A DNA stretch of 64,000 bases from Phycisphaerae bacterium (GTDB taxonomy: Bacteria > Planctomycetota > Phycisphaerae > SM23-33). The notes beneath the pieces were generated by a model that saw only the letters and a list, made by a program, of their open reading frames with translations, ran no database searches and had not been told where the DNA came from. The translations under genes were made by a program, and so were the position numbers. The stretch spans positions 30,042-94,041 of the forward strand of contig DRGC01000032.1 of NCBI GenBank assembly GCA_011050235.1, in the 5' to 3' direction. Below, piece by piece: positions 1 through 64,000 of this stretch; positions within the stretch are counted from its first letter, which is position 1; every line of letters begins with the position of its first letter.

Positions 1-103
1 TTGGCCCAAAGCCTCGTACATTGCTTGAGTCACTGTGGTCTGAAATCGAAGAAAGCCTGTATCCCTCTTGAGATCGCTGATCTTCTCGAATAAGCGCATC
101 ATG
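1..103 (-). CDS. 5' end of a small ORF running off the left window edge (hypothetical)
   Basis: An ATGATG start at 98..103 on the minus strand is in frame to the window edge (MMRLFEKISDLKRDTGFLRFQTTVTQAMYEALGQ...). It sits in the low-GC island downstream of the peptidase gene. Partial. Confidence 0.3.
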
Positions 104-187
104 ATGGGTCTTTCTCCTTCTCTTTCTGCCGAACGCTTTGCCGCTCAACGGGAGGGAAGTCCGTAGAGCGGCCGGTCGAGCGCCTGG

Positions 188-958
188 TTAGAAGCTTTCT
201 ATCAATTCGTGAACATAATACGAAGGTGTTACCATGGCTATTTTCCCCCCAGTCTTGTCTGAGATAGTGCCATGCATAACGCCATAGAAACATGTACCAT
301 TCCCCGTCGTTGTCATTGAGCCTGCCTTGAAAACGGACAGATCAACGATTGGACAACCACTATATCCTCCAACGGAAGGGTTCTCTAAAGCAAAGAAAGT
401 CTGTGGTGTCCTGGTGTCACCCCTAGGCAATGTTAGAAAGCCACTGGAAGCCTTTGATTCAAATGTAAGGGGACTAAAGTATCCTTGAGTACCTAATCCC
501 AGCGGGAATCCAATTGATGTCAGAATTAGTTCTCTGGCTGGCGCTGACTTCTCTTCAGAAAAGAATTCTAACGGAAGAAATCTGTTTTTCAGGGAAGCCC
601 CTGTTTGTGAATCCTGTGGGAACAGTTCAAATGCAGCCAAATCAGCTTCACTATGAGCTTTCCAGTCTAAGGAGGACTTTTCCACCAGCTTCTTAATAGG
701 AATCGTAAGCGGCCTATCGTCGTCGTCCTTAACAACAATATTGTCATTGATGGATATGTCATCAGCAACATGCTTTGCTGTTAAGACAAATGGCCGATCA
801 CTGCAAGCAACAAGAGTTCCTGTTCCACCTATATCGCTACTACAAACTTGGTCTCTCAGATTAACTACCATTCTAGCGATCAGTTCAAGAGGCAGTATGT
901 TACCCATCGTTCTCTTTCCAACAGTTGATCGAACGGAATTCCGTTGAGCCTTGGTCAC
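188..958 (-). CDS. trypsin-like serine peptidase (S1/Trypsin_2-like), no signal peptide
   Basis: All three catalytic-triad elements are present: His in TAKHV, Asp in DLAAFEL, and a GDSGGP-like GYSGCP serine motif. No N-terminal signal peptide. About 45% GC against about 67% elsewhere. The start may be the internal MGNIL. Confidence 0.6.
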   Translation of the reverse strand: MTKAQRNSVRSTVGKRTMGNILPLELIARMVVNLRDQVCSSDIGGTGTLVACSDRPFVLTAKHVADDISINDNIVVKDDDDRPLTIPIKKLVEKSSLDWKAHSEADLAAFELFPQDSQTGASLKNRFLPLEFFSEEKSAPARELILTSIGFPLGLGTQGYFSPLTFESKASSGFLTLPRGDTRTPQTFFALENPSVGGYSGCPIVDLSVFKAGSMTTTGNGTCFYGVMHGTISDKTGGKIAMVTPSYYVHELIESF

Positions 959-1097
959 GGGCCAGGCTATGCAGGATTCAGCATAACAAGGATATGGCCA
1001 TGCTCAACGGAAAAAGAAAACGTCCTGCCGACCCGACTCTTGGGCAGACCGGCGGGCCGGCTGATGGGCCTGCCCGCCGTAGGCGGGTGTGAGAGTT

Positions 1098-1970
1098 TCA
1101 GGCGTGGTCGGCGCGGAGTAGGGCTTGGTCGGTGGCGTGTTGGCGGAGGGTGGAGAGGTCGGCGGCGGCTGGGGTGTGGGTCAGGTCGGGGAACTCGTTG
1201 GCTCGAAAGCATGGGCGGTATTGGCCCATGATGTTGATCGCGCAGCCGGGGGCGGCTTGGGCGACGGTGTCGATGACGCCGCGGCTGTTGGCGAGATCGT
1301 TGGGCATGACGAGGTGCCGGACCAGAACCCCCCGGGTCGCAACACCGCGCCGGTCGGTCTGCAGCTTGCCCGTCTGCCGATACATCTCAGCCAGGGCGGC
1401 GGCGGCGACGGCCGGGTAGTCGCTCACGCCCGAGTACGTCCGCCCGCGGGCGGGGTCGGCCCATTTGAAGTCCGGCATGTAGATCTCGATCAGCCCGGCC
1501 AGCAGCTCCAGCGTCTCGACCCGCTCATAGCCGCCGCAGTTGTAGACGACGGGCACGCTCAGCCCGCCCGAGCGGGCGATGGCGATCGCCTCGGCGACGG
1601 CGTGGGCGACGTGGGTGGGCGTCACGACGTTGACGTTCTCGCAGCCGTCGCGCTGAAGACCCAGCATCATCTCGGCCAACTGCTCGGCCGTCACCGCCCG
1701 GCCGCGGTCGCTGTGGCTGATGTCGGCGTTCTGGCAGAACACACAGTCGAGGTTGCAGCCGGCGAAAAAGATCGTCCCGCTGCCGCCGCGGCCGACCAGG
1801 ACGGCCTCTTCGCCGAAGTGCGCCCCCGCCGAAACCACGACCGCCCGCTCGCCGATGCGACACGCCCCCACCTGCCCGGCCGTCCGGTCCACGCCACACG
1901 CCCGCGGACACAGCCCGCAATCGCGGATAAGCTCCCGAAGCTGATGCACGTTGTCCGCCAAGGCAGGCAT
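1098..1970 (-). CDS. radical SAM protein, PflA/PflX-like (glycyl-radical activase / AmmeMemoRadiSam-type) family
   Basis: A CxxxCxxC cluster is embedded in AGCNLDCVFCQN, and the N-terminal CGLCPRAC motif is typical of this subgroup. About 290 aa. Confidence 0.7.
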   Translation of the reverse strand: MPALADNVHQLRELIRDCGLCPRACGVDRTAGQVGACRIGERAVVVSAGAHFGEEAVLVGRGGSGTIFFAGCNLDCVFCQNADISHSDRGRAVTAEQLAEMMLGLQRDGCENVNVVTPTHVAHAVAEAIAIARSGGLSVPVVYNCGGYERVETLELLAGLIEIYMPDFKWADPARGRTYSGVSDYPAVAAAALAEMYRQTGKLQTDRRGVATRGVLVRHLVMPNDLANSRGVIDTVAQAAPGCAINIMGQYRPCFRANEFPDLTHTPAAADLSTLRQHATDQALLRADHA

Positions 1971-1983
1971 GGCGCTAGTGTAG

Positions 1984-2105
1984 CAAAGCTAAAAGCTGAA
2001 AGCTTAAAGCTGAAATTCAAGAACGACCGCCGCGACACGATACCGATTCTTGTTTTCAGCTTTTGTCTTTCAGCTTTAAGCTTTCAGCTTTAAGCTTTTG
2101 TTTCC
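1984..2105. repeat. inverted pair of heptanucleotide tandem arrays (NAAAGCT)x5 ... (TTTNAGC)x7 around a ~35-nt spacer
   Basis: CAAAGCT AAAAGCT GAAAGCT TAAAGCT GAAATTC, then a spacer, then TTTCAGC TTTTGTC TTTCAGC TTTAAGC TTTCAGC TTTAAGC TTTTGTT. It overlaps the stop of the DUF502 gene and lies upstream of the radical SAM gene. Confidence 0.8.
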
Positions 2106-2770
2106 GCTCCTTTGTCGAAGTTCATGTGTTCTGGCGTGACGGCGCCGCCGGAGACGATGAACGTCATCGCTTCGTCGACCGTCCAGTCGGTGGCGGTGAT
2201 CTTTTCGATCGGGACGATCTCGAGATAGCCCGAGGTCGGGTTGGGGGTGGTGGGCACATAGACGGCCGCGAGCTTTCGGCCGGTGTCGGAGTCCTCGAAC
2301 GTTCGCGTCACCAGGCCAACCGTCTTCATCTCCGGCGACGGGAAGTCGATCAGGACGACGCGTTGTACGTCGTCGGGGCTGGTCTGGAAGGTCACTAGCA
2401 GCTTCTTGGTCGCACCGTAGATGATCTTGACGATCGGGACCTGCTCCATCACCCAGTCCAGCAGGCCGATCAATTGCCGACCGATGACCTTGGTCGCCAT
2501 CCAGCCCAGCACCAGCAGGACCAACACGACCAGCACCACCGCCACGGCCGAGAGGAAGAACGGGTTGGTCACCGTCTCGGCCAGCCAAGGCGCGTGCGGG
2601 CGGATGGCCTTGGCCAGTTGCTCCACGGGCGGCCCGCCGACGGTCGTCAGGATCCGCACGACGAACGCCACGATCACCCACGTCACCGCCAGCGGGATGA
2701 TCGTCAGGATGCCGGCGATTAGGTACTTCTTCATGGCGGCGCCGAACGGGTTGGATTTCTTCCTGGCCAT
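2090..2770 (-). CDS. DUF502 family membrane protein
   Basis: The N-terminus MKKYLIAGILTIIPLAVTWVIV..., a second TM segment, and a YVPTTPNPTSGYL C-terminal region match the DUF502/COG2928 pattern. An alternative start lies at 2734. Confidence 0.65.
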   Translation of the reverse strand: MARKKSNPFGAAMKKYLIAGILTIIPLAVTWVIVAFVVRILTTVGGPPVEQLAKAIRPHAPWLAETVTNPFFLSAVAVVLVVLVLLVLGWMATKVIGRQLIGLLDWVMEQVPIVKIIYGATKKLLVTFQTSPDDVQRVVLIDFPSPEMKTVGLVTRTFEDSDTGRKLAAVYVPTTPNPTSGYLEIVPIEKITATDWTVDEAMTFIVSGGAVTPEHMNFDKGAETKA

Positions 2771-2851
2771 TGGGGCCCCTTTCTATGTGTGGTCGCCCCG
2801 AAGTCTACGCGCCAGCGCCGGCGGCTGAAAGCTTAAAGCGGCCGGGCGGAC

Positions 2852-2908
2852 GGCCGGGCGAGTGCGCCGGCGAGTTGGGGCAATATCTCGGTCGACAATA
2901 CCAACCGG
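2852..2908 (+). repeat. ~57-nt dispersed repeat, copy 1 (upstream of PEP-CTERM gene)
   Basis: The core GCGCCGGCGAGTTGGGGCAATATCTCGGTCGACAATACCAACCGG matches 3904..3948 at 43 of 45 positions. GGCCGGGCGAG lies upstream in both copies. Confidence 0.8.
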
Positions 2909-3209
2909 TGGGTGGCGGCGAAGGACACCATGAGGATGACGCATCCTGCCAAGAGTCTTGCCAAGAACGATGTTTTTTGATTGAACCCCCCCCGAATTTG
3001 AAGTAAACTACGCGTGTTGTGTAGAAACCAGCAGGCAATTCCTCGTGCTTTTGACAGAAACACTTCTGTTCCACTCGAGGAAGAGGAGGAGGCCATCTTG
3101 TGGAGGGCAAGCAAGAGAACCGTGACGGTGGCCCGCTGTATGAAGAACATCCATTGCGATGCGAACTTGAGACGAAGCGTTTACCAATACCAAAGCGAGG
3201 AGAAGCACG

Positions 3210-3875
3210 ATGAAGACGATTCGGACCATTCTGCTTGGCTTGGCGCTAACCTGTGGGCTTTCGACCGTAGCTTTCGGCGCCACGTTCGTTCAGACAACCC
3301 CGTACTTTAGCGCCGGTGACAGCCCGTTCAACACGGCGGCGCCCGGGTACCAAATCGAAGACTTCGAGGACTTGACCTTGAACACCCTCGGCATTCTTTC
3401 GTGGAGCACCTCCTTTGGCTCAGGGATATCTACGTTCTCGGTCGATGCTGATGACGGCGTCATCGACGGGTCAGGGGCTGGGGGGAAGTCGCTGTCGGTT
3501 GTCACCAGTGCAGGGGTCACCGGGTTGTTTATCAACTTCGATAGTGTCACATTTGGGCAATTCCCACAGGACGTCGGCATTGTGGTCACCCTTGCCAGTG
3601 CATTTCCTCTGGTCATTGAGGCGTTCGACCCTCTGGGCTTCTCGCTGGGAACGACCACGGCAAACTTGGCCTTGTCATCGCCGACCGGCGATGATGTGTT
3701 CTTCGGCGTAACGGACGTCGGCGGGATTTCGAAGTTCCACGTCTACTCAAACAGCGCGGCCACGTTCCTCCATGTGGACCACCTGCAGTACGGCCCTATC
3801 CCCGAACCAGCCACGATGAGCCTGCTGGCCCTGGGCGGCCTGGCCTTGCTACGGCGCAAGTCGAAGACCCCCTAG
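3210..3875 (+). CDS. PEP-CTERM sorting-domain secreted protein
   Basis: N-terminal signal peptide. The C-terminus is PEPATMSLLALGGLALLRRKSK: a PEP motif, a TM helix and a basic tail. Confidence 0.7.
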   Translation: MKTIRTILLGLALTCGLSTVAFGATFVQTTPYFSAGDSPFNTAAPGYQIEDFEDLTLNTLGILSWSTSFGSGISTFSVDADDGVIDGSGAGGKSLSVVTSAGVTGLFINFDSVTFGQFPQDVGIVVTLASAFPLVIEAFDPLGFSLGTTTANLALSSPTGDDVFFGVTDVGGISKFHVYSNSAATFLHVDHLQYGPIPEPATMSLLALGGLALLRRKSKTP

Positions 3876-3879
3876 GGGC

Positions 3880-3948
3880 GGCCGGGCGAGCGCGCAGGCG
3901 GGCGCGCCGGCGAGTTGGGGCAATATCTCGGTCGACAATTCCGACCGG
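3880..3948 (+). repeat. ~57-nt dispersed repeat, copy 2 (downstream of PEP-CTERM gene, upstream of PEBP gene)
   Basis: Same core, with a 12-nt insertion. Same orientation as copy 1, so the PEP-CTERM gene 3210..3875 is bracketed by direct repeats. Confidence 0.8.
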
Positions 3949-3993
3949 CAGGTATATAGTAAAGGTGTTCAGCCGTGGCAAGGAGATCGTGCT

Positions 3994-4587
3994 ATGACAC
4001 GGATCCGAACTATCACCGCGTGCGTCGCCGTTGGGTTGGCACTGGCGATGTCAGCGTGCAACGACAGCCCATCTCAGGCCGCCAACCCAGCCGAATACCA
4101 GCCACCCGAAGAGGCCGCCATGACCATCACATCCACCGCCTTCGCCAAGGGTCAGGCCATCCCGGAGAAATACACGGGCGAGGGCGAGGACGTCTCGCCG
4201 CCGTTGGCCTGGTCGGACGCGCCGGAAGGCGTGCGGCAGTTCGCGTTGATCTGCGACGACCCCGACGCCCCCAGCGGCGACTGGGTCCACTGGGTGATCT
4301 ACATGATCCCCGCCGACGCAGCCGGCCTGCCCGAAGCCATTCCCCCCGGCGAAAGGCCCGCCACGCCCAAGGGCTCGGCCCAGGGGGTGAACTCCTGGCC
4401 CGGGCGCATCCTCGGCTACAAAGGCCCCATGCCCCCACCCGGCCGCACGCATCACTACCACTTCAAGCTCTTCGCCCTCGAGGTGGTGTTGGACCTCGCG
4501 CCCGGCCTGGACAAGCCCGCCCTGCTGGCGGCCATGGCAGGCCACATCCTAGCCAAAGCCGAACTCGTCGGCACCTACGAACGCTAG
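3994..4587 (+). CDS. YbhB/YbcL (PEBP/Raf-kinase-inhibitor-like) family lipoprotein
   Basis: Lipobox AMSAC. PEBP motifs DDPDAP...WVHW and GPMPPPGRTHHYHFKLFAL are present. Confidence 0.75.
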   Translation: MTRIRTITACVAVGLALAMSACNDSPSQAANPAEYQPPEEAAMTITSTAFAKGQAIPEKYTGEGEDVSPPLAWSDAPEGVRQFALICDDPDAPSGDWVHWVIYMIPADAAGLPEAIPPGERPATPKGSAQGVNSWPGRILGYKGPMPPPGRTHHYHFKLFALEVVLDLAPGLDKPALLAAMAGHILAKAELVGTYER

Positions 4588-5107
4588 GTGGTCTTACGTA
4601 AGTCCGTAGCGATCGAGCCGTCGATTCAGGCCCCGGGGGGCCGTCTTGCTTAGCCCGGGGCGAAGCCGTAAGCGTGAGCGCAGCGAGCAGTCGAACGGCG
4701 AGCCCTGGGGAGTGAACCGACCCATGGGAAAGCCCCAACGGGGCGCCTTGAGGGGTCCGATAGCCCTGGCTCGTGTGATGGCACGGCCTCAACAATGGTC
4801 TCAAGCGCGTGGCTGACAAAGCCAAGACACCCCTTGCGGGGCTTGCCGCAATACCGACGATAACCCAGGGCTTGGCCTGACGGCCTACGCCCTGGGCTGA
4901 GCAAGGGACCCCGTTGGGGCCCAACAATCAACAAGGCCGCGCAAGAACTACCCGGGCAGGTCGCACGCCCGCCGGGCGGACACCTGCCATCCAAACGCTA
5001 CAGACTGATGGTAGGACGCTTAGTCGAGGCGACCAATATACGATGCGTTGTATAATGGTCGTGACTATTTTACGATGCCTGCGGGAACGGGGACCCAACC
5101 CGCGCTT

Positions 5108-5500
5108 CTAGTCGATCCCACCACCGCCACCACCACCCATCGCAACCAAGAACAGAAAGCTTATCGCCAGTAAACAGATGGCGATAATCACGGCGATGAC
5201 ACTGGTACAGGCCAACCTCATCGTCTGAAGAAAGACCCCTTCTTGTGGCGCACACGCTACGTATATCGGTCTATCGGCGCGTGGCTGTGGCATATCGCCC
5301 GAAATGCCTGTCTCAAGACTCATCCTGCAGAAGCGGCACACGAGGGCCACATACTTGATCTCTTCGCCGCAATATGGACATGCCTTCATGGCTGCCACAG
5401 TATTTCGCGTGCGGCAAACCGGGCATAATTCGATTTCACCCGCCAGCGAATCCGGCGCCTCCATAGGCGACCAGCAATCGGTGCACCGATAATAGATCAT
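5108..5500 (-). CDS. zinc-ribbon membrane protein (hypothetical)
   Basis: Four CxxC pairs (CTDC, CPVC, CPYC, CRFC) are followed by a TM helix and a poly-Gly tail. Start assumed at MIYYRCTDCW. Confidence 0.4.
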   Translation of the reverse strand: MIYYRCTDCWSPMEAPDSLAGEIELCPVCRTRNTVAAMKACPYCGEEIKYVALVCRFCRMSLETGISGDMPQPRADRPIYVACAPQEGVFLQTMRLACTSVIAVIIAICLLAISFLFLVAMGGGGGGGID

Positions 5501-5600
5501 CGCTTGCCCTTTCGATGTGAGCCCACATGCGCACATTGCCCCCGCGATAGGCACAACTCAAGAGGCGCTTTGACGGGCGCGGCGGGTTGATTAGAATGGG

Positions 5601-6368
5601 TTGATGCAGGTCGTGTCCCTTCAGTCCGGCAGCAACGGTAACTGTTACGTCGTCGAAGGCGGCGGGGTTCGCGTGTTGGTCGACGCCGGGTTGAGCGGGC
5701 GCGAGGCGCGGCGGCGGCTGGCCTCGGTCGGGCGCGATATCGACGACACCGACGCCCTGCTGGTCTCCCACGACCACAGCGACCACAGCCGCTGCGCGGG
5801 GATCTATCACCGCATGTTCGGCGTGGAGATCCACGCGACAGCGGGCACGATGCGGACGGCGTCGCGGAAACTCTCGCTGGGCCGCCTGGGCCCGGTGCGG
5901 CGGTTCCCGCCCGGCCGGGACCTGCACATCGGCGAGCTGCGCGTCGAGACGATCCCCACGCCGCACGACGGGACCGATCCGGTCTCGTTCGTCTTCGATG
6001 ACGGCCGGCGGCGGCTCGGCATCCTGACCGATCTCGGCCACGTCTTCGACGGCCTGGCCGACCTGATCGCGTCGCTGGACGCCGTCATCATCGAGAGCAA
6101 CTACGACGAGCGCATGCTCGAGACCGGCCCCTACCCGCGATTCCTGAAACGCCGCATCCGCGGGCGCGGCGGGCACATTTCCAACATCGAGTCGGCCCGG
6201 CTGATCGACCAGGCCGGCGGACGGCTGACCTGGGCGTGCCTCGCCCACCTCTCGCAGACCAACAACTCCCCCGATACGGCCTTGCGAACCTTCCGCGACG
6301 TGCTGGGCGATGGGCCGGCCCTGCACCTGGCCGGGCGGCACGCGGCCACCAAGATCATGACCGTGTAG
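5601..6368 (+). CDS. MBL-fold metallo-hydrolase
   Basis: The HxHxDH motif (VSHDHSDH) sits in a beta-lactamase-like fold. The N-terminus is typical of the YycJ/PhnP-like group. Confidence 0.7.
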   Translation: MMQVVSLQSGSNGNCYVVEGGGVRVLVDAGLSGREARRRLASVGRDIDDTDALLVSHDHSDHSRCAGIYHRMFGVEIHATAGTMRTASRKLSLGRLGPVRRFPPGRDLHIGELRVETIPTPHDGTDPVSFVFDDGRRRLGILTDLGHVFDGLADLIASLDAVIIESNYDERMLETGPYPRFLKRRIRGRGGHISNIESARLIDQAGGRLTWACLAHLSQTNNSPDTALRTFRDVLGDGPALHLAGRHAATKIMTV

Positions 6369-6393
6369 ATCCGTGTAGATCCAGGAGAACCGA

Positions 6394-8166
6394 ATGGGCG
6401 CGCTTGCGATCGTTGTGGTCACCTTTGTCGGCTATCTGGTCGTCTATCACACCTACGGGCGATTCCTGGCGCGCAGGATTTTCCGCCTGCGGCGCGACGC
6501 CGAGGTGCCGTCGAAAGTGTTCGCCGACGGCATCGACTTCGTCCCGACGCGCCGGAGCGTCATCTTCGGGCATCACTACACGTCGATCGCCGGCACGGGC
6601 CCGATCGTGGGCCCAGCGATCGGCATCATCTGGGGATGGGCGCCGGCGCTGATCTGGGTGTTCGTCGGTTCGATCGTCATGGGGGCCGTGCACGATCTGG
6701 GGGCGCTGGTGATCTCGCTCCGAAACGAGGGCAAAAGCATCTCGGAGATCGCCGCCCGCTACATCAGCCGCCGCGTGCGAACGATCTTCTTCCTGATCGT
6801 GTTTTTGGCGCTGCTGATCGTGATCGCCATCTTCGGCGTGGTCGTCGCGACGATCTTCAAGATCGCCCCCAAGTCCGTGATCCCCATCTGGTGTCAGATT
6901 CCCATCGCCATGATGCTGGGCGTGGCGGTGTATCGCTGGCGGGCCAATCTGGTGCTGGCCACGGTCGTCGCGGTGGCGGCGATGTACGCAACGATCTGGC
7001 TGGGCGCCGCCGGCGGCGACGTCGTCATGCCGGATCTGACGGTCGGGACGTTCGTCCTGCCGGCGACGGGTGTGTGGGTGCTGATCCTGCTGGCGTACGT
7101 GTTTGTCGCCTCGACGCTGCCGGTGACGCTGTTGCTGCAGCCGCGAGACTACATCAACGCGTGGCAGTTGTTCATCGCGATGGGCTTGCTCGTCACCGGC
7201 ATCGCGGCCGCGGCGCTGGGCGAGGGGGGCCTGCCGATTGTGGCGCCGGCGTTTCGCGCCGCCCCGCCGGGGGCGCCGCCGATTGTCCCGTTCCTGTTCG
7301 TGACGATCGCCTGCGGGGCGATCTCGGGCTTTCACTGCCTGGTCGCCTCGGGCACGTCCGTCAAACAGATCCGCTGCGAGACCGATGCGCTGTTCGTCGG
7401 CTACGGGTCGATGCTGCTGGAAGGCGCCCTGGCCGTGCTGGTAATCGTGGCCGTGGGGGCCGGCATCGGAATGGCCTATTCACAGGGCGGACAGACGCTG
7501 ACGGGCACGGCCGCGTGGGACGCCCACTACGCCACATGGTCCGGCGCCAAGGGCCTGTCGGACAAGGTCAACGCGTTCCTCTTTGGAGCGCGGAACCTGC
7601 TGGTCTCGCTGGGGCTCAAGCCCCAGTTCGCACTGGCGCTGATGGGCGTGTTTGTCGCGTCGTTTGCCGGCACGACACTCGACACGGCTACGCGCATTCA
7701 GCGCTATGTCATCAGCGAACTGGCCGGCGACCTCAAGCTCAAGCGCCTGGCCAATCGCTGGGTGGCCACCGCCATTGCGGTAGGCTCGGCGGCGGCGCTG
7801 GCCTTCACCGCGGGCGCCAGCGGCACGGGCGCGATGACGCTGTGGCCGATGTTCGGCGCGGTCAACCAGCTCCTGGCGGCCCTGGCGCTGCTGGTGGTGA
7901 CGATCTATCTGCGCCGCCGCGGCGGGTGGGGGTTCGTTCTCACGCTCGGGCCCTGCCTGTTCATGCTGGTGATCACCATGTGGGCCATGATCAGCAACGA
8001 GATCAACTTCCTGACCATGCCGGTCGCCGAGGGCGCGCTCGCCTATAAGAAATGGGTTCTCGTGATCATAAACGGCGCCATGCTCCCCCTGGCGGCCGTG
8101 GTCGCAGCCGAGGCCCTGACAACGCTGGTCAAGCCCAACAAGCCCCCCGCCGAGCAAGCGGCCTGA
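6394..8166 (+). CDS. cstA: carbon starvation protein A
   Basis: A 590-aa polytopic membrane protein. The CstA signature VIFGHHYTSIAGTGPIVGPAIG is present. Confidence 0.85.
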   Translation: MGALAIVVVTFVGYLVVYHTYGRFLARRIFRLRRDAEVPSKVFADGIDFVPTRRSVIFGHHYTSIAGTGPIVGPAIGIIWGWAPALIWVFVGSIVMGAVHDLGALVISLRNEGKSISEIAARYISRRVRTIFFLIVFLALLIVIAIFGVVVATIFKIAPKSVIPIWCQIPIAMMLGVAVYRWRANLVLATVVAVAAMYATIWLGAAGGDVVMPDLTVGTFVLPATGVWVLILLAYVFVASTLPVTLLLQPRDYINAWQLFIAMGLLVTGIAAAALGEGGLPIVAPAFRAAPPGAPPIVPFLFVTIACGAISGFHCLVASGTSVKQIRCETDALFVGYGSMLLEGALAVLVIVAVGAGIGMAYSQGGQTLTGTAAWDAHYATWSGAKGLSDKVNAFLFGARNLLVSLGLKPQFALALMGVFVASFAGTTLDTATRIQRYVISELAGDLKLKRLANRWVATAIAVGSAAALAFTAGASGTGAMTLWPMFGAVNQLLAALALLVVTIYLRRRGGWGFVLTLGPCLFMLVITMWAMISNEINFLTMPVAEGALAYKKWVLVIINGAMLPLAAVVAAEALTTLVKPNKPPAEQAA

Positions 8167-8189
8167 ACGTCGACAGTTGGACCGGGAAA

Positions 8190-9536
8190 CTAGCTCTTTC
8201 TGGTCTTCTTCTTCGTCGCCTTCTTCCGGGCCGTCTTCTTGCCGACCGCTTTCTTACCGGTGGCTTTCTTGCGGGCCGTTTTCTTGTGGGCGGGCCTGGC
8301 GGCGACGCGGGGCTCGAGGATGTACTGTCCGCGGCCGAGGTCGAACGCGTCGTGCACGATGCGCAGGGCCTTCTTGGCGGACCTGGCCTCGACCAGACAG
8401 GAGATCTTGATCTCGCTGGTGCTGATGTTCTCGATGTTCACGCCGGCCTTGCCCAAGGCGCTGAACATCTTGAAGGCGACACCCGCGTGCGTTCGCATGC
8501 CGCCGCCAACGATGGCAACCTTCGCGAGGTGATCTTCGTAGACGGCCTTGCACTTGAGCTTCTTCGACAGATCGTTGACGACCTTCCGGATGTCCGGCAG
8601 GTCGGTCAGGTCGATGGTGAACGACACGGTGGCCGTCTTTCGGTCGACGACGGTCTGGATGATGTCGTCGACAATGATGTTGTGGTTGGCGACGACCTGG
8701 AAAATCTTTGCGACGATGCCGGGCCTGTTGGGCGTTCCGGTCAGGGTCACGCGCCCAAGCTTTTCCTTGAGGGCCGCGCCCACGACGACGATTCTCTCCA
8801 TGGCTTCGGTGGCAGGCACGATCAGGGTTCCTTTCCTGTTATGGTTGGTGTTGCGAACGTGGATCGGGACGTTGTGGTGCATGGCGAGTTCGACGGCGCG
8901 GTCCTGCAGGACGGCGGCGCCGAGGCCGGCCAGTTGGAGCATCTCCTCGTAGCTGATGCGGTCGACCTTGCGGGCGTTGGGGACGATTCGCGGGTCGGCG
9001 GTGAACACGCCGTCGACGTCGGTGAAGTTCTCGCACACGCCTCCCAACGCGGCCGCCATCGCCACCATCGACACATTGCTTCCGCCGCGCCCCAGCGTGG
9101 TGACGTGCCCATCGGGCGTGATGCCCTGAAAGCCCGCCACGATCACGATCCGTCCGGCGCGGAGATGTTCGCGGACGCGTTCGGCGTCGATGCTCTTGAC
9201 GCGGGCCCGCATGTGGACCTCGTCGGTGATCAGGCGAATCTGCGCCCCGGTCAGGCTGATCGCATCGACGCCGCGCGTGTGCAGCGTCATCGCCATCAGG
9301 GCGATGGTCACCTGCTCGCCGGTGGCCAGCAGTTGATCCATCTCGCGGCGCGGCGGGTCCTTGGTGATCTGGTGGGCCAAGTCGATCAGGGCGTCGGTCC
9401 TCTTGCCCATGGCCGAGACCACCACCACAACCTGGTTGCCCGCACGCCTGCACCGGATGGCCCGGTCCGCCGCCCGCCGAATCTTGTCGGCGTCGGCGAT
9501 ACTCGTGCCGCCGAATTTCATTACGACCACGCTCAT
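8190..9536 (-). CDS. lysC: aspartate kinase with an unusual Lys-rich C-terminal tail
   Basis: MKFGGTSIADADKIRRAA..VVVVSAMGKRTDALIDLA, plus ACT domains. Start placed at MSVVVMKFGG; the upstream extension in the ORF track is rejected. The C-terminal ~40 aa are KK(T/A)ARKKATGKK repeats. Confidence 0.85.
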   Translation of the reverse strand: MSVVVMKFGGTSIADADKIRRAADRAIRCRRAGNQVVVVVSAMGKRTDALIDLAHQITKDPPRREMDQLLATGEQVTIALMAMTLHTRGVDAISLTGAQIRLITDEVHMRARVKSIDAERVREHLRAGRIVIVAGFQGITPDGHVTTLGRGGSNVSMVAMAAALGGVCENFTDVDGVFTADPRIVPNARKVDRISYEEMLQLAGLGAAVLQDRAVELAMHHNVPIHVRNTNHNRKGTLIVPATEAMERIVVVGAALKEKLGRVTLTGTPNRPGIVAKIFQVVANHNIIVDDIIQTVVDRKTATVSFTIDLTDLPDIRKVVNDLSKKLKCKAVYEDHLAKVAIVGGGMRTHAGVAFKMFSALGKAGVNIENISTSEIKISCLVEARSAKKALRIVHDAFDLGRGQYILEPRVAARPAHKKTARKKATGKKAVGKKTARKKATKKKTRKS

Positions 9537-9538
9537 CG

Positions 9539-10726
9539 TTATCTCACCGTTAGAAAGTATTCCATTAGTTCGCACCCGGCCTTGATGTGGATGTCCGCCT
9601 TGGCGGCGGCCGCCTCGCTGAACGGCAGGTGCAGGACGCTCTTGACGCGCTCGCCGGCGACCACGAACGGCACGGCCGCATTGGTTCGCTGTCGCGATTT
9701 GCACACCGTCGAGCGGCTGGGCGCCACCAGCATGCGCCAGTGGCCTTGCTCGCCGCGCAGCCGGCGAATCGCGCCGCCGACCACATCGCGGTCGATGGCC
9801 TCGATCGCGGCGATCTTGCCGGTCACGTCGCCGGCCAGGGCGGCGTCATCGGGCCAACTAACGTGCACGCACACGATGTCGCAGGTATCGATGGCTTCGA
9901 CGGCCGCCTCGGCCAGGGCCGACAAATGCGTGTCCGTGTAGCCCTCGCCTGTGGGAATATCGATCACGTCCCACCCGACCAGCCGCCCGAGCCCGCGAAC
10001 AAGCGGATCGGTAGCCAGGATCGCCCCGCGACAGCCAAACCGCTCGGCGAACGGCTCGACCGGCTGGAGCACCCCTTCGCCCCACAGCCAGATGCCCGTG
10101 ATGGGGCTTTCGCCGAGTTCCCGGCGAATGGCGTTGATCTCGTGGCCCTTCAGCGCCTCGGCCGCCAGGGCCATGATCTCCTGCAGCCGCGAGGCATCGG
10201 GGCCCTTGGGGGCGCCGCGGCGGATCGCCTTGCCCACCACCTCGTAGGGGCACGTGGTCTGCACGTCCAGCGACTGGGCCGACGTCATCAGGTGCCGGTG
10301 TCCGCTGCCCACGTGGAACGTCAGTTGCCCGGGGGCCAACTGCTCGTTCAGCAGGCCGATCACGGCGACGGCTTCCTGGGGCGAAACGGTCCCGGCCGTT
10401 GCGTCGGTCAGCGACTTGCCCGCAACGGTCACCAGGTTGCATCGAAACACCTGCTCGCCGGTCGGCAGGTCCAACCCCAGCCCCAGCGCCTCCAGGGCCC
10501 CGCCGCCGAGGGCGAAGCTGCCCGGATCGTAGCCCAATAGCGCCATCAGCGCATCCTGCGGCACGTGCGGATGGCGCCGGTCGGTGAACCGGACGGTCCC
10601 GCATCGGCCCTGCACCGCCAGCCAATCCATGTTCGGCGTATCGGCCGCGGCCAGCGGCGTGGTGTGGGCCAGTTCGGCTATCGGCTGGTCGGCAGCGCCT
10701 TCGGGGATGACGATTACGTATTTCAT
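9539..10726 (-). CDS. cofactor-independent phosphoglycerate-mutase-like (ApgM/COG3635) protein; candidate non-orthologous homoserine kinase
   Basis: The N-terminus MKYVIVIPEGAADQP is typical of ApgM-family AlkP-superfamily enzymes. It lies immediately downstream of aspartokinase on the same strand, with a 2-nt gap. Confidence 0.65.
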   Translation of the reverse strand: MKYVIVIPEGAADQPIAELAHTTPLAAADTPNMDWLAVQGRCGTVRFTDRRHPHVPQDALMALLGYDPGSFALGGGALEALGLGLDLPTGEQVFRCNLVTVAGKSLTDATAGTVSPQEAVAVIGLLNEQLAPGQLTFHVGSGHRHLMTSAQSLDVQTTCPYEVVGKAIRRGAPKGPDASRLQEIMALAAEALKGHEINAIRRELGESPITGIWLWGEGVLQPVEPFAERFGCRGAILATDPLVRGLGRLVGWDVIDIPTGEGYTDTHLSALAEAAVEAIDTCDIVCVHVSWPDDAALAGDVTGKIAAIEAIDRDVVGGAIRRLRGEQGHWRMLVAPSRSTVCKSRQRTNAAVPFVVAGERVKSVLHLPFSEAAAAKADIHIKAGCELMEYFLTVR

Positions 10727-11745
10727 GGCTCGCGTGGCGAATCCTCATCCTCCGCCGCCGGTACGATCCACAGCGGCGAGGATGGTCCTTCGCTGGTCAG
10801 CACCAGCGTCTTGCCGTCGGCGTCATAGCAGATGCTCTCGCCCTGGCGACGACGTGGCAATTGTACACGCCCGCCGCCGCGGCGAAAGGCCCCAGCCCAA
10901 CTCTCTCCGTCACGACGGACATATTCGGTCGCATTGCCGTAGTCGGCCACGATCGCCCGCCGCCCATCCGGCGATATGTCCATGGCCGTGACCATCGGGA
11001 TCCAGGGACTTGCGATACGGACCGGCACATCGACCAGGCCCGGCAGCCTGAGCATACATCCGCTCAGCACGGCCTTCACGCGCCCGCGATGCGACGCCGG
11101 AGGCAGGGGCAAGATGTAGACCCCGCAAGGCCCCAGGACCGTCTTGCTGACCAGGCAAACGACGCCCGCGGAGACTTGGACGGGCATTGACGACGGGGCC
11201 ACGAGAGAGAAGCCGAATGGCCGGACGCTGGTCGTGTCCACGGCGACCGCCTCGCAGTCGCGGGGGCCGTCGGGATAGCGAAACTCGATGGTCGTCTGCA
11301 CCTCGGCCGAGAGTTCCCGGCCGACCTGGGCTGGATCGACAGCCGGTTCGGGCACGATGTACAGTTGGCAACGATCGCGCTGGGCGTTGTTGTCGCCAAC
11401 GTCGGCAATGAGAAGGTACGCCTGGCCGTGCAGTTCGTAGCTGGCGAGGTCCTCCCAATCGACGTTCTCGGCCCCGGTGATCGTGACGGTCGCCAGCGTT
11501 CGGCCTTGGCGGTCGATGGCGAACAACTGCGGCGGATCGCCCGAATCGTTGTGCGTCCAGAAGACCCCCGGCGTCCGCCGACTGACCGCCAGGCCGCTAC
11601 TTTCATGGATGCGGGGATCGGTCAGCGTCGCCTCGCGCCGGGCCGGCCCGTAGGCAACGCCCCCGGGCTGGGGCCCGCAGGCCCCGATCAGAGCGCCCGC
11701 GGCGACAGCCGCGAACAGTCGACAGATTGATCTGAGCCTTCTCAT
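10723..11745 (-). CDS. lipoprotein, possible beta-propeller (phytase-like/SdiA-regulated-like) family
   Basis: Start at MRRLRSICRLFAAVAAGALIGAC (lipobox). Motifs WTHNDSGD and ADVGDNN are present. The family assignment is weak. Confidence 0.45.
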   Translation of the reverse strand: MRRLRSICRLFAAVAAGALIGACGPQPGGVAYGPARREATLTDPRIHESSGLAVSRRTPGVFWTHNDSGDPPQLFAIDRQGRTLATVTITGAENVDWEDLASYELHGQAYLLIADVGDNNAQRDRCQLYIVPEPAVDPAQVGRELSAEVQTTIEFRYPDGPRDCEAVAVDTTSVRPFGFSLVAPSSMPVQVSAGVVCLVSKTVLGPCGVYILPLPPASHRGRVKAVLSGCMLRLPGLVDVPVRIASPWIPMVTAMDISPDGRRAIVADYGNATEYVRRDGESWAGAFRRGGGRVQLPRRRQGESICYDADGKTLVLTSEGPSSPLWIVPAAEDEDSPREP

Positions 11746-11762
11746 AGGATCGGTCCCGTGGG

Positions 11763-12524
11763 CTAGATGTCGAACGTCGCCATGACCGGCGCGTGGTCGG
11801 AGGGTTTTTCGCCTTTGCGTTCGTCGCGGTCGACCTCGGCGGCGCTGCAGCATCTCGCCAGCGGGTCGGTGGCGAGGATGTGGTCCAGCCGCAGTCCGTC
11901 GCCCTTGGGAAAGGCCAGACGGCGGTAGTCCCACCAGGAGTAGATGCGGCCGTCGGGGTGATGCTTTCGAAACACGTCGACCAGCGGCCAATCGAGCAGG
12001 CCCCGGAAGAGCTCCCTCACCCGGTCATGGCAGAGAACCGAGTCGGCCCATTCGTCCGGATGGGCGACGTCGCTGTCGTCGGGGGCGACGTTGAAATCCC
12101 CACAGACGGCCAGCAGATCGGTCGCCTTGGCGGTCTTGGCCAGCCAGGCGGCGAGGGTCTTGAGCCAATCCAGCTTGTAATCCCAGTGCTCGCAGCCGAC
12201 CTCTCGGCCGTTGGGGACGTAGACGTTGACGATCCGCACACCGTCGACCGTCGCGGCGATCAGGCGGGCGTGCTCGTCGTCGCCGAGGCCCTTGTGGATG
12301 TCCGTGGGCTCGGCGCGGCTGAGGATGGCCACGCCGTTGTAGGTCTTCTGGCCAAGGACGGCTGCGTGGTAGCCGGCCTGCTGGATCGCATCGAAGGGGA
12401 ATACGTCCTCAGCCCCTTTGAGCTCCTGCAGGCAGACGACGTCGGGCTTGTGGCGGGCCAGCAAGGCCAGTAGCCGCTCCAGCCGCGAGCGAATCGAATT
12501 GACGTTCCAGGTGACGAGCTTCAT
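11763..12524 (-). CDS. xthA: exodeoxyribonuclease III
   Basis: MKLVTWNVNSIRSRL...VVCLQELKG and the C-terminal SDHAPV motif are present. The ORF-track N-terminal extension is rejected. Confidence 0.8.
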   Translation of the reverse strand: MKLVTWNVNSIRSRLERLLALLARHKPDVVCLQELKGAEDVFPFDAIQQAGYHAAVLGQKTYNGVAILSRAEPTDIHKGLGDDEHARLIAATVDGVRIVNVYVPNGREVGCEHWDYKLDWLKTLAAWLAKTAKATDLLAVCGDFNVAPDDSDVAHPDEWADSVLCHDRVRELFRGLLDWPLVDVFRKHHPDGRIYSWWDYRRLAFPKGDGLRLDHILATDPLARCCSAAEVDRDERKGEKPSDHAPVMATFDI

Positions 12525-12712
12525 GACCCGGCCATGGCCCAATCGACGTCGAACCGCGCCGAACAGCTCGGGCAAATCAGCACGATCCGAACTCCCCCGC
12601 TCTCGCGCCGCACGAACGAGACGTGAAATCCGTTGGTGTAGTCGCACTCGGGGCACGCCCGCAGTTCGTCAGCGATCTCAAGGCGTTTGGGTGTCTTCGC
12701 TTGGCTCATCAT
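12521..12712 (-). CDS. small zinc-ribbon protein (hypothetical)
   Basis: A 63-aa ORF has CPEC...CPSC zinc-ribbon pairs. A GGAAGGA Shine-Dalgarno sits upstream. Its stop overlaps the xthA start (ATGA). Its 5' end overlaps the 3' end of the upstream giant gene by about 35 nt. Confidence 0.45.
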   Translation of the reverse strand: MMSQAKTPKRLEIADELRACPECDYTNGFHVSFVRRESGGVRIVLICPSCSARFDVDWAMAGS

Positions 12713-15700
12713 CCGATCCTTCCGCTGCATCGGTGGCCGGGGCTGGAGTGTCCGCCCCCTCGCCGGGGTTGTGGTCCCACTGACAGATGAAGCCATACGC
12801 CCTCGCAGCCGGCACAGCCCGCCACTTGCCTCGCGTTCTCGGCCCCTCATACGGCACTTCGAACAGGATCGTCGCCGCCGGCGGGCCATAGATGCCGGCC
12901 CCCTCGTTGGTGGTCAGCCAGTTGGTGTAGTCGAGCGCCTTGCCTTGGGCCGTCTCCCACGCTTCGTCGGTTGGTCGGTGCGCGTCGATCCACATCGGCT
13001 GGCTTTGCCGGGTGAACATGGTGGCCAGATCGTTGGTCGCCTGCGAATCGATCTGAATCAGCCGCCCGCCCAGCCGGGCGCATATCTGATGGGCCTGGTC
13101 CCAGGTGACGGCTTCGTAGTAGGCCTTGTACCATTGGCCGCTGTGGCCGATCGCATCGGTGATCGCCCCGGCGGTTTCGGTGACGATCGCATCGAGCCCC
13201 AGTTCGGTCGGCTCGTCGGCGCTATCCCATTCGCACAGGAACACCGTGACGCCCGTGGGCGCGACGTCGTCCCACTCGGCCGCGCCGCCGAAGCCGATCA
13301 GGGCCACGTGCTGATACCCGTCCGTATTGTTCGGTTCGCCCGCAGCCCAGTTGGCATGGGTGACGGGCCGGCCGTCCACCCATCGCCAGTCTCCCTCGAC
13401 CTCGTCGTCGCTGGCCCCGATGAAGGTCAACTGCCCGCCGGCGAGAATAAAAGCGACCGTGTTCTCCTCGTCGCTGTCGATCGTGATCAAATGCCCGCCC
13501 CACGATTTGCAGATGGCCTTGGCCCGCGCCCAGGTGACGCCCTGGTTGAACAGCCGATAGCGATGGCCCTTGTAGATCACATCGTCGCCGCTCACGTCTA
13601 TCGCCAGCCCAGTCGCCTTGCGACGATCGGGCGGGCGGGGATCGTCATCCCACTGGCAGATGAAGCCCAACAGATCCGATTCCCGGGCGGGCTCCCACGC
13701 CCCCGTTCCGCGCCACCCGACGTAGGCGAACGCGTCAGCGGCGTCGACGGCCTCGGCCCCTTGCCGCCAATGGCCGCCCTCGGCGACCCGGCCGTCCAGC
13801 CACTGCCATTTGTCGCGCCCCGCCGGCTTGCTCAGGCCGATCCAGCCGGCCCTGCCGCCCGCGAGGTACAACAGGTAGCTGTTGACCACGCCCGAATCGA
13901 ACACCGCCAGACGCCCGCCCATCGCCTCGCAGCGGCGTTTGGCCTGAGCCCAGGTCAACGGAATGTCGACGTAGCGGTAGTAGCTGCCGCCCAGCTTGGC
14001 GACATCGCCGCCGGGGCGAAGGATGAACTCGGGTAAGGGCTCGCGGGCCAAGGGGGCCGGAGATTCGTCCACACACATGCCGGCCAGGTTGAGCGTCTCA
14101 GCCGTCACCACCCCCAACGCACTGACGCCCTCGCCCATGCGTCCAGCCAGCCCGACAATCGCTCGCCCGTCGCCGCCGAGCGTCTTGCTCACCTCGCCCC
14201 AGCCGTAGACGGCGCTCGTGCGGGCGCTGCCGGCGTCCAGACGCCCGTCGGCCAGAACGCGCATGAACACCACGCTGACGCCTGTGAGAGTTTTGTCGCC
14301 ATGAATGCGCAAGGCCCCGACGGCATAGCCGGCGGGAGCGGCGATCTCCAGCACCTCGCGGTCGCTTCGGCCGGCCGTCGGGCCGAGATGCCGACCCGTC
14401 GGTGTCCGATAGACCGGCTGGATGGTCGTGATCGGCGCATCGGCCGACGCCTGCAGGCCCAGCCGCACGCCCGCCAACCAGCCCGGGCCGCGCAGAACAT
14501 CCTCAAACGGCATGCCCTCGTCGCTGCCGATCGGCGTCGTTCGATCCAATTCGCTCTCGGCCGGCACGTCATCGTAGCCGGCAAACATGGGCCCGGCCGG
14601 CTGGGTCGACGGGTCGCCGACGCCAATCTGTCCCTTGGGCGGCATACGATCCAGTGTGCGGTAGTGAAGGTCTGTGAACTGACAGATCGCACGCCTCCCC
14701 CCCCCGTGACAGGTCAGTGTCAGTTGCGATTCGGAATCGAGCGGCGGATCGATCAGGTCTTTCTTATAGACCACGAGCTTGCCGTTGACATAAATGGCGA
14801 CCTGTTTGTCAAAGATCTGCAGGCAGAAGGCATTCTTTTCGCCCAGCGGAATCATGATCGTCTGACTCCTTTCATTCCGGTTGTTCTCATGATTTCGGTC
14901 GAACCGAACGAGGCCGCTCCGGGAGAAGCTGAGCTTGTAGGATGTCCTTCCGTCGTCGGTCTCCAGGGACAGGCCGCCTTCGCACTTGGTAACCTTCCGG
15001 TCGGGCAAGATCACCTGTCCGTGCACTGAAAAATGCGAGCCCACCGGCTGCGTTCGGGTCAGGCTGACGGCCCCTTTCGTTGCGTCCATCACGATCGCGC
15101 TGCCGGAGCCCCTGCGGGCGGCCCCCCGATCCAGCCGCCATCCGGCCAGGTCTGCACCCCCCGTCAGAGCCTGCCATCCGCCGCCGGCGAGAGTTTCAGT
15201 CTTCACCACCTGGGCCATGGCCTCACGCAGATAGGCCATCACTGCCCCCTCCTGGTGATACTGGCGGGCGATGGCGCGCAATGCTGTGGCGGCCCGGTCA
15301 TAGCGTTCGTTGCGGAAGGCTGCCCGGGCGCGGGCCAGCGCGTCGGCGTGCGGGCCTGTCTCGACGATAATACGCCCCACGGCCACCGGCGCCGCGGTGT
15401 CGGAATCGGTGAAGATCTCCTCCGCCGTCGCCCACCACGGGCCGACGTCGTCCAGATCGAACAGCCACTGCTGCGCTTGGGGCCAGGCGTGCTGCTCGTA
15501 GGCAACGCGAAGGCCCGCCAAGCGGACCCTCGCGGCGAACGAGCCTGTCGCGTGGGTGTCGGCGTAGCGTTGGAACATCCGACGAATCTGGCCCTGTTCG
15601 AGGGAGGGTTGCGACCAGAGCGGCCGCCCCTTGTGCCGGCCGGCGGCGACGATTGCCTGATAGGCGACCAGCGGCACGGCCGTGTCGTATCGCTCGGTCT

Positions 15701-16730
15701 GCAGGCATTGCCCGGCGAAGGTCCGCAGGTCCTCGACGACCGGGCGATTATGGGTGCGCTCGATCATCGCGATGCGGTTAGCGTATGCCGGTGCGTAATC
15801 AAACTGGGCGGCCAGGGCCCGTTCGAACCAGGCATGAGCGTCCCGGCTGTCGTAGAACAGAAGCCCCAGCATCTCGGCCGCCGCCTCGGGCCGATCGGGA
15901 CGGTCGTAATAGGCGGCCTTCAGGAGCCGGCGCGCCTCGGGGTACGCGGGGTGCCGGTCCGACGTGCGCCGCACGGCCACGATGCCGCCACGCTCGTCGA
16001 CGACGCCGACGTGATAACGGGCCGTCAGCATCTTGACCGTCCACGGGGACGAGTCGCTCTGCCGGCCGGACGCTTTGGCGAAACGCCACCTTCCGGCGGC
16101 CCCCAGGTTAGCGAACCATGGGTCGGTCACAATGGCCAGCAGCGCCCGCTGGTCGTCCTGGCCATAGGCCGCGCTGCCGACGGCGCGGAGGAAATGGTCG
16201 TGGGCGATCTCGTCGTAACGCTTGGAGACCGTTGCCTGCCCCCACACTCGCATGAGTCTCGCCAGCCTGGCGGCGGCCGAGCCCGCCAGGAGATCCGGAC
16301 CGGCCGGTCCGTTCAGGTGGGCGACCCCTTCGCGCAGATAGGTCATGGCTTCACCGTCCAAGCCCGTCTCGTCCAGAGCAATACCATACGCCGTCCAGAC
16401 GATCGGGTCGTCGCAGCCGGCGACGAGGAGTTCTCGCCCGGCTGCGGCCAGGTCGTCCCAGGGCGGGGCCTGCGTGGGCACATCACGATGGGCGGCCAGG
16501 CGCGCGGCGACGGCGGCAAGAAAGGCCCGAGCGTCGTCATCCCAGGCGGAATTGGCTTGGCCGCCGGCGGGGTAGGCGTCTGCGAGGTTGCGGGTCCACA
16601 GCGTCTGCCGGCCGGCGACGACGTCGGCCATGCTAACGGTGTTGGGAACGTTGGGGACGCGTTGGCCCCAGGCGGCCGTTGCCCACACGAGAACCAACGC
16701 GACGATTGCGATTGTGTTCTGTCTTGTCAT
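12678..16730 (-). CDS. 1350-aa secreted multidomain protein: signal peptide, TPR-like helical region, DUF1080/LamG-like domain, three tandem C-type lectin-like domains
   Basis: Signal peptide MTRQNTIAIVALVLVWATAAWG. The DUF1080-like stretch is (...GKLVVYKKD). CTLD repeats start at WAQAKRRCEAMGGRLAV, WARAKAICKSWGGHLITI and WDQAHQICARLGGRLIQI. The second CTLD carries EPN...E...WDD. Confidence 0.7.
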   Translation of the reverse strand: MTRQNTIAIVALVLVWATAAWGQRVPNVPNTVSMADVVAGRQTLWTRNLADAYPAGGQANSAWDDDARAFLAAVAARLAAHRDVPTQAPPWDDLAAAGRELLVAGCDDPIVWTAYGIALDETGLDGEAMTYLREGVAHLNGPAGPDLLAGSAAARLARLMRVWGQATVSKRYDEIAHDHFLRAVGSAAYGQDDQRALLAIVTDPWFANLGAAGRWRFAKASGRQSDSSPWTVKMLTARYHVGVVDERGGIVAVRRTSDRHPAYPEARRLLKAAYYDRPDRPEAAAEMLGLLFYDSRDAHAWFERALAAQFDYAPAYANRIAMIERTHNRPVVEDLRTFAGQCLQTERYDTAVPLVAYQAIVAAGRHKGRPLWSQPSLEQGQIRRMFQRYADTHATGSFAARVRLAGLRVAYEQHAWPQAQQWLFDLDDVGPWWATAEEIFTDSDTAAPVAVGRIIVETGPHADALARARAAFRNERYDRAATALRAIARQYHQEGAVMAYLREAMAQVVKTETLAGGGWQALTGGADLAGWRLDRGAARRGSGSAIVMDATKGAVSLTRTQPVGSHFSVHGQVILPDRKVTKCEGGLSLETDDGRTSYKLSFSRSGLVRFDRNHENNRNERSQTIMIPLGEKNAFCLQIFDKQVAIYVNGKLVVYKKDLIDPPLDSESQLTLTCHGGGRRAICQFTDLHYRTLDRMPPKGQIGVGDPSTQPAGPMFAGYDDVPAESELDRTTPIGSDEGMPFEDVLRGPGWLAGVRLGLQASADAPITTIQPVYRTPTGRHLGPTAGRSDREVLEIAAPAGYAVGALRIHGDKTLTGVSVVFMRVLADGRLDAGSARTSAVYGWGEVSKTLGGDGRAIVGLAGRMGEGVSALGVVTAETLNLAGMCVDESPAPLAREPLPEFILRPGGDVAKLGGSYYRYVDIPLTWAQAKRRCEAMGGRLAVFDSGVVNSYLLYLAGGRAGWIGLSKPAGRDKWQWLDGRVAEGGHWRQGAEAVDAADAFAYVGWRGTGAWEPARESDLLGFICQWDDDPRPPDRRKATGLAIDVSGDDVIYKGHRYRLFNQGVTWARAKAICKSWGGHLITIDSDEENTVAFILAGGQLTFIGASDDEVEGDWRWVDGRPVTHANWAAGEPNNTDGYQHVALIGFGGAAEWDDVAPTGVTVFLCEWDSADEPTELGLDAIVTETAGAITDAIGHSGQWYKAYYEAVTWDQAHQICARLGGRLIQIDSQATNDLATMFTRQSQPMWIDAHRPTDEAWETAQGKALDYTNWLTTNEGAGIYGPPAATILFEVPYEGPRTRGKWRAVPAARAYGFICQWDHNPGEGADTPAPATDAAEGSDDEPSEDTQTP

Positions 16731-16884
16731 GACCCCGCCGGAAGCCGCCCGGCCATCGCTGGTGACGGCGGATGCGCAGCCTGTGCGATCGACTCGGGGG
16801 AATTATACCGCGGAAGACAAGATGATACGAGGACTTGATGTCAGCCCAGGCGCACAGCGGAGGAAGGGCGATGGGGCCGGCGGA

Positions 16885-17019
16885 TCAGGCGGCCGCGGCG
16901 CGGGCTTCGGCCTTGGCGGCCTTGCGGGCGCGCTCGCGGGCCTTGCGCTTGGCGTTCTTACGGCGGGTAATGATCTGGTTTTCGCGTCGTTTGTTCAGAC
17001 GGTCTCGTCGGCGTCCCAC
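16885..17019 (-). CDS. small (44 aa) highly basic protein, GTG start (hypothetical, possibly ribosome/nucleic-acid associated)
   Basis: Translation VGRRRDRLNKRRENQIITRRKNAKRKARERARKAAKAEARAAAA. Third-position GC bias is strong and codon usage matches the genome. AAAGGA lies 6 nt upstream of GTG, and a TATACT -10-like box is upstream. Confidence 0.35.
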   Translation of the reverse strand: MGRRRDRLNKRRENQIITRRKNAKRKARERARKAAKAEARAAAA

Positions 17020-17185
17020 GGCGGTTCCTTTCGGACAGACTATTATGAACCCCGCAGTATACCGTCTCCCCCGGCCGAGAACAATGCCCCAAATGGGTTT
17101 GCCACGCCCGCCGGCGACCACCCTTGACGGCAGCGGGCGCGGCGGGCTATCTTGCGACTTCAGTTTTCTCCAAGGGAGTCGGACC

Positions 17186-18634
17186 ATGGCCAAAGCTGCC
17201 GCACTGATCAAAACCAAGATTGTCGCCACCATCGGACCGGCCAGCCGGGACCGGCGGATGCTGGAGAGGCTTATGGCGGCTGGGGTGGATGTGTTTCGCC
17301 TGAACTTCTCCCATGGCGCGCGGGCCGAGCACGAACAGGCGCTGCGGACGATCCGGGCCCTGGCCGGTCGGCGGGGCGACGGGCCGGCTGTGATGGCCGA
17401 CCTGTGCGGGCCGAAGATTCGTGTCGGGCAGATCGCCGGCGGCGGCGTGCTGCTGGTCGAGGGCGCCGAGGTCACGATTCAGCGCCGCACCGTGGTCGGG
17501 ACAGTCAAGCGGTTCAGCACGACGCTGGCCGAGCTGATCGACGACGTGCGTAAGGGCCAGCGGATCCGCCTGGACGACGGCAAAATCGAGCTGGAGGTCA
17601 TCCGGCGTCGCCTGCCCCAGGCGATCGTCTGCCGCGTCCTGACCGGTGGAATACTGAGCAGCAGCAAGGGCGTCAACCTGCCGCAGACGGCCCTGAAGCT
17701 GTCGGCCCTGACGGAAAAGGATCGCGCCGACGCTCGCTGGCTGGCCAAGCAGGATATCGACTACGTGGCGCTGTCGTTCGTTCAGCGCGCCGCCGACGTC
17801 GAGGCCCTTCGAAAGATCCTTCGCGCCGGGGGCAGCGACGCGCACATCATCGCCAAGATCGAAAAGCCCCAGGCCCTCAAGAATATCGACGGCATCCTGG
17901 CCGCCGCCGATGGGATCATGGTCGCCCGCGGCGATCTGGGCGTGGAGATGTCGCTGCCGGAGGTGCCGCTGGCCCAGAAGCGCCTGGTCCGCCTGGCCGC
18001 GGCGGCGGGGAAGGTCTGCATCGTGGCCACCCAGATGCTCGAGACGATGACGGAATCCGCCTCACCCACGCGGGCGGAGGTCTCCGACGTCGCCAACGCC
18101 GTGCTCGACGGGGCGGACGCCGTGATGCTGTCGGGCGAGACGGCTATCGGAAAGTATCCTGAGAAAACGGTCCGCATGATGGACAGCATTCTGCGGGAGA
18201 CCGGGCAGTACCACGACGAGCTGCGCCGCGAGGGGACCGTCCGCATCGTGTTGCCGGAGGCCTCCGCCGTCGGCGAGGACCTGCTGGCCGTTGCGCGGGC
18301 GGTGGCGGCGCTGGTTGACGACGAGCGCGTCAAGGCGGTGGCGGCCTTTACGATCTCGGGCGAGACGGCGCGGGTGCTGTCGCGGATGCGTCTGCCCGTG
18401 CCGATTCTGGCGCTGACGCCTTCGCGCAGGGTCGCCCAGCAGATGTCTCTGCTATACGGCACGGTTGGGCGCGAGGCGCCGATCTGCACACACACGCGGG
18501 AAATCCTGGCGGTCGCGGCCGATCAGGCGCGCCGCCTTCGCTGGGCGAGCAAGGGCGAGAAGATCGTCGTCGCATCCGGCCGGCCGTTGGGCGTCAGCGG
18601 CACGATCAATACGCTCGTGGTGCACACCGTGTAG
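17186..18634 (+). CDS. pyk: pyruvate kinase
   Basis: MAKAAALIKTKIVATIGPAS...FRLNFSHG...MVARGDLGVE are present. The long N-terminal extension in the ORF track is rejected. Confidence 0.85.
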   Translation: MAKAAALIKTKIVATIGPASRDRRMLERLMAAGVDVFRLNFSHGARAEHEQALRTIRALAGRRGDGPAVMADLCGPKIRVGQIAGGGVLLVEGAEVTIQRRTVVGTVKRFSTTLAELIDDVRKGQRIRLDDGKIELEVIRRRLPQAIVCRVLTGGILSSSKGVNLPQTALKLSALTEKDRADARWLAKQDIDYVALSFVQRAADVEALRKILRAGGSDAHIIAKIEKPQALKNIDGILAAADGIMVARGDLGVEMSLPEVPLAQKRLVRLAAAAGKVCIVATQMLETMTESASPTRAEVSDVANAVLDGADAVMLSGETAIGKYPEKTVRMMDSILRETGQYHDELRREGTVRIVLPEASAVGEDLLAVARAVAALVDDERVKAVAAFTISGETARVLSRMRLPVPILALTPSRRVAQQMSLLYGTVGREAPICTHTREILAVAADQARRLRWASKGEKIVVASGRPLGVSGTINTLVVHTV

Positions 18635-18761
18635 GCCCGCGGGGCAGCGGCGCCGGGAGGCGACGTGATCGCCAGCGAAACCGACAGGTGACGCTGCAAC
18701 GGCGGGACGATATACTCCCGGTGGTTTGCGGCCGCCGCTGAGCCGTTTGGAGACGAACGTC

Positions 18762-19178
18762 ATGGCATTCAAGATCGAGCGAATAGAGGTGTGGTCGTCC
18801 AACCTCCACGACAAGCCGGGCGCGCTGGCCCGGAAGCTGACGGGCCTGACGGAGGCGGGGGTGGACATGGACTTCCTGCTGTGCCGCCGGACGTCCGCGC
18901 ACGCCGGGTTGGTCTTCGTAGCGCCGATCAAGGGCGCCCGCCAGATTCAGGCCGCCAAACGGGAGAAGTTCGAGCGAGATAGTAGTGTGTCCGTTCTTCG
19001 CGTCGAGGGCCCCAATAAGCCCGGGACCAGCGCGATGATTTCCCAGAGGCTGGCTCAGGCGGGGATCAACATCGCCGGGGTATCGACAACCGGGACTGGG
19101 CGAAAGTTTGTCGCGTACCTGGCCTTCGACGACACGCACGACGCCGCGCAGGCCCTGCGCCTGCTGCATAAGCTTTAG
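18762..19178 (+). CDS. ACT-domain protein
   Basis: Two ACT-like halves: MAFKIERIEVWSSNLHDKPGALARKL and SVLRVEGPNKPGTSAMISQRLAQAGINI. It lies downstream of pyk. Confidence 0.55.
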   Translation: MAFKIERIEVWSSNLHDKPGALARKLTGLTEAGVDMDFLLCRRTSAHAGLVFVAPIKGARQIQAAKREKFERDSSVSVLRVEGPNKPGTSAMISQRLAQAGINIAGVSTTGTGRKFVAYLAFDDTHDAAQALRLLHKL

Positions 19179-19228
19179 AACGCCGCACGGGGCTGTTGTG
19201 CGTGCCCTTGTCGGCGGGTGATTGATCT

Positions 19229-19894
19229 ATGATGCCTGGACTCATCTTTCTGTTTGTGGCTGTCTTCATCGTGATCGCGGTGGTCGGGGCCCATATGGCG
19301 GGCCAGCGGCGGAAGGTGGTGCGCACCTGGGCCCAAGGCAAGGGGTGGCGGTTCAGCCAGGACAAAGACCACGACCTGCACGAGAGGCACGATTTTGACT
19401 GCCTTCAGCGCGGGCGTAGCCGCTATGCCTACAACATCTGCCAAGGGCAGTGGGACGACCTGCCCGTCAGGGCGTTCGACTATCACTACACCACCGGCAG
19501 CGGCAAGAACCGCACCGACCATAACTTCTCCGCCGTGATCCTTGGGACTCTGGTGCCTCTCAAGCGGATGCTCATTCGGCCGGAGGGGGTGTTTGACAAG
19601 CTGACCGCGTTCTTCGGCCTCGACGACATCGATTTCGAATCGGCGGAGTTCAGCCGGCGGTTTTTCGTCAAAGCCGACGATCGCCGCTGGGCCTACGACG
19701 TGATCCACCAGCGGACGATGGACTTTCTGCTCTCGTCGCCGCAGTATTCGATCGCATTCGACCGGGATTGCGTCATTGCCTGGCGCGATCGGCGGCTTCA
19801 GCCGGAGCAGTTCGACGAGGCCATGGAGCTGGTCAAAGGTATCTTGGACCGCCTGCCGGACTATCTGATCCAGCAGCAGAGACAGGAGGCGTGA
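19229..19894 (+). CDS. membrane-anchored protein, DUF3137-like (LemA-associated)
   Basis: A single N-terminal TM helix. It lies immediately upstream of lemA, where DUF3137 proteins are often found. The family call is tentative. Confidence 0.4.
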   Translation: MMPGLIFLFVAVFIVIAVVGAHMAGQRRKVVRTWAQGKGWRFSQDKDHDLHERHDFDCLQRGRSRYAYNICQGQWDDLPVRAFDYHYTTGSGKNRTDHNFSAVILGTLVPLKRMLIRPEGVFDKLTAFFGLDDIDFESAEFSRRFFVKADDRRWAYDVIHQRTMDFLLSSPQYSIAFDRDCVIAWRDRRLQPEQFDEAMELVKGILDRLPDYLIQQQRQEA

Positions 19895-19929
19895 GCGTGG
19901 CTGGCCTGACATTGTTGGGTTTGGAATCG

Positions 19930-20487
19930 ATGGCGCCGGTGATTGTGCTGGCTGCGGTCGTTCTGCTTCCGTTGGTCTGGTTGATCGGGACGTACAACGG
20001 GCTCGTTCGGCTGCGGACGCACTGCCGCGAGTCGTGGGCCGGCATCGACACGGAACTGCGGCGCCGCTATGACCTGATCCCCAACCTCGTTGAGACGGTC
20101 AAGGGCTACGCCGCCCACGAGCGGCAGACGCTCCAGGCCGTCGTCGAGGCCCGCAGCCGGGCGGCCGGGTCGACCGGGTCGCCCGCCGACCAGGCGCGCG
20201 ATGAGAATATGCTCGTTGGCTCGCTGCGACAGTTGTTCGCGATTTCGGAGAACTACCCGGACCTCAAGGCCAGCGGGAACTTCCTGCACCTCCAGCAGGA
20301 ACTGGCCAACACCGAGGACCGCATCCAGGCGGCCCGGCGTTTCTACAACGCCAATGTCCGCGACTTCAACACACGCACGGAGATCTTCCCGTCGAGCATC
20401 ATCGCCGGGCTGTTCCGCTTCCGGAAGCAGGAGTTCTTCGAGATCGAAAGCGCCGCCGCGCGGGCCGTCCCAGCCGTCGACGTCTAG
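19930..20487 (+). CDS. lemA: LemA family protein
   Basis: The N-terminal TM then YNGLVRLRTHCRESWAGIDTELRRRYDLIPNLVETVKGYAAHE is the LemA signature. An alternative GTG start at 19891 overlaps the upstream stop. Confidence 0.75.
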   Translation: MAPVIVLAAVVLLPLVWLIGTYNGLVRLRTHCRESWAGIDTELRRRYDLIPNLVETVKGYAAHERQTLQAVVEARSRAAGSTGSPADQARDENMLVGSLRQLFAISENYPDLKASGNFLHLQQELANTEDRIQAARRFYNANVRDFNTRTEIFPSSIIAGLFRFRKQEFFEIESAAARAVPAVDV

Positions 20488-20542
20488 GGCATCTTCCATT
20501 TTCAGCTTCTCGCACGCGGCGTGGAGCTTTAAGCTCGTGCCC

Positions 20543-21184
20543 ATGCCTTCGACCCACCCGCCCCTTACACGCCGTCAGCGTCGGCGTCGGTACGTGGTGC
20601 GGCGGCTCCGCGGCGCGCTGCTGGTGGTCGCGGTGCTGGCGGCGCTGGTCCTGGGCGACCACTGGGGCCTGTTCGCCCGGCGTCCGACCAGCGACCCGGT
20701 CACCTACGACGGCAAGACGTTCACGGTCGTTCGTGTTGTGGACGGGGATACGATCGACGTGGATGTTCCCGACAAGCGGCGCCAGGCCACGCGCGTTCGC
20801 CTGTGGGGCGTCGACACCCCCGAGATGGCCAGGCGCGACAGGCCGGGCGACCATTTTGCCCGCGAGGCGACCGAGTTTGTCGAAGCTCTCGCGGGCAACA
20901 AGTCCGTCACGCTGCACCTGGAGCCCGGCCGGCGAACGCGCGACAACGACGATTACTATCGCCTGCTGGCGTTTGTGATCCTGCCCGACGGGCGAATGCT
21001 CAACCGCGTGCTGGTCGAAACCGGCCACGCCTACGCCGACCCGCGCTATCCCCACCATCTGCGCGACGAGTTCCTGCGCCTGCAGGATCGCGCCCGCCAG
21101 GCCCGCCTGGGCCTGTGGAAGACAGTGACGCAGGATGACCTGCCCTACTACTGGCGCAACACGCTCGACCTCGACCCGCCCTAG
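20543..21184 (+). CDS. thermonuclease (SNase-like), TM-anchored
   Basis: Start at MPSTHPP. TM helix. The SNase core is VVDGDTIDV...RVRLWGVDTPE...YYRLLAFV. Confidence 0.7.
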   Translation: MPSTHPPLTRRQRRRRYVVRRLRGALLVVAVLAALVLGDHWGLFARRPTSDPVTYDGKTFTVVRVVDGDTIDVDVPDKRRQATRVRLWGVDTPEMARRDRPGDHFAREATEFVEALAGNKSVTLHLEPGRRTRDNDDYYRLLAFVILPDGRMLNRVLVETGHAYADPRYPHHLRDEFLRLQDRARQARLGLWKTVTQDDLPYYWRNTLDLDPP

Positions 21185-21342
21185 TAGTCCGTAACTTGGT
21201 GGGTGGCACAGGTTGCTTGCAACCTGTGTTGCTACACCTACACGGCTTGCAAGCAAGCCGTGGCACCCAGCTTTCCTGCGGACCGGAGGCGAGTCGCGTC
21301 GAAACTCATCGGGGCGATCGGCCGATAAGTAAGTACCCCCCC

Positions 21343-21828
21343 ATGCCCAATCTGATCGACGGAAACAACGTGCTTCACGCCCTGGCGGAAGTCGGCCCCG
21401 AGCTGGGCAGATCGGGCCTGTGCGCGCTGCTGGCGCGGGTGGCCGACCCAAAAGATCCGACCTGCATCGTCTTCGACGGCCCGCGGCGAGGGGAGCTGCC
21501 GGAGGGGCTGGCCGAGGTCGGTATCGAGGCCGTCTTCTGCCCCGGGCGAAAGGCCGACGGCGTCATCATCGAGCGACTCCAGGCCGACAGCGCTCCGCGA
21601 CGGCTGGTCGTCGTCAGCACCGACCGCGAGATCCGCCGCGAGGCCCAACGGCGGCGCTGCCAGTCGGTGACCAGTGAGCAATTCTCCCGGACGCTGATGC
21701 GCGACCTGCGCAAGGCGGCCGCCCGAAAGGACCGGCGCGAGCCGCCCGAGAAGCACCAAGGCCTAGCCGACGACCAGACGGACCAGTGGCTGACATACTT
21801 CGGGCTCGGCGGCGACGGTTCGGACTGA
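21343..21828 (+). CDS. NYN-domain (YacP-like) predicted ribonuclease
   Basis: MPNLIDGNNVLHAL....IVFDG....VFCPGRKADGVIIE...VVVSTDREIRREAQ matches the YacP/NYN pattern. Confidence 0.6.
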   Translation: MPNLIDGNNVLHALAEVGPELGRSGLCALLARVADPKDPTCIVFDGPRRGELPEGLAEVGIEAVFCPGRKADGVIIERLQADSAPRRLVVVSTDREIRREAQRRRCQSVTSEQFSRTLMRDLRKAAARKDRREPPEKHQGLADDQTDQWLTYFGLGGDGSD

Positions 21829-21901
21829 TTCATCTTGTTGAAGCTCACACCCCGCATTGCAGCCGGGCGAGCAGAGGGTTGTCTCGGCCCATCGCCGAGG
21901 G

Positions 21902-22288
21902 TCAGTTCAGCTGGGGGGTTGGCTCTTCGGCTGGTTCGGTGGTTGGCTGGGTGGTCGCGGTTGTGAGGGGCGGGATGTCTTCGCCGATTTTCAGCAGCGT
22001 GATGCGGCGGGACCATTTCTTGATGAATGGCACGGTGGTGGTCCGGTAGCCGATCTTCGCCACGGCGATCAGTTTTGGCGGCTGGGGATAGTACCAGCCG
22101 AGCAGCATCGTTCCGTTCGGGCCGGTCCAGGCGACGACGTCGCCGGCGGCGTAGGGGTCGATGTCGGCATCCACCTGGGCCGCGTACAGCAGAATGCCGC
22201 TGGCGCCCGAGATAGGCCGGCCCTGGGTGTCTTCGACGATCAGGCGCGTGCACCCCGCCGACATCAGACACGTCGCGCAGATCCCCAT
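21902..22288 (-). CDS. lipoprotein (hypothetical)
   Basis: Start at MGICATCLMSAGC (lipobox). Thr/Pro-rich C-terminal tail. Confidence 0.4.
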   Translation of the reverse strand: MGICATCLMSAGCTRLIVEDTQGRPISGASGILLYAAQVDADIDPYAAGDVVAWTGPNGTMLLGWYYPQPPKLIAVAKIGYRTTTVPFIKKWSRRITLLKIGEDIPPLTTATTQPTTEPAEEPTPQLN

Positions 22289-22382
22289 CAAGAGCCAGCC
22301 CGCCCGTCCCCCCCGACAACGTGCGCCTGATTGCAGGAATTGTCCGTTCATCGTCTTGGCGCCCCAGCGCGCGGGCGGGCGG

Positions 22383-22898
22383 TCACAGGCCCAGATCGCT
22401 CTTGGTCAGAATCGCCTCGAACGTGTAGCCGGCCTTATCGACGTTTTCCCGCGCGCCTTCCATGCGGTCAATAGCGAACACGATGCGTTTGACGGTCGCC
22501 CCAGCGGCCGTCAGGGTCTCGGCCGCGGCCAGAGCCGCCCCGGCGGTCGTGCCGACGTCCTCAACCAGCAGCACGCACTTGCCGTCCACGGGCGTGCCTT
22601 CGATCAGCTTGGCCGTGCCGTAGTCCTTCTGCGCCTTGCGAACGATCACGAACGGCTTGCAGGCGGCCATGGACGTGGCCGCCGCCAAGGCAACCGCGCC
22701 CAGTTCGGGCCCGGCGATGAGATCCACGTCATCGGCGTAAGCGGCCAGGCACGTGCCCAATGCGGCCAGGATGTCCGGCTGGGTCTCGAAGAGATACTTG
22801 TCGAGATAGTACGAACTCCGCTGCCCGGAGCGCAACACAAAATCACCCTCCAGATAGGCCACATCGCGAATTCGCCGGGCAAGGTCGGCCTTGTCCAT
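22383..22898 (-). CDS. pyrE: orotate phosphoribosyltransferase
   Basis: Short-form OPRTase. The PRPP-binding loop VLLVEDVGTTAGA is present. Confidence 0.8.
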   Translation of the reverse strand: MDKADLARRIRDVAYLEGDFVLRSGQRSSYYLDKYLFETQPDILAALGTCLAAYADDVDLIAGPELGAVALAAATSMAACKPFVIVRKAQKDYGTAKLIEGTPVDGKCVLLVEDVGTTAGAALAAAETLTAAGATVKRIVFAIDRMEGARENVDKAGYTFEAILTKSDLGL

Positions 22899-23031
22899 GT
22901 GGGTCTCCTGTCGCCGGTGTGCGGAGTCACTCTATCGCGGCGGCGGCGATGCGTCAAGCCGCCCGCCGGCGGGGGGAAATCTCCACCAGCCCCTTGGCGA
23001 CGACGGCAAAAGAGACTATCTTGGCGGCCCC

Positions 23032-24732
23032 ATGACACGAACATCCAGCAGTGCAGACGCGTGGAAGGCGGAGGTCGCCTCCATCCGCGACACGGTGGAG
23101 AGCATCGGCATCGCAATCGTGATGGCGTTCCTGCTGCGCGCGTTCCTGATCGAGGCGTTCGTCATTCCGACCGGTTCGATGGCGCCGCGGCTCATGGGTG
23201 AACACTACAATCTTCGCTGCCCTTACTGCGGGTGGGAGTACGATCATGGCCACCAGGTGGTCGCCAAGATCGAGCGAGCCGAAAAGTACCCGCCTCGCGG
23301 CGCCACCTGCCCCAATTGCCGCCGCGAGTATCTTCTCGACGAGGCCCACGAGGCCCACATCGACGGTGGCGACCGCGTGCTGGTGATCAAGTACCTCTAC
23401 ACCTTCATCGACCCCAAGCCCTGGGACGTGATTGTCTTTCGCAACCCGCAGAACAACCGCGAGAACTTCATCAAGCGCCTCGTCGGCCTGCCGGGGGAGA
23501 CGCTGGAGATTGTCCGTGGGGACCTGTGGGTCAAGCGCCCCGGCAGCGACACCTGGTCCATCCGCCGAAAGCCCCATCACGTCCAGAAAGCGATGTGGCA
23601 AATCCTCCACGACAGCGACTATCCCCTGGTCAATCCCCCCCAGGCCCCGCCGCGATGGATCGCACCCACTGATGACGACGGGCGATGGGACCTGACGAGC
23701 CAGCACACCCGGCGGATGCGGTTCAAGGGCGGCGATCGCGGAACGATCGTTTTCGACGGCGCCAATGGGGGCTTTTTCCCCTTCTACGGGTACAACAAAC
23801 GCGACCAAGTCAGAAGTCAAATCCGGTATCAATACAACTACGATATCTGCAGCGATCTGAAGCTGTCGCTGGTGTTCACGCCCGGCGAGGCGGATAGTCG
23901 CATCGCGCTGGTATTCGATGTGCTGGACCAGCGTCTGGCCGCCGACATCAGCGCCGACGGGGTGGTCCGCCTGTGGCAACAATCTCGCCGGCCCGCCGAT
24001 GGGGCCGATGGGACGGCAGGCCAGCGGGCTGCCCAGTGGTTCGCCGATGGGCCATGGACGCTCTGGGAGCAGGGCTTGATCGCCCCCCTCCAGCCCGGCC
24101 GGGGCTACGAACTGGCCCTGACGAACGTGGATTTCCGCCTGACGCTTCGGATCGACGACGAGGTCGTCCTGGAGAGCACCGACCAGGACTATCCGGCCGA
24201 CTATGTTGCGGTCAAGGCACGGCTGGCCCCGCGGATATTGGCTGACACCCCCCTGCCCGACACCAAAGTCGCCATCTCGGCCGGCGGCGGCCCGTCCGAC
24301 CTGCTGCACGTGAGGCTGTCCCGTGACGTGTACTACACAGCAATGTTCCGCAGCCGGCCACAGGGCACGGCCGGGCAATACGCCCGAGACGATCCAGAAT
24401 ACAAGCGATTGCCGGAAGCATGGGACGCCAAGCCCGGCTGGGCCGTCACCGGGAACCCGATCAAGCTGGACGACGATTCCTTCTTTGTCCTGGGCGACAA
24501 CAGCCCCCAGAGCCTCGATTCGCGGCGATGGATGCAGGCGGCGCCAACCCTGCGTCTTTACGACAAGGGTCCGGGCGGCAAGACGTCGCGGCGGTACCAG
24601 CTTGGCACCGTTCCGCGGTACAACATCATCGGCAAGGCCGTTTTCGTCTACTGGCCGGCCGGGCTGCGCGTGCCCGGGCTGCCAAGCTTGCCGCTTGTAC
24701 CCAACGTGGGTAAAATGCGGCTCATTCGGTGA
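23032..24732 (+). CDS. lepB: signal peptidase I with large internal insertion
   Basis: Start at MTRTSSS. The TM is followed by IPTGSMAPRL (catalytic Ser box). The C-terminal FVLGDNSPQSLDSRRW has the GDNRxxSxDSR motif. A large insert (~300 aa by eye) separates the two boxes. Confidence 0.75.
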   Translation: MTRTSSSADAWKAEVASIRDTVESIGIAIVMAFLLRAFLIEAFVIPTGSMAPRLMGEHYNLRCPYCGWEYDHGHQVVAKIERAEKYPPRGATCPNCRREYLLDEAHEAHIDGGDRVLVIKYLYTFIDPKPWDVIVFRNPQNNRENFIKRLVGLPGETLEIVRGDLWVKRPGSDTWSIRRKPHHVQKAMWQILHDSDYPLVNPPQAPPRWIAPTDDDGRWDLTSQHTRRMRFKGGDRGTIVFDGANGGFFPFYGYNKRDQVRSQIRYQYNYDICSDLKLSLVFTPGEADSRIALVFDVLDQRLAADISADGVVRLWQQSRRPADGADGTAGQRAAQWFADGPWTLWEQGLIAPLQPGRGYELALTNVDFRLTLRIDDEVVLESTDQDYPADYVAVKARLAPRILADTPLPDTKVAISAGGGPSDLLHVRLSRDVYYTAMFRSRPQGTAGQYARDDPEYKRLPEAWDAKPGWAVTGNPIKLDDDSFFVLGDNSPQSLDSRRWMQAAPTLRLYDKGPGGKTSRRYQLGTVPRYNIIGKAVFVYWPAGLRVPGLPSLPLVPNVGKMRLIR

Positions 24733-25100
24733 ACCTTGCGAAACGGGCCAGCCCCTCTGCGCGATGGAGATTCTACAAGGGCCATACGAGGCGTTATACA
24801 CAATCGAAACTGTCTATTTTCCCCCTACCAATTTTGCCGGTTCATCTGGGACGGCTGTCTGCTCCGTAGAAATCATTGACAGCCGAGCCGGGAACACAGG
24901 CGGAAAGCAAAACGGCAAGACCTTATGTTAAAATGTGTTACAGGGACAAACATCCATGGCCAACTGAGGATTCCAACAGACCGCAACGCCAGTGCTTGGC
25001 TGATGGGTCCGGACCGGATGCATCGGCGCTTGCCCGCCCCTGAGTTTTGCACACTTTATCCACAAAGAGCGATAGGACCGAATAACGGAAATAAAGCCAA

Positions 25101-25838
25101 ATGATCCTGCTCCAGGCAAAGGGATTGGTCAAGCGGTACAGCGGGCGAACGGTCGTCGACAATGTGTCGCTGACGGTCAACCAAGGCGAAATCGTCGGTC
25201 TGCTGGGCCGAAACGGCGCCGGCAAGACGACGGCCTTCCGCATGATCATCGGCATGGTTACGCCCAACGGCGGCCGTGTGACCTTCGACGGGGTCGACGT
25301 GACGCACATGCCCATGTACAAGCGTGCGCGGCGCGGTATGGGGTACCTCTCGCAGGAGCCCAGCATCTTCCAGCGGCTGACGGTCCGCGAGAACATCATG
25401 GCCATCCTCGAGCTGATGCCGCTGCCCAAGGCCACCCGCAACGAGCGGTGCGACCACCTGCTGGAGCAGTTTGGTCTGACGGTCCAGGCCCGCCAACTCG
25501 CCCGGACGCTGTCCGGCGGCGAACGCCGCAAGCTGGAGATCGCCCGAGCCCTGGTGACCAACCCGACGATGATGCTGCTGGACGAGCCGTTCTCCGGCGT
25601 CGACCCGATCGCCGTGCAGGACCTCCAGAGAGAGATTCGCGCCCTGCGCGACCGCGGGATCAGCATCCTGCTGACCGACCACAACGTGCGCGAGACGCTC
25701 TCCGTCACCGACCGGACCTACATCATCGATTCGGGCAAGGTCCTGCGTGAGGGCCCCCCGCAGGATCTCGTCAACGACGAACTGGTGCGGAAGACCTACC
25801 TGGGCCACACCTTCCGCGGCGACGAGTTCGACGGGTAG
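25101..25838 (+). CDS. lptB: LPS export ABC transporter ATP-binding protein
   Basis: MILLQAKGLVKRYSGRTVVDNVSL..GLLGRNGAGKTT, an ABC signature LSGGERRKLEIARAL, and a length of about 245 aa. Confidence 0.85.
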   Translation: MILLQAKGLVKRYSGRTVVDNVSLTVNQGEIVGLLGRNGAGKTTAFRMIIGMVTPNGGRVTFDGVDVTHMPMYKRARRGMGYLSQEPSIFQRLTVRENIMAILELMPLPKATRNERCDHLLEQFGLTVQARQLARTLSGGERRKLEIARALVTNPTMMLLDEPFSGVDPIAVQDLQREIRALRDRGISILLTDHNVRETLSVTDRTYIIDSGKVLREGPPQDLVNDELVRKTYLGHTFRGDEFDG

Positions 25839-25870
25839 TCCCCGCTCCTCCCTGATCGCCGCGGCGGGCC

Positions 25871-26722
25871 TTAGGTCTCGACGATTTCGGGGATGAGGAT
25901 CAGCAGCGTCTCCACCGGCAGGCCGCCTTTGGTTTTGACCAGGAATTGATGGCCGACGGTGTTCGGTTCGCTCGCCCGCCCGCTGGGCCCGATGAGGATG
26001 AAGCTTCCGGTGGAGATCGTCAACTGGAACGTCATGCTCTCCAGGCCCGTCAGCGTCGGCCGGCGGGCCACCGACGTCCGGCCCTGGACGTTTCTGATAC
26101 GCGCGCGGCGGCGCCGGCTGCGGATCTGCGGCTGACCGGTGATGGTGAGCTGGTTCAGCTGGCCGGGCTTGGTCGCACACAGCATCGCCAGCAGATAGTC
26201 GCCCGCAGGAATGTCCCTGCCGCTGAGCGTGCCGTCTCGGTGAACGATGAACAGCGTCTTGGGCCCCTGGCGCTCCTTCAGCGCCACCGTGATGGGCTGA
26301 GACAATGCCCCGATGGTGATGGTCTGACGGACAGGCCGCCCGGCCAACTCCCCCAGCGCGCCGGCAAGTCGGTCCCACTGCTCCAGCGAGCCGACCCCCA
26401 CGCGAAGCCCGTTGGCCGTGAAATTGACCGATTGCACCGGCGAGACAACGTCCTCATCGACCGTGCTCCAGACGTCCTCGGAGGCGCTTGAAAGGCCGAT
26501 CGGCACGTCAACGACCGCCACACGCAGCCGTAGGACCCGGACGCCCTGGTGCTCATCCCGTCGATTTTCCCAACGGGCCTTCATCATCTCTTGCCCGCTC
26601 ACGAACAGAGGATCCTCGCCCTCATCGCCTTTGCATCCAAACAGCGCCACCGCCGCGACGAGCGCAAGGGCGGCGCTGGGGGAGATGCTCTTTCGGATCA
26701 AGCGTCGGGCGTTGAATCTCAT
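25871..26722 (-). CDS. lipoprotein (hypothetical)
   Basis: Signal/lipobox ALFGC. No recognisable family. Confidence 0.4.
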   Translation of the reverse strand: MRFNARRLIRKSISPSAALALVAAVALFGCKGDEGEDPLFVSGQEMMKARWENRRDEHQGVRVLRLRVAVVDVPIGLSSASEDVWSTVDEDVVSPVQSVNFTANGLRVGVGSLEQWDRLAGALGELAGRPVRQTITIGALSQPITVALKERQGPKTLFIVHRDGTLSGRDIPAGDYLLAMLCATKPGQLNQLTITGQPQIRSRRRRARIRNVQGRTSVARRPTLTGLESMTFQLTISTGSFILIGPSGRASEPNTVGHQFLVKTKGGLPVETLLILIPEIVET

Positions 26723-26791
26723 TCCATCACTGGATATCGGCTAAGTCTACGGGCCCTCTAAAGCGTGTTGCATTGGGGTGTGTCGCGCGGC

Positions 26792-26811
26792 GTCCCGATG
26801 TACATCGGGAC
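26792..26811. repeat. 20-nt perfect palindrome GTCCCGATGTACATCGGGAC
   Basis: A related copy TCCCGACGTACATCGGGA lies at about 51777..51794. It is adjacent to the REP-like element. Confidence 0.7.
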
Positions 26812-26830
26812 TGTCCCGCCGCGCAGCCAA

Positions 26831-26876
26831 GCCAGGCAAGAGCAGGCGGGACAGGAGCCCCGCCTGCCGACGCTAT
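26831..26876 (+). repeat. REP-like dispersed element, copy 1
   Basis: CCAGGCAAGAGCAGGCGGGACAGGAGCCCCGCCTGCCGACGCTATG holds the internal hairpin GCAGGCGGG/CCCGCCTGC. It lies 3' of a minus-strand gene. A second copy is at 58029..58074. Confidence 0.8.
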
Positions 26877-26942
26877 GAGCGAACGTCACACGCTCTAAAG
26901 CCGGGCAAATCGGCGCCGCTCCATGGGAAAAGCGATGTCTTC

Positions 26943-27701
26943 CTATGCCTGACCGGCCGGCGCTACCGGCACGGCCATGACACGGTGTTTCAACGGTCGA
27001 AAGCCCCGGCCGAACTTCGCCGCAACCACCAGTACAATCAGCACCGCCAGCGCCGGGTAGGCGATGAACCGAGCGTAGAAGAACACCACCGCAAGCCATC
27101 CCGGCTTCTCGCCGTCGGCGCCGGCCTGGATGGTTTCCCGCAGGCGTTCCAACTGGTCCAGATTGAACGTCGCCCCGCACGCGATGGCCGAGTTTATGAT
27201 CGCCTGCCACGGCGTCATCACCGCCAGCAGGATCAACGACCAGTAGAAGGCGCCCAGAAACCCCGATGGCGCGCCGAGGCGGCCGAGCAGGGACAGCTTG
27301 ACGCTGAACATCACCGTCAGCACCAGCAGCAGCGCCAGCACAACGCCAAAGAATTTCGTCCCCGCCAGCGCCCAGGTCATGGCGTCGCGCAGCTTCGCCC
27401 GGGTCTCGCTGTCGGCTGTCTCGGCCGACGCGGCCGGGGTCGCGTCCGGGTCGACGGGAGCGGTATCCTCCTTGACCGCTATCTCGGTCTTTTCGCCCTC
27501 GGCCGGCGCTGCCGGCTGGGTCGTCGCCGCATCCGCGGCCGGCTCGTCAAGTCCGCCGCCAAAATGCACGAACGCAAACACGCCTACCTGAACCGCCAGG
27601 ACCAGCAACAGGCCCAGCAGCAGCCAGGTCTTCGCACAGCCAACGGACCTCAGTGCGTCGTGGAACTCCAGGGTATCGATTTGACCGGTTGTCGGTTCCA
27701 T
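26943..27701 (-). CDS. polytopic membrane protein (hypothetical)
   Basis: Start at MEPTTGQ. Four or more TM helices. Acidic, Ala/Pro-rich loop. Confidence 0.4.
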   Translation of the reverse strand: MEPTTGQIDTLEFHDALRSVGCAKTWLLLGLLLVLAVQVGVFAFVHFGGGLDEPAADAATTQPAAPAEGEKTEIAVKEDTAPVDPDATPAASAETADSETRAKLRDAMTWALAGTKFFGVVLALLLVLTVMFSVKLSLLGRLGAPSGFLGAFYWSLILLAVMTPWQAIINSAIACGATFNLDQLERLRETIQAGADGEKPGWLAVVFFYARFIAYPALAVLIVLVVAAKFGRGFRPLKHRVMAVPVAPAGQA

Positions 27702-27823
27702 AGCGGGCGCCTTTCCAACATCGTTCGAGGGGCCGCCCCGCATCGGTCCTGTCGATGCGGGGGCGTCGATTCTGTCGATGCGTATGATATCGACCGGCCC
27801 GGCCTCGGTTGTGTATGTTTTCC

Positions 27824-30619
<2,796 letters not shown>

Positions 30620-30850
30620 CCGTCATACCTCATGACACACATCGACCCGCCCGGACCGTGGGTTTCGTGGGACCATCATGTAACACATCGGCAAAACGGT
30701 CACCACAAAAAACATTCGCCCCCGCCCGAACCGCGGCCGCCCGTGAGCCGTAGGAACTGCAGCAACTATCGTCGGGGTCGTCCAGTGGGCCGCCCACGCG
30801 CGGCCCGCCCGCCCGTGCAGCGTCGAATAGGACCCGATCGGAGTCAGCGC

Positions 30851-31840
30851 ATGATCGCCAACGTTTTCCAGGGAATGCCGACTCGAGACGTGATGGTCCT
30901 TTTTTCGTTCCTGGCAGCGATCGGCGTGGTCTACGCGGCGACGGGCGTCATTGTGATCCGCTATCTTTGGCGATTGGCGATCGGGTCTAAGAAGCGCCCA
31001 ACGTCCGCTTGGCTGAAGTGGGGCCGGCGGGTCATATTGACTCTGGCCGTGGTGGGCGTGCTCTGCGGCCTGTACGGATGGCTGGTCGAGCCCTATTGGC
31101 TGGAGACGACGCACGCGCAGGCGCCGACCGCCAAGCTGCCGCCAGGCGCCAAGCCGATCCGCATCGTTCACATCAGCGACCTGCACTGCGACCCCAAGGT
31201 CCGCCTGGAAGATGAGCTGCCCCAAGCCGTCGCCGAGTTGAGGCCCGACATCATCTGCTTCACCGGCGATGCGGTCAATTCGCCCGCCGGCCTGGCCAAC
31301 TTCCGGCGATGCATGACGGCATTGGCCAAGATCGCGCCGACCTACGCCGTCTGGGGCAACTGGGAACACTTTTTCCCCACCCTCGACTACTACGGCGGCA
31401 CGGGCGTCCATCTCCTCGACGATACCTCGATCCAACAGACCATCGACGGCCAGCCTGTGACCATTGCCGGAATCCGTCACCGGCGTGACCTTCGATCCGG
31501 CATGCAGCGCGCCCTGGCGAGCATCGAGGGCGAAGGCCCGGTGGTGCTTCTGTGCCACATGCCCAGCATCATTCTCGAGCTGCCCGGCCGGGGTGTCGAC
31601 CTGTGCCTGTCCGGCCACATCCACGGCGGCCAGGTCGCCCTGCCGATCTATGGCGCGATGGTGACACTGACGCCGACGGGCAAGCGTTTCGAGCGGGGGC
31701 TATACAAACATGAGGACACGCACCTGTACGTTAGCCGCGGCTTGGGCATCGAAGGCGGCGGCAACGCGCCGCGCCTGCGATTCTGCGCCCGCCCGGAAGT
31801 GACGCTCATCGAACTGGTCCCCGACCGCCCGGCCCCCTAG
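30851..31840 (+). CDS. membrane-anchored metallophosphoesterase (calcineurin-like)
   Basis: Two N-terminal TM helices. Motifs IVHISDLHCD, FTGDAVN, GNWE and LSGHIHGGQ. It is the only genuine part of the 1343-aa ORF in the track. Confidence 0.7.
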   Translation: MIANVFQGMPTRDVMVLFSFLAAIGVVYAATGVIVIRYLWRLAIGSKKRPTSAWLKWGRRVILTLAVVGVLCGLYGWLVEPYWLETTHAQAPTAKLPPGAKPIRIVHISDLHCDPKVRLEDELPQAVAELRPDIICFTGDAVNSPAGLANFRRCMTALAKIAPTYAVWGNWEHFFPTLDYYGGTGVHLLDDTSIQQTIDGQPVTIAGIRHRRDLRSGMQRALASIEGEGPVVLLCHMPSIILELPGRGVDLCLSGHIHGGQVALPIYGAMVTLTPTGKRFERGLYKHEDTHLYVSRGLGIEGGGNAPRLRFCARPEVTLIELVPDRPAP

Positions 31841-34800
31841 GCCTGTGCGCCCCCTTGCCCCTCAGCCGACGACGTTCGCCGCGGCGCCTTCTGCGGCCAG
31901 GGGAGAATGAAGTCCAGGGCCATGGTCCGCAGCGAGCCCGTCTGCTGGGCGTTGGCGTGACGGCGGGCGATCTTCGCAAACTCCGGGAACCGGGCCTCAT
32001 CGGTATAGAACTCGATCATCGTATGCCCGTCGTCCAAACCGGCCTGTGTCCCATCGCCCAACAGCCAGGGCATCACCCAGCGCCCGTGGAACTCCCGTTG
32101 AATGCCCATGCGCGTGACGGCGAATGTCTCCGGGCTCTTTCGATAGCCAAGGAAGACGGCGACGATCGTCTCGCCCCTGAGCATCACGCGCGGGATGTTC
32201 GGGCTGAACTGGCGAGCCGGCGCCCCGGCCCCGTCGGCAAACCACTGGCGCAGGAACTCGTCCACCTGTTGCCAGGGCACGTCTCCAAGCGGCACGAGGC
32301 GGACGTCCTCGGGGATTTCCTTGCGGCGCCGATAACGGTCGACGATGCCCATGCACAGATCTCTGAACGTCACCCCGTCCATTATGTAGATCGATTCGAC
32401 CGTCGTCGTCTCGAAACTCAGCCGTTCCAGGCATTGCCGGAGCACCACCTGGCTCTCATCCTCGACAAGTGTCGACACCATCCGCTTGGCCCCGCCGGCG
32501 GCCGCCCGGGCCACAGCCGCGCGCATCAGGCGTGTCAGGAGCAGCGCCTCTTGCCCATCGCCCTGGGGAGCATCTGTTTGCTGACGCACGCTCAGTTTCA
32601 ACTTGATCGTATTGCCTGTGGGATCTTGAAGCTGCAGGACCACCGCGCCATGGACGTCGTTGACGCCGGCCGGATGTATCACCAGGACCTCCCGGTTGTA
32701 GGGATCGATGAACGGATTCTCGAACATTTGGCACAGCACGGGTTGATCCGAAGGCAACGTCGGCCGGACGATCCAGGTCGTCTGGCCCGGCGCGCCTTTG
32801 GCGGGGGCCCCCGCTTCGCCTGCGCCAGCCTCCGGCGAGAATGTCACCTCTCGTGCGGCGGCGTTTTCCGCCACGTAGTCGTCCAGGCACTCGTCGGCGG
32901 CGGCCAGGTCGTCGATGAACTGGCGCTGCCACTCGGCAATCTCCCGTTGGGCTTGTTGGATATGAGCATCACTGGCGGGAGGCGGCTCATCCAGGCCGCC
33001 ATCCGTTGAGGCCGACTTGCGCTGTGAAGGGCTGTCCCCGGCCTGCATCCGAGCCAGCGCTTCTTGTGCGGCCGTATGGTTCGGATCGATACCCAAGGCG
33101 GTCTCAAAGGCCTGTTTCGCGCGGTCGCAGTCGCCCAGCTCAGTCAGGGCCCTGCCCAGCGCCACGTGTCCGGCCGGGCGGGCGAAATCCACCCCCACAG
33201 CCTGCAGCGCCGCCTCGGCGGAAGGGGCGAACTGTCCCCAGCGATACAGGGCCTCCGATAGGCCCATGTGGCCCGGCCAGAAACCGGGGGCCAATTCGAC
33301 CGATCGCGTAAAGGCCTCAATAGCCCGCGGCAGGTGATCCGTCAGCAGACAGGCCCGGCCAAGATGGTAGAACAGTTCGGGAATCGGTGGGTCGTCCTCC
33401 GCCGCCTGTTCCAACAGGTCCATCGCCTGGTCGGTCTGTCCGCTGTGCAAGGCGATCAGGGCGGCCATCAACTTCCCGACCGGCTGGTCAGGGAACGACC
33501 GGGCGATCGGCGCCGCCAAGGCGAGGGCCTGGCGGACCTGCCCCCCGACATAGAGCGCGTGCGTTGCGGTCAGGGCCCTGGCTACGTGCAACGGATGGGT
33601 GTAGTACAGGCGAAGCAGCAGCGGCAGGGCCATCCTCTCGCGCGAAGAGCCCAGAAACGTTCGAGCCAGGTTCCACTCACGGTCCGTCCGGACGCCCGTC
33701 GCCGCCCGGTCCGCGTGGGCGGCGAAAAAACCGATCTCCTCGATCCATGAAGCCGGGGCGGCCAGGTGATCCGCCGGCGGGCGATGCGGCGGGGCCTGAT
33801 CCCACGACGCGGCCATCTGGATCGACAAAGGCGGCTGGCTGAAGGCCTCCGTTAGCACTCGCCCGTCCATGTCATCGCCCGGGGCCAGGCCGCACAGATG
33901 CAGAACGGTCGGACAGAGGTCGAGGCTATGGACGTTGTGAATCAACTCGCCTTCGACCACGCCCGGCGCCCGCATGACGAAGATACCTTCGCCTCGATAG
34001 ACCGAATCGAGCGGCATCAGTTGCGCTGCTCTGCGCCGAGGCCGTCGGGCAGGCGGCGCAAAGCTGCAGGCCGAGTACAGCACGATCGCAGCGTCGTCGC
34101 CGGCCAACTCCAACAGCCGTCCGAGGAGCAAATCACACAGCCGCACCGCAGCCGCCGCCACGCCGCTGAACAGTTCAAATCCCCGCATGTCCACCCACGG
34201 TAGGCGCGGGGGATGGTATTTCAGAAACTGCATCCACAACGCCTCAATAGCGGGATAGGTCACCGACGTGACGTCCCAGTCGGTCTTCTCCATCAGCCTG
34301 GTCACGACCGCGTGGATGGACAGGGTCTGGGAGACGATGGCGGCAATGGTCACCAGCCGCGGGTCGTGCGCATCGAACTGCCCGAAACGCGGGACGAACA
34401 GGGCCATCGTCTCGGCATCGATCTCTTCCAGGGAGACGACGAACTCCTTGAGGGATCCGAGATGATTGGCCGGCAGGACGCTGCCGAACGGCACGACGAA
34501 CGATGATTGATAGCTGGCGGGGATGTTTCGGAAGAACTCCGGGCTGACGAAGACACCGTTGACGGGCTCGGCCGGCGCGGTGGCGGGGAAACTGACGACG
34601 TTGCAGCGGCGCCCGCTCTGCGAAACGATCTCCCAGAATGCCTTGGCCCGGCGCGACAGGCTGTTGACGGCCTGCACCGCCCCGTTGCTGCGGACCTCAC
34701 TGGGCCCCAGAACGCCGTGTTTGTCGGCGCGCTTGCCGGTCGCGACGGTGTTATGCACGATCGGAGCGATCAGGGGTCCCTGGGTCAAGGGGGTCCCCAT

Positions 34801-34941
34801 CACCCCCTGGTCGACGAGGCGTTGGAGATTGGGCAACTGCCCGCTATCCAGCATCGGGGTGATCTGGCGCCACCCGGCTGAATCCCAGCCGACCATCAAG
34901 ATCCTGGTGCACTTGGCCTGACTCGAACTCATCATTTGCAT
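31837..34941 (-). CDS. 1034-aa protein: N-terminal AlkP-superfamily NPP/type-I-phosphodiesterase-like domain + TPR repeats + unassigned C-terminal domain (paralog A)
   Basis: ILMVGWDSAGW...TPMLDSGQLPNLQRL...HNTVATGKRADKHGVLG resembles the NPP motif around the catalytic Thr, but the Thr position is not conserved. Central TPR repeats. The C-terminal ~350 aa are unassigned, possibly GNAT-like. Confidence 0.6.
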   Translation of the reverse strand: MQMMSSSQAKCTRILMVGWDSAGWRQITPMLDSGQLPNLQRLVDQGVMGTPLTQGPLIAPIVHNTVATGKRADKHGVLGPSEVRSNGAVQAVNSLSRRAKAFWEIVSQSGRRCNVVSFPATAPAEPVNGVFVSPEFFRNIPASYQSSFVVPFGSVLPANHLGSLKEFVVSLEEIDAETMALFVPRFGQFDAHDPRLVTIAAIVSQTLSIHAVVTRLMEKTDWDVTSVTYPAIEALWMQFLKYHPPRLPWVDMRGFELFSGVAAAAVRLCDLLLGRLLELAGDDAAIVLYSACSFAPPARRPRRRAAQLMPLDSVYRGEGIFVMRAPGVVEGELIHNVHSLDLCPTVLHLCGLAPGDDMDGRVLTEAFSQPPLSIQMAASWDQAPPHRPPADHLAAPASWIEEIGFFAAHADRAATGVRTDREWNLARTFLGSSRERMALPLLLRLYYTHPLHVARALTATHALYVGGQVRQALALAAPIARSFPDQPVGKLMAALIALHSGQTDQAMDLLEQAAEDDPPIPELFYHLGRACLLTDHLPRAIEAFTRSVELAPGFWPGHMGLSEALYRWGQFAPSAEAALQAVGVDFARPAGHVALGRALTELGDCDRAKQAFETALGIDPNHTAAQEALARMQAGDSPSQRKSASTDGGLDEPPPASDAHIQQAQREIAEWQRQFIDDLAAADECLDDYVAENAAAREVTFSPEAGAGEAGAPAKGAPGQTTWIVRPTLPSDQPVLCQMFENPFIDPYNREVLVIHPAGVNDVHGAVVLQLQDPTGNTIKLKLSVRQQTDAPQGDGQEALLLTRLMRAAVARAAAGGAKRMVSTLVEDESQVVLRQCLERLSFETTTVESIYIMDGVTFRDLCMGIVDRYRRRKEIPEDVRLVPLGDVPWQQVDEFLRQWFADGAGAPARQFSPNIPRVMLRGETIVAVFLGYRKSPETFAVTRMGIQREFHGRWVMPWLLGDGTQAGLDDGHTMIEFYTDEARFPEFAKIARRHANAQQTGSLRTMALDFILPWPQKAPRRTSSAEGQGGAQA

Positions 34942-35034
34942 TGACGCCTTCGGTCACCGGACGGGGGGCCGCCGTCACAACCACTGCAGCCGCCGACGGA
35001 TGGCCGGGGAGCGCTCGAGCCAGGCCCGCTGAGG

Positions 35035-38000
35035 CTATGGTTTCTTCTGGCCCGGCTGCGACCAAGGCACGACGATATCCAGTGTCATGATCCACGTCCG
35101 GGCGAGTTCTTTGCCGCCCGTCCGACGGCCGATTCGGATCATGTCAGGAAAGACGCTCTCATCGGCATACAAGTGGATCGTCCGCAGACCGCTGTCGTAG
35201 CCGGCCTTGGCCCCGTAGCCGACAAGCATCGGCGTCGCCCAACCGTTCTGGTATTCGTCCAAGACGGCAAGACGCGGCGAAATCCATATGTCATCTTGCA
35301 CATGACCCACGTAGCCCGCGATGATCTCATCGCCGCGCAGGATCACCAGCGACAGACGCTCATCCAGGCCCAGTCGTCCGGGCCCCACACCGTCGTCGAA
35401 GAAGCCTTGGAAGAACTGGTCGACCTTGTGCATGGGCACATCCCGAAACGACACAACCCGGACGTCGTCTGGGATCACCTGCCGCTGCCTGCAGCGCTCG
35501 ACGACCCTCAGACACCGATCGCGTGTTGCGGCCATGTCCATGCCAAAGACCATCTCGCGTTTCTTGACCCGGAAGCCCACTCGTTCGAGGGATTCTCTCA
35601 GTTGCCCTTGTCCTTCAGGGGAAAAGGCGTACGAGACCGCCGTTGCCCCGGAGGCGACCGCACGAATGATGCCCGCACGAATCAGCGCCCATCGCGCGGT
35701 GTTCTCGTCTAGGCCGACATCGGCCGCCGCGGCGAGGGAGGCGAGATAGGGCACAAGCGCGATGCGCTTGCCGGTGTTGTCGCCTGTCCGCAGGGATACG
35801 GCGCCGATCAATGGGATTTCGCCCTCCCGGTGAAGGACAAAGACGTCATGGCGATGGTGTTCCGTCAGCACCCGGGAGGTGATTTCGCTCACCTGGCCAA
35901 AATCAGCAGGCATGATGGGGCGTACGACAAGCCCCATGTCGGTCAGCATCGGCCCGGATATCTCGCTCGATTCCGCCGGCGGCGCCTGGTCGTCCTGGTC
36001 GGCCAGTTGGCTGGCGTTGGTGGCAAGATACGCATCCAACTGCTGATCCGCTTGTCGGAAGCAGTCGATAAAGTTGTTGGCCCAGATCGAGACCTCTCGA
36101 CGGGCGCCGGCGACACCCAGGCGCAATTGGTCCACATCCCAGCGTGACGGCCCCTCACCGGCCAGGGGCAGGGCGTCCTCCTCTTCGACGTCCTCAAGCT
36201 CCCCACCGGATTGCAGGTGGGCCAGTCGGTTCTTGGCCAGCGTGAAATTCTCATTGAACCTCAGGGCGTTGGCGTAGGCCTGCTTGGCTTGCTCCGGATC
36301 GTCGAGTTTTTCCAGACACATGCCCAGCATATAGTGGGCCGGCGCGCTGGAGAAGTCCACCGACAGGGCCTGCAGCGCCTCGTCGGCGGCCGCTTCGTGC
36401 TCTCCCGACGCGAGGCGCACCCGACTGCGTCCCAGATACCCGGGGATGCAGGTCGAATCGATCTCGATGGCCTGGGTGAAGCAGTCCATGGCCCGGCCCA
36501 GTCGGTGCGCTCGCCGATGGACTTCCCCCAGGTAGAGGTACAACTGGGGGATCGGCGGATTGTCTTTAGCGGCATCCTCGAACAGATCCAGGGCCTCATA
36601 GTCGCGGCCTTCGCTCTGGGCGATGACGCCGGCCATGCACTTCCCAGCCGGGGACTGGCCATGAACGGACACAAAGTTCCGCATGACGGTGATCGCTTCT
36701 TCGGTGAGGCCGTGGAGATATAGCGACTCGGCCACCAACGGCGCCATCTCCGTCCAGAACGGGGTGACATAGTATAACCGGGTCATCAGAGGCAGGGCCA
36801 GATCGGGGCGCGAGGAGTTCAGGCAGGCTTCGGCCTGGTTCCAGTCGTTCTGCATCTGCACCCATAGCGCATTCCGACCGCCATGCGCTGAAGTAAAGGA
36901 CATCTGCTCTGTCCACGGGATCGGCTGGCGGTCCTCGGGCAACGCCGGTCTGACGGGCGGACGTGTCTCCCAGGTCTTGATGGTCTTGGCCTGAGGCAGT
37001 GGTTGAGCGAACGCGTCGGTCAAGACGCGACCGTCCATATCCTCCGGCACGGCGACATTGCACAGGGCCAGCACCGTCGGACAGAAGTCCGTCTCTCGGA
37101 CGCCATGAATCAACTCATCACGTCGCGTGCCGTCGGCCCGCATGACGAAGATGCCCTGCGGCCGATGCAGCTGCGCTTCCGTCCGAGGCCCGGACACTGG
37201 GGTCTGTGACACCCGATGATGCGCCTGATACGCCCGCGGGGAATAGATAATGACCGCGGCATCCTCGCCGGCCAACGCCAGCACGCGCCCCAGAAGCAAG
37301 TCACACAGGCGGACCGAACTGTTGACGACGTCCTTGAACAGGTCGAACTCCTCTGGGTCCACCCAGTCCAGACGAGGGGGATGGTACTGCAGGAATTTTC
37401 GGGAGAACACCTCGATGGCGGGATAGTTGACGCTCATGACGCGCCACTGCGAGTTTTCCATCAGCCACGTCGCCACCGCATGCACGGACAGCGTTTGCGT
37501 CACGGCGCTGGCAATCTGAGCCAGGCGATCGTCACGGAACGACAACTCGCTCATCCGCGGCACGAACAAGCCGACGGTGGGCGGATCCAGATCTTCCAGA
37601 GCGACGATGAACTCCTGAAGCGTCGACGCCAAATCAGCGGGCCAGACACTGTCTTCCGGCACGTGCACCGGGCTCCAACTGCTGGTCCGCTGGCTGCCAA
37701 AGAATGCACGACCGACAAAGCTGCCGCTCGTTTCTTCGGCGGGCTCGGCCGTGGGAAAATTGACCACGTTGCATAGAACGTCATTCTGCGAGAGGATCTC
37801 CCAGAACGCTTTGGCGCGGCGTGATAGGCTTGTGATCGGCCGGAACGACTGCCCGTAGCTGCCCATCTCGTGGGTGCCGAATATGCCATGCTTTTCCGGA
37901 TACTTGCCAGTCGCCAGAGAGGAGTACACCATCGGCTCCATTACAGGTCTGACCGATGTCATCGACCCCATCACCCCTTGCTCGAGGACCCGGGCCAGAT

Positions 38001-38145
38001 TGGGCAGTTCGCCACGGTCCAGCAGAGGGGTGATCACGTCCCAGCCGGCCGCATGCCAGCCAACCAGCAAGACTTTTTGATCCTTCGGATTACTCTTAGG
38101 CGCCACGGTGGTACTCCTGTACGAGGTGCACTCGGCGTGCTTCAT
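35035..38145 (-). CDS. 1036-aa paralog B of the NPP-like/TPR protein
   Basis: Same architecture. LLVGWHAAGW..TPLLDRGELPNLARV...SSLATGKYPEKHGIFG is a very NPP-like block. About 45-50% identity to paralog A over the N-terminal domain, by eye. Confidence 0.6.
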   Translation of the reverse strand: MKHAECTSYRSTTVAPKSNPKDQKVLLVGWHAAGWDVITPLLDRGELPNLARVLEQGVMGSMTSVRPVMEPMVYSSLATGKYPEKHGIFGTHEMGSYGQSFRPITSLSRRAKAFWEILSQNDVLCNVVNFPTAEPAEETSGSFVGRAFFGSQRTSSWSPVHVPEDSVWPADLASTLQEFIVALEDLDPPTVGLFVPRMSELSFRDDRLAQIASAVTQTLSVHAVATWLMENSQWRVMSVNYPAIEVFSRKFLQYHPPRLDWVDPEEFDLFKDVVNSSVRLCDLLLGRVLALAGEDAAVIIYSPRAYQAHHRVSQTPVSGPRTEAQLHRPQGIFVMRADGTRRDELIHGVRETDFCPTVLALCNVAVPEDMDGRVLTDAFAQPLPQAKTIKTWETRPPVRPALPEDRQPIPWTEQMSFTSAHGGRNALWVQMQNDWNQAEACLNSSRPDLALPLMTRLYYVTPFWTEMAPLVAESLYLHGLTEEAITVMRNFVSVHGQSPAGKCMAGVIAQSEGRDYEALDLFEDAAKDNPPIPQLYLYLGEVHRRAHRLGRAMDCFTQAIEIDSTCIPGYLGRSRVRLASGEHEAAADEALQALSVDFSSAPAHYMLGMCLEKLDDPEQAKQAYANALRFNENFTLAKNRLAHLQSGGELEDVEEEDALPLAGEGPSRWDVDQLRLGVAGARREVSIWANNFIDCFRQADQQLDAYLATNASQLADQDDQAPPAESSEISGPMLTDMGLVVRPIMPADFGQVSEITSRVLTEHHRHDVFVLHREGEIPLIGAVSLRTGDNTGKRIALVPYLASLAAAADVGLDENTARWALIRAGIIRAVASGATAVSYAFSPEGQGQLRESLERVGFRVKKREMVFGMDMAATRDRCLRVVERCRQRQVIPDDVRVVSFRDVPMHKVDQFFQGFFDDGVGPGRLGLDERLSLVILRGDEIIAGYVGHVQDDIWISPRLAVLDEYQNGWATPMLVGYGAKAGYDSGLRTIHLYADESVFPDMIRIGRRTGGKELARTWIMTLDIVVPWSQPGQKKP

Positions 38146-38286
38146 TCGACACAGACAGAATCGGCATCAATCGGACCTTCCTTAAAGAAATCCTTCTCAG
38201 CGCGACCACAACACCTCTTGTAAGCAGTCACTACATCGCTAGCGGCGCCGGGGGGAGAGATCTGCCTCGCGCCGGTGGGCCCGGGC

Positions 38287-40266
38287 CTATGGGCCGCGAC
38301 GTTTGTGAAGCTCTGCCCAGTCGTTCGTGAAACTCTTGAGTATAACCGGAAGCAGCAGAGTCGGTTCGACCATATAGCGAAGGATATCATACAAGAAGAC
38401 ATTGGGGCTGGCGCTCGCGTTCCGCAGGCGGAACCGACGGTAGCCGAGGTCGTAGACACGCTTGAGTTCCATGACGGTGAAATTACGGGATCGCGGGCCG
38501 GGCGCCAACCTGGCCCTCGGTGTTGACGATTCGTCTTGACCGCCCTCTGGCGTGCTGCCCCAGGGGGCGTCGTCGTTGACCACGATCTCGATTCGGTCGC
38601 GATCGAGTCTGGCCAGCAAATCCAGATCGAACCCGTCTGAGGGAGATACGGCAACGACGTCGAATCGTTCGGCCAGCGCGTTGTAATGCTCCGCTTGTCC
38701 GCAGCCGCCTTCGGCGATCGTCTTGGCCAGCGATGCCGAGAGCCTCAGCTCCGGATGTCGAGATCGAATGTGATCAGCCAGCACGTCGCTGGCGACCTCT
38801 ACGCCGTTGAGGCGACTTTCGTGATCGAGGATCTCCAGGATGCCATTGCCCGACTCATCGCCAAGATCGGCCGATTGGAGTTGGTGGCTGTTGAAGATGC
38901 AGAACACCCCGATATCCATCTTATTGAAACGCCCAACGACCTCAGCCCACCCCGCCAAGTTCAGCCTGGATCTTGCCGATCGGGGCAGCCCGTTCCAACG
39001 CACCTGAAGTTCACCGTAAACGCCATCGACGCTCGTCTGACACTTGAGCTCTTCAGTCAACACACCAAGGACGTTACGGATCACCTGTCCGTGGGCGGTC
39101 AGGCCCTCGATCGACCAACGACCATCCGGCCATAGCGGATGTCGACCCTCCATTCCGGTCGGCAGGCCGGTTCCAGCCATGATGGCCGGGCCCACGACTG
39201 TCGGCAGGGCTGGCGCAGGCTCTGCGGGGCATGCCTCGACGGCGGTCGACGCGGGGACACCGGTCTTCGCTTCCTGCAGGTGGGCGCGGCGGACATTCCT
39301 GACCGATTCCAGGGCCTGGCGGGTGACTTGGCCTGAAACGAAGGCCTTGAAGATGACGGGCGTAAGGAGTTCCGGCTCGACCGAGAAGCGAAGCAGGTCG
39401 AACAGGAATGTGCCCGGCATGTTCTGACGCCCCTGCAGCTTGAAGCGGCGGAAGCCCATCTCGTAGACCCGCAGCAAATGCGCCATGGAGAAGTTGCAGG
39501 ACCGCACGACCGGCGTAAGCCGCCCCCCGGGCGCTCGGCAGTACTTCTTTCGCGTGTATTCGTACTCCAGATCGGAGGCATCGGGTAATCCGGACTTTAT
39601 CAGCTCCGCCATCACCTGGTAGTCGTTTATGCGGTGCGTGCACAGATAGGCACAGTCCTCATTGACCATGATCTCGGTCTTCTCGCGGTCGAGCTGCTCC
39701 AGCAGGTCATACTCAAACCCGTCATCGGGATGCACCATGACGCCGTCGTACCGCTTCAGGACCGAGCGATAGTAGCCCAAATCGCCGCGCCCCTCTTCTT
39801 CGGTGACTTTGACGATCGAGGCCGTCAGCCTCAACTCCGGGTGCCTTTGGCGAACGTAGTCCAACAGCAGATCACTAGCCAAGATCACACCGTTGAGGCC
39901 CAGACCATTGTCGATGCCCTCCAGCAGCATGTTGCAGTTGGCGTTCGCCAGATCGCTCTTGTCCAGCAAGTGATTGCTGAAGGTGAAGTAAACCCCGATC
40001 CCCACATCGTTGAATGACCGCACCATTGCCTCCAGGGCTTCCGGTGTCGGTACCCGCACGGTGCTGATCCGACCGCAATTCCACGGGACCTCAGGCGCTC
40101 CATGAATGCTGTCAAGATTCAAGTGGCAGCCGTACCGATCCTCAAGGACGCTGTAGACCTGGAGGATCAACTGGTCATGCACGAACAGGCCGGTGAGGTT
40201 CCAGTGCGCCTCCGGCCAAAGAGGATTCCTCGCTTGATAACCGAATGGCAGTGAGTCCGTCATCAC
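38287..40266 (-). CDS. 659-aa protein made of two tandem copies of an uncharacterised ~300-aa module (paralog 1)
   Basis: Module hallmarks are NPLWPEAHWN / HPLWPDGRWS, FNDVGIGVYFTFSNHLL / FNKMDIGVFCIFNSHQL, HPELRLTAS / HPELRLSAS, VNEDCAY / VNDDAPW, RVYEMGFRRFKLQ / RVYDLGYRRFRLR and EPELLTPVIFKAF / EPTLLLPVILKSF. A beta/alpha pattern suggests a TIM-barrel-like fold. Confidence 0.55.
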   Translation of the reverse strand: MMTDSLPFGYQARNPLWPEAHWNLTGLFVHDQLILQVYSVLEDRYGCHLNLDSIHGAPEVPWNCGRISTVRVPTPEALEAMVRSFNDVGIGVYFTFSNHLLDKSDLANANCNMLLEGIDNGLGLNGVILASDLLLDYVRQRHPELRLTASIVKVTEEEGRGDLGYYRSVLKRYDGVMVHPDDGFEYDLLEQLDREKTEIMVNEDCAYLCTHRINDYQVMAELIKSGLPDASDLEYEYTRKKYCRAPGGRLTPVVRSCNFSMAHLLRVYEMGFRRFKLQGRQNMPGTFLFDLLRFSVEPELLTPVIFKAFVSGQVTRQALESVRNVRRAHLQEAKTGVPASTAVEACPAEPAPALPTVVGPAIMAGTGLPTGMEGRHPLWPDGRWSIEGLTAHGQVIRNVLGVLTEELKCQTSVDGVYGELQVRWNGLPRSARSRLNLAGWAEVVGRFNKMDIGVFCIFNSHQLQSADLGDESGNGILEILDHESRLNGVEVASDVLADHIRSRHPELRLSASLAKTIAEGGCGQAEHYNALAERFDVVAVSPSDGFDLDLLARLDRDRIEIVVNDDAPWGSTPEGGQDESSTPRARLAPGPRSRNFTVMELKRVYDLGYRRFRLRNASASPNVFLYDILRYMVEPTLLLPVILKSFTNDWAELHKRRGP

Positions 40267-40441
40267 AGGCGGCCCTTTCTCAACACGTAACCTACCGTCA
40301 TCATTCCCTTAAAGGCAGCTAGGCCCAAGCCGGCTTGGACGGCTCAGTGAATTATAATGTCCTGCCCGCCTGCCGACAAACGAGAACCCATCCCCGGGTG
40401 CATCGGAATGGGTCGACGGCGGCCGGTCCGCCCCGTCGTCC

Positions 40442-42472
40442 TCACGGCGATTGGCTCGCCTGCAAGCCAGTCCCATCGAGGGCGACGGACGCCTGCTCGC
40501 GCGCCCAGTCGTTCGTGAAGCTCTTGAAGACCACCGGCAGCAGCAGGTTTGGCTCGAGCGTATAGCGAAGGATGTCATACAAGAACAGATTGGGGTTGCG
40601 GCCGGCGCTTTGCAGGCGAAACCGACGATAGCCGAGGTCGTAAACCCGTTTGAGTTCGGCGGTGGTGAAGTTGCGCGATCGGACGTCGGCGTCCAGAGCC
40701 GACATCGGCATCGCCCGGCGGTCGGCCGACCCCTTCGGGGCGCCGTCCGCCGCGCCGCACCACGGGGCGTCGTCGTTGACCAGGATCTCGATTCGGTCGC
40801 GATCGAGTTGGGCCAACAAGTCCTCGTCGAAGCCGTCCTCGCTGCATAGGGCGACCGTGTCGAACCGTTTGGCCAGTGACTGGTAATGCTCCACTCGCCC
40901 GCCGCCGCCTTCGACTATCGTCTTGACCGCCGAGGCCGTCAGCTTCAGTCCCGGATGTCGAGATCGAATGTGATCGGCCAGCACGTCGCTGGCCAGGCCC
41001 ACACCGTTGAGCCCGGATCCGTCATCGAGAATCTCCAGAATGCGATTGCCCATGTCGTCGTTCAGGTCGGCCGATGCGATCCGGGTATCGTTGAACAGGC
41101 AACGAACGCCGACGCCCATGTCATTGAATTGTCGGACGGTCCGAGCCCACAGTTCCATGTTCATTCCGCCCGCCCCCGACTGACGCGCCCCGTTCCAGCC
41201 TGCACCAGGCCCGCCGCCGCACACGCGCTCAACATTCGGGCGACCGTCGAACCGATCGGCCAACAGCGCCAGCATTTCGCGGATCAGACGTCCGTGGGTG
41301 GCCATGCCCTCAATCGTCCAACGCGCATCCGGCCAAAGCGGGTGTCGAGTTTCGGCGCCGGTCGGCAACCCATCGCCGGCCACGACGGGCGCCTGCACGA
41401 TCATCGGGCGGGGGGGCGCCAAATCGCCCTGGCGCGCCTCGTCACCGCCGGCCGCGCGAGCCGCATCGGGCGCCCGCTGGTAGGCGGCCCGGGTCTTGGT
41501 GACCGCTTCGGCGGCCAGACGGCTGACGCGCCCGGAGATGAAGGCTTTGTAAATGACCGGCGCGAGGATGTCCGGCTCGATGGCGAAGCGAAGCAGCGAG
41601 AACAGGAACGTCGCCGGCATGTCTTGTCGCCCCTGCAGCTTGAAGCGGCGAAAGCCCATCTCGTAAACGCGCACCATCTGCGCGGTGGGGAAGTTGCAGG
41701 ACTGAATAGCCGACGTGAGCTTTTTCAGCGGCATGCGGCAATGGCGGCGCTCCATTACCATGTAGGGATTATCGGGCCCGGGGAGCCCGCCCGCCTTCAG
41801 CACCTGGGCCATCACCTCATAGTCCTTGACGCGGTTGGGGCACTGAAAGGCGCAGTTCTCATTGACCATGATCTCGATCTTGTCGCGGTCGAGCTGGTCC
41901 AGCACCTCGCAGTTAAACCCGTCGTCGGGGTGGACCATGACACTGTCGAACCGCGGAAGGACCGACTGATAGTAGGCGACATTGCCGCGCCCGCGCTCCT
42001 CGGTAACCTTGATGATAGAGGCCGTCAGCTTCAGCTCCGGGTGCCTCCGGCGAATGTGATCGTACAGCAGGTCACTGGCCAGGATCACGCCGTTGAGGCC
42101 CAGGCCGTTGTCGATCGACTCCAACAAGCGGTTGCACGCCCGGTCGTCCAGATCGTTCTTGTCCAGCAGGTGGTTGCTGAAGGTGAAGAAGACCCCGATC
42201 CCCACGTCGTTGAATGTCCGGAGCATTGCCTCCAGAGCCTGCGCTGTCGGCGCCGGCGTGAAGCTGAAGCGACCACAGTTCCACGGAACATCCGGCGCGC
42301 CGTGAATGCTGTCGAACTTCAGAGGACACCCGAATCGCTCATGGAGGAGGCTGAACACCTGGAGGGTCAGCAGATCATGGACGAATAGCCCCGTCAGATT
42401 CCATCTGGCCTCTGGCCAGAGAGGATTGCGGGCGGCCAGGCCGGACGGCAATTGGGAAATCATTGGCAACAT
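40442..42472 (-). CDS. 676-aa paralog 2 of the duplicated-module protein
   Basis: About 65-70% identical to 38287..40266 over the first module, by eye. Same two-module architecture. Confidence 0.55.
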   Translation of the reverse strand: MLPMISQLPSGLAARNPLWPEARWNLTGLFVHDLLTLQVFSLLHERFGCPLKFDSIHGAPDVPWNCGRFSFTPAPTAQALEAMLRTFNDVGIGVFFTFSNHLLDKNDLDDRACNRLLESIDNGLGLNGVILASDLLYDHIRRRHPELKLTASIIKVTEERGRGNVAYYQSVLPRFDSVMVHPDDGFNCEVLDQLDRDKIEIMVNENCAFQCPNRVKDYEVMAQVLKAGGLPGPDNPYMVMERRHCRMPLKKLTSAIQSCNFPTAQMVRVYEMGFRRFKLQGRQDMPATFLFSLLRFAIEPDILAPVIYKAFISGRVSRLAAEAVTKTRAAYQRAPDAARAAGGDEARQGDLAPPRPMIVQAPVVAGDGLPTGAETRHPLWPDARWTIEGMATHGRLIREMLALLADRFDGRPNVERVCGGGPGAGWNGARQSGAGGMNMELWARTVRQFNDMGVGVRCLFNDTRIASADLNDDMGNRILEILDDGSGLNGVGLASDVLADHIRSRHPGLKLTASAVKTIVEGGGGRVEHYQSLAKRFDTVALCSEDGFDEDLLAQLDRDRIEILVNDDAPWCGAADGAPKGSADRRAMPMSALDADVRSRNFTTAELKRVYDLGYRRFRLQSAGRNPNLFLYDILRYTLEPNLLLPVVFKSFTNDWAREQASVALDGTGLQASQSP

Positions 42473-42694
42473 CTCTGTCCTACGACGGGTTCGTGTCTAT
42501 TGTAGGAAATGCGGCCAGCGCGAGCAAACGAGATTCAACTCGCCAGGCCCTCGATGGCCGGGCCGGGGCATCGGTGAGAAGAAAAAACCGCAGGCGTCGG
42601 GTGATAACACCCGACGCCTGCGACCAAATCTTCAGATTGCGAATCCATCCTCAGCCTCTATCGCGCCAAGGATAACCCGCAACCGGAGCTAGAG

Positions 42695-43990
42695 TTACGC
42701 ACGCTTCCTTCGGTGCAGCAGCCCTACGGCGCCCAGGGCCAGCACAGTCAGCGTGGCCGGTTCGGGGACACCACCAGCGCCCGGTCCCGACGAGCCAAAG
42801 GCCTGCTTAAGAATCGCAAGGTCCGTGGCGTCGATAGTGCCGTCGCCGTTGGCATCGCCGAGCTCGAAGCCGGGCAGGATGGGCCGGCTGCCGTCCTCGG
42901 GGAAGTAGCCTCCGGTCCCGAAGTTCGCCTTCAGGATGGCCAGGTCCGTGCCGTTGACGGACATATCGCCGTTGAAGTCGGGGACGATTCGTATCACATC
43001 ATCCCCAACAAGCTCCGTGCCGTCAAGCAGCTGGCCGGTCAGTTCCAGATCGGTCATTCCCGGCAGGATTCCCAGCGACTGCGTCAAAAACTGCATGACC
43101 AAGTCATCGATCCCATCGTCATTCACGTCCTCGAAGTCGGCCTGCCATATGCCGTTGGAGTTCTGAACGACGTTGGCGTCGTTCAGCTCAACCGTCGACA
43201 CGTCGATGTCAGCCACGTCCAGGTCTTCGGTGCCGAAGATAACAACAGGCGTCTTGCCGATCGACTTGAGGTTGATGGGGTTCTCATCGCTGTCAGGCTT
43301 GATGTCTATGTCTATTGGTATGAACGGCGGCGGGACTTCGCCACCACCGGCATAGACAGCCCGACCGGGAATATCCGAGAACGCGAACTCATTCAACCCG
43401 ACGGCCCAGTACGCCGTCATGCTGATGTCCGCCCAGCCATAGAAGCGGTCGGCGCCGACATCGGCGTACAAGCCGATGGTGCCGCCACCGCCAAAGGGCC
43501 ACTCGCCATGGAACCAGAAGTACCAGCCGCCCAGGCCGCCCGTGTCAGTCACGGAATCATCGGACCAATTGCGACCACCAGCCAACGTGTCGCCGATTTC
43601 GTAGCCTCCGCCAAGCCTGCCGACGTTCCATACATTGCCGCCAGCGACGTAGCCTACGTTGGAATTGGTGCCGTCACCGACCTGAAGGGTCGTGGCGTCT
43701 TTCCGGTCATATCCATACCAATAGAAGTCCTGTTCCTGGAAGGTGAAACTGTCGGCATCCTGCCCTAACGACAGAAGTCCTGTGTTGGCGGTGTTCACCA
43801 CGACCGTCCCGTCCATCTTGAACGAGAGCATGTCCTGTCGCCAGTTGCTCGTGCCGTCCCACCAGCCCGCGCCGCCATTGTTGAAGACGTTCATGGCAGC
43901 GTTGGCGGGAACAGCCTGGGTGGCCAAAACGGCCGCACCAGCCGCCAGGGAGTAAGCTCCCAGCTTCTTTGCTAAATTGCCTTTTCTCAT
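42695..43990 (-). CDS. PEP-CTERM protein with dockerin-like Ca-binding repeats
   Basis: Signal peptide. Two DxNGDGxIDxxDLAILKxxFG repeats of dockerin/EF-hand type. The C-terminus is VPEPATLTVLALGAVGLLHRRKRA (PEP-CTERM). Confidence 0.65.
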   Translation of the reverse strand: MRKGNLAKKLGAYSLAAGAAVLATQAVPANAAMNVFNNGGAGWWDGTSNWRQDMLSFKMDGTVVVNTANTGLLSLGQDADSFTFQEQDFYWYGYDRKDATTLQVGDGTNSNVGYVAGGNVWNVGRLGGGYEIGDTLAGGRNWSDDSVTDTGGLGGWYFWFHGEWPFGGGGTIGLYADVGADRFYGWADISMTAYWAVGLNEFAFSDIPGRAVYAGGGEVPPPFIPIDIDIKPDSDENPINLKSIGKTPVVIFGTEDLDVADIDVSTVELNDANVVQNSNGIWQADFEDVNDDGIDDLVMQFLTQSLGILPGMTDLELTGQLLDGTELVGDDVIRIVPDFNGDMSVNGTDLAILKANFGTGGYFPEDGSRPILPGFELGDANGDGTIDATDLAILKQAFGSSGPGAGGVPEPATLTVLALGAVGLLHRRKRA

Positions 43991-44561
43991 AATCCTTCTC
44001 CTTCTCTGCGGATACGGGAAGGGGTTGTCTGATCAGAACAACGTACCCGAATCCTTAATAGTAACACTCTCGTTGTGATCTGCTCCTTCTGCCAATGACC
44101 ACCCGCGTGGCCACTCGACACTTCTTGCCCGCTACCTCATAGAAATGCTAAGCAAACGACAAGAAGGTAATGTTTCTGAGATCTGCGAAACAGCCACTCC
44201 ACGAGGCTGTCCTCTCGATTGAATAGATTAACACAAACTTGTACAGCGCGTCAAGCAATTAACCCGCGATCGGCAAAAAATTACACTGATTTACAAGACG
44301 ACGTATCTTATTGATGTATCAACCCTTATCGATCACCCCCCCCCTTCCCATGAACGCTTTTGGTGAGAAGAACCCGCCTTTTCCTTTAAGGTTTTCCTCT
44401 CAGACAGCTCAAACCGCGCCGCGAGCCCCGACACCCACTGACGCAGCCGCCGGCGGCCCGGCCGGGAATGAAACGGGCCCTTCGAACTCCGCGACAAAGC
44501 AACGCGGGCGGATGTGATCGCTCCGCGCCCGCTCGTATCGGTTTGTGAGTGTGCGATGAGT

Positions 44562-45800
44562 TCATCGACGACGTGACACCTTGCCGCGCTTGACCTTCTT
44601 CCCCCTGCCCTTCGCCATCAAGCGGCGGAAGTCGGCGTTGGCCTTGCGGCGGACGCCCTGCCCCTTGCCCGTCGAAAGCTTCCGCTCCAGGCGGTTCATC
44701 AGGCGCTCCATCTCGGCCGCATCGACCGGCAGGTCGACGGTCTTTTCGCTGTAGCCCGCCAGATGCATCGCGTTGGACAGCTCCAGCTCGTTCAGCGCCT
44801 GTCGGCCATCGGCGAAGTCGAAGGGCTTCTTGCCCGTGAGGATCAGGTGCACGAAGCCCCGCGTGATTTCGATGTGCCCGTCCGGGCGATTCTTTACCGG
44901 CACGTCGGTCCACGTGATGCCCTGCTCCGCCCCGCCAGCCATCGCGTTGGCCGAGGTGAAGATGTGCTTGCTGACCGGCATCTTGAGCTTGCCGAGTTTG
45001 ATCTTGCCCCACTCCTCCAGAACGATCGTGCCCTTGTCGCCGCAGATCATGAACTGCTCGTAGCCGGGCTCCTCGGCCGTGGTCGCATAAATGTAGCCCA
45101 CCTTGCCCTTGCCGTAGTCCAGCAGGAAGTTGGCGCAGTCCTCCACCTCGATCTTGTGGCGCCGCGTGGAGATCAGCCCCAGCACACGCTTGGGCATCCC
45201 GACGATCCACTGATACAGGTCCAGATGGTGCGGGGCCTGGTTGATCAGCACGCCGCCGCCCTCGCCGTCCCACGTGCCGCGCCACGCGCCGCTGTCGTAA
45301 TACGCCTGCGTGCGGAACCAGTTCGAGCAGATCAGCTGCGCCCGAAAGACCTCGCCGATCGCGCCGCGGTCGATGAGCTTCTTGACCGTGATCATGTCGG
45401 CCCGCGCGCGCTGGTGGAGCATTACGCCCAGGTGCACCCGGCGCTTCCTGCATTCGGCGATCATCGCGCGGGCGTGGCCGACCGTGCTCGATAGCGGCTT
45501 TTCGCACATCACGTGCAGACCCGCGCGGGCGGCGCGGATCGTCAGCGGCGCGTGCCAGTAGTGCGGCGTCGCCACGATCACGGCGTCGCACAGGCCCGAG
45601 TCGATCATCTCCCTGCCGCTGGCAAACCAGGCAACGTCGTACTTCTCGCCGAAGGTCTTCGCCCTATCGGCGTCGATGTCCGCCACCGCTGTGAAGCTGA
45701 AGCGCCGATCCTTGTCGGCGGACATGATCTCGGCGTGACAGCCACCCATCATGCCCAGCCCGATGATGCCGAAACGAACGTGCTTGAGTTTCTTCGCCAT
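44562..45800 (-). CDS. Gfo/Idh/MocA family oxidoreductase with Lys/Arg-rich C-terminal tail
   Basis: Start at MAKKLKHVRFGIIGLGMMGGCHA. Rossmann GxGxxG, EKP motif and a C-terminal alpha/beta domain are present. The tail is KGRGKKVKRGKVSRRR. Confidence 0.8.
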   Translation of the reverse strand: MAKKLKHVRFGIIGLGMMGGCHAEIMSADKDRRFSFTAVADIDADRAKTFGEKYDVAWFASGREMIDSGLCDAVIVATPHYWHAPLTIRAARAGLHVMCEKPLSSTVGHARAMIAECRKRRVHLGVMLHQRARADMITVKKLIDRGAIGEVFRAQLICSNWFRTQAYYDSGAWRGTWDGEGGGVLINQAPHHLDLYQWIVGMPKRVLGLISTRRHKIEVEDCANFLLDYGKGKVGYIYATTAEEPGYEQFMICGDKGTIVLEEWGKIKLGKLKMPVSKHIFTSANAMAGGAEQGITWTDVPVKNRPDGHIEITRGFVHLILTGKKPFDFADGRQALNELELSNAMHLAGYSEKTVDLPVDAAEMERLMNRLERKLSTGKGQGVRRKANADFRRLMAKGRGKKVKRGKVSRRR

Positions 45801-45891
45801 CAGTGGCTCCTGTCTGCGGATCAACTCGTTGCGAGGCGGCCAGTCTAGGTCTCGCCCCCCAGGATTGCAAGACGCCCCGCCCGCACCTAGT

Positions 45892-47082
45892 ATGGCGGCC
45901 ATGAGCAACGTCTGGGTCAAGATCGAGAGGCTCACCCGCCCCGAACAAGCGTTGAAAGTCGCCGCCATGGGGGCCGACGCGATCGGGTTGGTCTTCGCCG
46001 AATCGCCGCGGCGCGTGACAATCAAGCAGGCCCAGGCCATTGTCGCCCCCCTGCCGCCGGCGACCCAGACCGTCGCCCTGTTCGTCAACACCGAGGTCGC
46101 CGAGATCAACCGCATCGTCGAACAGCTCCATCCCACGTTCGTCCAACTCCACGGCGACGAGCCGCCTGAGATCGTCCGGTGGATCGACGCGCGGTGCATC
46201 AAGGCCTTTCGCATCCGCAATGCCGCCTGGGCCGACGAGGTGCAGAGCTGGCTGGACGGCCTGCTCGATATCAACGATGTCGCCGCCATTGTGCTCGACG
46301 CCTACAGCCCTAAACGCCGCGGCGGAACGGGCAAGCGGTTCAACTGGCAGTGGGTGGCCGCTGCCCGCGACGCCCGCCGGCTCGAACACTGGCCGCCCAT
46401 AATCCTCGCCGGAGGTCTGAACGCCGACTGCGTCGCCGACGCCGTCCGCGGGCTCCAGCCGTTCGGCGTCGATGTCGCCAGCGGCGTCGAACGTTCGCCG
46501 GGCATCAAGGACATGAAGAAAGTCGCAGCCTTCATCGCCGCCGCCGGCAGCGTCCACCCGCCCCCCGGCGATACAGCCATCGACCGATGGCTGCGCAGCG
46601 GCCGGCGGACGAAACTGCTGCGACACCTCGACGCGCATCCGCAGTTGAAACGCCGACGGCCTTGGGGCCCGTCCGTGCTACACCGAGCTTCCCGCGCCAA
46701 GAAGCGACAGGCCCTGACACGGATGTTGATCGCCCACGGCGTGTGTGTTGACCAACGAGACGGCCTGGAGATGACGCCGCTGATGACGGCAGCCTCCGAC
46801 AACGACGTCGAGATGATCAGACTTCTTCTGGCACAAGGGGCCGACGCCAACGCCTGCAACTGGTCCAGCGAGACGGCCTTCAGCTACGCCTGTTGTTACA
46901 ACTGCTTCGAGCCAGCCAAACTCCTCCACGAACATGGTGTCGAGATCAACCGCCCCGACACGCACGGCGCCACGCCCCTGGACTGGGCTAAGTACCACGC
47001 CTCGAAGCGATTCTACGACTGGCTGATAAGCATCCACTGCGTCCACCGCGCCGAACCCCCCGGCCACTGCCCGCGCCGATAA
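45892..47082 (+). CDS. trpF: phosphoribosylanthranilate isomerase fused to C-terminal ankyrin repeats
   Basis: The N-terminal ~210 aa (MSNVWVKIERL...GADAIGLVFAESPRRV...ILAGGLN) match TrpF. The C-terminal ~170 aa contain 3-4 ankyrin-like repeats (TPLM.AA..N..EMIRLLLAQGADANA, GATPLDWA). An alternative start lies at 45901. Confidence 0.65.
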   Translation: MAAMSNVWVKIERLTRPEQALKVAAMGADAIGLVFAESPRRVTIKQAQAIVAPLPPATQTVALFVNTEVAEINRIVEQLHPTFVQLHGDEPPEIVRWIDARCIKAFRIRNAAWADEVQSWLDGLLDINDVAAIVLDAYSPKRRGGTGKRFNWQWVAAARDARRLEHWPPIILAGGLNADCVADAVRGLQPFGVDVASGVERSPGIKDMKKVAAFIAAAGSVHPPPGDTAIDRWLRSGRRTKLLRHLDAHPQLKRRRPWGPSVLHRASRAKKRQALTRMLIAHGVCVDQRDGLEMTPLMTAASDNDVEMIRLLLAQGADANACNWSSETAFSYACCYNCFEPAKLLHEHGVEINRPDTHGATPLDWAKYHASKRFYDWLISIHCVHRAEPPGHCPRR

Positions 47083-47240
47083 GCCGATGCGTAGGGCGTG
47101 CAGCTTTGCTGCACGGCGAGCTTGAATATTCCATGTGCAACACTACGGTTCTGCAATAACCGTCCATGGTTTTCGTCATTGATACGGGCGGGTATACTCG
47201 CACGGGATATTGGTAAACCAATGAAAAGGGAGCAATCGCT

Positions 47241-48071
47241 ATGGGACGCATGAAAAAGGTGTTGGTCGTAATGGGCGTGTTGGCCTCGTCGTTCGCCGGC
47301 GGGATGGTTGGGCATGTAGTGCTGGGCCCATCAACGGCGCAAGCGAAGGACGCGGCCATGCCGAATATCGTCGATGCTGAGGCCTTTCGCGTGGTCGACG
47401 CCGACGGCAACGTCCGCGCAGCGCTGGCGATGGGTGATGACGGGGCTGTGCAGTTGGAAATGCTCGACGCGAAGGCTCAATCGCGAATGGTGATCGGTCT
47501 GGACGCCAAGGGCATATCGAGCATAGCCATGGCTGACGGCGACGGCTCGATCCGCTGGAAGGGGGGCCTCGTGCCGGGCGAGGACGGCAAGATGCTGGCA
47601 GGCGCCCTTGCGGTTCAGGTAATCGATGCGCGGACAATGCGCATCGGCGATGGGCGGGGCAACCACCGCGGCGTGTTCCGCGCCACTCCGAGCGGCCCGT
47701 TCCTGGTGCTGATGGACAAAGAGGGCAAACCCGTCACCGTCATGGGCGTCCAGGACAGGGACGGCTCGGCCGGATTCAAGGTCCAGGATTCCACGGGTCA
47801 GGAGCGACTTCACCTGGGCATCGTCAAGGACGGCGGCGTGTCCCTGGTGATTCGCGACAAGACACGCAAGGCCTGCACCGCCCTCGGCGTCAGCGCAGCC
47901 GGCGACCCCGAACTCATCGTTCGCGACAAAGCCGGCAACAAACGCATCCTCCTCGAACTGGACAACGACGCCACCGGCCGGCTGCACTTCCTGGACGCCG
48001 ACGGCAAGCCCATCGCCCAGGCGCCGCCGACGCCCGACAAGGAAGACACCGCCACGACCGAGGACGACTAG
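47241..48071 (+). CDS. secreted repeat protein (hypothetical)
   Basis: Signal peptide. Reiterated (V/F)(V/L)DADG(N/K) beta-strand-like repeats. Acidic C-terminus. Confidence 0.5.
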   Translation: MGRMKKVLVVMGVLASSFAGGMVGHVVLGPSTAQAKDAAMPNIVDAEAFRVVDADGNVRAALAMGDDGAVQLEMLDAKAQSRMVIGLDAKGISSIAMADGDGSIRWKGGLVPGEDGKMLAGALAVQVIDARTMRIGDGRGNHRGVFRATPSGPFLVLMDKEGKPVTVMGVQDRDGSAGFKVQDSTGQERLHLGIVKDGGVSLVIRDKTRKACTALGVSAAGDPELIVRDKAGNKRILLELDNDATGRLHFLDADGKPIAQAPPTPDKEDTATTEDD

Positions 48072-48189
48072 CGCCGCGGGCCAGCCCCGTGGGAGCCAGC
48101 CCGCTGTATTCAGAAGGATGGCGGCCCGGCAGCTTCAAAGAACCGCCTAAGAATCATGCGGGTCAATCGTAATAGAGGATAGGGAGAAC

Positions 48190-48663
48190 ATGGCGATGAG
48201 ACGGATTGCAGCCATTTGTGTCGTTGGGGCCGTCTTGCTCTGCGTAGGGTGCGGGCGGAGCGTCGCGCCGGGGTTGACCGTGCTGGAAGGTATGCGGGAT
48301 CACGATCTGGTCTTTCGCGGCCGCGTCCTTGAGGTCGGCGAGTCCCCGGGGTACTGGAGCGGCATCCTGGCCGCTCGCCAGGAAGTGATCTACAAGATCA
48401 TCGACATCTACAAAGGCCAACTCCCGCTGGACACAGACCAGGTGCGGGTGGCGCACATCCTTGTCGGTAGCGGCCCCACGGAGGACCGTAACGTGCCGCA
48501 GTTGGACCCCGGCGTGATCGGCCCAGGCCGAGAGGCGGTTATCTTTGCCGCCACAGATTTCGCCAACGAGAAGGGCATCTTCGTCTTCGGCGATGATCCC
48601 ATCGGCGTGCTCTTCATCGACGGGCGGAATCTGACGACGCCATCACGCCTGCACGCTCCTTGA
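48190..48663 (+). CDS. lipoprotein (hypothetical)
   Basis: Lipobox LLCVGC. 157 aa. Confidence 0.45.
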   Translation: MAMRRIAAICVVGAVLLCVGCGRSVAPGLTVLEGMRDHDLVFRGRVLEVGESPGYWSGILAARQEVIYKIIDIYKGQLPLDTDQVRVAHILVGSGPTEDRNVPQLDPGVIGPGREAVIFAATDFANEKGIFVFGDDPIGVLFIDGRNLTTPSRLHAP

Positions 48664-48838
48664 AATCGCACGGCCGCCCCTCCCCCCCCGCCAGGCGACG
48701 AACAGCATTGCATTTGCCGTAGCCAATCGGGACAATGTTGGGTGATTTGGTTGAGCGACAGCCGTCGCCGTCGTGTGGCGGCCGCCGGGCCGTGTGAGGC
48801 CGGGCTGGCCGTTGCGGCACGCACCGAAGGAAGGACCC

Positions 48839-50275
<1,437 letters not shown>

Positions 50276-50276
50276 A

Positions 50277-50405
50277 GATTGCGGATTGCGGATTGGCGAT
50301 TGCGGATTGAAAAACAAAGTGCGGCGGGTCACTGACTCCGCCGCACGTCGTTTCTTCTATCTTCTGTTCAATCCGCAATCCGAAATCCGAAATCCACAAT
50401 CGCAA
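50277..50405. repeat. inverted pair of heptanucleotide tandem arrays (GATTGCG)x5 ... (CGCAATC-type)x5 flanking the ahcY terminator hairpin
   Basis: GATTGCG GATTGCG GATTGGC GATTGCG GATTG, then the terminator, then CAATCCG CAATCCG AAATCCG AAATCCA CAATCGC. It fills the 130-nt gap between convergent ahcY and the REC-GAF regulator. Confidence 0.85.
50319..50368 (+). terminator. rho-independent terminator of ahcY
   Basis: A perfect 9-bp GC stem (GTGCGGCGG...CCGCCGCAC) with a 10-nt loop is followed by the T-rich tract GTCGTTTCTTCTATCTTCTGTT. It lies 44 nt after the ahcY stop. Confidence 0.6.
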
Positions 50406-51404
50406 TTATTCGTTTCGCCGGACGGCGACCGCTGTTGGGCGGGCGGTCATTTCGGCCAGCGATATGTCCAGATCGGTGAAAGGCTGTTCGCCTTTGCGAT
50501 AGAGGACCACCAGGCCGATCAGTTCGCCCGGCTCGGGGACCAGCGGCAGCAGCAGAACGCTCAGGCCGGGCAGGTAGCGGCGGATCTGCTGGGGGAACTG
50601 CTCAGCCTCGTCGCCGGCATCCATCACCATGCACTGAGGGCTGGTCAGAGCGATCTCGACCAAGGGGAGACAAAGGGCCTGGCAAAACTCCAGTTGGTCG
50701 GGGGTGGGCACACCGAACCGCCCCATCACGTGCAGCTCGGCGTCTTCGTTGCAGACCAACGCTATGCCGTGGACCGGGCCGCTGCGACGAACGAACAACT
50801 GGAACAGCGAGCGGAACACGTCGTCGTCGCACTTGGCCCCGATCAACTCTCCCTGGTAGCCGATCACGATCTGCTGGAGGGCCATCTGGCTGCTGAGCGC
50901 CTTGTAGGCGGCCGTCAGGTCGGCGCACGTGCTGTCGAGCTGTTGGCCTATCTGCTTGCGTTCGATGTTGACCCCCCGGGCCAGGTCGCGCAGTTTCAGT
51001 GTGCGTTGCTTCGTGCGGTGTCGGGCGCTGCGGCGCTCGAGTTCCTGGCGAACCGTCATTCTCAGGCGGTCCATGTCCAGCGGCTTGGTCATCAGCTCGA
51101 CCAGGCCGATCTGGGTCGCCTCGGCGACGGCCTCGGTGTCGTCGCAGCCGGTGATGACGACCGCCGGAATGTCGCCGATGGTCTCGCGCAGGTGCGCGAT
51201 GACATCCAGGCCGGTGTGGTCACCCAGCCGAAGGTCCGCGACGATCAGGTCGACCGGACCATCGGCCGCCAGGGCCAGCGCCTCGTCTTCCGAGGCCGCG
51301 GCCAGCACCTGAAGGTCATCGGCGGCCAGCGCGTCGGTCAGAAGTTCCCTGAGCTCGGGTTCGTCGTCGACCACCAATACGCGTGCGGTCTGATTGCCTG
51401 CCAA
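50406..51404 (-). CDS. response regulator, N-terminal REC domain + C-terminal GAF-like domain
   Basis: VLVVDDEPELRELL..DLIVADLRLGD..G is a CheY-like receiver with a phospho-acceptor Asp. The C-terminal ~170 aa are GAF-like. Confidence 0.6.
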   Translation of the reverse strand: MAGNQTARVLVVDDEPELRELLTDALAADDLQVLAAASEDEALALAADGPVDLIVADLRLGDHTGLDVIAHLRETIGDIPAVVITGCDDTEAVAEATQIGLVELMTKPLDMDRLRMTVRQELERRSARHRTKQRTLKLRDLARGVNIERKQIGQQLDSTCADLTAAYKALSSQMALQQIVIGYQGELIGAKCDDDVFRSLFQLFVRRSGPVHGIALVCNEDAELHVMGRFGVPTPDQLEFCQALCLPLVEIALTSPQCMVMDAGDEAEQFPQQIRRYLPGLSVLLLPLVPEPGELIGLVVLYRKGEQPFTDLDISLAEMTARPTAVAVRRNE

Positions 51405-52043
51405 CGTCAGTCCTCCTGCGCCCCATCGAGGGCGCTCGGGTCAAATAGACGATCCACCGAAACGCTCAAGCGTCATTGGCGAGCGGGCGGCCCAGGTGTC
51501 AGGGCGGCCCGCCTGTCGCCTCCGTTCTAGATATCGGACTCGCAGGAAGCATCTTGAGTTTGCGCTGCGGAACTTTTCAGCCTAAATATCCCACCGTAAG
51601 GGCCGTCCAAAGAAAAACTTACAAGGGCCCGCTCTGCCCCTAGAGTGATGGGCACAGTCGTGTAGGCACGCCGGGGCTCTGCCAGCCGATGGCACAATGA
51701 TCGGGTGCCACGCTCTTGCGCTGTGTGCAAAAGCGTGAAGGGACCTGAACAAACACGCTTCTGCAAGTCCCGACGTATCCCGACGTACATCGGGAGGATG
51801 GCGCCCCCACCTGAGCTATGTAATATCGGAATCTGCCCTTAGCGGTCTTACGTAAGTTTGTAGCGGTTATGGTGGAAGATGGGCAAGTCGTGGCCTTACC
51901 CGTTGCCTCCCACCCGAGCTCAGCATATCAGAGCCCAACTGTCGCGGCCGGCCGATACCTCATGTGCCGATGTATCGTTCCGTTCGACCGAGATACCCCC
52001 TTTCCCAAGACCGGCAAGCGTGCCCCCACCTGCAGAGCCGTTG

Positions 52044-52078
52044 CATTGGACATTGGACATTGGACATTGGGCATTCGG
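52044..52078 (+). repeat. heptanucleotide tandem repeat array (CATTGGR)x5
   Basis: CATTGGA CATTGGA CATTGGG CATTCGG CATTGGG, immediately 3' of the minus-strand regulator gene. Seen directly in the sequence. Confidence 0.8.
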
Positions 52079-52113
52079 CATTGGGACGCCCCCCCGTCAA
52101 CCGGCCCCCGCCC

Positions 52114-52707
52114 CTAGGGCCGCACCAGGGCGACGATGCGGTCGACCACCTGCTCGATATTGAACGGTTTGCGGATGAACTCGTCCGCCCCCGCCTCCGT
52201 GAGGCGCCGGACCTCCGATGCATTGGCCACGCCCGATATCATCAGAATCTTGATGTGCGACAACTCCGCATGCCGGCGAATGGTCGTACAGACGACATTG
52301 CCGTTGACGTCCGGGAGCATGTAGTCCAGCACCAGGATGTCCGGGCGGAACTGCTGGGTCAAAACGCCGGCGTCGTAGCCGGTCGTCGCGGTGACGACCT
52401 CGAACCGATCATCCCCATCGAGGACATCCACGAACAGATCGATGATCTCCGGATCGTCGTCCACCACCAGGACGCGAATCTTGTCGCCTTCGATCTGGTC
52501 CAGTGGGATCTTGTTCGCCCTCATGAACGTGATGAGGCTATCGCGCGGGATGCGACGGAACTTGCTGCCGGGCACACGGAATCCTTCGAGCTGCCCGCTA
52601 TCGAAGCAGCGAATGATCGTCTGTTGAGACAGATTGCAGATCTGGGCGGCCTCGCCCGTGGTGTACACTGCCTTGTGTCGCACGCCTGCATCTCCTTTTT
52701 CGTTCAT
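52114..52707 (-). CDS. response regulator with N-terminal excisionase/MerR-type HTH (HTH_17) and C-terminal REC domain
   Basis: YTTGEAAQICNLSQQTIIRCFDSGQLEGFRVPGSKFRRIPRDSL is the HTH_17 region. RVLVVDDDPEII..DILVLDYMLPDVNG is the receiver. Confidence 0.6.
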   Translation of the reverse strand: MNEKGDAGVRHKAVYTTGEAAQICNLSQQTIIRCFDSGQLEGFRVPGSKFRRIPRDSLITFMRANKIPLDQIEGDKIRVLVVDDDPEIIDLFVDVLDGDDRFEVVTATTGYDAGVLTQQFRPDILVLDYMLPDVNGNVVCTTIRRHAELSHIKILMISGVANASEVRRLTEAGADEFIRKPFNIEQVVDRIVALVRP

Positions 52708-52903
52708 CGCTCGGCCGGCGCCGCTTCGATCCGCGGCGCCAAGGTAACCGAACGCCACGACAGCCTGACGCCGTAATGCGTCTGCTGATGAATCGACACA
52801 GTGATTGGCGAAACTTAAGTTTTCAAGCCCCCACCTTCCCCATTTTCTTCATCTTGCCAAGAGCGCCCCCAAGAGCTCGAAGCGCCACGTTATCGGACGT
52901 AGG

Positions 52904-52936
52904 TAAAGAAAAGGGGCGCCCGTTCGGGGTGCCCCT
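52904..52936 (-). terminator. rho-independent terminator downstream of flgM
   Basis: On the minus strand, the hairpin AGGGGCACCCCGAACGGGCGCCCCT is followed by TTTTCTTT. Confidence 0.5.
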
Positions 52937-52963
52937 GAGTGTTCGCAGATGGCGGTCTCGCCG

Positions 52964-53281
52964 CTAGTGTCCGATAAACTTTCCCTTGGTTTCCGGCCCG
53001 TCGACAGGAAGGTCCTTGGCCAGCGACTCGATCGCTCGATCGATCTTCTCCGGTGTCTCGTAGGTCCCCTCGGCGATCTGGCGGCGAACGCCGGTGACCA
53101 GTTCGCGTCGGACATCGGGAAGATGCCTGGCCATCTCAAGCAAGCGCTGGGCCGTTGCGGTCTCCGCCTCGGTCCGCAGCTTGGGAAGGGATACGGACTT
53201 CTTACCCGTCTTGATCGCAGTGGCTGTCGCCTTGGCTGCGCCCTTGCCTTTGCCCGAACCGCTACGAGATGAATAAGCCAT
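52964..53281 (-). CDS. flgM: anti-sigma-28 factor FlgM family protein
   Basis: Start at MAYSSRSGSG. The C-terminal VRRELVTGVRRQIAEGTYETPEKIDRAIESL matches the FlgM pattern (xxxLxxxIxxGxYxxDxxKIAxxLI). Confidence 0.55.
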   Translation of the reverse strand: MAYSSRSGSGKGKGAAKATATAIKTGKKSVSLPKLRTEAETATAQRLLEMARHLPDVRRELVTGVRRQIAEGTYETPEKIDRAIESLAKDLPVDGPETKGKFIGH

Positions 53282-53620
53282 TGTCTGCCGCCAGTTCAAC
53301 CGTGCGCATAGTCGCACAGATATCGAACCCGATGGGCCGGCCAATTGGGTCATCCTCCGTGATCTCCGTGTCTGGCACTGCACACAGGCTCGCAAGGTAT
53401 CAAACGTCTGATCTGTCGACCTGTCGAAGGTCGATGTGTGTGCGTCCTTGCACTATTAATATCGAAATACGGGGCCTTCCACCTTAAGAAAATGCTTACG
53501 GCGCTTCCTTCGACAACTCGTGCTTATATATATACTTGAATGGCTTATGCCGATCAAGACCAAAGTTTGAAAAGTTTTTCCCCGCCCTGGGGGCCGCATA
53601 GGTTCTCCACTGTTCATAGC

Positions 53621-55513
53621 TTACCCATCTTTACCGGCGGCGGCCGGTTGGCCGCGATTTTCGGCGCCGGCCAGGTAAATGGCAAGGACCGTCACATCGG
53701 CCGGCGTGATGCCGCTGACCCGCAGGGCCTGGCCCAGGGTGCGCGGGCGGATGTCGGTGAGCTTCTCCCCCGCCTCGCGCCGCAGGTGGCTGATCGCGGC
53801 GTAGTCGACCTCCGGCGGGATGAGCTTGGCGTCCAGGTCCTGCATCTGCCGCAGGGCCGTCTCCTGCTTGGCCAGGTACCCGGCGTAACGCAGATCGATC
53901 GTCAGCGATTCCACCGCATCAGGCTCGGCCTCGGCCAGTCGCCGCAATCGATCGGCCGTCGCGTCGTCGGCCTTGGCGAAAACTCGCTCGGCCGTCATGT
54001 CGGGCTGCTGGAAGTAATCGGCCAGCGTCTTGCCCTCGCACCGCGCAGCCGCCAGGAGGTCGCCGGCCTCATCGACGGCCGCCCCGCCCTGCTGGAAGCG
54101 CGCCCACCGATCGTCGGCCACCAGACCGACGGTCCGGCCGAGGTCGGTCAGCCGTCGGTCCGCGTTGTCGGCCCGCAGGTGCAGGCGATGCTCGGCCCGG
54201 CTGGTGAACATGCGGTACGGCTCGGTGACGCCCTTGGTGACCAGGTCATCGATCATCACGCCGATGTAGGCCTGGTCGCGCCGCAGGACCAGCGACTCGC
54301 GACCGGACGCGGCGAGGGCGGCATTGACGCCCGCGATCAGCCCCTGGGCGGCGGCCTCCTCGTAACCGGTCGTGCCGTTGATCTGCCCGGCCAGGTACAG
54401 GCCGCCTGTGGCTTTCGTCTCGAGCGTCGCCTGAAGCTGTGTCGGCGGGGCGAAGTCGTACTCGATCGCGTAGCCGTACCGCACTATCTCCGCCCGCTCC
54501 AGCCCGGCGATGTGATGGACGATGATCTCCTGCACATCCTCCGGCAGCGACGTGGAGATGCCGTTGACGTAGACCCAGTTGGTGGTTCGGCCCTCCGGTT
54601 CGATGAAGATCTGATGGCTCGTCTTGTCGGCGAAGCGCTGGATCTTCGTCTCCAGCGACGGGCAGTACCGCGGGCCCACGGCCTGAATCTGGCCGGTGTA
54701 GAGCGGGGCGCGGTGGAGGTTGGCGCGAATGACGTCGTGGACTTTCTCGTTGGTCGCCGTGATCCAGCACGGAATCTGATCCACGGCCAGCCGGCCGGTC
54801 ATGAACGAAAACGGCCGGGGGTGATCGTCGCCATCCTGCCGCTCGCAGCGGTCGGTGTCGATGGTCTCGGCCGCCAGCCGCGGACACGTACCGGTCTTGA
54901 GTCGCTGCAACTGGAGCCCACAGCGGACCAGGCTGTCGCCAAGCTTCTCGGCCGCCGGCTGGCCGTAGCGCCCGCCGGGCCAGGTGGTCTCGCCAAGGTG
55001 CATCAGGCCGCTCAGGAAGGTGCCGCTGGTGACGATGACAGCTCGGGAGCGGAATGTTGAATGCTGAATGCTAAATGCTGAATGGTCATCGCCACACGCC
55101 AAGCTAACACCGCAGACGCAGCCGCCTTCGGTGAGGATGTCAGTGACTTCCCCGGCAATGATCGTCAGGTTGGGCGTTTGGCGCAGGGCATCCTGGACCC
55201 ACGCGGCGTAGGCGTGGCGGTCGGATTGGCAGCGCGGGCCCCAGACGGCCGGGCCTTTCGAGCGGTTGAGCATGCGGAACTGAATCCCCGTCGCGTCGGC
55301 CGCCAGCGCCATCAGCCCACCGAGCGCGTCGATCTCTCGAACGATCTGCCCCTTGCCCACCCCGCCGATCGCCGGATTGCACGCCATCGCGGCAATCTCG
55401 GCCTCATCGAGAGTAATCAGCGCCGTCTGCGCCCCAAGCCGCGCCGCCGCATGGGCGGCCTCGGCCCCGGCATGGCCGCCGCCGATGACGATGACGTCAA
55501 AATCACAAGCCAT
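53621..55513 (-). CDS. mnmG: tRNA uridine 5-carboxymethylaminomethyl modification enzyme MnmG (GidA), with in-frame insertion encoded by a heptamer repeat
   Basis: MACDFDVIVIGGGHAGAEAA..., an FAD-binding fold and a length of 630 aa. The extra segment DDHSAFSIQHST is encoded by 55053..55086. Confidence 0.85.
   Translation of the reverse strand: MACDFDVIVIGGGHAGAEAAHAAARLGAQTALITLDEAEIAAMACNPAIGGVGKGQIVREIDALGGLMALAADATGIQFRMLNRSKGPAVWGPRCQSDRHAYAAWVQDALRQTPNLTIIAGEVTDILTEGGCVCGVSLACGDDHSAFSIQHSTFRSRAVIVTSGTFLSGLMHLGETTWPGGRYGQPAAEKLGDSLVRCGLQLQRLKTGTCPRLAAETIDTDRCERQDGDDHPRPFSFMTGRLAVDQIPCWITATNEKVHDVIRANLHRAPLYTGQIQAVGPRYCPSLETKIQRFADKTSHQIFIEPEGRTTNWVYVNGISTSLPEDVQEIIVHHIAGLERAEIVRYGYAIEYDFAPPTQLQATLETKATGGLYLAGQINGTTGYEEAAAQGLIAGVNAALAASGRESLVLRRDQAYIGVMIDDLVTKGVTEPYRMFTSRAEHRLHLRADNADRRLTDLGRTVGLVADDRWARFQQGGAAVDEAGDLLAAARCEGKTLADYFQQPDMTAERVFAKADDATADRLRRLAEAEPDAVESLTIDLRYAGYLAKQETALRQMQDLDAKLIPPEVDYAAISHLRREAGEKLTDIRPRTLGQALRVSGITPADVTVLAIYLAGAENRGQPAAAGKDG
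55053..55086. repeat. heptanucleotide tandem array (GAATGCT)x5 inside the mnmG coding sequence
   Basis: GAATGTT GAATGCT GAATGCT AAATGCT GAATGG. On the minus strand it reads in frame as HSAFSIQHSTF. Confidence 0.8.
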
Positions 55514-55575
55514 ACACCGATTCTAGCACACAGGCCCGGCCTGGTCATCTCCATCAGTTGCGGGCAGATAGTCCA

Positions 55576-56445
55576 TCATCTCGCCATGGGTGCGATCCCG
55601 GTTGGGCCCGCCACGGGCGCGCCCGAGTCGCCTGCGCCGGCCTGGCGCAGGTCCTCATGGAAATGAGCGACGGATGCCGCCATGTAGGGACTCAGCCACA
55701 AGAAACCAATGCCCAACGTCAGCATGCACAACAGCGCCCAGCCGAAGAAACGAAAGTACAGACAGAACAGCTTGCCCTTGTGTCCCTGCATCAGGGCCTT
55801 GCTCTTGCGAATCGCTGCCAGCGGGTCCAGCGAAGAGTCTTCGGCCATGAGGTAGAATGTCTGCGAATAGGCCAGTGCGGCGATCAGGCCCGGGATGATG
55901 AGCAATAGCGACCATAGAAATATAAAAATGCTCATCAGGATGCAGGCCCCAAGGGCATTGCCGAAGTTCTTGAACCCGACGAACAGCATCCCCATCTCCG
56001 TCTTCCCGCCACGAACGAGTGTCAGGAAGAACACTGCCCCTCCCAGTGCGAACGGACCCGACACGATCAGAGCGATCAGCGGGCTCACATACGGAACGCC
56101 GCCGCCGGACAGCAACACCCCCAGCACCAGAGAGAATGCGATGGGCAAGCCCCATCGCCCCTTGAGCAGGGCGCGCGCCCTTGACGTGATGTCACGATTG
56201 GGGGTCTCCCCACCCGTTCCCGTCAACGGCGGCGGAAGGATGGCAAACCCCGCTACCGGCGGTGGGGCCTCTCCGTCGCCGCGGAATAGATTCTCCAGCG
56301 AGCCCGCTCGCACCCAATCGGACATTCCGTCGGTCCAGACAAGGTGCTCCTCAAGCAGGCGTCCCTGGCCGATCCATTCCCGCAGCGTGGCCTCATCGAT
56401 CGGGCCATACTGCTTATCGCCAACGTAAACATACCACGTTGCCAC
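55576..56445 (-). CDS. membrane protein, N-terminal DUF4339 (GYF-like) + DUF975-like TM domain
   Basis: MATWYVYVGDKQYGPIDEATLREWIGQGRL... is DUF4339-like. Four TM helices resembling DUF975 follow. Confidence 0.5.
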   Translation of the reverse strand: MATWYVYVGDKQYGPIDEATLREWIGQGRLLEEHLVWTDGMSDWVRAGSLENLFRGDGEAPPPVAGFAILPPPLTGTGGETPNRDITSRARALLKGRWGLPIAFSLVLGVLLSGGGVPYVSPLIALIVSGPFALGGAVFFLTLVRGGKTEMGMLFVGFKNFGNALGACILMSIFIFLWSLLLIIPGLIAALAYSQTFYLMAEDSSLDPLAAIRKSKALMQGHKGKLFCLYFRFFGWALLCMLTLGIGFLWLSPYMAASVAHFHEDLRQAGAGDSGAPVAGPTGIAPMAR

Positions 56446-56481
56446 AGGCGCTCACCCATCATCACTACGTCAGACCGTCGA

Positions 56482-56874
56482 CTAGGCCGCTGGAGGTGCG
56501 GATGGCGCGGGTGGCGCGGGTGGCGTTGCCGCCGCAGCCGCAGCGCCCTGATATGTCGCGCTGCCGAAGCCCAGGATCGGGTAGAAAATGAAGGGTAAAA
56601 AGATAAGCCCAATGCCGAAGCCGCCCTCTTTGCCGAACTTCGCGGCAACGGCGAAGCCGACCTTGAAGGGCGGGATAAGGAAGACGATGGGAACGAAAGA
56701 CAAAATGAACCACAGAATAGGCAGTTTGGCGATCTCGACCGTTACAATGTACCCGTTGTAGACCGGGACCAGGCACGCCCAGCCCGGCTGGCCGGCCTTG
56801 ACGAACACCTTCCACAACCCTGCAATCATCAACACCATCAAAGCGAGGCAAAGCACAGGAAGAAGTATTGCCAT
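56482..56874 (-). CDS. small membrane protein (DUF5684-like)
   Basis: Start at MAILLPV. The VYNGYIV motif is followed by TM helices. Pro/Ala-rich tail. Confidence 0.4.
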   Translation of the reverse strand: MAILLPVLCLALMVLMIAGLWKVFVKAGQPGWACLVPVYNGYIVTVEIAKLPILWFILSFVPIVFLIPPFKVGFAVAAKFGKEGGFGIGLIFLPFIFYPILGFGSATYQGAAAAAATPPAPPAPSAPPAA

Positions 56875-57027
56875 CGATTTCCCTTTCCATAAAGTGCGGA
56901 CAGAACTGACCGGCCCATGCCTATGCAATGGGCAACCCCGTGCCTGGACCTACCGTCCCTGGCGAGGTCGACATCAATATCCCACAGAATCCTTTGCTGT
57001 GTCAAGAACTTAAGAATATTCGCCAGC

Positions 57028-57933
57028 TCAGGCGAACAGCGCCTCGACGAAGCTGTCCGGGTCGAACGGCTCGACGTCTTCGTAGGTCTCGCCGAGACCG
57101 ACGAACTTGACCGGCAGGTCGACCTCGTGGCGGATGGCGACGACGATGCCGCCCTTGGCGGTCCCATCGAGCTTGGCCAGGAAGATGCCCGAGACATCGA
57201 TGGCCTTGGCGAACGCCCGGGCCTGGTCGATGGCGTTTTGGCCTGTGGTGGCATCGAGCACCAGCAGCACCTCGTGCGGGGCGCCGGGGATCTTCTTGGC
57301 CGCGACGTCGCGGACCTTGGTCAGTTCGCGCATGAGGTTGTCCTGCGTGTGCATCCGCCCGGCGGTATCGACGATCAGGACATCGGCCTTGCGGGCGATG
57401 GCCGCGTCGCAGGCGTCGAAGACCACCGAGGCCGCATCGTTGCCGCCCCCGGTGACGATGTCCACACCGATGCGGTCGGCCCAGATTGTCAACTGCTGGA
57501 CGGCCGCCGCCCGGTAGGTGTCGGCCGCGGCCAGACACACCTTCCGCCCCTCCTGCTTGAACCGATACGCCAGTTTGGCCACCGAGGTGGTCTTGCCCGT
57601 GCCGTTGATGCCCGTCATCATCACCACCGTCGGCGGGCTGTCGGCGAAATGCACCGACCGGTCCGACTCGGGCCAGTACGTCACGAGCTCGGCCTTGAGA
57701 AACTCGATCACGTCCTCGCCCCTGGCGATCCGCTTGTCGCGGTGGGCGGCCTGGAGGTCGTCGCAGATCCGCATCGTAGCCGCCACGCCGAAGTCGGCCT
57801 GGATGAGGATCTCCTCCAGATCGTCCAGCAGCGCCGCATCCAGTTGCCGCCCGGCGAGCAGGCTCCGCAACGAACCGACAAACTTCTCCCGCGTCCTGGC
57901 CAGACCTGACAGCAGTCGTTTCAGTATTGCCAT
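57028..57933 (-). CDS. ftsY: signal recognition particle receptor FtsY (short form)
   Basis: NG domain: VVMMTGINGTGKTTSVAKLA, DTAGR, and an SRP54-type GTPase. Confidence 0.85.
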   Translation of the reverse strand: MAILKRLLSGLARTREKFVGSLRSLLAGRQLDAALLDDLEEILIQADFGVAATMRICDDLQAAHRDKRIARGEDVIEFLKAELVTYWPESDRSVHFADSPPTVVMMTGINGTGKTTSVAKLAYRFKQEGRKVCLAAADTYRAAAVQQLTIWADRIGVDIVTGGGNDAASVVFDACDAAIARKADVLIVDTAGRMHTQDNLMRELTKVRDVAAKKIPGAPHEVLLVLDATTGQNAIDQARAFAKAIDVSGIFLAKLDGTAKGGIVVAIRHEVDLPVKFVGLGETYEDVEPFDPDSFVEALFA

Positions 57934-58028
57934 GGCATCTTCTTATTGGCAGGGATGCATGCGATGCAAGCGATTACTTCTCCGCGGGCTTGCGGAGCGC
58001 TTGTTCGCTTTCCGCCCATCGATCTTTC

Positions 58029-58074
58029 TGCAGCGAGACCAGGCAAAAGCAGGCGGGACAGGAGCCCCGCCTGC
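58029..58074 (+). repeat. REP-like dispersed element, copy 2 (3' of nusB)
   Basis: 45 of 47 positions match 26831..26876. Same orientation. Again just downstream of a minus-strand gene end. Confidence 0.8.
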
Positions 58075-58103
58075 CGACGCTATAGGCTACATCCCTGTCC
58101 TTG

Positions 58104-58535
58104 CTACTGGTCTTCGCTGCCGCCGGCGATCTCCCCATAAAGGTCCCTGGCGACGGCGTCCAGGATGCCGTTGACGAAGCGGGGGCTCTCAGCGGTGGAG
58201 AACTCTTCGGCAAGCTTGAGCGCTTCGGCGATCACCACGCGGGGCGGCGCCGATTTGGCGCGCAGCTCACAGACGGCCAGGCGAAGGATGTTGCGGTCCA
58301 CCAGCGCCAGGCGATTGAGCTGCCAGTGACGCGCATACTCGGCTAGAGTCGCGTCGCATGCCTCCAGGTCGGCCCGAACGTCGGACAGGAGTTGGCGGGC
58401 CAGTTGATGGGTCTGGGCGTCGCTGCGGCTTTCGGCGATGAACCCCTCGGCCATGTCGGCGGCCCGATCGCCCTGGACGTCCAGCAGGCATAGTCCCTGC
58501 AGCGCCAGACGTCTTGCGCGGTGAATGCGGCTCAC
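58104..58535 (-). CDS. nusB: transcription antitermination factor NusB (GTG start overlapping ribH stop)
   Basis: [14 protein letters not shown]...[17 protein letters not shown]...[13 protein letters not shown] are present. The GTG overlaps the ribH TGA (GTGA), the classic ribH-nusB arrangement. Confidence 0.7.
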
Positions 58536-59014
58536 GATTCCGACGGCAGCTGCGACAGGAGATTGGCCATTTCGACGGCCGCCGTCGCCGCATCGGCGCC
58601 CTTGTTGCCCGCCTTGGCGCCGGATCGCTCGACGGCCTGTTCGATCGTGTCGCACGTCAGGACGCCGAAGATGCAGGGCACGCCGGTCTGCAGCGACGCC
58701 TGGGCGACCCCTTTGGCGACTTCCGAGGCGATGTATTGGTGGTGGTCGGTTCCGCCGCGGATGACGGCCCCCAAGCACACCACGGCGGTGTAGACGCCGC
58801 TGGCGGCCAGCCGGCGGGCCAGCAGCGGGATCTCGAAGCTGCCCGGCGACCAGACAACGTCCAGGTCCTTCTCCGCGACACCGTATCGCTTGAAGGCGTC
58901 TGTCGCGCCGGCCAGCAGCTTACCGGTCACGAACTCATTGAATCGGCTGACCAGCATCACAAAGCGGGCCCCGGTGGGCGCCGTCAGTTTTCCTTCGTAT
59001 GTCGTCATGGCCAC
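58532..59014 (-). CDS. ribH: 6,7-dimethyl-8-ribityllumazine synthase
   Basis: [20 protein letters not shown]....SPGSFEIPL...[15 protein letters not shown] is present. 160 aa. Confidence 0.85.
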
Positions 59015-59120
59015 AACTCCTCGTCATCGGCCCGGGTCAGCAGGTCTGGGCCGGTCCGTGCGGCGACCAGTATAAGGCCAACGGCCGCCGGTTGGCAAGC
59101 GGCTCACCGCCACCGGCCGC

Positions 59121-59909
59121 TCAGATGCGATTGGCGATGTAGGCCAGCAGGAACGCCGTCTGCGTCAGCAGATTCGTCGCCAGCAGCACCTCCCGCGTCA
59201 AGCGCCGGCCTCGCCGCGAAAACACCAACCCCGCGATCACGGCCGCCACAATCGTCACGCCCGAGATCGTCACCTGCATCCAGGGCAGGTAGTTGAAATA
59301 CCAGATCGACAGCGTCAGAACGCCCCCCATCACCGCCGCCGTCGCCAGCGGGCCGCACCGGTCCGCATACGCCAGAACGGCCGGCTGGCTCGTGTAGGTC
59401 CGCCGGCAGAACAGGCAGGTCGCCATCATCGCCCACGCCCCCCACAGCGGCGCCAGCAGCAGCGGGCGGAGCACACCGTGCGGCCGAAGCCACACAAGCC
59501 ACCACGGATTCTCCGCCGACGATTGCTCATTCCACCCCCGAAGGGTCAGCAGGATCAGCGCCCACACCGCCACGATGACGGCCATCCCAAGCGGGCGGTC
59601 GGGCCCGCCAACCACCGCGTCGGCCAGTGCGGCCGCCGCCCGGCGATAGACCCACAGGAATGTCACCCCCAGGACCGCTACGACGGGCATAATGGGCAAG
59701 GCCGCCCGTCCCTGCGGGGCGTTCCACGCCAACGCCCACAGGCCCGCCTGACCGACCCCCCATGCCGCCGACAGCGCCAGCACCTGCCACCACGCCCCGC
59801 CGAGCCGCTCGGGCGGCGCGCTCTGAAGGCGCGTATTATCGGCGATCAACATCAGCCACCCGGGCCGATTGACCAGCCAGTTCACCAGTGACGTAAAGAT
59901 CTTCTTCAT
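59121..59909 (-). CDS. polytopic membrane protein (hypothetical; CobS-like not confirmed)
   Basis: At least six predicted TM helices, Trp-rich. No diagnostic motif recognised. Confidence 0.4.
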   Translation of the reverse strand: MKKIFTSLVNWLVNRPGWLMLIADNTRLQSAPPERLGGAWWQVLALSAAWGVGQAGLWALAWNAPQGRAALPIMPVVAVLGVTFLWVYRRAAAALADAVVGGPDRPLGMAVIVAVWALILLTLRGWNEQSSAENPWWLVWLRPHGVLRPLLLAPLWGAWAMMATCLFCRRTYTSQPAVLAYADRCGPLATAAVMGGVLTLSIWYFNYLPWMQVTISGVTIVAAVIAGLVFSRRGRRLTREVLLATNLLTQTAFLLAYIANRI

Positions 59910-59960
59910 GATTCTTCGCCCCCGTCGGGAGATCGTATGGCCGTCGATGACGGGCCGCCG

Positions 59961-61001
59961 CTACGGCGGGTTGTCGTCCGGGCCCGCCGGGGTCCCAAGC
60001 TCCAGCCGCAGTGCGTCCGCTTCGGCGCCAGCGGTCTCGGCCGCGGCAGTCTGCGGGTAGCGACGGACGACGTCCTCATAGTACTTCAGGGCCTTGGCCA
60101 GCATGCCGCCCTTGTGATACAGCCGCGCTCGCTTCAGCGCCCGCTCTGCGTCTTCGGCGTGGCGGGCCCTTCGGACGGGCCCCATAAACTCCTCATCGCC
60201 GGTCAGTGCGACCCGTTCGTCGGCGATCCGCCCGGCGACCGCGGTTTTTCCGTAGTCCCGTTGGATCTTCTCCATGATCCCGATCACGGCCACCTGCTTG
60301 TCCACAGCAAGCAGCTTGATCGCGGCGACCCGCCCGCCGGGGTCGGACGGGCGAGACGACGGGCCCGGACGGGTGGCGGCCCCGTCGTCAGGGCGGTCGC
60401 TTGATTCCGATGACGCCTCGGCGATGATCCTGTCGATCTGGCGATCCAGCGCCGCCGCCCGCATCGCCGCATAGTGCGCCTTGATCTGCGGGTCGGCCTT
60501 GGCTGTTTGCAGCGAGGCCTGCGCCTCCTTGGCGGCCGGGAGGCCCTTCAACACGTGGGCGACCTGCTGATACAAGTCGATCGCCTCGGCGTAGCGCTTC
60601 TGGTCGTACGCTTCGTTGGCCTGGGTCAGGACGCTACGGCCGTAGTTCTCCAACTGCTGATAGAGGTTTCGCAGCCGCGGGACATCGGCCTTACGGTCCG
60701 TCACCAGTGTCCGCGCCGTGTCCAGGCTCTGACGGGCCCGCAGCCATTTTTCATCGGCGATGAGCTTCTGAGCCTTGGTGATGAGTTGATCGAACCGCTT
60801 TTTCCTCCGCTGCTTTTCCTTTTCGGGGTCTTCCCCGGCCGGCCCCATACCGACACGCGTCCCGCTGGGAAGATTCGCCCCGCCCTGGACCTGTCCCCGC
60901 GCAACCGGCGCCGTCAGGGCCACACATGCCGCCAGGGCTCCCACGGCCCAGAGGCCAAGGGGCTTTCTGATGGCGTCATCCTGTTGCGCCCGCTCGGTCA
61001 T
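59961..61001 (-). CDS. secreted TPR-repeat protein
   Basis: Signal peptide. TPR-like helical repeats. Its start overlaps the upstream gene stop by 4 nt. Confidence 0.45.
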   Translation of the reverse strand: MTERAQQDDAIRKPLGLWAVGALAACVALTAPVARGQVQGGANLPSGTRVGMGPAGEDPEKEKQRRKKRFDQLITKAQKLIADEKWLRARQSLDTARTLVTDRKADVPRLRNLYQQLENYGRSVLTQANEAYDQKRYAEAIDLYQQVAHVLKGLPAAKEAQASLQTAKADPQIKAHYAAMRAAALDRQIDRIIAEASSESSDRPDDGAATRPGPSSRPSDPGGRVAAIKLLAVDKQVAVIGIMEKIQRDYGKTAVAGRIADERVALTGDEEFMGPVRRARHAEDAERALKRARLYHKGGMLAKALKYYEDVVRRYPQTAAAETAGAEADALRLELGTPAGPDDNPP

Positions 61002-63415
61002 TCGCCCCGATCCTCTTGACCGCCATCGTCAGCGGCAGCGTCGGCGGGCTGGGTATGGGCCGGCTTGATGAAGGCCGACGCCATCTTGGCGACCAGCGCA
61101 TCCTCATCGTTAGCCAACTGCCGCAGGCGCGGGTCTTCGGCCTCCTTCGATGAGCGGCCGAGGAACACGGCCCCCTCCGCCGACAGGCCGAGCAACTCGG
61201 CCTCCCTCACCCGCACGAGCGGGGAGACATCATCCAGGACCAGGCCCATCAACTGCAAACGGTCGGCCCGTTCGGCCTGGCGCAGTGCATTGAGCATTTC
61301 GGCCCGAACGACCGCCGACCGGTCCTGCAGAAGACGGCGCGTCATCGCCAACAGGTCCGACCGCATCCGTTCAGGGGGAATTTGCTCGGGCAACGAGGCC
61401 CGTTTGGCATCCACTTCGGCCAGCAGCGCCAGCAACGAGCCGATTCGTCCGGCCGTCCGCATCCGGTCGGATGGATCGTCACTGTCGAGACCTTTACGCA
61501 AAAGCGCGTCGAGTGGGTCGTATCCGCCTCCCTTGGCGAGGTCCGTCAACAGGCTCGTTCGGACAATCGTCGCCGAAGCGACCTGGACGCTGGGCAGGGC
61601 GCTGACAAGCTCCTCGCCCCGCTGGACCGGATCGAGAATGCCTGTCACCACCAATGTCAGTTTGCTCATAGGCCGAGCGGACAGGTAGTCCCTTAGCGGC
61701 CCGACATCCAAACGAGTTTCGCACGATAACGTCCGCCCCGGGCCCAGGTAGCGCGGCGCGTGCCAGACCGCCATCGGCAGCAGCACAAACGTCGCCTCCG
61801 GGTCCTCAGCCACGGCAACCCGCAGGGCCATCACGGGCGAGCATACCCCGGTCTGCCCGATGGGGATGTCCACAGGTCCGATGTTGGTCAGACGGGCCGT
61901 GATCGTGATCGGGTCGCCCACGGCGACCGTCGGGGCGGCGGTGAGGGAGGCCTGGACAAACCGTTCGGGCTGACGGCCCATCTGAAAGGTCAGTGTGCCG
62001 AACTTGGTCATCAGGGCCTTGATCTGTCCGGTTCCGGGCGCCGGCTCGATGGGGATCCGATGCTTCCTGGCCACCATCGCCAACAGCCGATACGCCGGTC
62101 CGCTGCGCCCCAGCGCGACGCCCGCACCGAGGGCCTCGGTGGCTGGCTGATCCTGCGCGGCGCCGAAGTAGTATTCCGCGAGGAAGTACGCAGCATACGC
62201 ATCCTCCGACGAGATCGTCGCCAGCCGTTTGACGCCGGCTGCAATGGCGCCGCTGGCGACTTCCGCCGCACCCAGCAATCGCATCAACAGAACGCTCTCG
62301 CCGGCATCGGGGCCCGCCAGTTGGACCGCTTGCCGCGCGTGGCGCAGCGCCCGCGTGGCGTCCGGGCGGGCCGTCAGGTAGAACATGGCCATCTCGATGT
62401 TGTACTGCAGAGCATCCGGGCCGGTCGGCGTGCCCTGATAGGCCGCTTCAATCTGACGGATCAGATCCCGCACCTCGCCCGGCTTGTTGAGTTGCCCATA
62501 CGCCTCCATCAGCAGTATCTGCAGGTCCAGGCTGTCGGGAAAGCGGCCGCGCATAGGCGAGAACATTTTGACCGCCCGCTCGGCCTGCCTGGCATCGAGC
62601 ATGGCATTGCAGTACCGCATCAACCAAACGTGAGGGAACGCCTCGGGCCCCATGTCGCGTCGGCCTACCTCCCAGGCATAGTCGAACACCGCGATCGCGT
62701 CCTTCCACAGCCCCATCGATCCCAGCAACACGGCCACATCGCTCGCGGCGTTGAGGTCCATCGGACTGCCCCGCAGGATCCGCAGAAGCATGTTGCATTG
62801 GTCCACGGGGCTGATGGCCTCCTTTTGAAGGCTTAGCCACCCGGTCAGACCGCCGCGATGATATGGATCGAACGCCAGCGTCTGCAGAAAGAGCCGCCTG
62901 GCCTCGTCCGTCAGCCCCTGGCCGACGAGGATCTCCGCATAGCGCACCATGGCCTGGGCCCGAACGGCCGACGGGATGGCTTGGTCCTTGATCACCCGGT
63001 CGAAGAACTCCCGGCGATCCTCAGAGGATTGCAGCGTAGCCGTCTTGTTGACCAGCCATTGGCGCCAGATCGCCTGATCGTTGTCGGCCGTTTTCAGGCA
63101 GACGTCCAACGCTCCGACGGCCTGAGCGAAATCGTCCTGGCCCTGATAGACGTCAGCCAGAAGGCGGTTGGCGTGGTAGTTGTCGGGCGCCAATCGACGG
63201 GCAAGTTCGGCCAGCACGATCAGCCGCCGCACGCGCGCCGGGGCATCGGGGGTCAGAAGAATACCGCCAGCCGAGCGAGCGAGGCTCTCGGCGGCGAGCG
63301 TCCGTTCGGCCTTGGTCAGATCGGCTGGCGCCGCAGCCGGTGGCTGTGCCGACACGCCGGCCCCCGTGCACGCCAGCACGATGGTGAGCATCCGTGCGCA
63401 GATCATCGTCACCAT
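60998..63415 (-). CDS. 805-aa secreted TPR/HEAT-like repeat protein
   Basis: Signal peptide MLTIVLACTGAGVSA. Long alpha-helical repeat architecture. Translationally coupled to the downstream TPR gene. Confidence 0.45.
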   Translation of the reverse strand: MVTMICARMLTIVLACTGAGVSAQPPAAAPADLTKAERTLAAESLARSAGGILLTPDAPARVRRLIVLAELARRLAPDNYHANRLLADVYQGQDDFAQAVGALDVCLKTADNDQAIWRQWLVNKTATLQSSEDRREFFDRVIKDQAIPSAVRAQAMVRYAEILVGQGLTDEARRLFLQTLAFDPYHRGGLTGWLSLQKEAISPVDQCNMLLRILRGSPMDLNAASDVAVLLGSMGLWKDAIAVFDYAWEVGRRDMGPEAFPHVWLMRYCNAMLDARQAERAVKMFSPMRGRFPDSLDLQILLMEAYGQLNKPGEVRDLIRQIEAAYQGTPTGPDALQYNIEMAMFYLTARPDATRALRHARQAVQLAGPDAGESVLLMRLLGAAEVASGAIAAGVKRLATISSEDAYAAYFLAEYYFGAAQDQPATEALGAGVALGRSGPAYRLLAMVARKHRIPIEPAPGTGQIKALMTKFGTLTFQMGRQPERFVQASLTAAPTVAVGDPITITARLTNIGPVDIPIGQTGVCSPVMALRVAVAEDPEATFVLLPMAVWHAPRYLGPGRTLSCETRLDVGPLRDYLSARPMSKLTLVVTGILDPVQRGEELVSALPSVQVASATIVRTSLLTDLAKGGGYDPLDALLRKGLDSDDPSDRMRTAGRIGSLLALLAEVDAKRASLPEQIPPERMRSDLLAMTRRLLQDRSAVVRAEMLNALRQAERADRLQLMGLVLDDVSPLVRVREAELLGLSAEGAVFLGRSSKEAEDPRLRQLANDEDALVAKMASAFIKPAHTQPADAAADDGGQEDRGE

Positions 63416-63456
63416 CCTTTCATCCGGCCGAGGGTCCGTCCGCGGTCGCTCGCGTC

Positions 63457-64000
63457 CTACGGCATCGGTGGCTCGGGTGTTGCGGATATCTTCAGGCTGA
63501 AAGCAATATCCTGCCCACTTCGGCTAATCGCCAGATCGACGGGTTTCCCCTCCTTCAACGCGCGTTCGATCAGCTTCTTGAAGGCCTCGATGGTCGTAAC
63601 CTTCTCGCCGTTGACTGCAGAGATCGTGTCGCGCACTTCCACCCCCGCTCGTTCGGCGGCGGTGTTCTGCCCGATCCGCAGCACCAACAACCCCGGCGTC
63701 TTTCCGCTGGAGGTCTTATCGATGTATTGGTCGATATTGATTTTTTCACGAATGATGACGCCGACCTCCTGCGAGATGTGGCGCAGGGCCTGGGTGGGCT
63801 GTTTCGGCGCAGCCTCGAGGGTCAGTACGGCCTGCATCGGCTTGCCGCCGCGAATCACATCGATCTCGACGGCGGCCCCGACCCCATAGCCGGCCATGGT
63901 CCGCCCGAAATGCTTGACCATCTGCTGGACCAGTGGGAACTTCGGCAAGGGCTTGCCCTGGATGCCCACAATGATGTCTTCGTCCTCCAAGCCGGCCTTG
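63457..64000 (-). CDS. 3' part of an HtrA/DegP-like serine protease (two PDZ domains), 5' end beyond window
   Basis: PDZ-like segments GLEDEDIIVGIQGKPL and GVEVRDTISAVNGEKVTTIEAF are present. The ORF is open to the right edge. Confidence 0.5.
   Translation of the reverse strand, partial: KAGLEDEDIIVGIQGKPLPKFPLVQQMVKHFGRTMAGYGVGAAVEIDVIRGGKPMQAVLTLEAAPKQPTQALRHISQEVGVIIREKINIDQYIDKTSSGKTPGLLVLRIGQNTAAERAGVEVRDTISAVNGEKVTTIEAFKKLIERALKEGKPVDLAISRSGQDIAFSLKISATPEPPMP

What the first reader, a model, noticed from the sequence alone, without database searches (positions are those of the whole stretch)
1..1090. Low-GC island at the window edge carrying a cytoplasmic trypsin-like peptidase
The first ~1 kb is about 45% GC against about 67% for the rest. 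The composition switches near 1000-1090, just past the terminator hairpin of the radical SAM gene. The island encodes an S1/Trypsin_2-like peptidase with an intact His/Asp/Ser triad but no signal peptide, plus the start of another small gene running off the window. Signal-less trypsin-like peptidases in compositionally foreign DNA are typical of horizontally acquired defence or abortive-infection modules. The partner genes would lie to the left of this window.
Basis: partly seen in the sequence, partly recalled or inferred. Interest (0 to 1): 0.5.

Follow-up and report, generated by a model that had tools for sequence, protein, structure and literature searches.

The report
Foreign islet with orphan serine peptidase
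The low-GC first kilobase is real: it is the edge of a 2.65-kb horizontally acquired islet in a Phycisphaerae genome that holds a stand-alone trypsin-fold peptidase, a nuclease-like gene and a known anti-phage RNase (RAZR), but nothing shows the peptidase works with its neighbours or is itself a defence gene.

Summary
Window 1-1000 is 46% GC against 64.5% for the rest (z = -6.2). The switch lies at about 1010-1020, just past the hairpins that follow the radical SAM gene.

An identical 358-kb contig extends the window leftwards. The islet is 2.65 kb and sits between two core genes. It holds three genes:
- a 239-aa signal-less S1-fold peptidase (minus strand, 188-907; His46/Asp89/Ser183 invariant);
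- a 333-aa protein with no Pfam match, whose family model has a restriction-endonuclease-like core;
- a full-length homologue of RAZR/PD-T7-4, a validated abortive-infection RNase.

The islet has no integrase and no tRNA.

The defence-island reading is therefore partly right, but the "partner genes" idea is not supported. No fetched locus outside this organism's own contigs holds both genes: 31 loci with the nuclease-like gene lack the peptidase, and 11 peptidase loci lack the nuclease-like gene. In a sister strain only an 864-bp peptidase cassette (window 158-1020) is shared, and its neighbours differ.

The peptidase family is unfused. About 69% of its representatives carry a signal-peptide-like N-terminus. 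Its contexts are only sometimes defence- or mobile-element-rich. The gene is under purifying selection (dN/dS 0.35).

Verdict: an ordinary accessory/defence islet with two uncharacterised candidate genes. Interest is modest.

The parts
1..1010 (.). Low-GC segment. It is the right-hand 1 kb of a 2.65-kb foreign islet, which spans L002 about 9900-12550 and extends about 1.65 kb beyond the left edge of the window.
   Evidence: GC is 0.464 here against 0.645 elsewhere, z = -6.2. L002 is 100% identical to window 1-1200.
188..907 (-). CDS of a 239-aa stand-alone, signal-less serine peptidase with the S1/chymotrypsin fold. An alternative GTG start lies at 958.
   Evidence: ORF. P0001 is 100% identical. 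Trypsin_2 E = 5e-5. AlphaFold2 model: pLDDT 92.8, pTM 0.90. Foldseek against PDB finds S1 proteases with probability 1.0 and TM about 0.5-0.6. dN/dS against the sister strain is 0.35.
770..772 (-). Codon of catalytic His46 (motif LTAKHV)
   Evidence: Invariant in 59 homologues; coordinates.
641..643 (-). Codon of catalytic Asp89 (motif EADLA)
   Evidence: Invariant in 59 homologues; coordinates.
359..361 (-). Codon of catalytic Ser183 (motif GGYSGCP)
   Evidence: Invariant in 59 homologues; coordinates.
158..1020 (-). Discrete 864-bp peptidase cassette: 113 nt of leader, the CDS, and 30 nt of 3' tail. It is the only islet DNA shared with a sister strain.
   Evidence: blastn: L129 3742-4595 and L130 1091-1944 match L002 9888-10750 at 90.3%; the flanks differ.
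941..1010 (-). A hairpin of about 70 nt in the 5' leader, closed by CCGTTGAGC (1010-1002) pairing with GCTCAACGG (949-941). The arms are conserved in the sister strain and the interior has diverged.
   Evidence: Fold: -41 kcal/mol, z = -4.9 in L002; same architecture but z = -0.9 in L129. Alignment.
932..945 (.). Perfect 14-nt palindrome AACGGAATTCCGTT between the hairpin and the RBS-like GGAAAGAG (912-919). Function unknown; it could be an operator.
   Evidence: Read from the sequence. It has one mismatch in L129.
143..151 (-). Second copy of the 9-mer CCGTTGAGC. It lies 7 nt beyond the 3' end of the cassette homology, in the leader of the next gene.
   Evidence: The motif occurs 4 times in the window against 0.70 expected; 0 of 100 shuffles reach 4. 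It is absent at this place in L129 and L130.
1..102 (-). First 34 codons of a 333-aa gene ('g2') that runs off the window. Its family has no Pfam domain. The family model has a PD-(D/E)xK-like core and the gene recurs in defence islands.
1011..1085 (-). GC-rich hairpins plus a U-tract 3' of the radical SAM gene. This is a likely intrinsic terminator and marks the right border of the islet.
   Evidence: Fold. Inverted repeat I11. Not detected by the consensus scan.
1098..1970 (-). Core flanking gene: a radical SAM enzyme resembling activating enzymes. GC 0.70, GC3 0.89.
   Evidence: Pfam Radical_SAM and Fer4_12. NCBIfam shows only sub-threshold activase-like matches. Composition.

Best explanation
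Window 1 to about 1010 is the edge of a small (2.65 kb), horizontally acquired accessory islet. It lies in a cargo-swapping hotspot immediately downstream of a radical SAM gene in a Phycisphaerae (Planctomycetota) genome, and it ends at a yifB/comM-type Mg-chelatase gene.

The islet is a patchwork of three independently mobile single-gene units:
1. an 864-bp cassette encoding a 239-aa stand-alone serine peptidase;
2. a 333-aa protein whose core resembles a PD-(D/E)xK nuclease;
3. a RAZR/PD-T7-4 zinc-finger-HEPN abortive-infection RNase, on the convergent strand.

Shown:
- The composition is foreign.
- The peptidase has a chymotrypsin fold with an invariant His-Asp-Ser triad, no export signal and no fused sensor domain.
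- It is under purifying selection.
- It is inherited independently of its two neighbours.

Inferred (about 0.3-0.35 likely): in this signal-less form the enzyme acts alone in the cytoplasm as a narrow-specificity endopeptidase in a conflict or defence role. It would cleave a phage or mobile-element protein, or a host protein once infection supplies the trigger or substrate. With no sensor domain, its substrate specificity would be the only safeguard.

It is about equally possible that it is a non-defence accessory protease that merely shares the hotspot.
For: Foreign origin:
- GC is 0.44 and GC3 0.38 for the peptidase, against host GC3 of 0.83-0.93 for 11 of 12 genes (0.75 for the PEP-CTERM gene). 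The two neighbours have GC3 of 0.59 and 0.55, different from the peptidase, which suggests separate origins.
- Peptidase homologues match host GC in low-GC hosts (31-39%) but are 21 and 10 points below it here and in L036.

Islet content.

RAZR homologue:
- PADLOC PD-T7-4 E = 2.6e-87 over profile positions 2-208 of 211.
- CPAC/CEHC zinc ribbon and R151-x7-H159, the same spacing as the R146/H154 shown to be essential in E. coli (PMC13017515).

Peptidase:
- Confident model, S1 fold, invariant triad.
- All of the 150 best family representatives are at most 366 aa, so none is fused to a sensor.
- dN/dS is 0.35 and dS 0.15, against 0.40 and 0.10 for the flanking core gene.

Independence from the neighbours:
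- A profile search finds both genes only in this organism's own contigs (L001-L006). 31 other g2 loci lack the peptidase and 11 other peptidase loci lack g2.
- The sister strain shares rSAM (94.8% identity) and the cassette (90.3%), with different cargo on both sides.

Context hints of a conflict role:
- This islet itself.
- The P0022 locus: AbiJ, pP_pnuc, VspR, a helicase, an integrase and IS91.
- The P0009 locus: HigB/HTH and HicAB pairs.
- The P0077 locus: between resolvase genes, with an integrase and VapE.
- The protease domain's best PADLOC matches are defence-associated trypsin domains: LmuA in 49 of 59 members, retron type XI RT-protease in 30 of 59, and candidate PDC-S45 in 32 of 59.
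Against: - About 69% of non-fragment family representatives (98 of 142) carry a signal-peptide-like N-terminal extension. So do the five closest non-identical homologues, so the family as a whole looks mainly exported.
- In five of nine distinct contexts, no recognised defence or mobile-element gene lies next to the peptidase. Ten unknown neighbours gave no PADLOC hit.
- This protein's only PADLOC hit is weak and partial: LmuA positions 5-71 of 425, E = 3e-6.
- No homologue was found in phage or plasmid records or in IMG/VR.
- No integrase, tRNA or convincing att repeats define how the islet arrived.
- No empty site was found. Metagenomic rSAM relatives are at most 74% identical and not syntenic.
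- An unregulated cytoplasmic protease with no sensor or inhibitor is an awkward defence design.
Confidence: 0.6

Rival explanations
1. The peptidase and the downstream nuclease-like gene form a two-gene protease/pro-nuclease defence system, analogous to the trypsin-MBL modules. On infection the protease would cleave and unmask the nuclease.
For: - Same strand, 85-nt gap, peptidase first.
- Both leaders contain GAAAGAGAA(C/G)GA and CCGTTGAGC.
- g2 has a PD-(D/E)xK-like core with invariant D90...Q112-x-K114 and two low-confidence loops that could act as gates.
- Protease-activated nucleases are an established defence logic (PMC12799240; 10.1101/2025.09.03.673762).
Against: - No co-occurrence outside this organism: 0 of 31 g2 loci and 0 of 11 peptidase loci hold the other gene.
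- The sister strain keeps the cassette but has a two-TM protein downstream instead of g2.
- GC3 differs, 0.38 against 0.59.
- In the known modules the protease is fused to a sensor and the nuclease is MBL-fold and encoded upstream. Neither holds here (PMC12799240).
Confidence: 0.07
2. The peptidase is an ordinary accessory protease with no role in defence (for example protein turnover, processing or nutrition). It belongs to a mostly exported family and happens to sit in a recombination hotspot that also collects defence genes.
For: - 69% of family representatives have signal-peptide-like N-termini.
- Several homologues sit among housekeeping or unknown genes.
- No PADLOC hits for the neighbours.
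- No defence-model membership.
- Purifying selection similar to a core gene.
Against: - This copy and about a quarter of the family lack any export signal.
- Distribution is sporadic, with gene GC below host GC.
- The gene recurs beside Abi, toxin-antitoxin and mobile-element genes.
- It is carried as a self-contained cassette.
Confidence: 0.3
3. The gene is a decaying remnant of a secreted protease that lost its signal peptide on transfer and is no longer functional.
For: - The nearest non-identical homologues (66-73% identity) carry signal peptides while this one does not.
- The Pfam score is below the gathering threshold.
Against: - The ORF is intact and the triad and 30 other family-invariant residues are retained.
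- dN/dS is 0.35 against an 89%-identical orthologue that also lacks a signal peptide.
- Many signal-less relatives exist in other phyla.
Confidence: 0.03

Closest known systems
Peptidase family S1 (PA clan), Pfam Trypsin_2 (PF13365). The closest solved folds are the MamO protease domain (5hma), Rv3671c/MarP (3lt3) and DegS without its PDZ domain (2qf0).
   Same: Double beta-barrel chymotrypsin fold, His-Asp-Ser order, GxSGxP serine motif. 54 of 59 family members match Trypsin_2.
   Different: - Only 12-18% identity to the 50 best structural matches, with TM about 0.5-0.6.
- The family profile finds nothing in PDB by sequence (best E = 0.8).
- This protein scores below the Pfam gathering threshold.
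- No PDZ domain.
- It has an extra invariant C-terminal motif, HGT.SD.TGGK...TP.
Trypsin-MBL / nuclease-protease defence modules (Hachiman HamMAB, Avs2, Lamassu, DRT)
   Same: A trypsin-like protease encoded next to a predicted nuclease in a defence neighbourhood. The protease domain's best PADLOC match is the N-terminal trypsin domain of an LmuA model.
   Different: - In those systems the protease is fused to the sensor protein and the nuclease is an MBL-fold proenzyme encoded upstream (PMC12799240).
- Here the protease is a bare 239-aa protein.
- The neighbour is PD-(D/E)xK-like and lies downstream.
- The two genes do not co-occur elsewhere.
RAZR / PD-T7-4 (applies to the third islet gene, just left of the window)
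   Same: Full-length HMM match, Cys4 zinc ribbon, and a DUF4145/HEPN domain with an R-x7-H motif (PMC13017515).
   Different: It is a planctomycete homologue that has not been tested. Its triggers (portal or Gp77-like rings in E. coli phages) are unknown here.
PADLOC candidate PDC-S45 and retron type XI RT-protease
   Same: Weak domain-level similarity for many family members (best E = 4.7e-11 and 3.5e-9). The alignment covers up to positions 11-248 of the 293-position PDC-S45 profile.
   Different: The window protein itself does not reach E = 1e-3 for either. PDC-S45 is only an unvalidated candidate (PMC12429752). No reverse transcriptase is present.
PD-(D/E)xK nucleases: RecU, Hjc and type II restriction endonucleases (applies to g2)
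   Different: Gln replaces the usual Asp/Glu. There are large N- and C-terminal additions. Foldseek and sequence searches find nothing significant. No Pfam or PADLOC family matches.

Membership tests
Peptidase S1 / PA clan | Chymotrypsin-type double beta-barrel fold | tested here: met
   AlphaFold2 model pLDDT 92.8, pTM 0.90. Foldseek against PDB: 626 matches at E <= 1e-3; all 50 listed are S1 proteases, with probability 1.0.
Peptidase S1 / PA clan | Catalytic triad in the order His, Asp, Ser | tested here: met
   H46, D89 and S183 are invariant in 59 sequences.
Peptidase S1 / PA clan | Score above the Pfam gathering threshold for Trypsin_2 or Trypsin | tested here: not met
   24.5-24.8 bits against a cut-off of 27.6. 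The family as a whole does match: 54 of 59 members at E <= 1e-3.
HtrA/DegP housekeeping proteases (S1C) | C-terminal PDZ domain(s) | tested here: not met
   The protein is 239 aa and its only Pfam hits are Trypsin_2 and Trypsin.
HtrA/DegP housekeeping proteases (S1C) | Export signal or periplasmic location | tested here: not met
   No hydrophobic N-terminus; an in-frame stop lies 17 codons upstream of the ATG.
HtrA/DegP housekeeping proteases (S1C) | Match to curated HtrA/DegP/DegQ/DegS family models | tested here: not met
   No NCBIfam family at E <= 1.
Trypsin-MBL / nuclease-protease defence module | Protease fused to a sensor (HamA, Avs, LmuA, DRT) | tested here: not met
   Stand-alone 239-aa protein. 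The best 150 of 841 family representatives are all at most 366 aa.
Trypsin-MBL / nuclease-protease defence module | Adjacent MBL-fold pro-nuclease gene | tested here: not met
   The neighbour has no Lactamase_B match, and its family model resembles PD-(D/E)xK nucleases.
Trypsin-MBL / nuclease-protease defence module | Co-occurrence or co-evolution of the protease and the nuclease | tested here: not met
   0 of 31 g2 loci and 0 of 11 peptidase loci hold the other gene. The sister strain lacks g2 next to the cassette.
Lamassu (LmuA protease type) | Full-length LmuA match and an LmuB SMC-type ATPase neighbour | tested here: not met
   The match covers only profile positions 5-71 of 425. No gene with an SMC-type domain is annotated within 10 kb.
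RAZR / PD-T7-4 (neighbouring gene, outside the window) | Full-length family HMM match | tested here: met
   PDLC04109: E = 2.6e-87, positions 2-208 of 211.
RAZR / PD-T7-4 (neighbouring gene, outside the window) | N-terminal Cys4 zinc ribbon, and a HEPN Arg and His with the spacing found in E. coli RAZR | tested here: met
   C17xxC20, C54xxC57 and R151-x7-H159, against R146/H154 in E. coli (PMC13017515).
RAZR / PD-T7-4 (neighbouring gene, outside the window) | Abortive-infection phage defence activated by phage ring proteins | not testable with these tools
   Needs experiments.
PD-(D/E)xK nuclease superfamily (g2) | Restriction-endonuclease-like alpha/beta core | tested here: inconclusive
PD-(D/E)xK nuclease superfamily (g2) | Catalytic D...(D/E)xK motif | tested here: inconclusive
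   D90...Q112-x-K114 and E42 are invariant and sit on the expected secondary-structure elements, but Gln replaces Asp/Glu.
Integron gene cassette | 3' attC site (RYYYAAC...GTTRRRY) and an IntI integrase nearby | tested here: not met
   The hairpin lies 5' of the ORF and its boxes are in the opposite order, GTTGAGC...GCTCAAC. No integrase is present in 20 kb.
Classical genomic island | Atypical composition | tested here: met
Classical genomic island | Integrase, tRNA target and flanking att direct repeats | tested here: not met
   No tRNA, no integrase, and only short repeats at chance level apart from the 9-mer noted under parts.
Classical genomic island | Variable presence among close relatives | tested here: met
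   In the sister strain the rSAM 3' flank carries different cargo, and only the peptidase cassette is shared. No empty site was recovered.

The most novel reading that the evidence does not exclude
The signal-less clade of this otherwise exported S1 family could be a previously unrecognised single-gene, sensor-less anti-phage or anti-mobile-element protease. It would be carried on a self-contained cassette of about 0.86 kb that moves into hotspots through a short core sequence (CCGTTGAGC). Its neighbour g2 could represent a new family of stand-alone PD-(D/E)xK defence nucleases.
Probability: 0.2. Interest if true: 0.6.

Novelty: new member of a known kind. Interest (0 to 1): 0.33.

Why it matters
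If the peptidase defends the cell by itself, it would be a minimal protease-only immune gene. That would differ from the known trypsin-like defence proteases, which are fused to sensors and act by unmasking a nuclease. The g2 family has no annotation, spans many phyla including archaea, and recurs beside TIR, HerA, restriction-modification and RAZR genes. It is a reasonable candidate for a new defence nuclease. Otherwise this is a routine case of a small cargo-swapping hotspot in a planctomycete genome, and it adds a Phycisphaerae homologue to the RAZR family.

Tried and rejected
- Exact look-up of the 256-aa GTG-start form found nothing. The 239-aa ATG form is the one on record.
- Empty-site test. 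80 metagenomic loci with rSAM relatives were at most 74% identical, and none had the Mg-chelatase or DUF502 gene nearby, so no empty site could be shown.
- Phage or plasmid origin. tblastn of the peptidase found nothing in 50,697 phage records or 72,556 plasmid records, and the family-pattern scan found nothing in IMG/VR. g2 gave one distant IMG/VR hit.
- A conserved partner for g2. Neighbour clustering over 30 loci found none.
- PADLOC on ten unknown neighbours of peptidase homologues gave no hits.
- Sequence-profile searches of both families against PDB found nothing significant. Foldseek of the g2 model against PDB also found nothing.
- Integron attC reading of the leader hairpin was rejected because the box order is reversed and there is no integrase.
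- Homology between the peptidase leader and the g2 leader as a whole is not significant (score 49.4 against shuffles of 38.1 +/- 4.9, maximum 54.5).
- Rfam and tRNA scans of the window found nothing.
- The sigma-70 promoter scan found no site in the leader, and the terminator scan found none after rSAM.
- The other GC dip in the window (about 43.3-44.5 kb) is mild and largely intergenic, so it is not a second islet of this kind.
Full report
**1. Observation**

The first kilobase is the only strongly deviant segment of the window.
- Window 1-1000 is 46.4% GC and the remaining 63 kb is 64.5%. The other 1-kb windows have mean 0.645, sd 0.029 and minimum 0.55, which puts the first kb at z = -6.2.
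- In 200-nt steps GC climbs from 0.465 (801-1000) to 0.68 (1001-1200).
- The switch coincides with GC-rich hairpins and a U-tract that follow the stop codon of the radical SAM gene (1098-1970, minus strand). The fold has z = -4.4, although the consensus terminator scan did not flag them.
- The milder dip near 43.3-44.5 kb is largely intergenic.

**2. The gene**

The peptidase ORF is on the minus strand, 188-958 from a GTG or 188-907 from an ATG.
- The ATG form (239 aa) is the one in public databases (P0001, 100% identical). It aligns with the starts of homologues and has GGAAAGAG 5 nt upstream.
- Pfam Trypsin_2 matches at E = 5e-5 and 24.5 bits, under the 27.6-bit gathering score. NCBIfam finds nothing.
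- In an alignment of 59 homologues, His46, Asp89 and Ser183 (GGYSGCP) are invariant. So is an unusual C-terminal motif, HGT.SD.TGGK...TP.
- The AlphaFold2 model is confident (pLDDT 92.8, pTM 0.90). Foldseek matches it only to S1 proteases: MamO, factor XII, uPA, MarP and DegS, with TM about 0.5-0.6 and 12-18% identity.
- A family profile finds no solved relative by sequence.
- There is no PDZ domain and no hydrophobic N-terminus. An in-frame stop 17 codons upstream of the ATG excludes a hidden signal peptide.

**3. Extending the window**

P0001 is encoded on six public contigs. One of them, L002 (358.6 kb), is 100% identical to window 1-1200. Source names assign the proteins to a Phycisphaerae bacterium from marine sediment. 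Coordinates convert as L002 position = 10908 minus window position.

Gene order, in L002 orientation:
- radical SAM (+)
- peptidase (+, 10001-10720)
- a 333-aa gene, 'g2' (+, 10806-11807)
- a 213-aa DUF4145 gene (-, 11884-12525)
- a 529-aa Mg-chelatase/YifB-type gene (-)

Low GC runs from about 9900 to 12550, that is 2.65 kb.

| Gene | GC3 |
|---|---|
| peptidase | 0.38 |
| g2 | 0.59 |
| DUF4145 gene | 0.55 |
| 11 of 12 flanking host genes | 0.83-0.93 |
| PEP-CTERM gene | 0.75 |

No tRNA, integrase or sizeable flanking repeat is present.

**4. The neighbours**

The DUF4145 gene:
- It is a full-length match to PADLOC PD-T7-4 (E = 2.6e-87, positions 2-208 of 211).
- PD-T7-4 has been renamed RAZR. 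It is a zinc-finger-HEPN RNase that defends by abortive infection. It is activated by assembling around phage portal or Gp77 rings, with essential residues R146 and H154 (PMC13017515).
- The homologue here has CPAC and CEHC pairs and R151-x7-H159.

g2:
- It has no Pfam, PADLOC or PHROG match.
- It belongs to a family of at least 193 proteins, the 120 listed mostly about 330 aa, from many bacterial phyla and some archaea.
- E42, D90 and Q112-x-K114 are invariant and sit where a PD-(D/E)xK site would be.
- Five of ten immediately upstream genes in other genomes are defence genes: HerA, TIR-TM, a GmrSD/HNH enzyme, an m5C methylase and PDC-S35/TIR.
- One more homologue lies between a type IIG restriction-modification enzyme and a TIR protein.
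- g2 is below distal-flank GC in 22 of 26 loci.
- g2 is therefore a plausible stand-alone defence nuclease, but this has not been tested.

**5. Is the peptidase part of a system?**

No evidence says so.
- tblastn and profile searches find the peptidase and g2 together only in this organism's own contigs. 31 other g2 loci lack the peptidase and 11 other peptidase loci lack g2.
- g2 has no conserved neighbour of any kind.
- The most telling comparison is a sister strain (L129-L131), whose peptidase is 89% identical. L129 shares the 3' end of rSAM (94.8% nucleotide identity) and then only L002 9888-10750 (90.3%). That shared piece is an 864-bp unit running from 113 nt upstream of the ATG to 30 nt past the stop (window 158-1020).
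- Between rSAM and the cassette, L129 carries 3.3 kb of different cargo. Downstream it has a 235-aa two-TM protein, not g2.
- The rSAM 3' flank is therefore a hotspot with changing cargo, and the peptidase is a self-contained cassette.
- Between the two strains dN/dS is 0.35 (dS 0.15), similar to the rSAM fragment (0.40, dS 0.10). The gene is functional and probably predates the strain split.

**6. The family**

An exhaustive profile search finds 841 representative clusters (482 at E <= 1e-10).
- The best 150 are all at most 366 aa, so the domain is never fused to a sensor among them.
- Of 142 non-fragment representatives, 98 (69%) have an N-terminal extension with a signal-peptide-like hydrophobic stretch, and 37 have none.
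- Among the 120 closest proteins the figure is 31, including the five nearest non-identical homologues.
- A few signal-less members end in a SEC-C zinc motif.
- Contexts of signal-less homologues are mixed:
  - a lone insertion between gshB and a Wzz-like gene;
  - an island with an integrase, IS91, AbiJ, pP_pnuc, VspR and a helicase;
  - next to HigB/HTH and HicAB pairs;
  - among unknown or housekeeping genes.
- A further homologue with a short N-terminal extension (P0077) lies between resolvase genes, with an integrase and VapE.
- Ten unknown neighbours have no PADLOC match.
- No homologue occurs in phage or plasmid records or in IMG/VR.
- Homologues have host-like GC in low-GC hosts but are 21 points below host GC here, which suggests a low-GC donor.
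- At domain level, the best PADLOC matches of family members are defence-associated trypsin domains: LmuA in 49 of 59, retron XI RT-protease in 30 of 59, and candidate PDC-S45 in 32 of 59. These matches are weak, and the window protein reaches only the LmuA N-terminus.

**7. Comparison with known systems**

The described nuclease-protease defence modules pair an MBL-fold pro-nuclease, encoded separately and usually upstream, with a trypsin-like protease fused to HamA, Avs, LmuA or DRT (PMC12799240; 10.1101/2025.09.03.673762). Here the protease is unfused, the neighbour is not MBL-fold, it lies downstream, and it does not co-occur with the protease. The locus is not a member of that kind. It is not HtrA-like either. 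The leader hairpin is not an integron attC: its boxes are in the reverse order, it lies 5' of the ORF, and there is no IntI.

**8. Conclusion**

The compositional observation is correct, and its horizontal-transfer reading is well supported. A validated defence gene does lie just left of the window, and the middle gene looks like a defence nuclease. The peptidase is an active-looking, cytoplasmic, stand-alone S1 enzyme on its own small cassette. Its function remains inferred.
- I put about 0.3-0.35 on a solitary conflict or defence protease.
- I put about 0.3 on a non-defence accessory protease.
- I put less than 0.1 on a protease-nuclease pair with g2.

As a finding it is a typical small accessory/defence hotspot with two uncharacterised candidates.

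Noticed in passing
L002 11884-12525 (minus strand in L002); about 1.0-1.6 kb beyond the left edge of the window: Full-length homologue of the anti-phage RNase RAZR/PD-T7-4 in a Phycisphaerae genome. It has a CPAC/CEHC zinc ribbon and R151-x7-H159.
   Followed up: yes
window 1-102 (minus strand), continuing as L002 10806-11807; related loci L007-L035 and L126: The 333-aa g2 family has no Pfam or PADLOC model, spans many phyla including archaea, and has a PD-(D/E)xK-like core with invariant D...QxK. It recurs next to HerA, TIR, restriction-modification and RAZR genes, so it is a candidate new defence nuclease.
   Followed up: partly
window 1002-1010, 941-949 and 143-151: The 9-mer CCGTTGAGC opens the peptidase cassette and pairs with its complement to close a hairpin of about 70 nt. 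It recurs 7 nt past the 3' end of the cassette. The window has 4 copies against 0.7 expected. The second bracket copy is missing in the sister strain. It could be a recombination core, or it could be chance.
   Followed up: partly
window 932-945: Perfect palindrome AACGGAATTCCGTT between the leader hairpin and the ribosome-binding region of the peptidase gene. It has one mismatch in the sister strain. It could be an operator.
   Followed up: no
protein family of window 188-907 (P0002-P0120, P0247-P0393): The same peptidase family occurs with and without signal peptides, even among close relatives (66-73% identity). A few signal-less members carry a C-terminal SEC-C zinc motif. Several signal-peptide forms have a Met or Val codon at the position of the signal-less start, which hints at possible dual starts.
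   Followed up: partly
L129 461-3741 and L130 1961-2668: In the sister strain the rSAM 3' flank carries other cargo: 136-aa and 206-aa unknown proteins, a UbiE-type methyltransferase and DUF6868. A 235-aa two-TM protein follows the peptidase. All are below host GC.
   Followed up: no
L011 2368-5483 and L016 9230-12162: The same two-gene pair (an unidentified 390-410-aa protein plus HerA, PADLOC E = 2e-140) lies next to g2 in two unrelated genomes, upstream in one and downstream in the other. Different defence cassettes appear to shuffle around g2.
   Followed up: no
L034 6893-7954: An m5C DNA methylase lies directly upstream of the most divergent g2 homologue (30% identity), and its ORF overlaps the longest g2 ORF. 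The arrangement resembles a restriction-modification pair.
   Followed up: no
window 3210-3875 and 1971-2090, 2900-3200: A PEP-CTERM-anchored protein (C-terminal ...PEPATMSLLALGGLALLRRKSK) has lower GC (0.59) than its neighbours. It is flanked by AT-richer intergenic stretches (GC about 0.50).
   Followed up: no
window 43300-44500: This is the second-lowest GC region of the window (0.48-0.60), and largely intergenic (43990-44560). The adjacent 431-aa ORF (42695-43990, minus strand) has a weak dockerin-like C-terminal match (E = 4e-4).
   Followed up: partly
window about 1823 (rSAM codon 50) compared with L002: The window's radical SAM protein differs from the L002 copy by one residue (Ala against Gly at position 50). 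The window therefore comes from a slightly different assembly of the same population.
   Followed up: no

Follow-up and report, generated by a model that had tools for sequence, protein, structure and literature searches.

A palindrome of about 115-117 nt (1985-2098), the two arms of which are tandem arrays of a 7-nt unit in inverted orientation, lies between a DUF502 gene and a radical-SAM gene in the 64,000-nt stretch of Phycisphaerae DNA analysed here (hereafter, the window). The questions raised by this locus (locus 1) are to which kind of repeat it belongs, how it came to lie between these two genes and whether it could play a role in their mRNA. The features of the window needed for the analysis are the following:

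1098-1970, minus strand: radical-SAM gene, downstream cistron
1985-2015: left array of locus 1, (AAAGCTN) x 4.4 on the plus strand (Tandem Repeats Finder)
2016-2053: central spacer of locus 1, 38 nt, with its own small hairpin CAAGAA...TTCTTG
2054-2098: right array of locus 1, (TTTNAGC) x 6.4 on the plus strand (Tandem Repeats Finder)
2090-2770, minus strand: DUF502 membrane-protein gene (Pfam PF04367, E = 1e-27), upstream cistron
2821-2836: two units, GCTGAAAGCTTAAAGC, lying upstream of the DUF502 gene at about 50 nt from its ATG
50277-50311: left array of locus 2, (GATTGCG) x 4.7, beginning 1 nt past the SAHH stop codon
50319-50346: central GC-rich hairpin of locus 2, GTGCGGCGG...CCGCCGCAC, followed by a T-rich tail on either strand
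50367-50406: right array of locus 2, (CAATCCG/AAATCCG) x 5.6, abutting the response-regulator/GAF stop codon
50406-51404, minus strand: response-regulator/GAF gene, convergent with the SAHH gene
52044-52084: solitary array (CATTGGA) x 5.9, without inverted partner
55052-55084, minus strand: array (GAATGCT) x 4.7, in frame inside mnmG

Anatomy, non-randomness and folding of the palindromes

On the plus strand, the left array of locus 1 reads AAAGCTA AAAGCTG AAAGCTT AAAGCTG AAA (1985-2015) and the right array reads TTTCAGC TTTTGTC TTTCAGC TTTAAGC TTTCAGC TTTAAGC TTT (2054-2098); for both, Tandem Repeats Finder gives a 14-nt double unit a higher score than the 7-nt unit. On the gene (minus) strand, the right array is the 5' arm (AAAGCUN)n of a hairpin and the left array is its 3' arm (NAGCUUU)n, with 14 nt to the radical-SAM ATG. 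The best pairing of the two arms extends over 36 nt with 92% complementarity. The TAA of the DUF502 gene (2090-2092) and its last codons fall within the right array.

An earlier, sequence-only reading of the window had described inverted heptamer arrays between these two genes, with a right arm overlapping the DUF502 stop, and its coordinates and anatomy are correct. The arrays are real, but its «five» and «seven» units are slightly generous (4.4 and 6.4, with a spacer of 38 nt). The two-unit copy that it placed near 2822..2836 is a 16-nt exact inverted copy of part of the locus 1 array (2821-2836). It also mentioned a second locus built on a different heptamer: the palindrome does exist at 50277-50406 with the unit GATTGCG, but the units of different loci are related variants (mean nearest-neighbour distance of 1.08 vs. 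1.89, see below). It must be noticed that this reading overlooked the arrays at 52044-52084 and 55052-55084, as well as the insertion into a coupled operon, the clustering at stop codons and terminators, and the in-frame copies.

When four or more units with no more than 3 mismatches are required for every period, the window contains five period-7 arrays and none with a period of 5, 6 or 8-12. About zero period-7 arrays were obtained in 40 windows simulated with a first-order Markov model. No close inverted repeat of the 64 kb is longer than the two palindromes, and the heptamer arrays of the window are imperfect (76-87% matches). Period-7 arrays are rare in unrelated genomes taken as background, i.e., GTDB genomes with DUF502 relatives (about 6 arrays in 1.17 Mb).

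The DUF502 protein has exact matches on eight contigs, and the palindrome is base-identical in the 6 of 6 that were fetched (JGI, ENA and Logan assemblies; four assembly sources and at least 5 samples). Since it is identical in six contigs from several samples, the palindrome is not an assembly artefact. No variation in unit number was found among these six assemblies of the same organism; the locus 1 palindrome is thus stable over short time scales.

The predicted RNA of locus 1 folds, with an uninterrupted run of 24 pairs, at -53.5 kcal/mol (z -5.8), and those of locus 2 at -66.6 and -73 kcal/mol (z -8.5 and -9.3). The folding that had been proposed as a check thus yields hairpins, and the homologous and analogous loci all fold alike (-49 to -73 kcal/mol). 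A scan of the whole window with Rfam 15 returned no family at the gathering threshold; 1982-2101 has sub-threshold matches only, to plant miRNA-precursor hairpin models. Consensus scans for promoters and terminators at locus 1 gave no match at the palindrome. With reference to an intrinsic terminator (i.e., a GC-rich stem of 5-15 bp directly followed by a U tract), the stem of locus 1 is too long and A/U-rich. The central hairpin of locus 2 is terminator-like in the consensus scan, the arrays being outside that motif, and it looks like a bidirectional intrinsic terminator.

Variation in relatives and association with gene ends and protein loops

The closest DUF502 relatives in GTDB genomes are only 67% identical, and no orthologous palindrome was found in these genomes. 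In two 67% relatives, the DUF502 stop is 2 nt from the radical-SAM start (L091) or the two genes overlap by 4 nt (L095). The palindrome is thus an addition of ~117 nt to an ancestrally coupled operon junction. The C-terminal codons of ancestral type in L091, ...CCC AAA GCG GAC TAG (CCCAAAGCGGACTAG), already include AAAGC, and these K-A codons hint, if weakly, at a local seed for the AAAGCTN unit. With reference to the empty site of L095, the insert is bordered by the tetramer AGCG, a 4-nt repeat that is within chance.

L089 provides a second filled site. Its DUF502 is 94% identical to that of the window (83-92% at 4-fold degenerate sites) and a palindrome occupies the equivalent place, with other copy numbers and unit variants. 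The comparison of unit numbers among related strains, which had been suggested by the sequence-only reading, therefore does reveal a difference. The left arm of L089 reads AAAGCTG AAAGCTG AAAACTG AAAGCTA AAAGCTT AAAC, and the right arm TTTTCAGC TTTCAGT TTTCAGT TTTCAGC TTT. Both arms of L089 contain the variant AAAACTG/CAGTTTT, which is missing from the two arms of the window; AAAGCTT/AAGCTTT is prominent in the left and the right arm of the latter. Between the window and L089, the spacer core (CCGCCGCGAYACGATACCGRTTC, within 2016-2051) is flipped (local alignment score of 19 inverted vs. 5 direct), and the distance between the DUF502 and radical-SAM genes is 119 nt in the window and 98 nt in L089. 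The palindrome therefore predates the split between the window and L089 and was structurally labile afterwards. A mirrored order of the unit variants between the arms was not significant in a permutation test (best case 27/500). The two-unit copy upstream of DUF502 is kept in L089, and a related GCTTTCAG is found in L092. The latter, a 74% relative, has another neighbour gene and, after DUF502, an inverted pair of ~10-nt tandem units; the array-palindrome architecture is thus not strictly bound to period 7.

At the syntenic locus 2 of L087 (MnmG 79% identical), ATTGCGG x 3.9 and TCCGCAA x 4.1 surround the same hairpin, in which the closing pair is A:T in place of G:C, its two sides having changed in a compensatory manner. 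In L097 (MnmG 74%), a 296-aa gene is now located between the two genes; even so, GATTGCG GATTG is retained past the response-regulator stop, as is (AAATCMA)n past the SAHH stop. The window, L087 and L097 have one and the same consensus, GATTGCG. Only 46-67% of the 4-fold sites are identical between the window and L087, 38% being expected from composition. The conservation of GATTGCG in three lineages despite such diverged 4-fold sites suggests that the unit of locus 2 is under constraint or is regenerated by a sequence-specific process.

Outside the window, a further heptamer array is found in the same genome (L001, 17629-17657), and further inverted array pairs in L087, L088, L098, L100 and L101. 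In the fetched Phycisphaerae sequence, all 9 intergenic heptamer loci are within 0-35 nt of a stop codon, and none of the 9 lies between divergent genes. In three cases the array itself supplies the stop codon, namely for DUF502 of both the window and L089 and for mnmG of L087. The solitary array at 52044-52084 is 29 nt downstream of the stop of an HTH_17/response-regulator gene (52114-52758, minus strand). As for the one at 3810-3912 of L087, its position relative to a gene end is like that of the palindromes. Since solitary arrays are unable to form hairpins, the hairpin is not the sole common denominator of these loci. The presence of arrays is patchy among close relatives.

Arrays are also found inside genes. 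On the coding strand of mnmG (53621-55513), the array of the window is read as (AGCATTC)n and translated into HSAFSIQHSTF, a 10-residue in-frame insertion with reference to E. coli MnmG, located at a tight turn of the E. coli protein. The MnmG of the window is 54-90% identical to proteins named as originating from Phycisphaerae or Planctomycetota MAGs. In an alignment of 120 relatives, the insertions in this loop range from none to more than 100 residues. The 121 proteins were screened for 9-residue windows matching a translated perfect heptamer array with at most 1 mismatch: 51 were found, 50 of them in the MnmG loop (query residues 137-148). The mnmG of L088 contains (GATTTCG) x 4.6, 26 nt and (AATCCGA) x 4.4, i.e., an in-frame hairpin of -72 kcal/mol; that of L098 contains (AATTGCG) x 4.3, 48 nt and (TTCGCAA) x 4.3, and that of L099 a single array (CGACCTN) x 6.4. 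A comM-like gene has array-derived peptides at one site in L095 and in the window's own genome. The spacer in the mnmG of L088 shares the 8-9-mer GGAGTCGGT with the loop of the locus 2 hairpin, which was judged compatible with chance.

The units found at different loci are significantly related, as variants of one theme. For 13 roughly independent units, compared in all rotations and on both strands, the mean nearest-neighbour distance is 1.08, vs. 1.89 +/- 0.21 for random heptamers of equal composition (0 of 2000 simulations). The units group around GATTGCG, GAATGCT and GAAAGCT (GAWTGCK-like). The commonest unit type is TCGGATT, which is free of stop codons in all six frames. When the two translations of this unit were combined into a synthetic query, (DFGFRIS)4(NPKSEIR)4, 953 proteins matched at E <= 10, a breadth that is uncalibrated since the search had no control heptamer. 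Among the 120 matches listed, all are short (45-98 aa) and domain-less, and they originate from many metagenomes. Several of those inspected hold both translations, i.e., both arms of a palindrome read as a spurious ORF. Two of the contigs that encode such matches were fetched. The one from Gemmataceae (L100) contains arrays of 22 nt and of 7 nt in a nested palindrome. In the other, L101, 26 period-7 rows of Tandem Repeats Finder (overlapping calls included) are found over 20 kb in a cell-division gene cluster, where inverted arrays flank three small 23S_rRNA_IVP genes.

The sequence-only reading had made its interpretation as an element family dependent on the existence of further loci. Such loci exist in the window, in its own genome (L001) and in relatives. 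It is thus well supported that the palindrome is a member of a lineage-wide family of heptanucleotide SSR arrays in Phycisphaerae-type planctomycetes.

Comparison with known repeat systems

What was found corresponds to heptanucleotide long SSRs: 7-nt tandem units, an excess of period 7, variation between relatives and inverted pairs. Heptanucleotides are the most abundant class of prokaryotic long SSRs and are ascribed to polymerase slippage, according to the accounts of Mrazek (2007) given in PMC4679880 and PMC4692102. In Xanthomonas, 70-75 of the ~185 GGGAATC arrays per genome form convergent inverted pairs capable of stem-loop formation (Rehm et al. 2015, PMC4692102). The occupancy of sites is conserved between species and the type (single vs. 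pair) is preserved, while lengths vary (PMC4692102). The inverted pairing is consequently not new, and the earlier reading's description of it as unusual is not supported.

The arrays of the window resemble the GGGAATC arrays of Xanthomonas and the GGGGA(T/C)T arrays of Nostoc by their tandem 7-nt units, mostly in 2-6 copies, mostly intergenic and in some cases intragenic (PMC4692102). They further share with Xanthomonas the convergent inverted pairs (two in the window) and the variation in length at shared sites (PMC4692102). They differ from the arrays of Xanthomonas and Nostoc in several respects: (i) the units of the window (AAAGCTN, GATTGCG, CATTGGA and GAATGCT) have no G3 run, and thus no potential for G-quadruplexes; (ii) there are related unit variants instead of one genome-wide consensus, and the host is a planctomycete; (iii) the arrays keep tightly to the vicinity of stop codons and surround small hairpins or terminators.

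In Beggiatoaceae and cyanobacteria, direct TAACTGA repeats are located directly upstream of start codons, in forward orientation, with one inverted example (MacGregor 2015, PMC4679880). They are, like the present arrays, abundant intergenic heptamers in 2-6 copies, with related variants interspersed, and occur in distant phyla (PMC4679880). On the contrary, the arrays described here are stop-proximal and often inverted. The likeness to STRR-type repeats noted in the sequence-only reading is justified, the arrays being STRR-like heptanucleotide tandem arrays. As in cyanobacterial STRR and long SSRs, period 7 is favoured, the origin is ascribed to slippage and the location is mainly intergenic (Mrazek 2007, as far as its content is relayed by later papers). 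However, STRR consist of particular heptamers, in heterocystous cyanobacteria and mostly as single direct arrays; the window belongs to another taxon, has other units and shows prominent mirror pairing. To our knowledge, the units of the window are not among the STRR heptamers.

REPs have units of 20-40 nt, one conserved sequence throughout the genome and a cognate RAYT transposase (IS200/IS605-like). In enterobacteria, REP/BIME are intercistronic palindromes which stabilise the upstream mRNA, protect its 3' end or attenuate read-through. The present palindromes are likewise extragenic, past stop codons, inside operons or between convergent genes; unlike those of REP/BIME, their arms are tandem heptamer arrays, and no arm or spacer sequence is shared beyond the heptamer theme. 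The genes called at the neighbouring loci (64 kb plus ~8 kb of genome) include none of RAYT type. As regards MITE features, the possible 4-nt AGCG flank repeat is within chance and no near-identical second copy was found in the available sequence. Rickettsia palindromic elements, reportedly described by Ogata et al. in 2000, are said to be 100-150 nt long, with conserved family sequences, and to lie in frame in protein-coding genes. The palindromes tolerated in frame in the mnmG loop and the comM-like gene recall these elements, which occupy surface-exposed positions, but the present ones consist of tandem heptamers and are unrelated to them in sequence. A CRISPR, an integron attC site, a retron and a riboswitch were considered as well and dropped, since there are no spacer-type unique inserts, no conserved core and no nearby integrase or reverse-transcriptase gene.

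A literature search of incomplete coverage found no paper on such arrays in Planctomycetes. The comparison leads to the conclusions that: (i) this kind of repeat is already known, and the palindrome of the window is another example of it; (ii) it differs from the known cases by the phylum, the absence of G tracts, the spread of unit variants and the tight association with stop codons and terminators; (iii) the documented inversion of a spacer and the recurrent in-frame occupation of one MnmG loop are further differences.

Origin and possible role

The best explanation, to which we give an even chance of being correct, is that the palindromes are heptamer arrays grown by slippage and mirrored, which add an RNA stem at the 3' ends of mRNAs. 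What happens at the DNA level is well supported. Arrays grow and shrink in steps of 7 or 14 nt through slipped-strand mispairing. The two arms exchange information and recombine, by template switching or by recombination across the palindrome; such an exchange accounts for lineage-specific unit variants being present in both arms and for a spacer able to flip. At the coupled DUF502/radical-SAM junction, a ~117-nt structure has been added, which now provides the DUF502 stop codon.

Both genes being on the minus strand, the palindrome should be part of the DUF502 transcript, either internally or at its end. As RNA, it would form an A/U-rich stem of ~30 bp with the small hairpin as a cap, i.e., probably a 3'-end or intercistronic hairpin, by analogy with REP/BIME in enterobacterial operons. 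Such a hairpin might block 3' exonucleases, cause partial termination or offer a cleavage site to a double-strand-specific RNase, which would uncouple the two cistrons. At locus 2, where the genes converge, the arrays would lengthen the stem of a bidirectional terminator. The RNA role is inferred. Four observations speak against it: (i) the stem of locus 1 is A/U-rich, has no GC stem plus U tract and is not a classical intrinsic terminator; (ii) an efficient termination 14 nt before the ATG would silence the radical-SAM gene, which was ancestrally co-translated; (iii) arrays and palindromes are found in the coding sequence of mnmG and of the comM-like gene, where a terminator role is impossible; (iv) solitary arrays, which are unable to form hairpins, occupy positions of the same kind.

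It is also possible, without being probable, that the arrays are a neutral or selfish by-product, i.e., slippage-prone DNA persisting where it is tolerated, rendered palindromic by template switching during replication and devoid of any role in the cell. Solitary arrays at equivalent sites and copies inside genes, with full palindromes in frame in the mnmG of many lineages and in the comM-like gene, fit with tolerated DNA of this kind. The patchy presence among close relatives goes in the same direction, as do the arrays running exactly up to stop codons, as if only coding constraint limited them, and the 953 metagenome matches to the translated TCGGATT (the 120 listed all being short and domain-less). 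Against this explanation stand the locus 2 unit kept in three lineages beyond the neutral expectation, the strong bias (9 of 9 loci) towards stops over start-proximal or divergent regions, and the relatedness of units at independent loci, which would not be expected from purely local slippage of arbitrary seeds. Alternatively, array-hairpin-array modules might be mobilised in trans by a transposase or recombinase, in the manner of a MITE, REP or REPIN, and inserted into gene ends and coding loops. The relatedness of the units across loci is in favour of such mobility, and locus 1 is a clean insertion of ~117 nt with reference to the empty sites of L091 and L095, with a possible AGCG direct repeat. 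Moreover, complete palindromes with their own GC hairpin occur inside mnmG, where there was no pre-existing terminator, and GGAGTCGGT is common to the mnmG spacer of L088 and the locus 2 hairpin loop. Such mobility is nevertheless improbable: the spacers have no alignable core beyond this one 8-9-mer, the arms differ in unit and length, no transposase was seen beside the copies, the 4-nt flank repeat is within chance, and the AAAGC in the ancestral K-A codons of L091 suggests a local seed.

The grouping of the units of 13 independent loci around GAWTGCK-like sequences, the conservation of the locus 2 unit across lineages and the resemblance of the units to the preferred heptamers of Nostoc (GGGGATT) and Xanthomonas (GGGAATC) (PMC4692102) might also be expected from iterated binding sites of a DNA- or RNA-binding protein, the palindromic layout being secondary. 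We regard this as very improbable: units differ at 1-3 positions between loci, AAAGCTN of locus 1 being among the most divergent, with a spacing of 7 bp, neighbouring sites would not face the same side of the DNA helix, and no candidate protein is linked to any locus. Finally, changes in copy number could switch the expression of DUF502 or of the radical-SAM gene (phase variation), as the unit is not a multiple of three, the array overlaps a stop codon and the copy number differs from that of L089. The chance of this is next to negligible: the alleles are identical in six assemblies from several samples, the imperfection of the arrays (76-87% matches) suppresses slippage, the genes are of housekeeping type and not surface antigens, and a like architecture occurs between convergent genes, where switching is impossible. 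Hypermutable phase variation was rejected since the six assemblies, which represent one organism, do not vary in unit number.

A more far-reaching proposal, which we consider rather unlikely, is that heptamer-array palindromes constitute an active, self-propagating class of small DNA common to several phyla. Its members may have a preferred unit (GAWTNCG or TCGGATT-like, stop-free in six frames) and may settle at the 3' ends of genes, at the junctions of operons and in protein loops that tolerate them (mnmG, comM-like). In some genomes their palindromes may bracket small genes, e.g., the 23S-rRNA-IVP genes of L101. If this were true, it would imply a dedicated sequence-specific machinery or RNase III-type processing and not passive polymerase slippage.

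The loci described here form a natural series, from an empty site with overlapping genes to a filled site with two diverged alleles, the spacer of one being flipped. The series further comprises a terminator locus with a unit conserved beyond the neutral expectation and in-frame copies in an essential tRNA-modification gene. It thus opens the way to tests of whether the arrays act as hairpins at mRNA 3' ends, whether one arm templates the other and whether a sequence-specific process underlies the preference for the unit. No other long simple repeat is as over-represented in bacteria as heptanucleotide arrays, and the reason for a period of seven is at stake. The series has a bearing on annotation as well: gene calling routinely turns arrays into short hypothetical proteins (953 matches for one unit alone), and arrays alter the C-termini and loops of real proteins.

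Heptamer arrays inside genes

Across Phycisphaerae, MnmG has a hot spot of in-frame heptamer arrays in one of its surface loops, at query residues ~137-148: in a screen of 121 proteins, 50 of the 51 array-like peptide windows map to this loop. Complete inverted-array palindromes are found among the loop inserts, besides other in-frame heptamer arrays. The loop arrays of the window and of relatives fetched via MnmG are localized as follows.

Heptamer arrays in the mnmG loop
55052-55084, window, within mnmG (53621..55513, minus strand)
2375-2407, L087
10444-10532, L088
10409-10516, L098
10447-10491, L099

The gene mnmG is not the only one affected, since a ComM/YifB-like Mg-chelatase-family protein contains heptamer-array-derived peptides at one site, both in the window's genome outside the window (L001) and in a 67% relative (L095). 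The peptides in L001 and L095 are NPQSE...RNPKS and PHSELRTPHS.

ComM/YifB-like gene
14417..16006, L001, gene
16781-16813, L095, site of the array-derived peptides

The site between two response-regulator genes

The solitary (CATTGGA) array of the window is localized just past the HTH_17/response-regulator stop codon. At the equivalent site L087 has a 9-nt tandem unit (GAATCGGCA x3, 5537-5580) and L097, a relative with 74% MnmG identity, has (TTGGGGC)x2.9. This site is thus repeatedly occupied by different short tandem arrays.

It must be noted that 51405-52043 of the window, i.e., ~640 nt between two response-regulator genes, is without a convincing ORF. A HisKA/HATPase sensor kinase is encoded at the syntenic position in L087 and L099. 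The L087 kinase used as tblastn query gave no match in the window, and the kinase gene therefore appears to have been lost or replaced there.

Arrays with other periods, nesting or neighbours

After DUF502 in L092, a 74% relative, ~10-nt tandem units (GATRAACGCA) form an inverted pair around a small hairpin (1601-1700; −50 kcal/mol); the mirror-array architecture therefore exists with a non-heptamer period too. A nested palindrome occupies 1-300 of L100, a contig end of a Gemmataceae MAG, with 22-nt tandem units (GCGCGGGAAATCCTCACCCGCT) plus (GAAATCC)x12.6 on one side and (TTCGGAT)x4.4 plus inverted 22-nt units on the mirrored side.

The 20-kb locus L101 (ENA ERZ25039471 contig_23734), a cell-division (mur/fts) cluster, gives 26 TRF period-7 rows when overlapping calls are included. 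Among its genes are three small ones for 23S_rRNA_IVP (PF05635), which are bracketed by inverted heptamer arrays, and the called murD ORF contains CGGGACA x37, an array of 257 nt that has a partner in inverted orientation.

In a Syntrophobacterales MAG (L020, 8508-8690), (AGTTCAA)x4.6 is followed by a ~110-nt segment delimited by a 17-nt inverted repeat (AGACCTCTGCGAAAATC / GATTTTCGCAAAGGTCT), then by further AGTTCAA-like units. As arranged, this resembles a heptamer array interrupted by the insertion of a small element.

Other features of the window

A ~1-kb segment lies beside DUF502 between direct duplications.

Insert and flanks
2838-2901 and 3876-3941, direct repeats, ~65 nt each
2902-3875, insert
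3210..3875, plus strand, 221-aa hypothetical gene

The insert is missing in the 94%-identical relative L089, in which a PBP-family gene directly adjoins DUF502.

An unusual nested palindrome at 21200-21269 has the blocks CACAGGTTGCTTGCAACCTGTG and CACGGCTTGCAAGCAAGCCGTG side by side, each of them self-complementary, inside an outer bracket TGGGTG...CACCCA. A period-15 tandem repeat, CGCTTTCTTGCGGGC, is present in five copies (73% matches) at 8217-8291.

Follow-up and report, generated by a model that had tools for sequence, protein, structure and literature searches.

Genes and repeats at the locus

The region described here lies near the left end of the window, the 64-kb stretch of DNA that was analyzed. 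A DUF502 membrane protein gene (2090-2770, minus strand; Pfam PF04367, E 1e-27) is the left neighbour of the insertion site discussed below and is transcribed away from it. Its product is 93.8% identical, at the amino acid level, to that of a gene in a sister lineage (989-1675 of contig L171). The right neighbour, on the plus strand at 3994-4587, encodes a PEBP/YbhB-family protein (Pfam PF01161, E 3e-40) with 90% amino acid identity to its sister-lineage homologue, P0121. Between the two, also on the plus strand, is a gene for a 221-aa cell-surface protein with a PEP-CTERM sorting signal (3210-3875), which matches Pfam PF07589 at residues 196-217 and has a signal-peptide-like stretch at its N-terminus. 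The GC content of the bracketed DNA is 51-59%, compared with 65-72% in the flanks.

A first-pass annotation of this DNA had noted direct repeats around the PEP-CTERM gene and its AT-rich upstream region, with a 45-nt core identical at 43 of 45 positions, extents of 2852-2908 (57 nt) and 3880-3948 (69 nt), and the right copy about 45 nt 5' of the PEBP gene. The sequence and blastn agree with this description: the two copies have the same orientation, the DNA upstream of the bracketed gene has a GC content of 51%, and 40-45 nt separate the end of the right copy from the PEBP start codon at 3994. The exact limits depend on how the copies are paired. Using blastn, they align over 71 nt at 87% identity, and an ungapped repeat search pairs 76 nt (2838-2913 with 3878-3953) at 86% but leaves the GC-rich 5' part out of register. 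We took as the true register the gapped alignment against the single-copy site of the sister lineage. By alignment with these empty sites, the left copy of the duplicated target, here called R, occupies 2848-2913 (66 nt, plus strand). The right copy occupies 3876-3953 (78 nt, plus strand), as supported by both blastn and the empty-site alignment. Within them, a perfect 36-nt core, GCGCCGGCGAGTTGGGGCAATATCTCGGTCGACAAT, is found as an exact match at 2864-2899 and 3904-3939, both on the plus strand.

The core occurs exactly twice in the 64-kb window, where none is expected (100 shuffles), and no third copy is present in the window even with three mismatches allowed. Around genes of the window there is no other long, near-identical direct-repeat pair, the remaining repeat families being diverged paralogous genes. 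Across 177 fetched sequences (1.39 Mb), R is found once per sister contig, twice per contig with the filled site and nowhere else. Exact sub-cores of 20-24 nt have no match in the genome, metagenome and viral collections, among which the source genome is apparently not included. The earlier suggestion of a shared promoter or operator common to many loci is not supported in that form, since R is confined to one locus in everything searched. Part of the promoter reading survives, in that the -35 hexamer of a predicted, conserved PEBP promoter lies within the right copy, as set out below. R is duplicated promoter-region DNA rather than a dispersed promoter.

An empty site in the sister lineage

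The sister lineage was reached through a protein search with PEBP, which led to P0121 and from there to the contigs of its cluster members; the contig set of this lineage has the ENA accessions ERZ24794656-ERZ24794672. Five of these contigs (L171, L172, L173, L175 and L176) carry the genes in the order rSAM-DUF502-PEBP-MBL-CstA. DUF502 and PEBP are divergent and separated by a 205-nt spacer that contains one R and no PEP-CTERM gene. The flanking genes of the window and of the sister lineage share 93-95% nucleotide identity and differ at 11.5% of 4-fold degenerate sites. In the blastn comparison, window 1097-2908 corresponds to L171 17-1835 and window 3876-4587 corresponds to L171 1762-2474. 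L171 1762-1835 (74 nt, or up to 79 with the next five bases) is thus represented twice in the window, and the 962 nt at window 2914-3875 have no counterpart in L171. In the multiple alignment, the left flank, including the 16-nt sequence GCTGAAAGCTTAAAGC, runs into the left copy, and the right copy runs on into TATAGT...AGGAG...ATG of PEBP.

The first-pass annotation had offered an inserted cassette as one explanation of the repeats and had proposed to compare related genomes. That comparison bears the insertion out: the site is uninterrupted in the five sister contigs, which are colinear with the window on both flanks and lack the bracketed gene, and the gene is present in five filled assemblies. 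These five are independent and carry an identical filled allele. Four are metagenome contigs (from the Loki's Castle marine sediment metagenome, LCGC14/PRJNA259156, and from JGI 3300005253 and 3300005663), and the fifth is the Phycisphaerae MAG GCA_011050225.1, which is 100% identical to the window region. The companion idea, that cassettes are exchanged by recombination between the repeats, finds no counterpart among these sequences, in which neither a second cassette type at the site nor an excised form was seen.

Farther away, the nearest species representative, a Planctomycetaceae MAG (L011; 52-78% amino acid identity), retains the rSAM-DUF502 ... PEBP-MBL-CstA synteny and lacks both the PEP-CTERM gene and R. 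Its DUF502-PEBP gap (L011 3429-5851) contains a gene for a PMT_2 (mannosyltransferase-like) membrane protein and a dual-specificity-phosphatase-like gene, with no R-like repeats found around them. Because the gap genes of L011 are different, this intergenic position has accepted different genes in different lineages. From the distribution of the filled and empty sites we infer that the insertion took place in the lineage of the window. The opposite polarity, in which the sister lineage lost the cassette through recombination between the repeats, could also apply, as the sole outgroup, L011, has other genes at this position. Even in that case, the repeat-flanked structure must still come from an insertion with duplication.

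The inserted segment and its PEP-CTERM gene

The inserted segment, defined by the gap in the L171 alignment (2914-3875, plus strand; 962 nt), consists of 296 nt of upstream DNA (51% GC) followed by the PEP-CTERM ORF, and its last three bases are the TAG stop codon (3873-3875). Among DNA homologues, the closest is L170 (76% identity), which can be aligned only over 3130-3866 and whose stop codon comes two codons earlier in the alignment. We searched 2914-3129 for remains of a PEP-CTERM paralogue upstream, using tblastn and blastn against the L170, L169 and L165 neighbours, and found nothing significant. At the protein level, homologues with 68% (P0003, from a Phycisphaerae MAG), 70% (P0002) and 56% (P0004) identity sit in tandem arrays of PEP-CTERM genes in unrelated contexts, so the copy in the window is a singleton outside the usual context. 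Apart from the product itself, the protein collection contains no protein more than 70% identical to it, and the window contains no second copy of the insert. For annotation, the PEP-CTERM gene is best treated as accessory.

The GC3 of the inserted gene is 0.75, and that of its neighbours is 0.86-0.93. Low GC was considered as proof of foreign origin and discarded. A second PEP-CTERM gene of the window (42695-43990, minus strand; 431 aa) has a GC3 of 0.76, and a resident gene of the same GC3 means that composition cannot separate a foreign donor from another locus of the same genome. Over 39 nt of sorting-signal DNA, this second gene and the inserted one share 87% identity. No donor locus for the insert was found in the collections searched, and 2771-3993 has no blastn match in PLSDB that would point to a plasmid origin.

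We also looked for features of mobile elements. The only domain-bearing ORF of the insert is the PEP-CTERM gene, its 5' part encodes no recognizable protein, and no transposase is present; nor do terminal inverted repeats join 2914 and 3875. These results, together with a duplication of 65-78 nt, led us to reject a transposon. Integrase or recombinase families are absent from the called genes within about 10 kb. Window 1-12000 contains no tRNA, and a tRNA-targeted island was discarded for want of one nearby. On reading the sequence, no attC-type RYYYAAC ... GTTRRRY pair was seen, which removed an integron cassette from consideration. The repeat has no detectable dyad symmetry. A structured RNA or riboswitch was rejected from an Rfam search of 2771-3993, which returned no match at E ≤ 1, and from the folds of both strands of both copies, which are no better than those of shuffled sequences (z -0.7 to +0.2).

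State of the two copies and the PEBP promoter

Compared with the sister lineage, the right copy differs by one substitution and one 1-nt indel over 78 nt, and shares 96-97% identity with the one copy carried by L171-L176. The left copy has six substitutions, two in its 5' part and four in its last 14 nt, as well as a 12-nt internal deletion between GCGC microrepeats. Both window copies read GGGG-CAAT where all sister contigs have GGGGCCAAT, with one C more. A state common to both copies is expected if the resident sequence was the one duplicated. The shared state favours a resident origin, a reading tempered by the lack of an outgroup to polarize the C state and by possible gene conversion.

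A sigma-70-like promoter is predicted upstream of PEBP (TCGACA-17-TATAGT, 3932-3960, plus strand), matching 10 of 12 consensus positions. It is the sole such site in 2700-4100, and its bases are identical in the sister lineage. The predicted -35 box lies within the right copy and the -10 box just beyond the repeat boundary. At the left copy TCGACA is retained, GGCGGC follows in place of a -10 box, and the scan of 2700-4100 returned no promoter-like site there. Judging from the consensus matches and the pattern of substitution, the upstream half of the PEBP promoter appears to be conserved in the right copy, and the left copy appears to be a decaying, orphan half-promoter. In annotation, promoter function should not be assigned to the left copy. 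Between lineages, R has one substitution in 78 nt, compared with 11.5% at 4-fold sites, and this degree of conservation would fit a regulatory role for the intact spacer.

How the changes in the left copy are distributed depends on the status of its 3' end. Six substitutions over 66 nt, with none in the 36-nt core, gives a hypergeometric P of about 0.007; taking the last 14 nt as junction homeology removes the significance of this clustering (P about 0.09). These last 14 nt match the ancestral sequence at 10 of 14 positions, for which the binomial chance is about 0.002 at p = 0.3. Their four changes compare with about 0.9 expected neutrally since the split (Poisson P about 0.01).

Origin of the duplication

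Taken together, the empty and filled sites make it very probable that the repeats are the scar of a gene insertion accompanied by duplication of target DNA. The ancestor would have had divergent DUF502 and PEBP genes about 205 nt apart with one R between them, as the sister lineage still does. A 962-nt segment, carrying the PEP-CTERM gene and its own upstream region, would then have inserted into R, and the same event would have doubled 65-78 nt of R to place one copy on either side of the insert. The right copy would have stayed joined to the -10 box, serving as the upstream half of the PEBP promoter.

As for the route, a one-step duplicative insertion is the one we tentatively put forward, at a little short of even chances. 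Replication may have switched template to donor DNA and returned about 70 nt behind its exit point, or a fragment may have been captured at a break with staggered ends of about 70 nt that were then filled in. A one-step event of either kind implies that both copies share the sequence state of the resident lineage. Plain duplication does not account for everything, however: the surplus of differences in the final 14 nt of the left copy requires either junction homeology or error-prone synthesis in addition. We read the 10/14 match at the left junction as probable imperfect homology at an illegitimate join. The 36-nt identical core would, we infer, be long enough for a RecA-type deletion of the cassette. 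We know of no bacterial mechanism that routinely gives target duplications of about 70 nt. A literature search for named precedents returned mostly eukaryotic work.

Alternative explanations and known systems

The main alternative, doubtful but still plausible, is insertion-duplication of the Campbell type, in which a circle carrying the PEP-CTERM segment and R integrated by a single homologous crossover within R, leaving hybrid copies; the R of the circle could derive from a related strain or from an illegitimate join that took place beforehand. A single crossover yields exactly this structure, turning the one target copy of the empty site into two direct copies on either side of the insert, with no transposase or inverted repeats needed and with reversal by recombination built in, as in the insertion-duplication mutagenesis practiced in transformable bacteria. 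A perfect 36-nt core with less similar ends fits a crossover inside the core, and donor-derived sequence could explain why the left copy has so many changes in its last 14 nt. However, a circular, target-bearing donor is required and neither donor nor circle sequence was found in the collections searched, and R would already have to be joined to both ends of the insert, making two rare steps instead of one. A stretch of 65-78 bp is short for an efficient RecA crossover and far below the homology usually needed for efficient insertion-duplication. The sequence states also argue against a donor copy: the lineage-specific GGGG-CAAT of the resident lineage is common to both copies, and, relative to the sister lineage, the presumed donor-derived part of the right copy has one change in about 45 nt, against two changes and the 12-nt deletion in the presumed resident part of the left copy.

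Selection might instead have kept the repeat as a shared cis-regulatory element that co-regulates DUF502, the PEP-CTERM gene and PEBP, with the core constrained in both copies. We consider this unlikely. The predicted -35 box in the right copy, the better conservation of R between lineages than of 4-fold sites and the absence of left-copy substitutions from the core (P about 0.007 with all 66 nt counted) speak for it, yet it accounts for conservation and not for origin, and the empty site shows that the second copy came with the insertion. Moreover, a -10 box and 12 nt are missing from the left copy, the clustering weakens to P about 0.09 once the last 14 nt are treated as junction homeology, and neither dyad symmetry, RNA structure nor further copies 5' of other genes were found. 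It is improbable that R is an attachment site into which a recombinase encoded elsewhere inserted an integrase-less cassette, the copies being attL and attR and the cassette excisable or exchangeable. In its favour, the two copies are direct repeats whose arms diverge around an identical 36-nt core, and, as with integrative elements, the segment between them is missing from relatives. The insert also ends precisely at the stop codon, and in L011 other genes fill the DUF502-PEBP spacer. Against this, the insert is a 962-nt segment with one cargo gene, there is no integrase in it or within about 10 kb and no tRNA, and the similarity spans the whole 65-78 nt of resident sequence, beyond any core. 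Neither the window nor the 1.39 Mb of fetched loci contains another cassette, another copy of R or a comparable pair of repeats, and both a second indel 0.7 kb away and the spacer genes of L011 are without such repeats. That R is a dispersed repeat, REP- or MITE-like or a common promoter, occurring twice here by chance is hardly credible. Only the two copies themselves suggest it; with only two copies in the 64-kb window, no further locus in the 1.39 Mb fetched, a single copy at the same locus in the sister lineage, no exact sub-core match in the genome, metagenome and viral collections and no significant hairpin, the data point the other way.

The footprint has the form of an insertion-duplication or a target-site duplication, and every mobile-element family considered differs from it in a defining trait. 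Like transposition, the event has directly duplicated a resident target around an insertion and gives the classic look of filled and empty sites. Target-site duplications of bacterial IS elements and transposons are about 2-14 bp, in contrast to the 65-78 bp seen here, where there are no transposase, terminal inverted repeats or other insert copies. As in an integron cassette, a single ORF lies between repeats and the downstream repeat begins right after the stop codon. Unlike one, the segment has no attC-type imperfect palindrome, integron integrase or array, and its ORF brings 296 nt of its own upstream DNA. A mechanistic parallel may be with FoSTeS/MMBIR or staggered-break fill-in, by which one event inserts distant DNA and duplicates tens of bases, with an imperfect join, here 10/14. 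Templated insertions with flanking duplication made in these ways have been described mainly in eukaryotic genomes.

Implications of the insertion

The locus offers a clean natural case in which a gene seems to have been gained inside a shared divergent promoter region without silencing its neighbours, and the empty site and the two junctions are known at single-base resolution. Each neighbour would have kept a copy of the control DNA through its duplication. Scars of gene gain of this type are ordinary and well documented, and the locus reveals no new genetic element and opens no major question; its one somewhat unusual trait is how long the duplication is. A duplication of 65-78 nt without a mobile-element gene is a modest curiosity for the study of illegitimate recombination and of gene gain in uncultured Planctomycetota.

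A more far-reaching idea is that R is the target of an integrase-less, single-gene insertion system in Phycisphaerae, supplied in trans, in which a duplication of about 70 bp regenerates the promoter. We regard this as very improbable. If true, it would be a mode of gene gain with a duplication far longer than known bacterial transposition gives; to our knowledge, no bacterial transposition system produces a target duplication of about 70 bp.

Other features of the window

A second indel lies at window 4588-5560, where about 973 nt of 53-58% GC replace about 18 nt of L171 between PEBP and the MBL-fold gene. Within it is a zinc-ribbon-like ORF (5108-5554, minus strand). Direct repeats do not flank this segment, indicating that its route differs from that of the PEP-CTERM insertion. 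Inside the PEBP coding region, on the opposite strand, a Guanidine-II (mini-ykkC) match at 4152-4201 (minus strand) scored 21.7 bits against a gathering threshold of 32 (E 0.68) and was set aside as almost certainly due to chance.

A large hairpin with 36-nt arms occupies window 1985-2098, with the start of the rSAM gene on one side and the stop of DUF502 on the other. The arms are 92% complementary, are separated by a 42-nt spacer and are built from tandem 7-nt units, AAAGCTN. The 16-nt piece GCTGAAAGCTTAAAGC of this hairpin recurs at 2824-2839, directly left of the left copy, and is kept in the empty site of the sister lineage. Rfam matches at the hairpin are to plant miRNA families, far under threshold, and were dismissed as spurious. 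The hairpin could be a terminator or an array of regulator-binding sites.

The first 1000 nt of the window have a GC content of 43-47% and a GC3 of 0.39. They contain a trypsin-like peptidase gene (188-958, minus strand; Pfam Trypsin_2, below cut-off) and adjoin the rSAM gene, which is 70% GC. Upstream, the source contig (L002) has unannotated genes and a DUF4145 gene. This stretch is probably another acquired islet. Farther into the window, tandem paralogues at 38315-42427 form units of about 2.2 kb with 76-80% identity (ORFs 38287-40266 and 40442-42472, minus strand), and those at 34073-38072 consist of similar segments 3.17 kb apart with 74-82% identity.

Follow-up and report, generated by a model that had tools for sequence, protein, structure and literature searches.

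The protein described here joins three kinds of sugar-binding fold, and its C-terminal end consists of three C-type lectin domains (CTLDs), of which CTLD2 alone, by its sequence, carries a near-canonical calcium/sugar-site motif. We lean, with slightly better than even confidence, towards a Sec-exported, soluble or envelope-associated glycan-binding protein of the Phycisphaerae with one predicted calcium-dependent sugar site, located in CTLD2. We envision a layout in which a signal peptide would be followed by a TPR-like scaffold of about 490 residues, a ConA-like DUF1080 beta-sandwich, a jacalin-type beta-prism, the three CTLDs and an acidic tail.

Domain organisation

The protein is encoded by a single open reading frame on the minus strand (12678..16730; ATG start, 1350 aa plus stop), as are all features given below. 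A preliminary description had placed a protein at the same coordinates without giving the strand, and its label 'giant' is generous at this length. The product is identical to NCBI HDZ20747.1 / KKN70360.1; the exact protein has hence already been deposited. The host is an uncultured planctomycete (Phycisphaerae) from marine sediment. For the long overlapping plus-strand frames (12687-14036 and 15033-16838) no family support was found, and such frames are ordinary for DNA of 67% G+C.

Residues 1-22 (MTRQNTIAIVALVLVWATAAWG; 16665..16730), read by eye, comprise a basic start and a 16-residue hydrophobic stretch resembling a signal peptide, and equivalent N-termini occur in the relatives P0006, P0007, P0012 and P0108. 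Both observations agree with the secretion proposed earlier, and we infer from this predicted signal peptide that the protein is exported. At the opposite end, inspection of the acidic, Pro/Thr-rich tail (aa 1323-1350; 12681..12764) revealed neither a hydrophobic anchor nor a recognisable sorting signal.

The all-helical TPR-like domain (aa ~24-515; 15186..16661), assigned through a family profile and TPR Pfam families, is the best-conserved region of the family; RPEAAA and WFxRAxAAQxDYxPAY are examples of its motifs. The roughly 500 residues of TPR-like helices claimed earlier are supported at the level of the family (about 490 aa), because TPR Pfam families are found in 6 of 10 members (DUF4034 weakly in 3 of 10) and the family profile matches the TPR protein PA4667 (8sxe; E 2.6e-5); the query alone gives a weak TPR_16 match against Pfam (E 0.04). 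A single-sequence AlphaFold model of low confidence (pLDDT 42) has about 24 helices here and renders the DUF1080-like region that follows all-beta.

This second region (aa ~516-700; 14631..15185), recognised through relatives and a sub-threshold Pfam match, is a DUF1080 / 3-keto-disaccharide-hydrolase-like (ConA-like) beta domain. The query aligns with PF06439 over the full profile length at 17.7-17.9 bits (E 0.004; cut-off 26.8 bits). It resembles the DUF1080/CBM66 proteins of Planctomycetes and Bacteroidota in its ConA-like beta domain, but is a divergent, sub-threshold member; its best PDB profile match (3h3l, E 0.28) is not significant. The DUF1080/LamG-like domain of the preliminary description is supported through the relatives, 4 of 8 aligned family members matching PF06439 (best E 7.7e-10; 38.2 bits in P0062), and not by the score of the query itself. 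Our search of the literature found no description of a fusion of DUF1080 to this specific TPR-like domain and to lectin domains.

The preliminary description had missed a fourth lectin-type domain, a jacalin-related beta-prism I fold (aa ~728-880; 14091..14549) with the three-fold, four-stranded arrangement of that prism. Its match to Pfam Jacalin (PF01419) remains at 13-14 bits (E 0.07-0.14), below the cut-off of 22, and 5 of 17 relatives of the domain match weakly (best E 0.009). The domain shares just 12-20% identity with the mannose-binding members of the jacalin-related group (Heltuba, banana lectin, ZG16 and the Methanococcus Mevo lectin), and its sugar loop, read against the GXXXD motif of Heltuba and banana lectin, has Ser870 in place of the Asp (G866-E-G-V-S870). 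In the orthologs this position is R, E or Q; several stand-alone relatives (P0167, P0170, P0176, P0177) keep the Asp.

The last third of the protein matches Pfam Lectin_C (PF00059) three times (whole-protein E 5.6e-34), at 7.2e-9, 4e-13 and 2.3e-11 for CTLD1 to CTLD3, each domain covering about positions 2-106 of 107 and exceeding the cut-off of 22.6 bits. At the profile level the assignment is far beyond chance: the HMMER mapping proposed with the preliminary description places the repeats in a lectin fold and upholds three tandem, long-form CTLDs. In a phmmer search of PDB sequences, PLA2R, DEC-205, the mannose receptor and langerin were recovered with E down to 1e-27. CTLD1 (aa ~912-1034; 13629..13997) has a WIGL motif and the pair Cys934/Cys1025, CTLD2 (aa ~1050-1170; 13221..13583) has Cys1074/Cys1166, and CTLD3 (aa ~1196-1322; 12765..13145) has Cys1217/Cys1316. 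Neither EPN nor WND is present in CTLD1 or CTLD3, and the sugar site of CTLD1 is, as read from its residues, degenerate. Each domain has one disulfide pair (C1-C4), so that the two-disulfide arrangement of long-form CTLDs (C1-C4 plus C2-C3) is found in none; the C2/C3 columns hold Phe/Glu in CTLD1, Val/Pro (Val1142, Pro1158) in CTLD2 and Val/Ala in CTLD3. This C1-C4-only pattern is common to the whole non-animal class of CTLD matches.

The candidate calcium and sugar site of CTLD2

The columns of the site were read from an HMM alignment of 1055 CTLDs. E1132-P1133-N1134 (13329..13337) falls in the consensus EPN columns and W1153-D1154-D1155 (13266..13274) in the consensus WND columns, as the preliminary description had supposed of the carbohydrate-site positions. 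Its string EPN...E...WDD is present in the second CTLD and in the right columns, but the Glu counted in it, E1152, is a different residue from the canonical ligand. The calcium-ligand Glu belongs eight residues after the EPN Glu, where CTLD2 has Gln1140 (13311..13313), presumably equivalent to Glu193 of MBP-A and Glu293 of langerin. In this column E is the consensus (409 domains) and Q occurs in 96 of the 1055, an alignment-free regular expression agreeing; the middle WND column holds N 517 times and D 90 times. The pentad of calcium site 2 thus has E1132, N1134 and D1155 in place and substitutions at Q1140 and D1154. With Gln1140 for the ligand Glu and Asp1154 for the WND Asn, the motif is not the intact canonical one claimed earlier, and the call 'mannose-type' is therefore not safe. 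The sugar specificity that CTLD2 may have is uncertain.

Among solved single-domain relatives, langerin (CD207) comes closest to CTLD2 (E ~1e-15). As in langerin and the mannose-binding protein, the match extends over the full profile, with WIGL-like and WxWxDG motifs; EPN stands at the same position as in langerin, a His follows the ligand position in both, and the loop from EPN to W-x-D is presumably of equal length. The differences are the two substitutions, the presence of only the outer cysteine pair, the bacterial host and the absence of a coiled-coil neck. Over the whole protein, the best-scoring solved structures are those of the mannose-receptor family (MRC1, PLA2R, DEC-205), which likewise has tandem CTLDs of which only some carry sugar-binding residues. 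Unlike those receptors, the query has no N-terminal ricin-type or fibronectin-II domain and no transmembrane anchor, its CTLDs are of the two-cysteine type, and its nearest sequence neighbours are not of animal type.

Is the altered site a remnant? EPN/Q/WDD is kept in all members of the sub-family (P0006, P0010, P0025, P0029 and L002) at about 36% overall identity, and each member of a sister sub-family (P0007, P0008, P0012 and P0024) has one fully canonical EPN/E/WND CTLD. One site is kept in both, which argues that exactly one site per protein is under selection. Moreover, the two substitutions are coupled: domains with E at +8 have N in the middle of WND 308 times and D 8 times, whereas those with Q have N 27 times and D 34 times (Fisher p 3e-24; 5e-8 with one domain per protein; alignment-free counts 223/2 and 19/23). 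The Gln/WDD pairing across unrelated CTLDs thus looks like a compensated swap and not like decay. Such coupling is what retention of the metal site would predict, and suggests a working variant. Bivalve C-type lectins with WDD in place of WND have been described, namely MyCLF (EPN/WDD) and TgCTL-1 (QPN/WDD), the latter listed as calcium-dependent (PMC12842671). They share the change from WND to WDD with CTLD2, but are animal four-cysteine domains, and the review does not mention the paired change from Glu to Gln (PMC12842671).

Alternatively, the lectin folds may serve non-sugar ligands (protein, lipid or mineral) in a protein with a structural or assembly role in the cell envelope of planctomycetes, and its TPR-like domain would mediate protein-protein contacts. 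The majority of natural domains with the CTLD fold bind no sugar; here sugar-site residues are missing from CTLD1, CTLD3 and the jacalin-like domain, the CTLD2 site departs from the canonical pentad, and synteny with housekeeping genes together with vertical inheritance would suit a core cellular role. This possibility nevertheless seems unlikely to us, because the maintenance of a single EPN-type site per protein in both sub-families and the non-random pairing of Q with D are hard to reconcile with an unused metal/sugar site.

Inheritance of the gene and origin of its lectin domains

The G+C content of the gene equals that of its flanks. Parts of its neighbourhood are found again in other assemblies: the next gene downstream is xthA in L002, L004 and L005, and L002, L005 and L006 have pyruvate kinase on the upstream side. 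Only L002, which holds the ortholog of about 36% identity, shows the longer arrangement CstA, pyruvate kinase, lectin, xthA, lipoprotein, iPGM. By composition and gene order, the gene is chromosomal and vertically inherited, and its family is syntenic.

We also considered that the CTLDs were recently acquired from an animal, or stem from eukaryotic contamination of the assembly. The best solved-structure matches are indeed all animal receptors, although solved structures are heavily animal-biased. The 40 nearest domain-level neighbours of each CTLD, however, belong without exception to the two- or zero-cysteine type, with no animal four-cysteine domain among them; the named four-cysteine match is an amphioxus MRC1-like protein, whereas the named two-cysteine matches come from archaeal and planctomycete assemblies. 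Together with a base composition matching the flanks and a conserved bacterial synteny in several assemblies, this makes an animal source very improbable. An exhaustive search yielded 22147 CTLD matches, and of the best 147 cluster representatives, which were typed, 87 are of the two- or zero-cysteine (non-animal) type. Of these 87, 58 have one or more sites that are complete (EPN or QPD / E / WND), and CTLDs with intact motifs are thus not rare outside animals, contrary to the earlier statement that they are rare in bacteria. In the non-animal class, the few members with a name come from assemblies of Phycisphaerae, Planctomycetota, Nitrosopumilus and Hodarchaeales.

Diversity-generating retroelements, as in Bordetella phage Mtd and Treponema TvpA, usually target bacterial domains of the C-type-lectin fold that sit at the C-terminal end of a large exported protein, which is where the CTLDs lie here. 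That the CTLDs are variable domains of such an element is effectively refuted. In the window, that is, the whole 64 kb stretch analysed, there is no template/variable repeat pair that involves the gene, and no direct repeat of at least 40 nt touches the CTLD-coding part (12765-13997). The only repeat family overlapping the gene is a chance-level 42-nt match (74%) at 15184-15225, in the TPR/DUF1080-coding part. The domains, furthermore, match Lectin_C and not the formylglycine-generating-enzyme type of those elements, and a Pfam scan of 28 ORFs, which are part of the ORFs of the window and include 19 neighbouring or other large ones, gave no reverse-transcriptase family.

Possible roles of the core and the lectin tail

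The TPR-like and DUF1080 domains are present in 9 of 9 related loci and the lectin tail in only 3 of 9; the former are the constant core of the family, and the jacalin-like domain and CTLDs are an add-on. Conceivably, the protein is primarily an exported carbohydrate-active enzyme, its core catalysing the cleavage of, for example, 3-keto-glycosides or other glycosides, and its jacalin-like and C-type lectin domains being appended carbohydrate-binding modules for substrate targeting. An invariant core with an optional tail is what one sees where accessory binding modules are attached to a catalytic core; the motifs of the N-terminal domain are conserved beyond what a pure scaffold would need, and Pfam names PF06439 a 3-keto-disaccharide hydrolase. 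DUF1080 is greatly expanded in Planctomycetes, where its usually exported members have been proposed to be secreted glycosidases, yet this fold also goes under the name of CBM66, a binding module that is non-catalytic (PMC5673643). The DUF1080 match of the query moreover falls short of the Pfam threshold, and sugar-catabolic genes are absent nearby: the neighbours (pyruvate kinase, exonuclease III, a phosphoglycerate-mutase-like protein and CstA) provide no glycan context. An enzyme thus appears doubtful, if a shade more plausible than an envelope factor with non-sugar ligands. Since the jacalin-like domain is without the essential Asp and CTLD1 and CTLD3 are degenerate, the word 'lectin' may fit only about 120 of the 1350 residues; the conserved core could be an enzyme, and lectin binding would then be secondary.

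In the glycan-binding protein that we favour, the TPR-like and DUF1080 core would presumably carry the core activity or dock the protein to a partner, and the jacalin-like domain and CTLDs would form an optional targeting extension. CTLD1, CTLD3 and the jacalin-like domain, lacking canonical sugar residues, are most likely spacers, supports or non-canonical binders. Because similar domains are common in uncultured microbes, we regard the protein as interesting and not as exceptional. We envision that the candidate calcium site of CTLD2 (E1132, N1134, Q1140, D1154 and D1155) would hold a sugar by two vicinal hydroxyl groups that coordinate the calcium ion, and that the protein, or the cell, would thereby be tethered to polysaccharides or glycoconjugates.

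Domain layout and predicted export of the lectin-type protein

A single long open reading frame with an ATG start on the minus strand (window 12678-16730) encodes a protein of 1350 aa, at the coordinates given in the preliminary description. The product is identical to NCBI HDZ20747.1 / KKN70360.1 (LCGC14_0431600) from a marine sediment metagenome, where it had already been named. Long plus-strand reading frames overlap the gene; they lack family support and are expected at a G+C content of about 67%. Judged by eye, the protein starts with what resembles a Sec signal peptide, as do its relatives, and the C-terminal tail is acidic and carries no anchor.

Three Pfam Lectin_C matches (whole-protein E 5.6e-34; single-domain scores 7.2e-9, 4e-13 and 2.3e-11, each across almost the entire profile) bear out the three tandem C-type lectin-like domains noticed earlier, here called CTLD1 (aa ~912-1034), CTLD2 (aa ~1050-1170) and CTLD3 (aa ~1196-1322). 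Among solved structures, the best sequence matches were PLA2R, DEC-205 and the mannose receptor, with langerin for CTLD2 alone. Together with a jacalin-like domain (aa ~728-880) the CTLDs form a lectin tail, which follows a core made of a TPR-like region (aa ~24-515) and a DUF1080-like domain (aa ~516-700). Both core assignments had been made before; they are weak or below threshold in the query itself and better supported by its relatives and by family profiles. The TPR-like region is helical, and the query sequence alone gives a weak TPR match; among the invariant residues of the core are WF..A..Q.DY..Y and RPEAAA; a ten-member family profile matches the TPR protein PA4667 (E 2.6e-5), and TPR Pfam families match 6/10 members, with DUF4034 matching weakly in 3/10. 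Likewise, PF06439 (DUF1080) aligns across its full profile at 17.9 bits, which is below threshold, and the homologous domain scores above threshold in relatives (38.2 bits in the protein P0062; 4/8 members match, best E 7.7e-10). When profiles were searched against PDB sequences, neither the DUF1080-like domain (best 3h3l, E 0.28) nor the jacalin-like domain gave a significant match; the jacalin-type fold of the latter emerged solely from structure prediction. An AlphaFold model of aa 24-712, computed without an alignment, was of low confidence (pLDDT 42, pTM 0.28).

How might such a protein act? We lean towards a glycan-binding protein that would be exported via Sec, with a lectin tail that would target or tether the TPR-like and DUF1080 core and with CTLD2 as the tail's single calcium-dependent sugar site. 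Alternatively, the core may be an enzyme and the lectin folds its binding modules, which we regard as unlikely: Planctomycetes have many DUF1080 proteins, for which a role as secreted glycosidases has been proposed, but the DUF1080 fold has also been classed as the carbohydrate-binding module CBM66 (PMC5673643). A role in the cell envelope that is unrelated to sugars seems less likely still.

Family architecture and chromosomal neighbourhood

The exhaustive search with the query yielded 22147 matches at E <= 1e-3 and 385 at E <= 1e-30; a word-indexed homolog search with CTLD2 alone gave one match, and none came from scanning representative genomes with the query protein alone. Related loci (L002-L010) were found with a four-sequence alignment of the N-terminal domain, a ten-sequence alignment being too divergent for search patterns. 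The full architecture is present in the relatives P0006, P0007, P0008, P0012 and P0024. The core occurs in 9/9 related loci from genomes and metagenomes and the jacalin-like domain with three CTLDs in 3/9, which marks the lectin tail as an accessory extension. Titles of the loci in the query's own family name Planctomycetaceae and Verrucomicrobiia.

Cores without a lectin tail come in several settings. They stand alone in P0108 and L008-L010, are joined to a second DUF1080-like domain in L007, lie behind a GYF_2 domain in a Verrucomicrobiia assembly (L003) and are duplicated behind a thioredoxin-like Redoxin domain in P0062. The jacalin-like domain is also found, stand-alone or tandem-duplicated, in small metagenomic proteins of 97-320 aa (P0164-P0177), none of which was assigned a Pfam domain; some begin with a hydrophobic segment, and several retain the GXXXD Asp that is lost in the window protein.

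Directly downstream of the lectin-family gene lies xthA in L002, L004 and L005, and pyruvate kinase is encoded upstream in L002, L005 and L006. In L002 the shared order is fuller (CstA ... pyruvate kinase / lectin, xthA, lipoprotein, phosphoglycerate-mutase-like), the last two genes recurring elsewhere in part only. This conserved neighbourhood fits vertical inheritance and gives no functional hint. An operon logic was considered and dismissed, the downstream genes encoding exonuclease III, a lipoprotein of unknown family and a phosphoglycerate-mutase-like enzyme, and the divergent upstream gene pyruvate kinase. The gene was also rejected as a retroelement target, because no repeat pair of the diversity-generating type touches it. 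Between the pyruvate kinase and lectin genes, an extremely basic reading frame of 44 aa (VGRRRDRLNKRRENQIITRRKNAKRKARERARKAAKAEARAAAA; GTG start, window 16885-17019, minus strand) is conserved beside pyruvate kinase in L002, L005 and L006 at 64-77% amino-acid identity; it has no Pfam match and is probably a genuine small gene.

Elsewhere in the window, two tandem paralogous genes on the minus strand (38287-40266 and 40442-42472; 659 and 676 aa) are 76-80% identical at the nucleotide level in blocks that cover most of either gene, with a spacing of about 2200 nt, and neither product matches Pfam. Adjacent minus-strand paralogs of about 1035 aa (31837-34941 and 35035-38145) combine an N-terminal type I phosphodiesterase / nucleotide pyrophosphatase domain with TPR repeats. 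A plus-strand reading frame of 1343 aa (27809-31840) overlaps the minus-strand leucyl-tRNA synthetase gene (27824-30619) and has a family match (calcineurin-like phosphoesterase) only in its last ~230 residues, the actual gene probably being the 3' part only. Two copies of a 54-nt repeat (26823-26876 and 58030-58083) lie 31 kb apart with 93% identity and hold an internal inverted repeat, GCAGGCGGG...CCCGCCTGC; this may be a dispersed intergenic repeat or a terminator element. Finally, a 76-nt direct repeat of 86% identity (2838-2913 and 3878-3953) sits just upstream of the successive plus-strand reading frames 3210-3875 and 3975-4601, and may represent a duplicated leader or promoter region.

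The putative calcium site of CTLD2

We placed the CTLD2 residues in an HMM alignment of 1055 CTLDs taken from the 150 best matches of the exhaustive search. E1132-P1133-N1134 falls on the consensus E/P/N columns and W1153-D1154-D1155 on the W/N/D columns, so that both motifs do align with the sugar-site positions. The glutamate that had been counted between them, E1152, occupies no ligand position; the fourth canonical ligand lies eight residues past the Glu of EPN, where 409 domains have Glu and CTLD2 has Gln1140. All three CTLDs miss the inner disulfide, the only cysteines in each being those at C1 and C4; CTLD1 and CTLD3 are without EPN or WND equivalents.

Is this EPN/Q/WDD variant functional? 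It is kept in all members of the sub-family (P0006, P0010, P0025, P0029 and L002), including the syntenic ortholog L002, which is only 36% identical and yet retains it, and the sister sub-family (P0007, P0008, P0012 and P0024) has one fully canonical EPN/E/WND domain instead. Judging from these sequences, one site per protein is maintained and the remaining CTLDs drift. Moreover, the two deviations are coupled across the alignment: domains with Glu at +8 carry the WND Asn in 308 cases and Asp in 8, and those with Gln carry Asn in 27 and Asp in 34 (Fisher p 3e-24, or 5e-8 with one domain per protein, the counts ignoring phylogeny). An alignment-free regular expression gave 223/2 for Glu against 19/23 for Gln, and the coupled Gln/Asp form occurs both among four-cysteine domains of the animal type and among non-animal domains. 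Because the variant is conserved in its sub-family and its deviations are coupled across unrelated CTLDs, the site is probably alive.

The corresponding Glu and Asn of mannose-binding protein are both calcium ligands and both hydrogen-bond the same sugar hydroxyl. The paired change leaves the charge and the count of oxygen ligands as they are and exchanges donor and acceptor, and we therefore do not endorse the mannose/GlcNAc specificity suggested in the preliminary description. The Gln/Asp pair is formally analogous to the classic EPN-to-QPD switch but lies on the opposite side of the calcium ion. Four domains among the CTLDs of the 150 best matches combine the Gln/Asp swap with QPD (QPD/Q/WDD). 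Among bivalve lectins, WDD is a known variant, and one lectin that carries it is listed as calcium-dependent (PMC12842671). It is conceivable, albeit rather improbable, that EPN/Q/WDD works as a third, recurrent setting of the calcium site in C-type lectins, with the donor/acceptor pattern inverted at one sugar hydroxyl and a sugar preference unlike that of mannose-type and galactose-type sites. If so, the Phycisphaerae family would be a prokaryotic one-disulfide example of it, and would belong to a large radiation, older than the metazoans, of true calcium-dependent C-type lectins among bacteria and archaea.

C-type lectin domains outside animals

CTLDs with intact motifs had been called rare in bacteria, and outside animals they are not. 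Animal-type cysteine patterns characterise 60/147 of the best cluster representatives (the single one looked up is amphioxus MRC1-like), and in the other 87 each CTLD has either two cysteines or none; most of these are unnamed, and their prokaryotic origin is only partly verified. A complete EPN or QPD / E / WND site occurs at least once per protein in 58 of those 87, whose named members, besides the Phycisphaerae query, stem from Nitrosopumilus and Hodarchaeales assemblies. Apparently complete sites thus seem common in uncultured prokaryotes, including Asgard and thaumarchaeal assemblies. For every query CTLD, the 40 nearest neighbours at the domain level all belong to the non-animal type, which makes a recent animal origin unlikely, and we discarded it. 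The textbook view holds bacterial CTLDs to be 'compact' and long-form, calcium-site-bearing C-type lectin domains to be an animal invention (PMC9630629).

Our literature searches found no characterisation of any of the dozens of non-animal-type relatives, and nothing specific on bacterial Lectin_C proteins, DUF4034 or Planctomycetes C-type lectins. The query is an uncharacterised protein with two noteworthy details, the hidden jacalin-fold domain and the coupled Gln/Asp variant of the calcium site. As a conserved, single-copy, syntenic family, these proteins offer a tractable entry to the question of whether prokaryotic C-type lectins bind sugars with calcium, and to the effect of the coupled Gln/Asp variant on specificity. 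The window protein itself is a candidate for how marine-sediment Phycisphaerae attach to polysaccharide particles.
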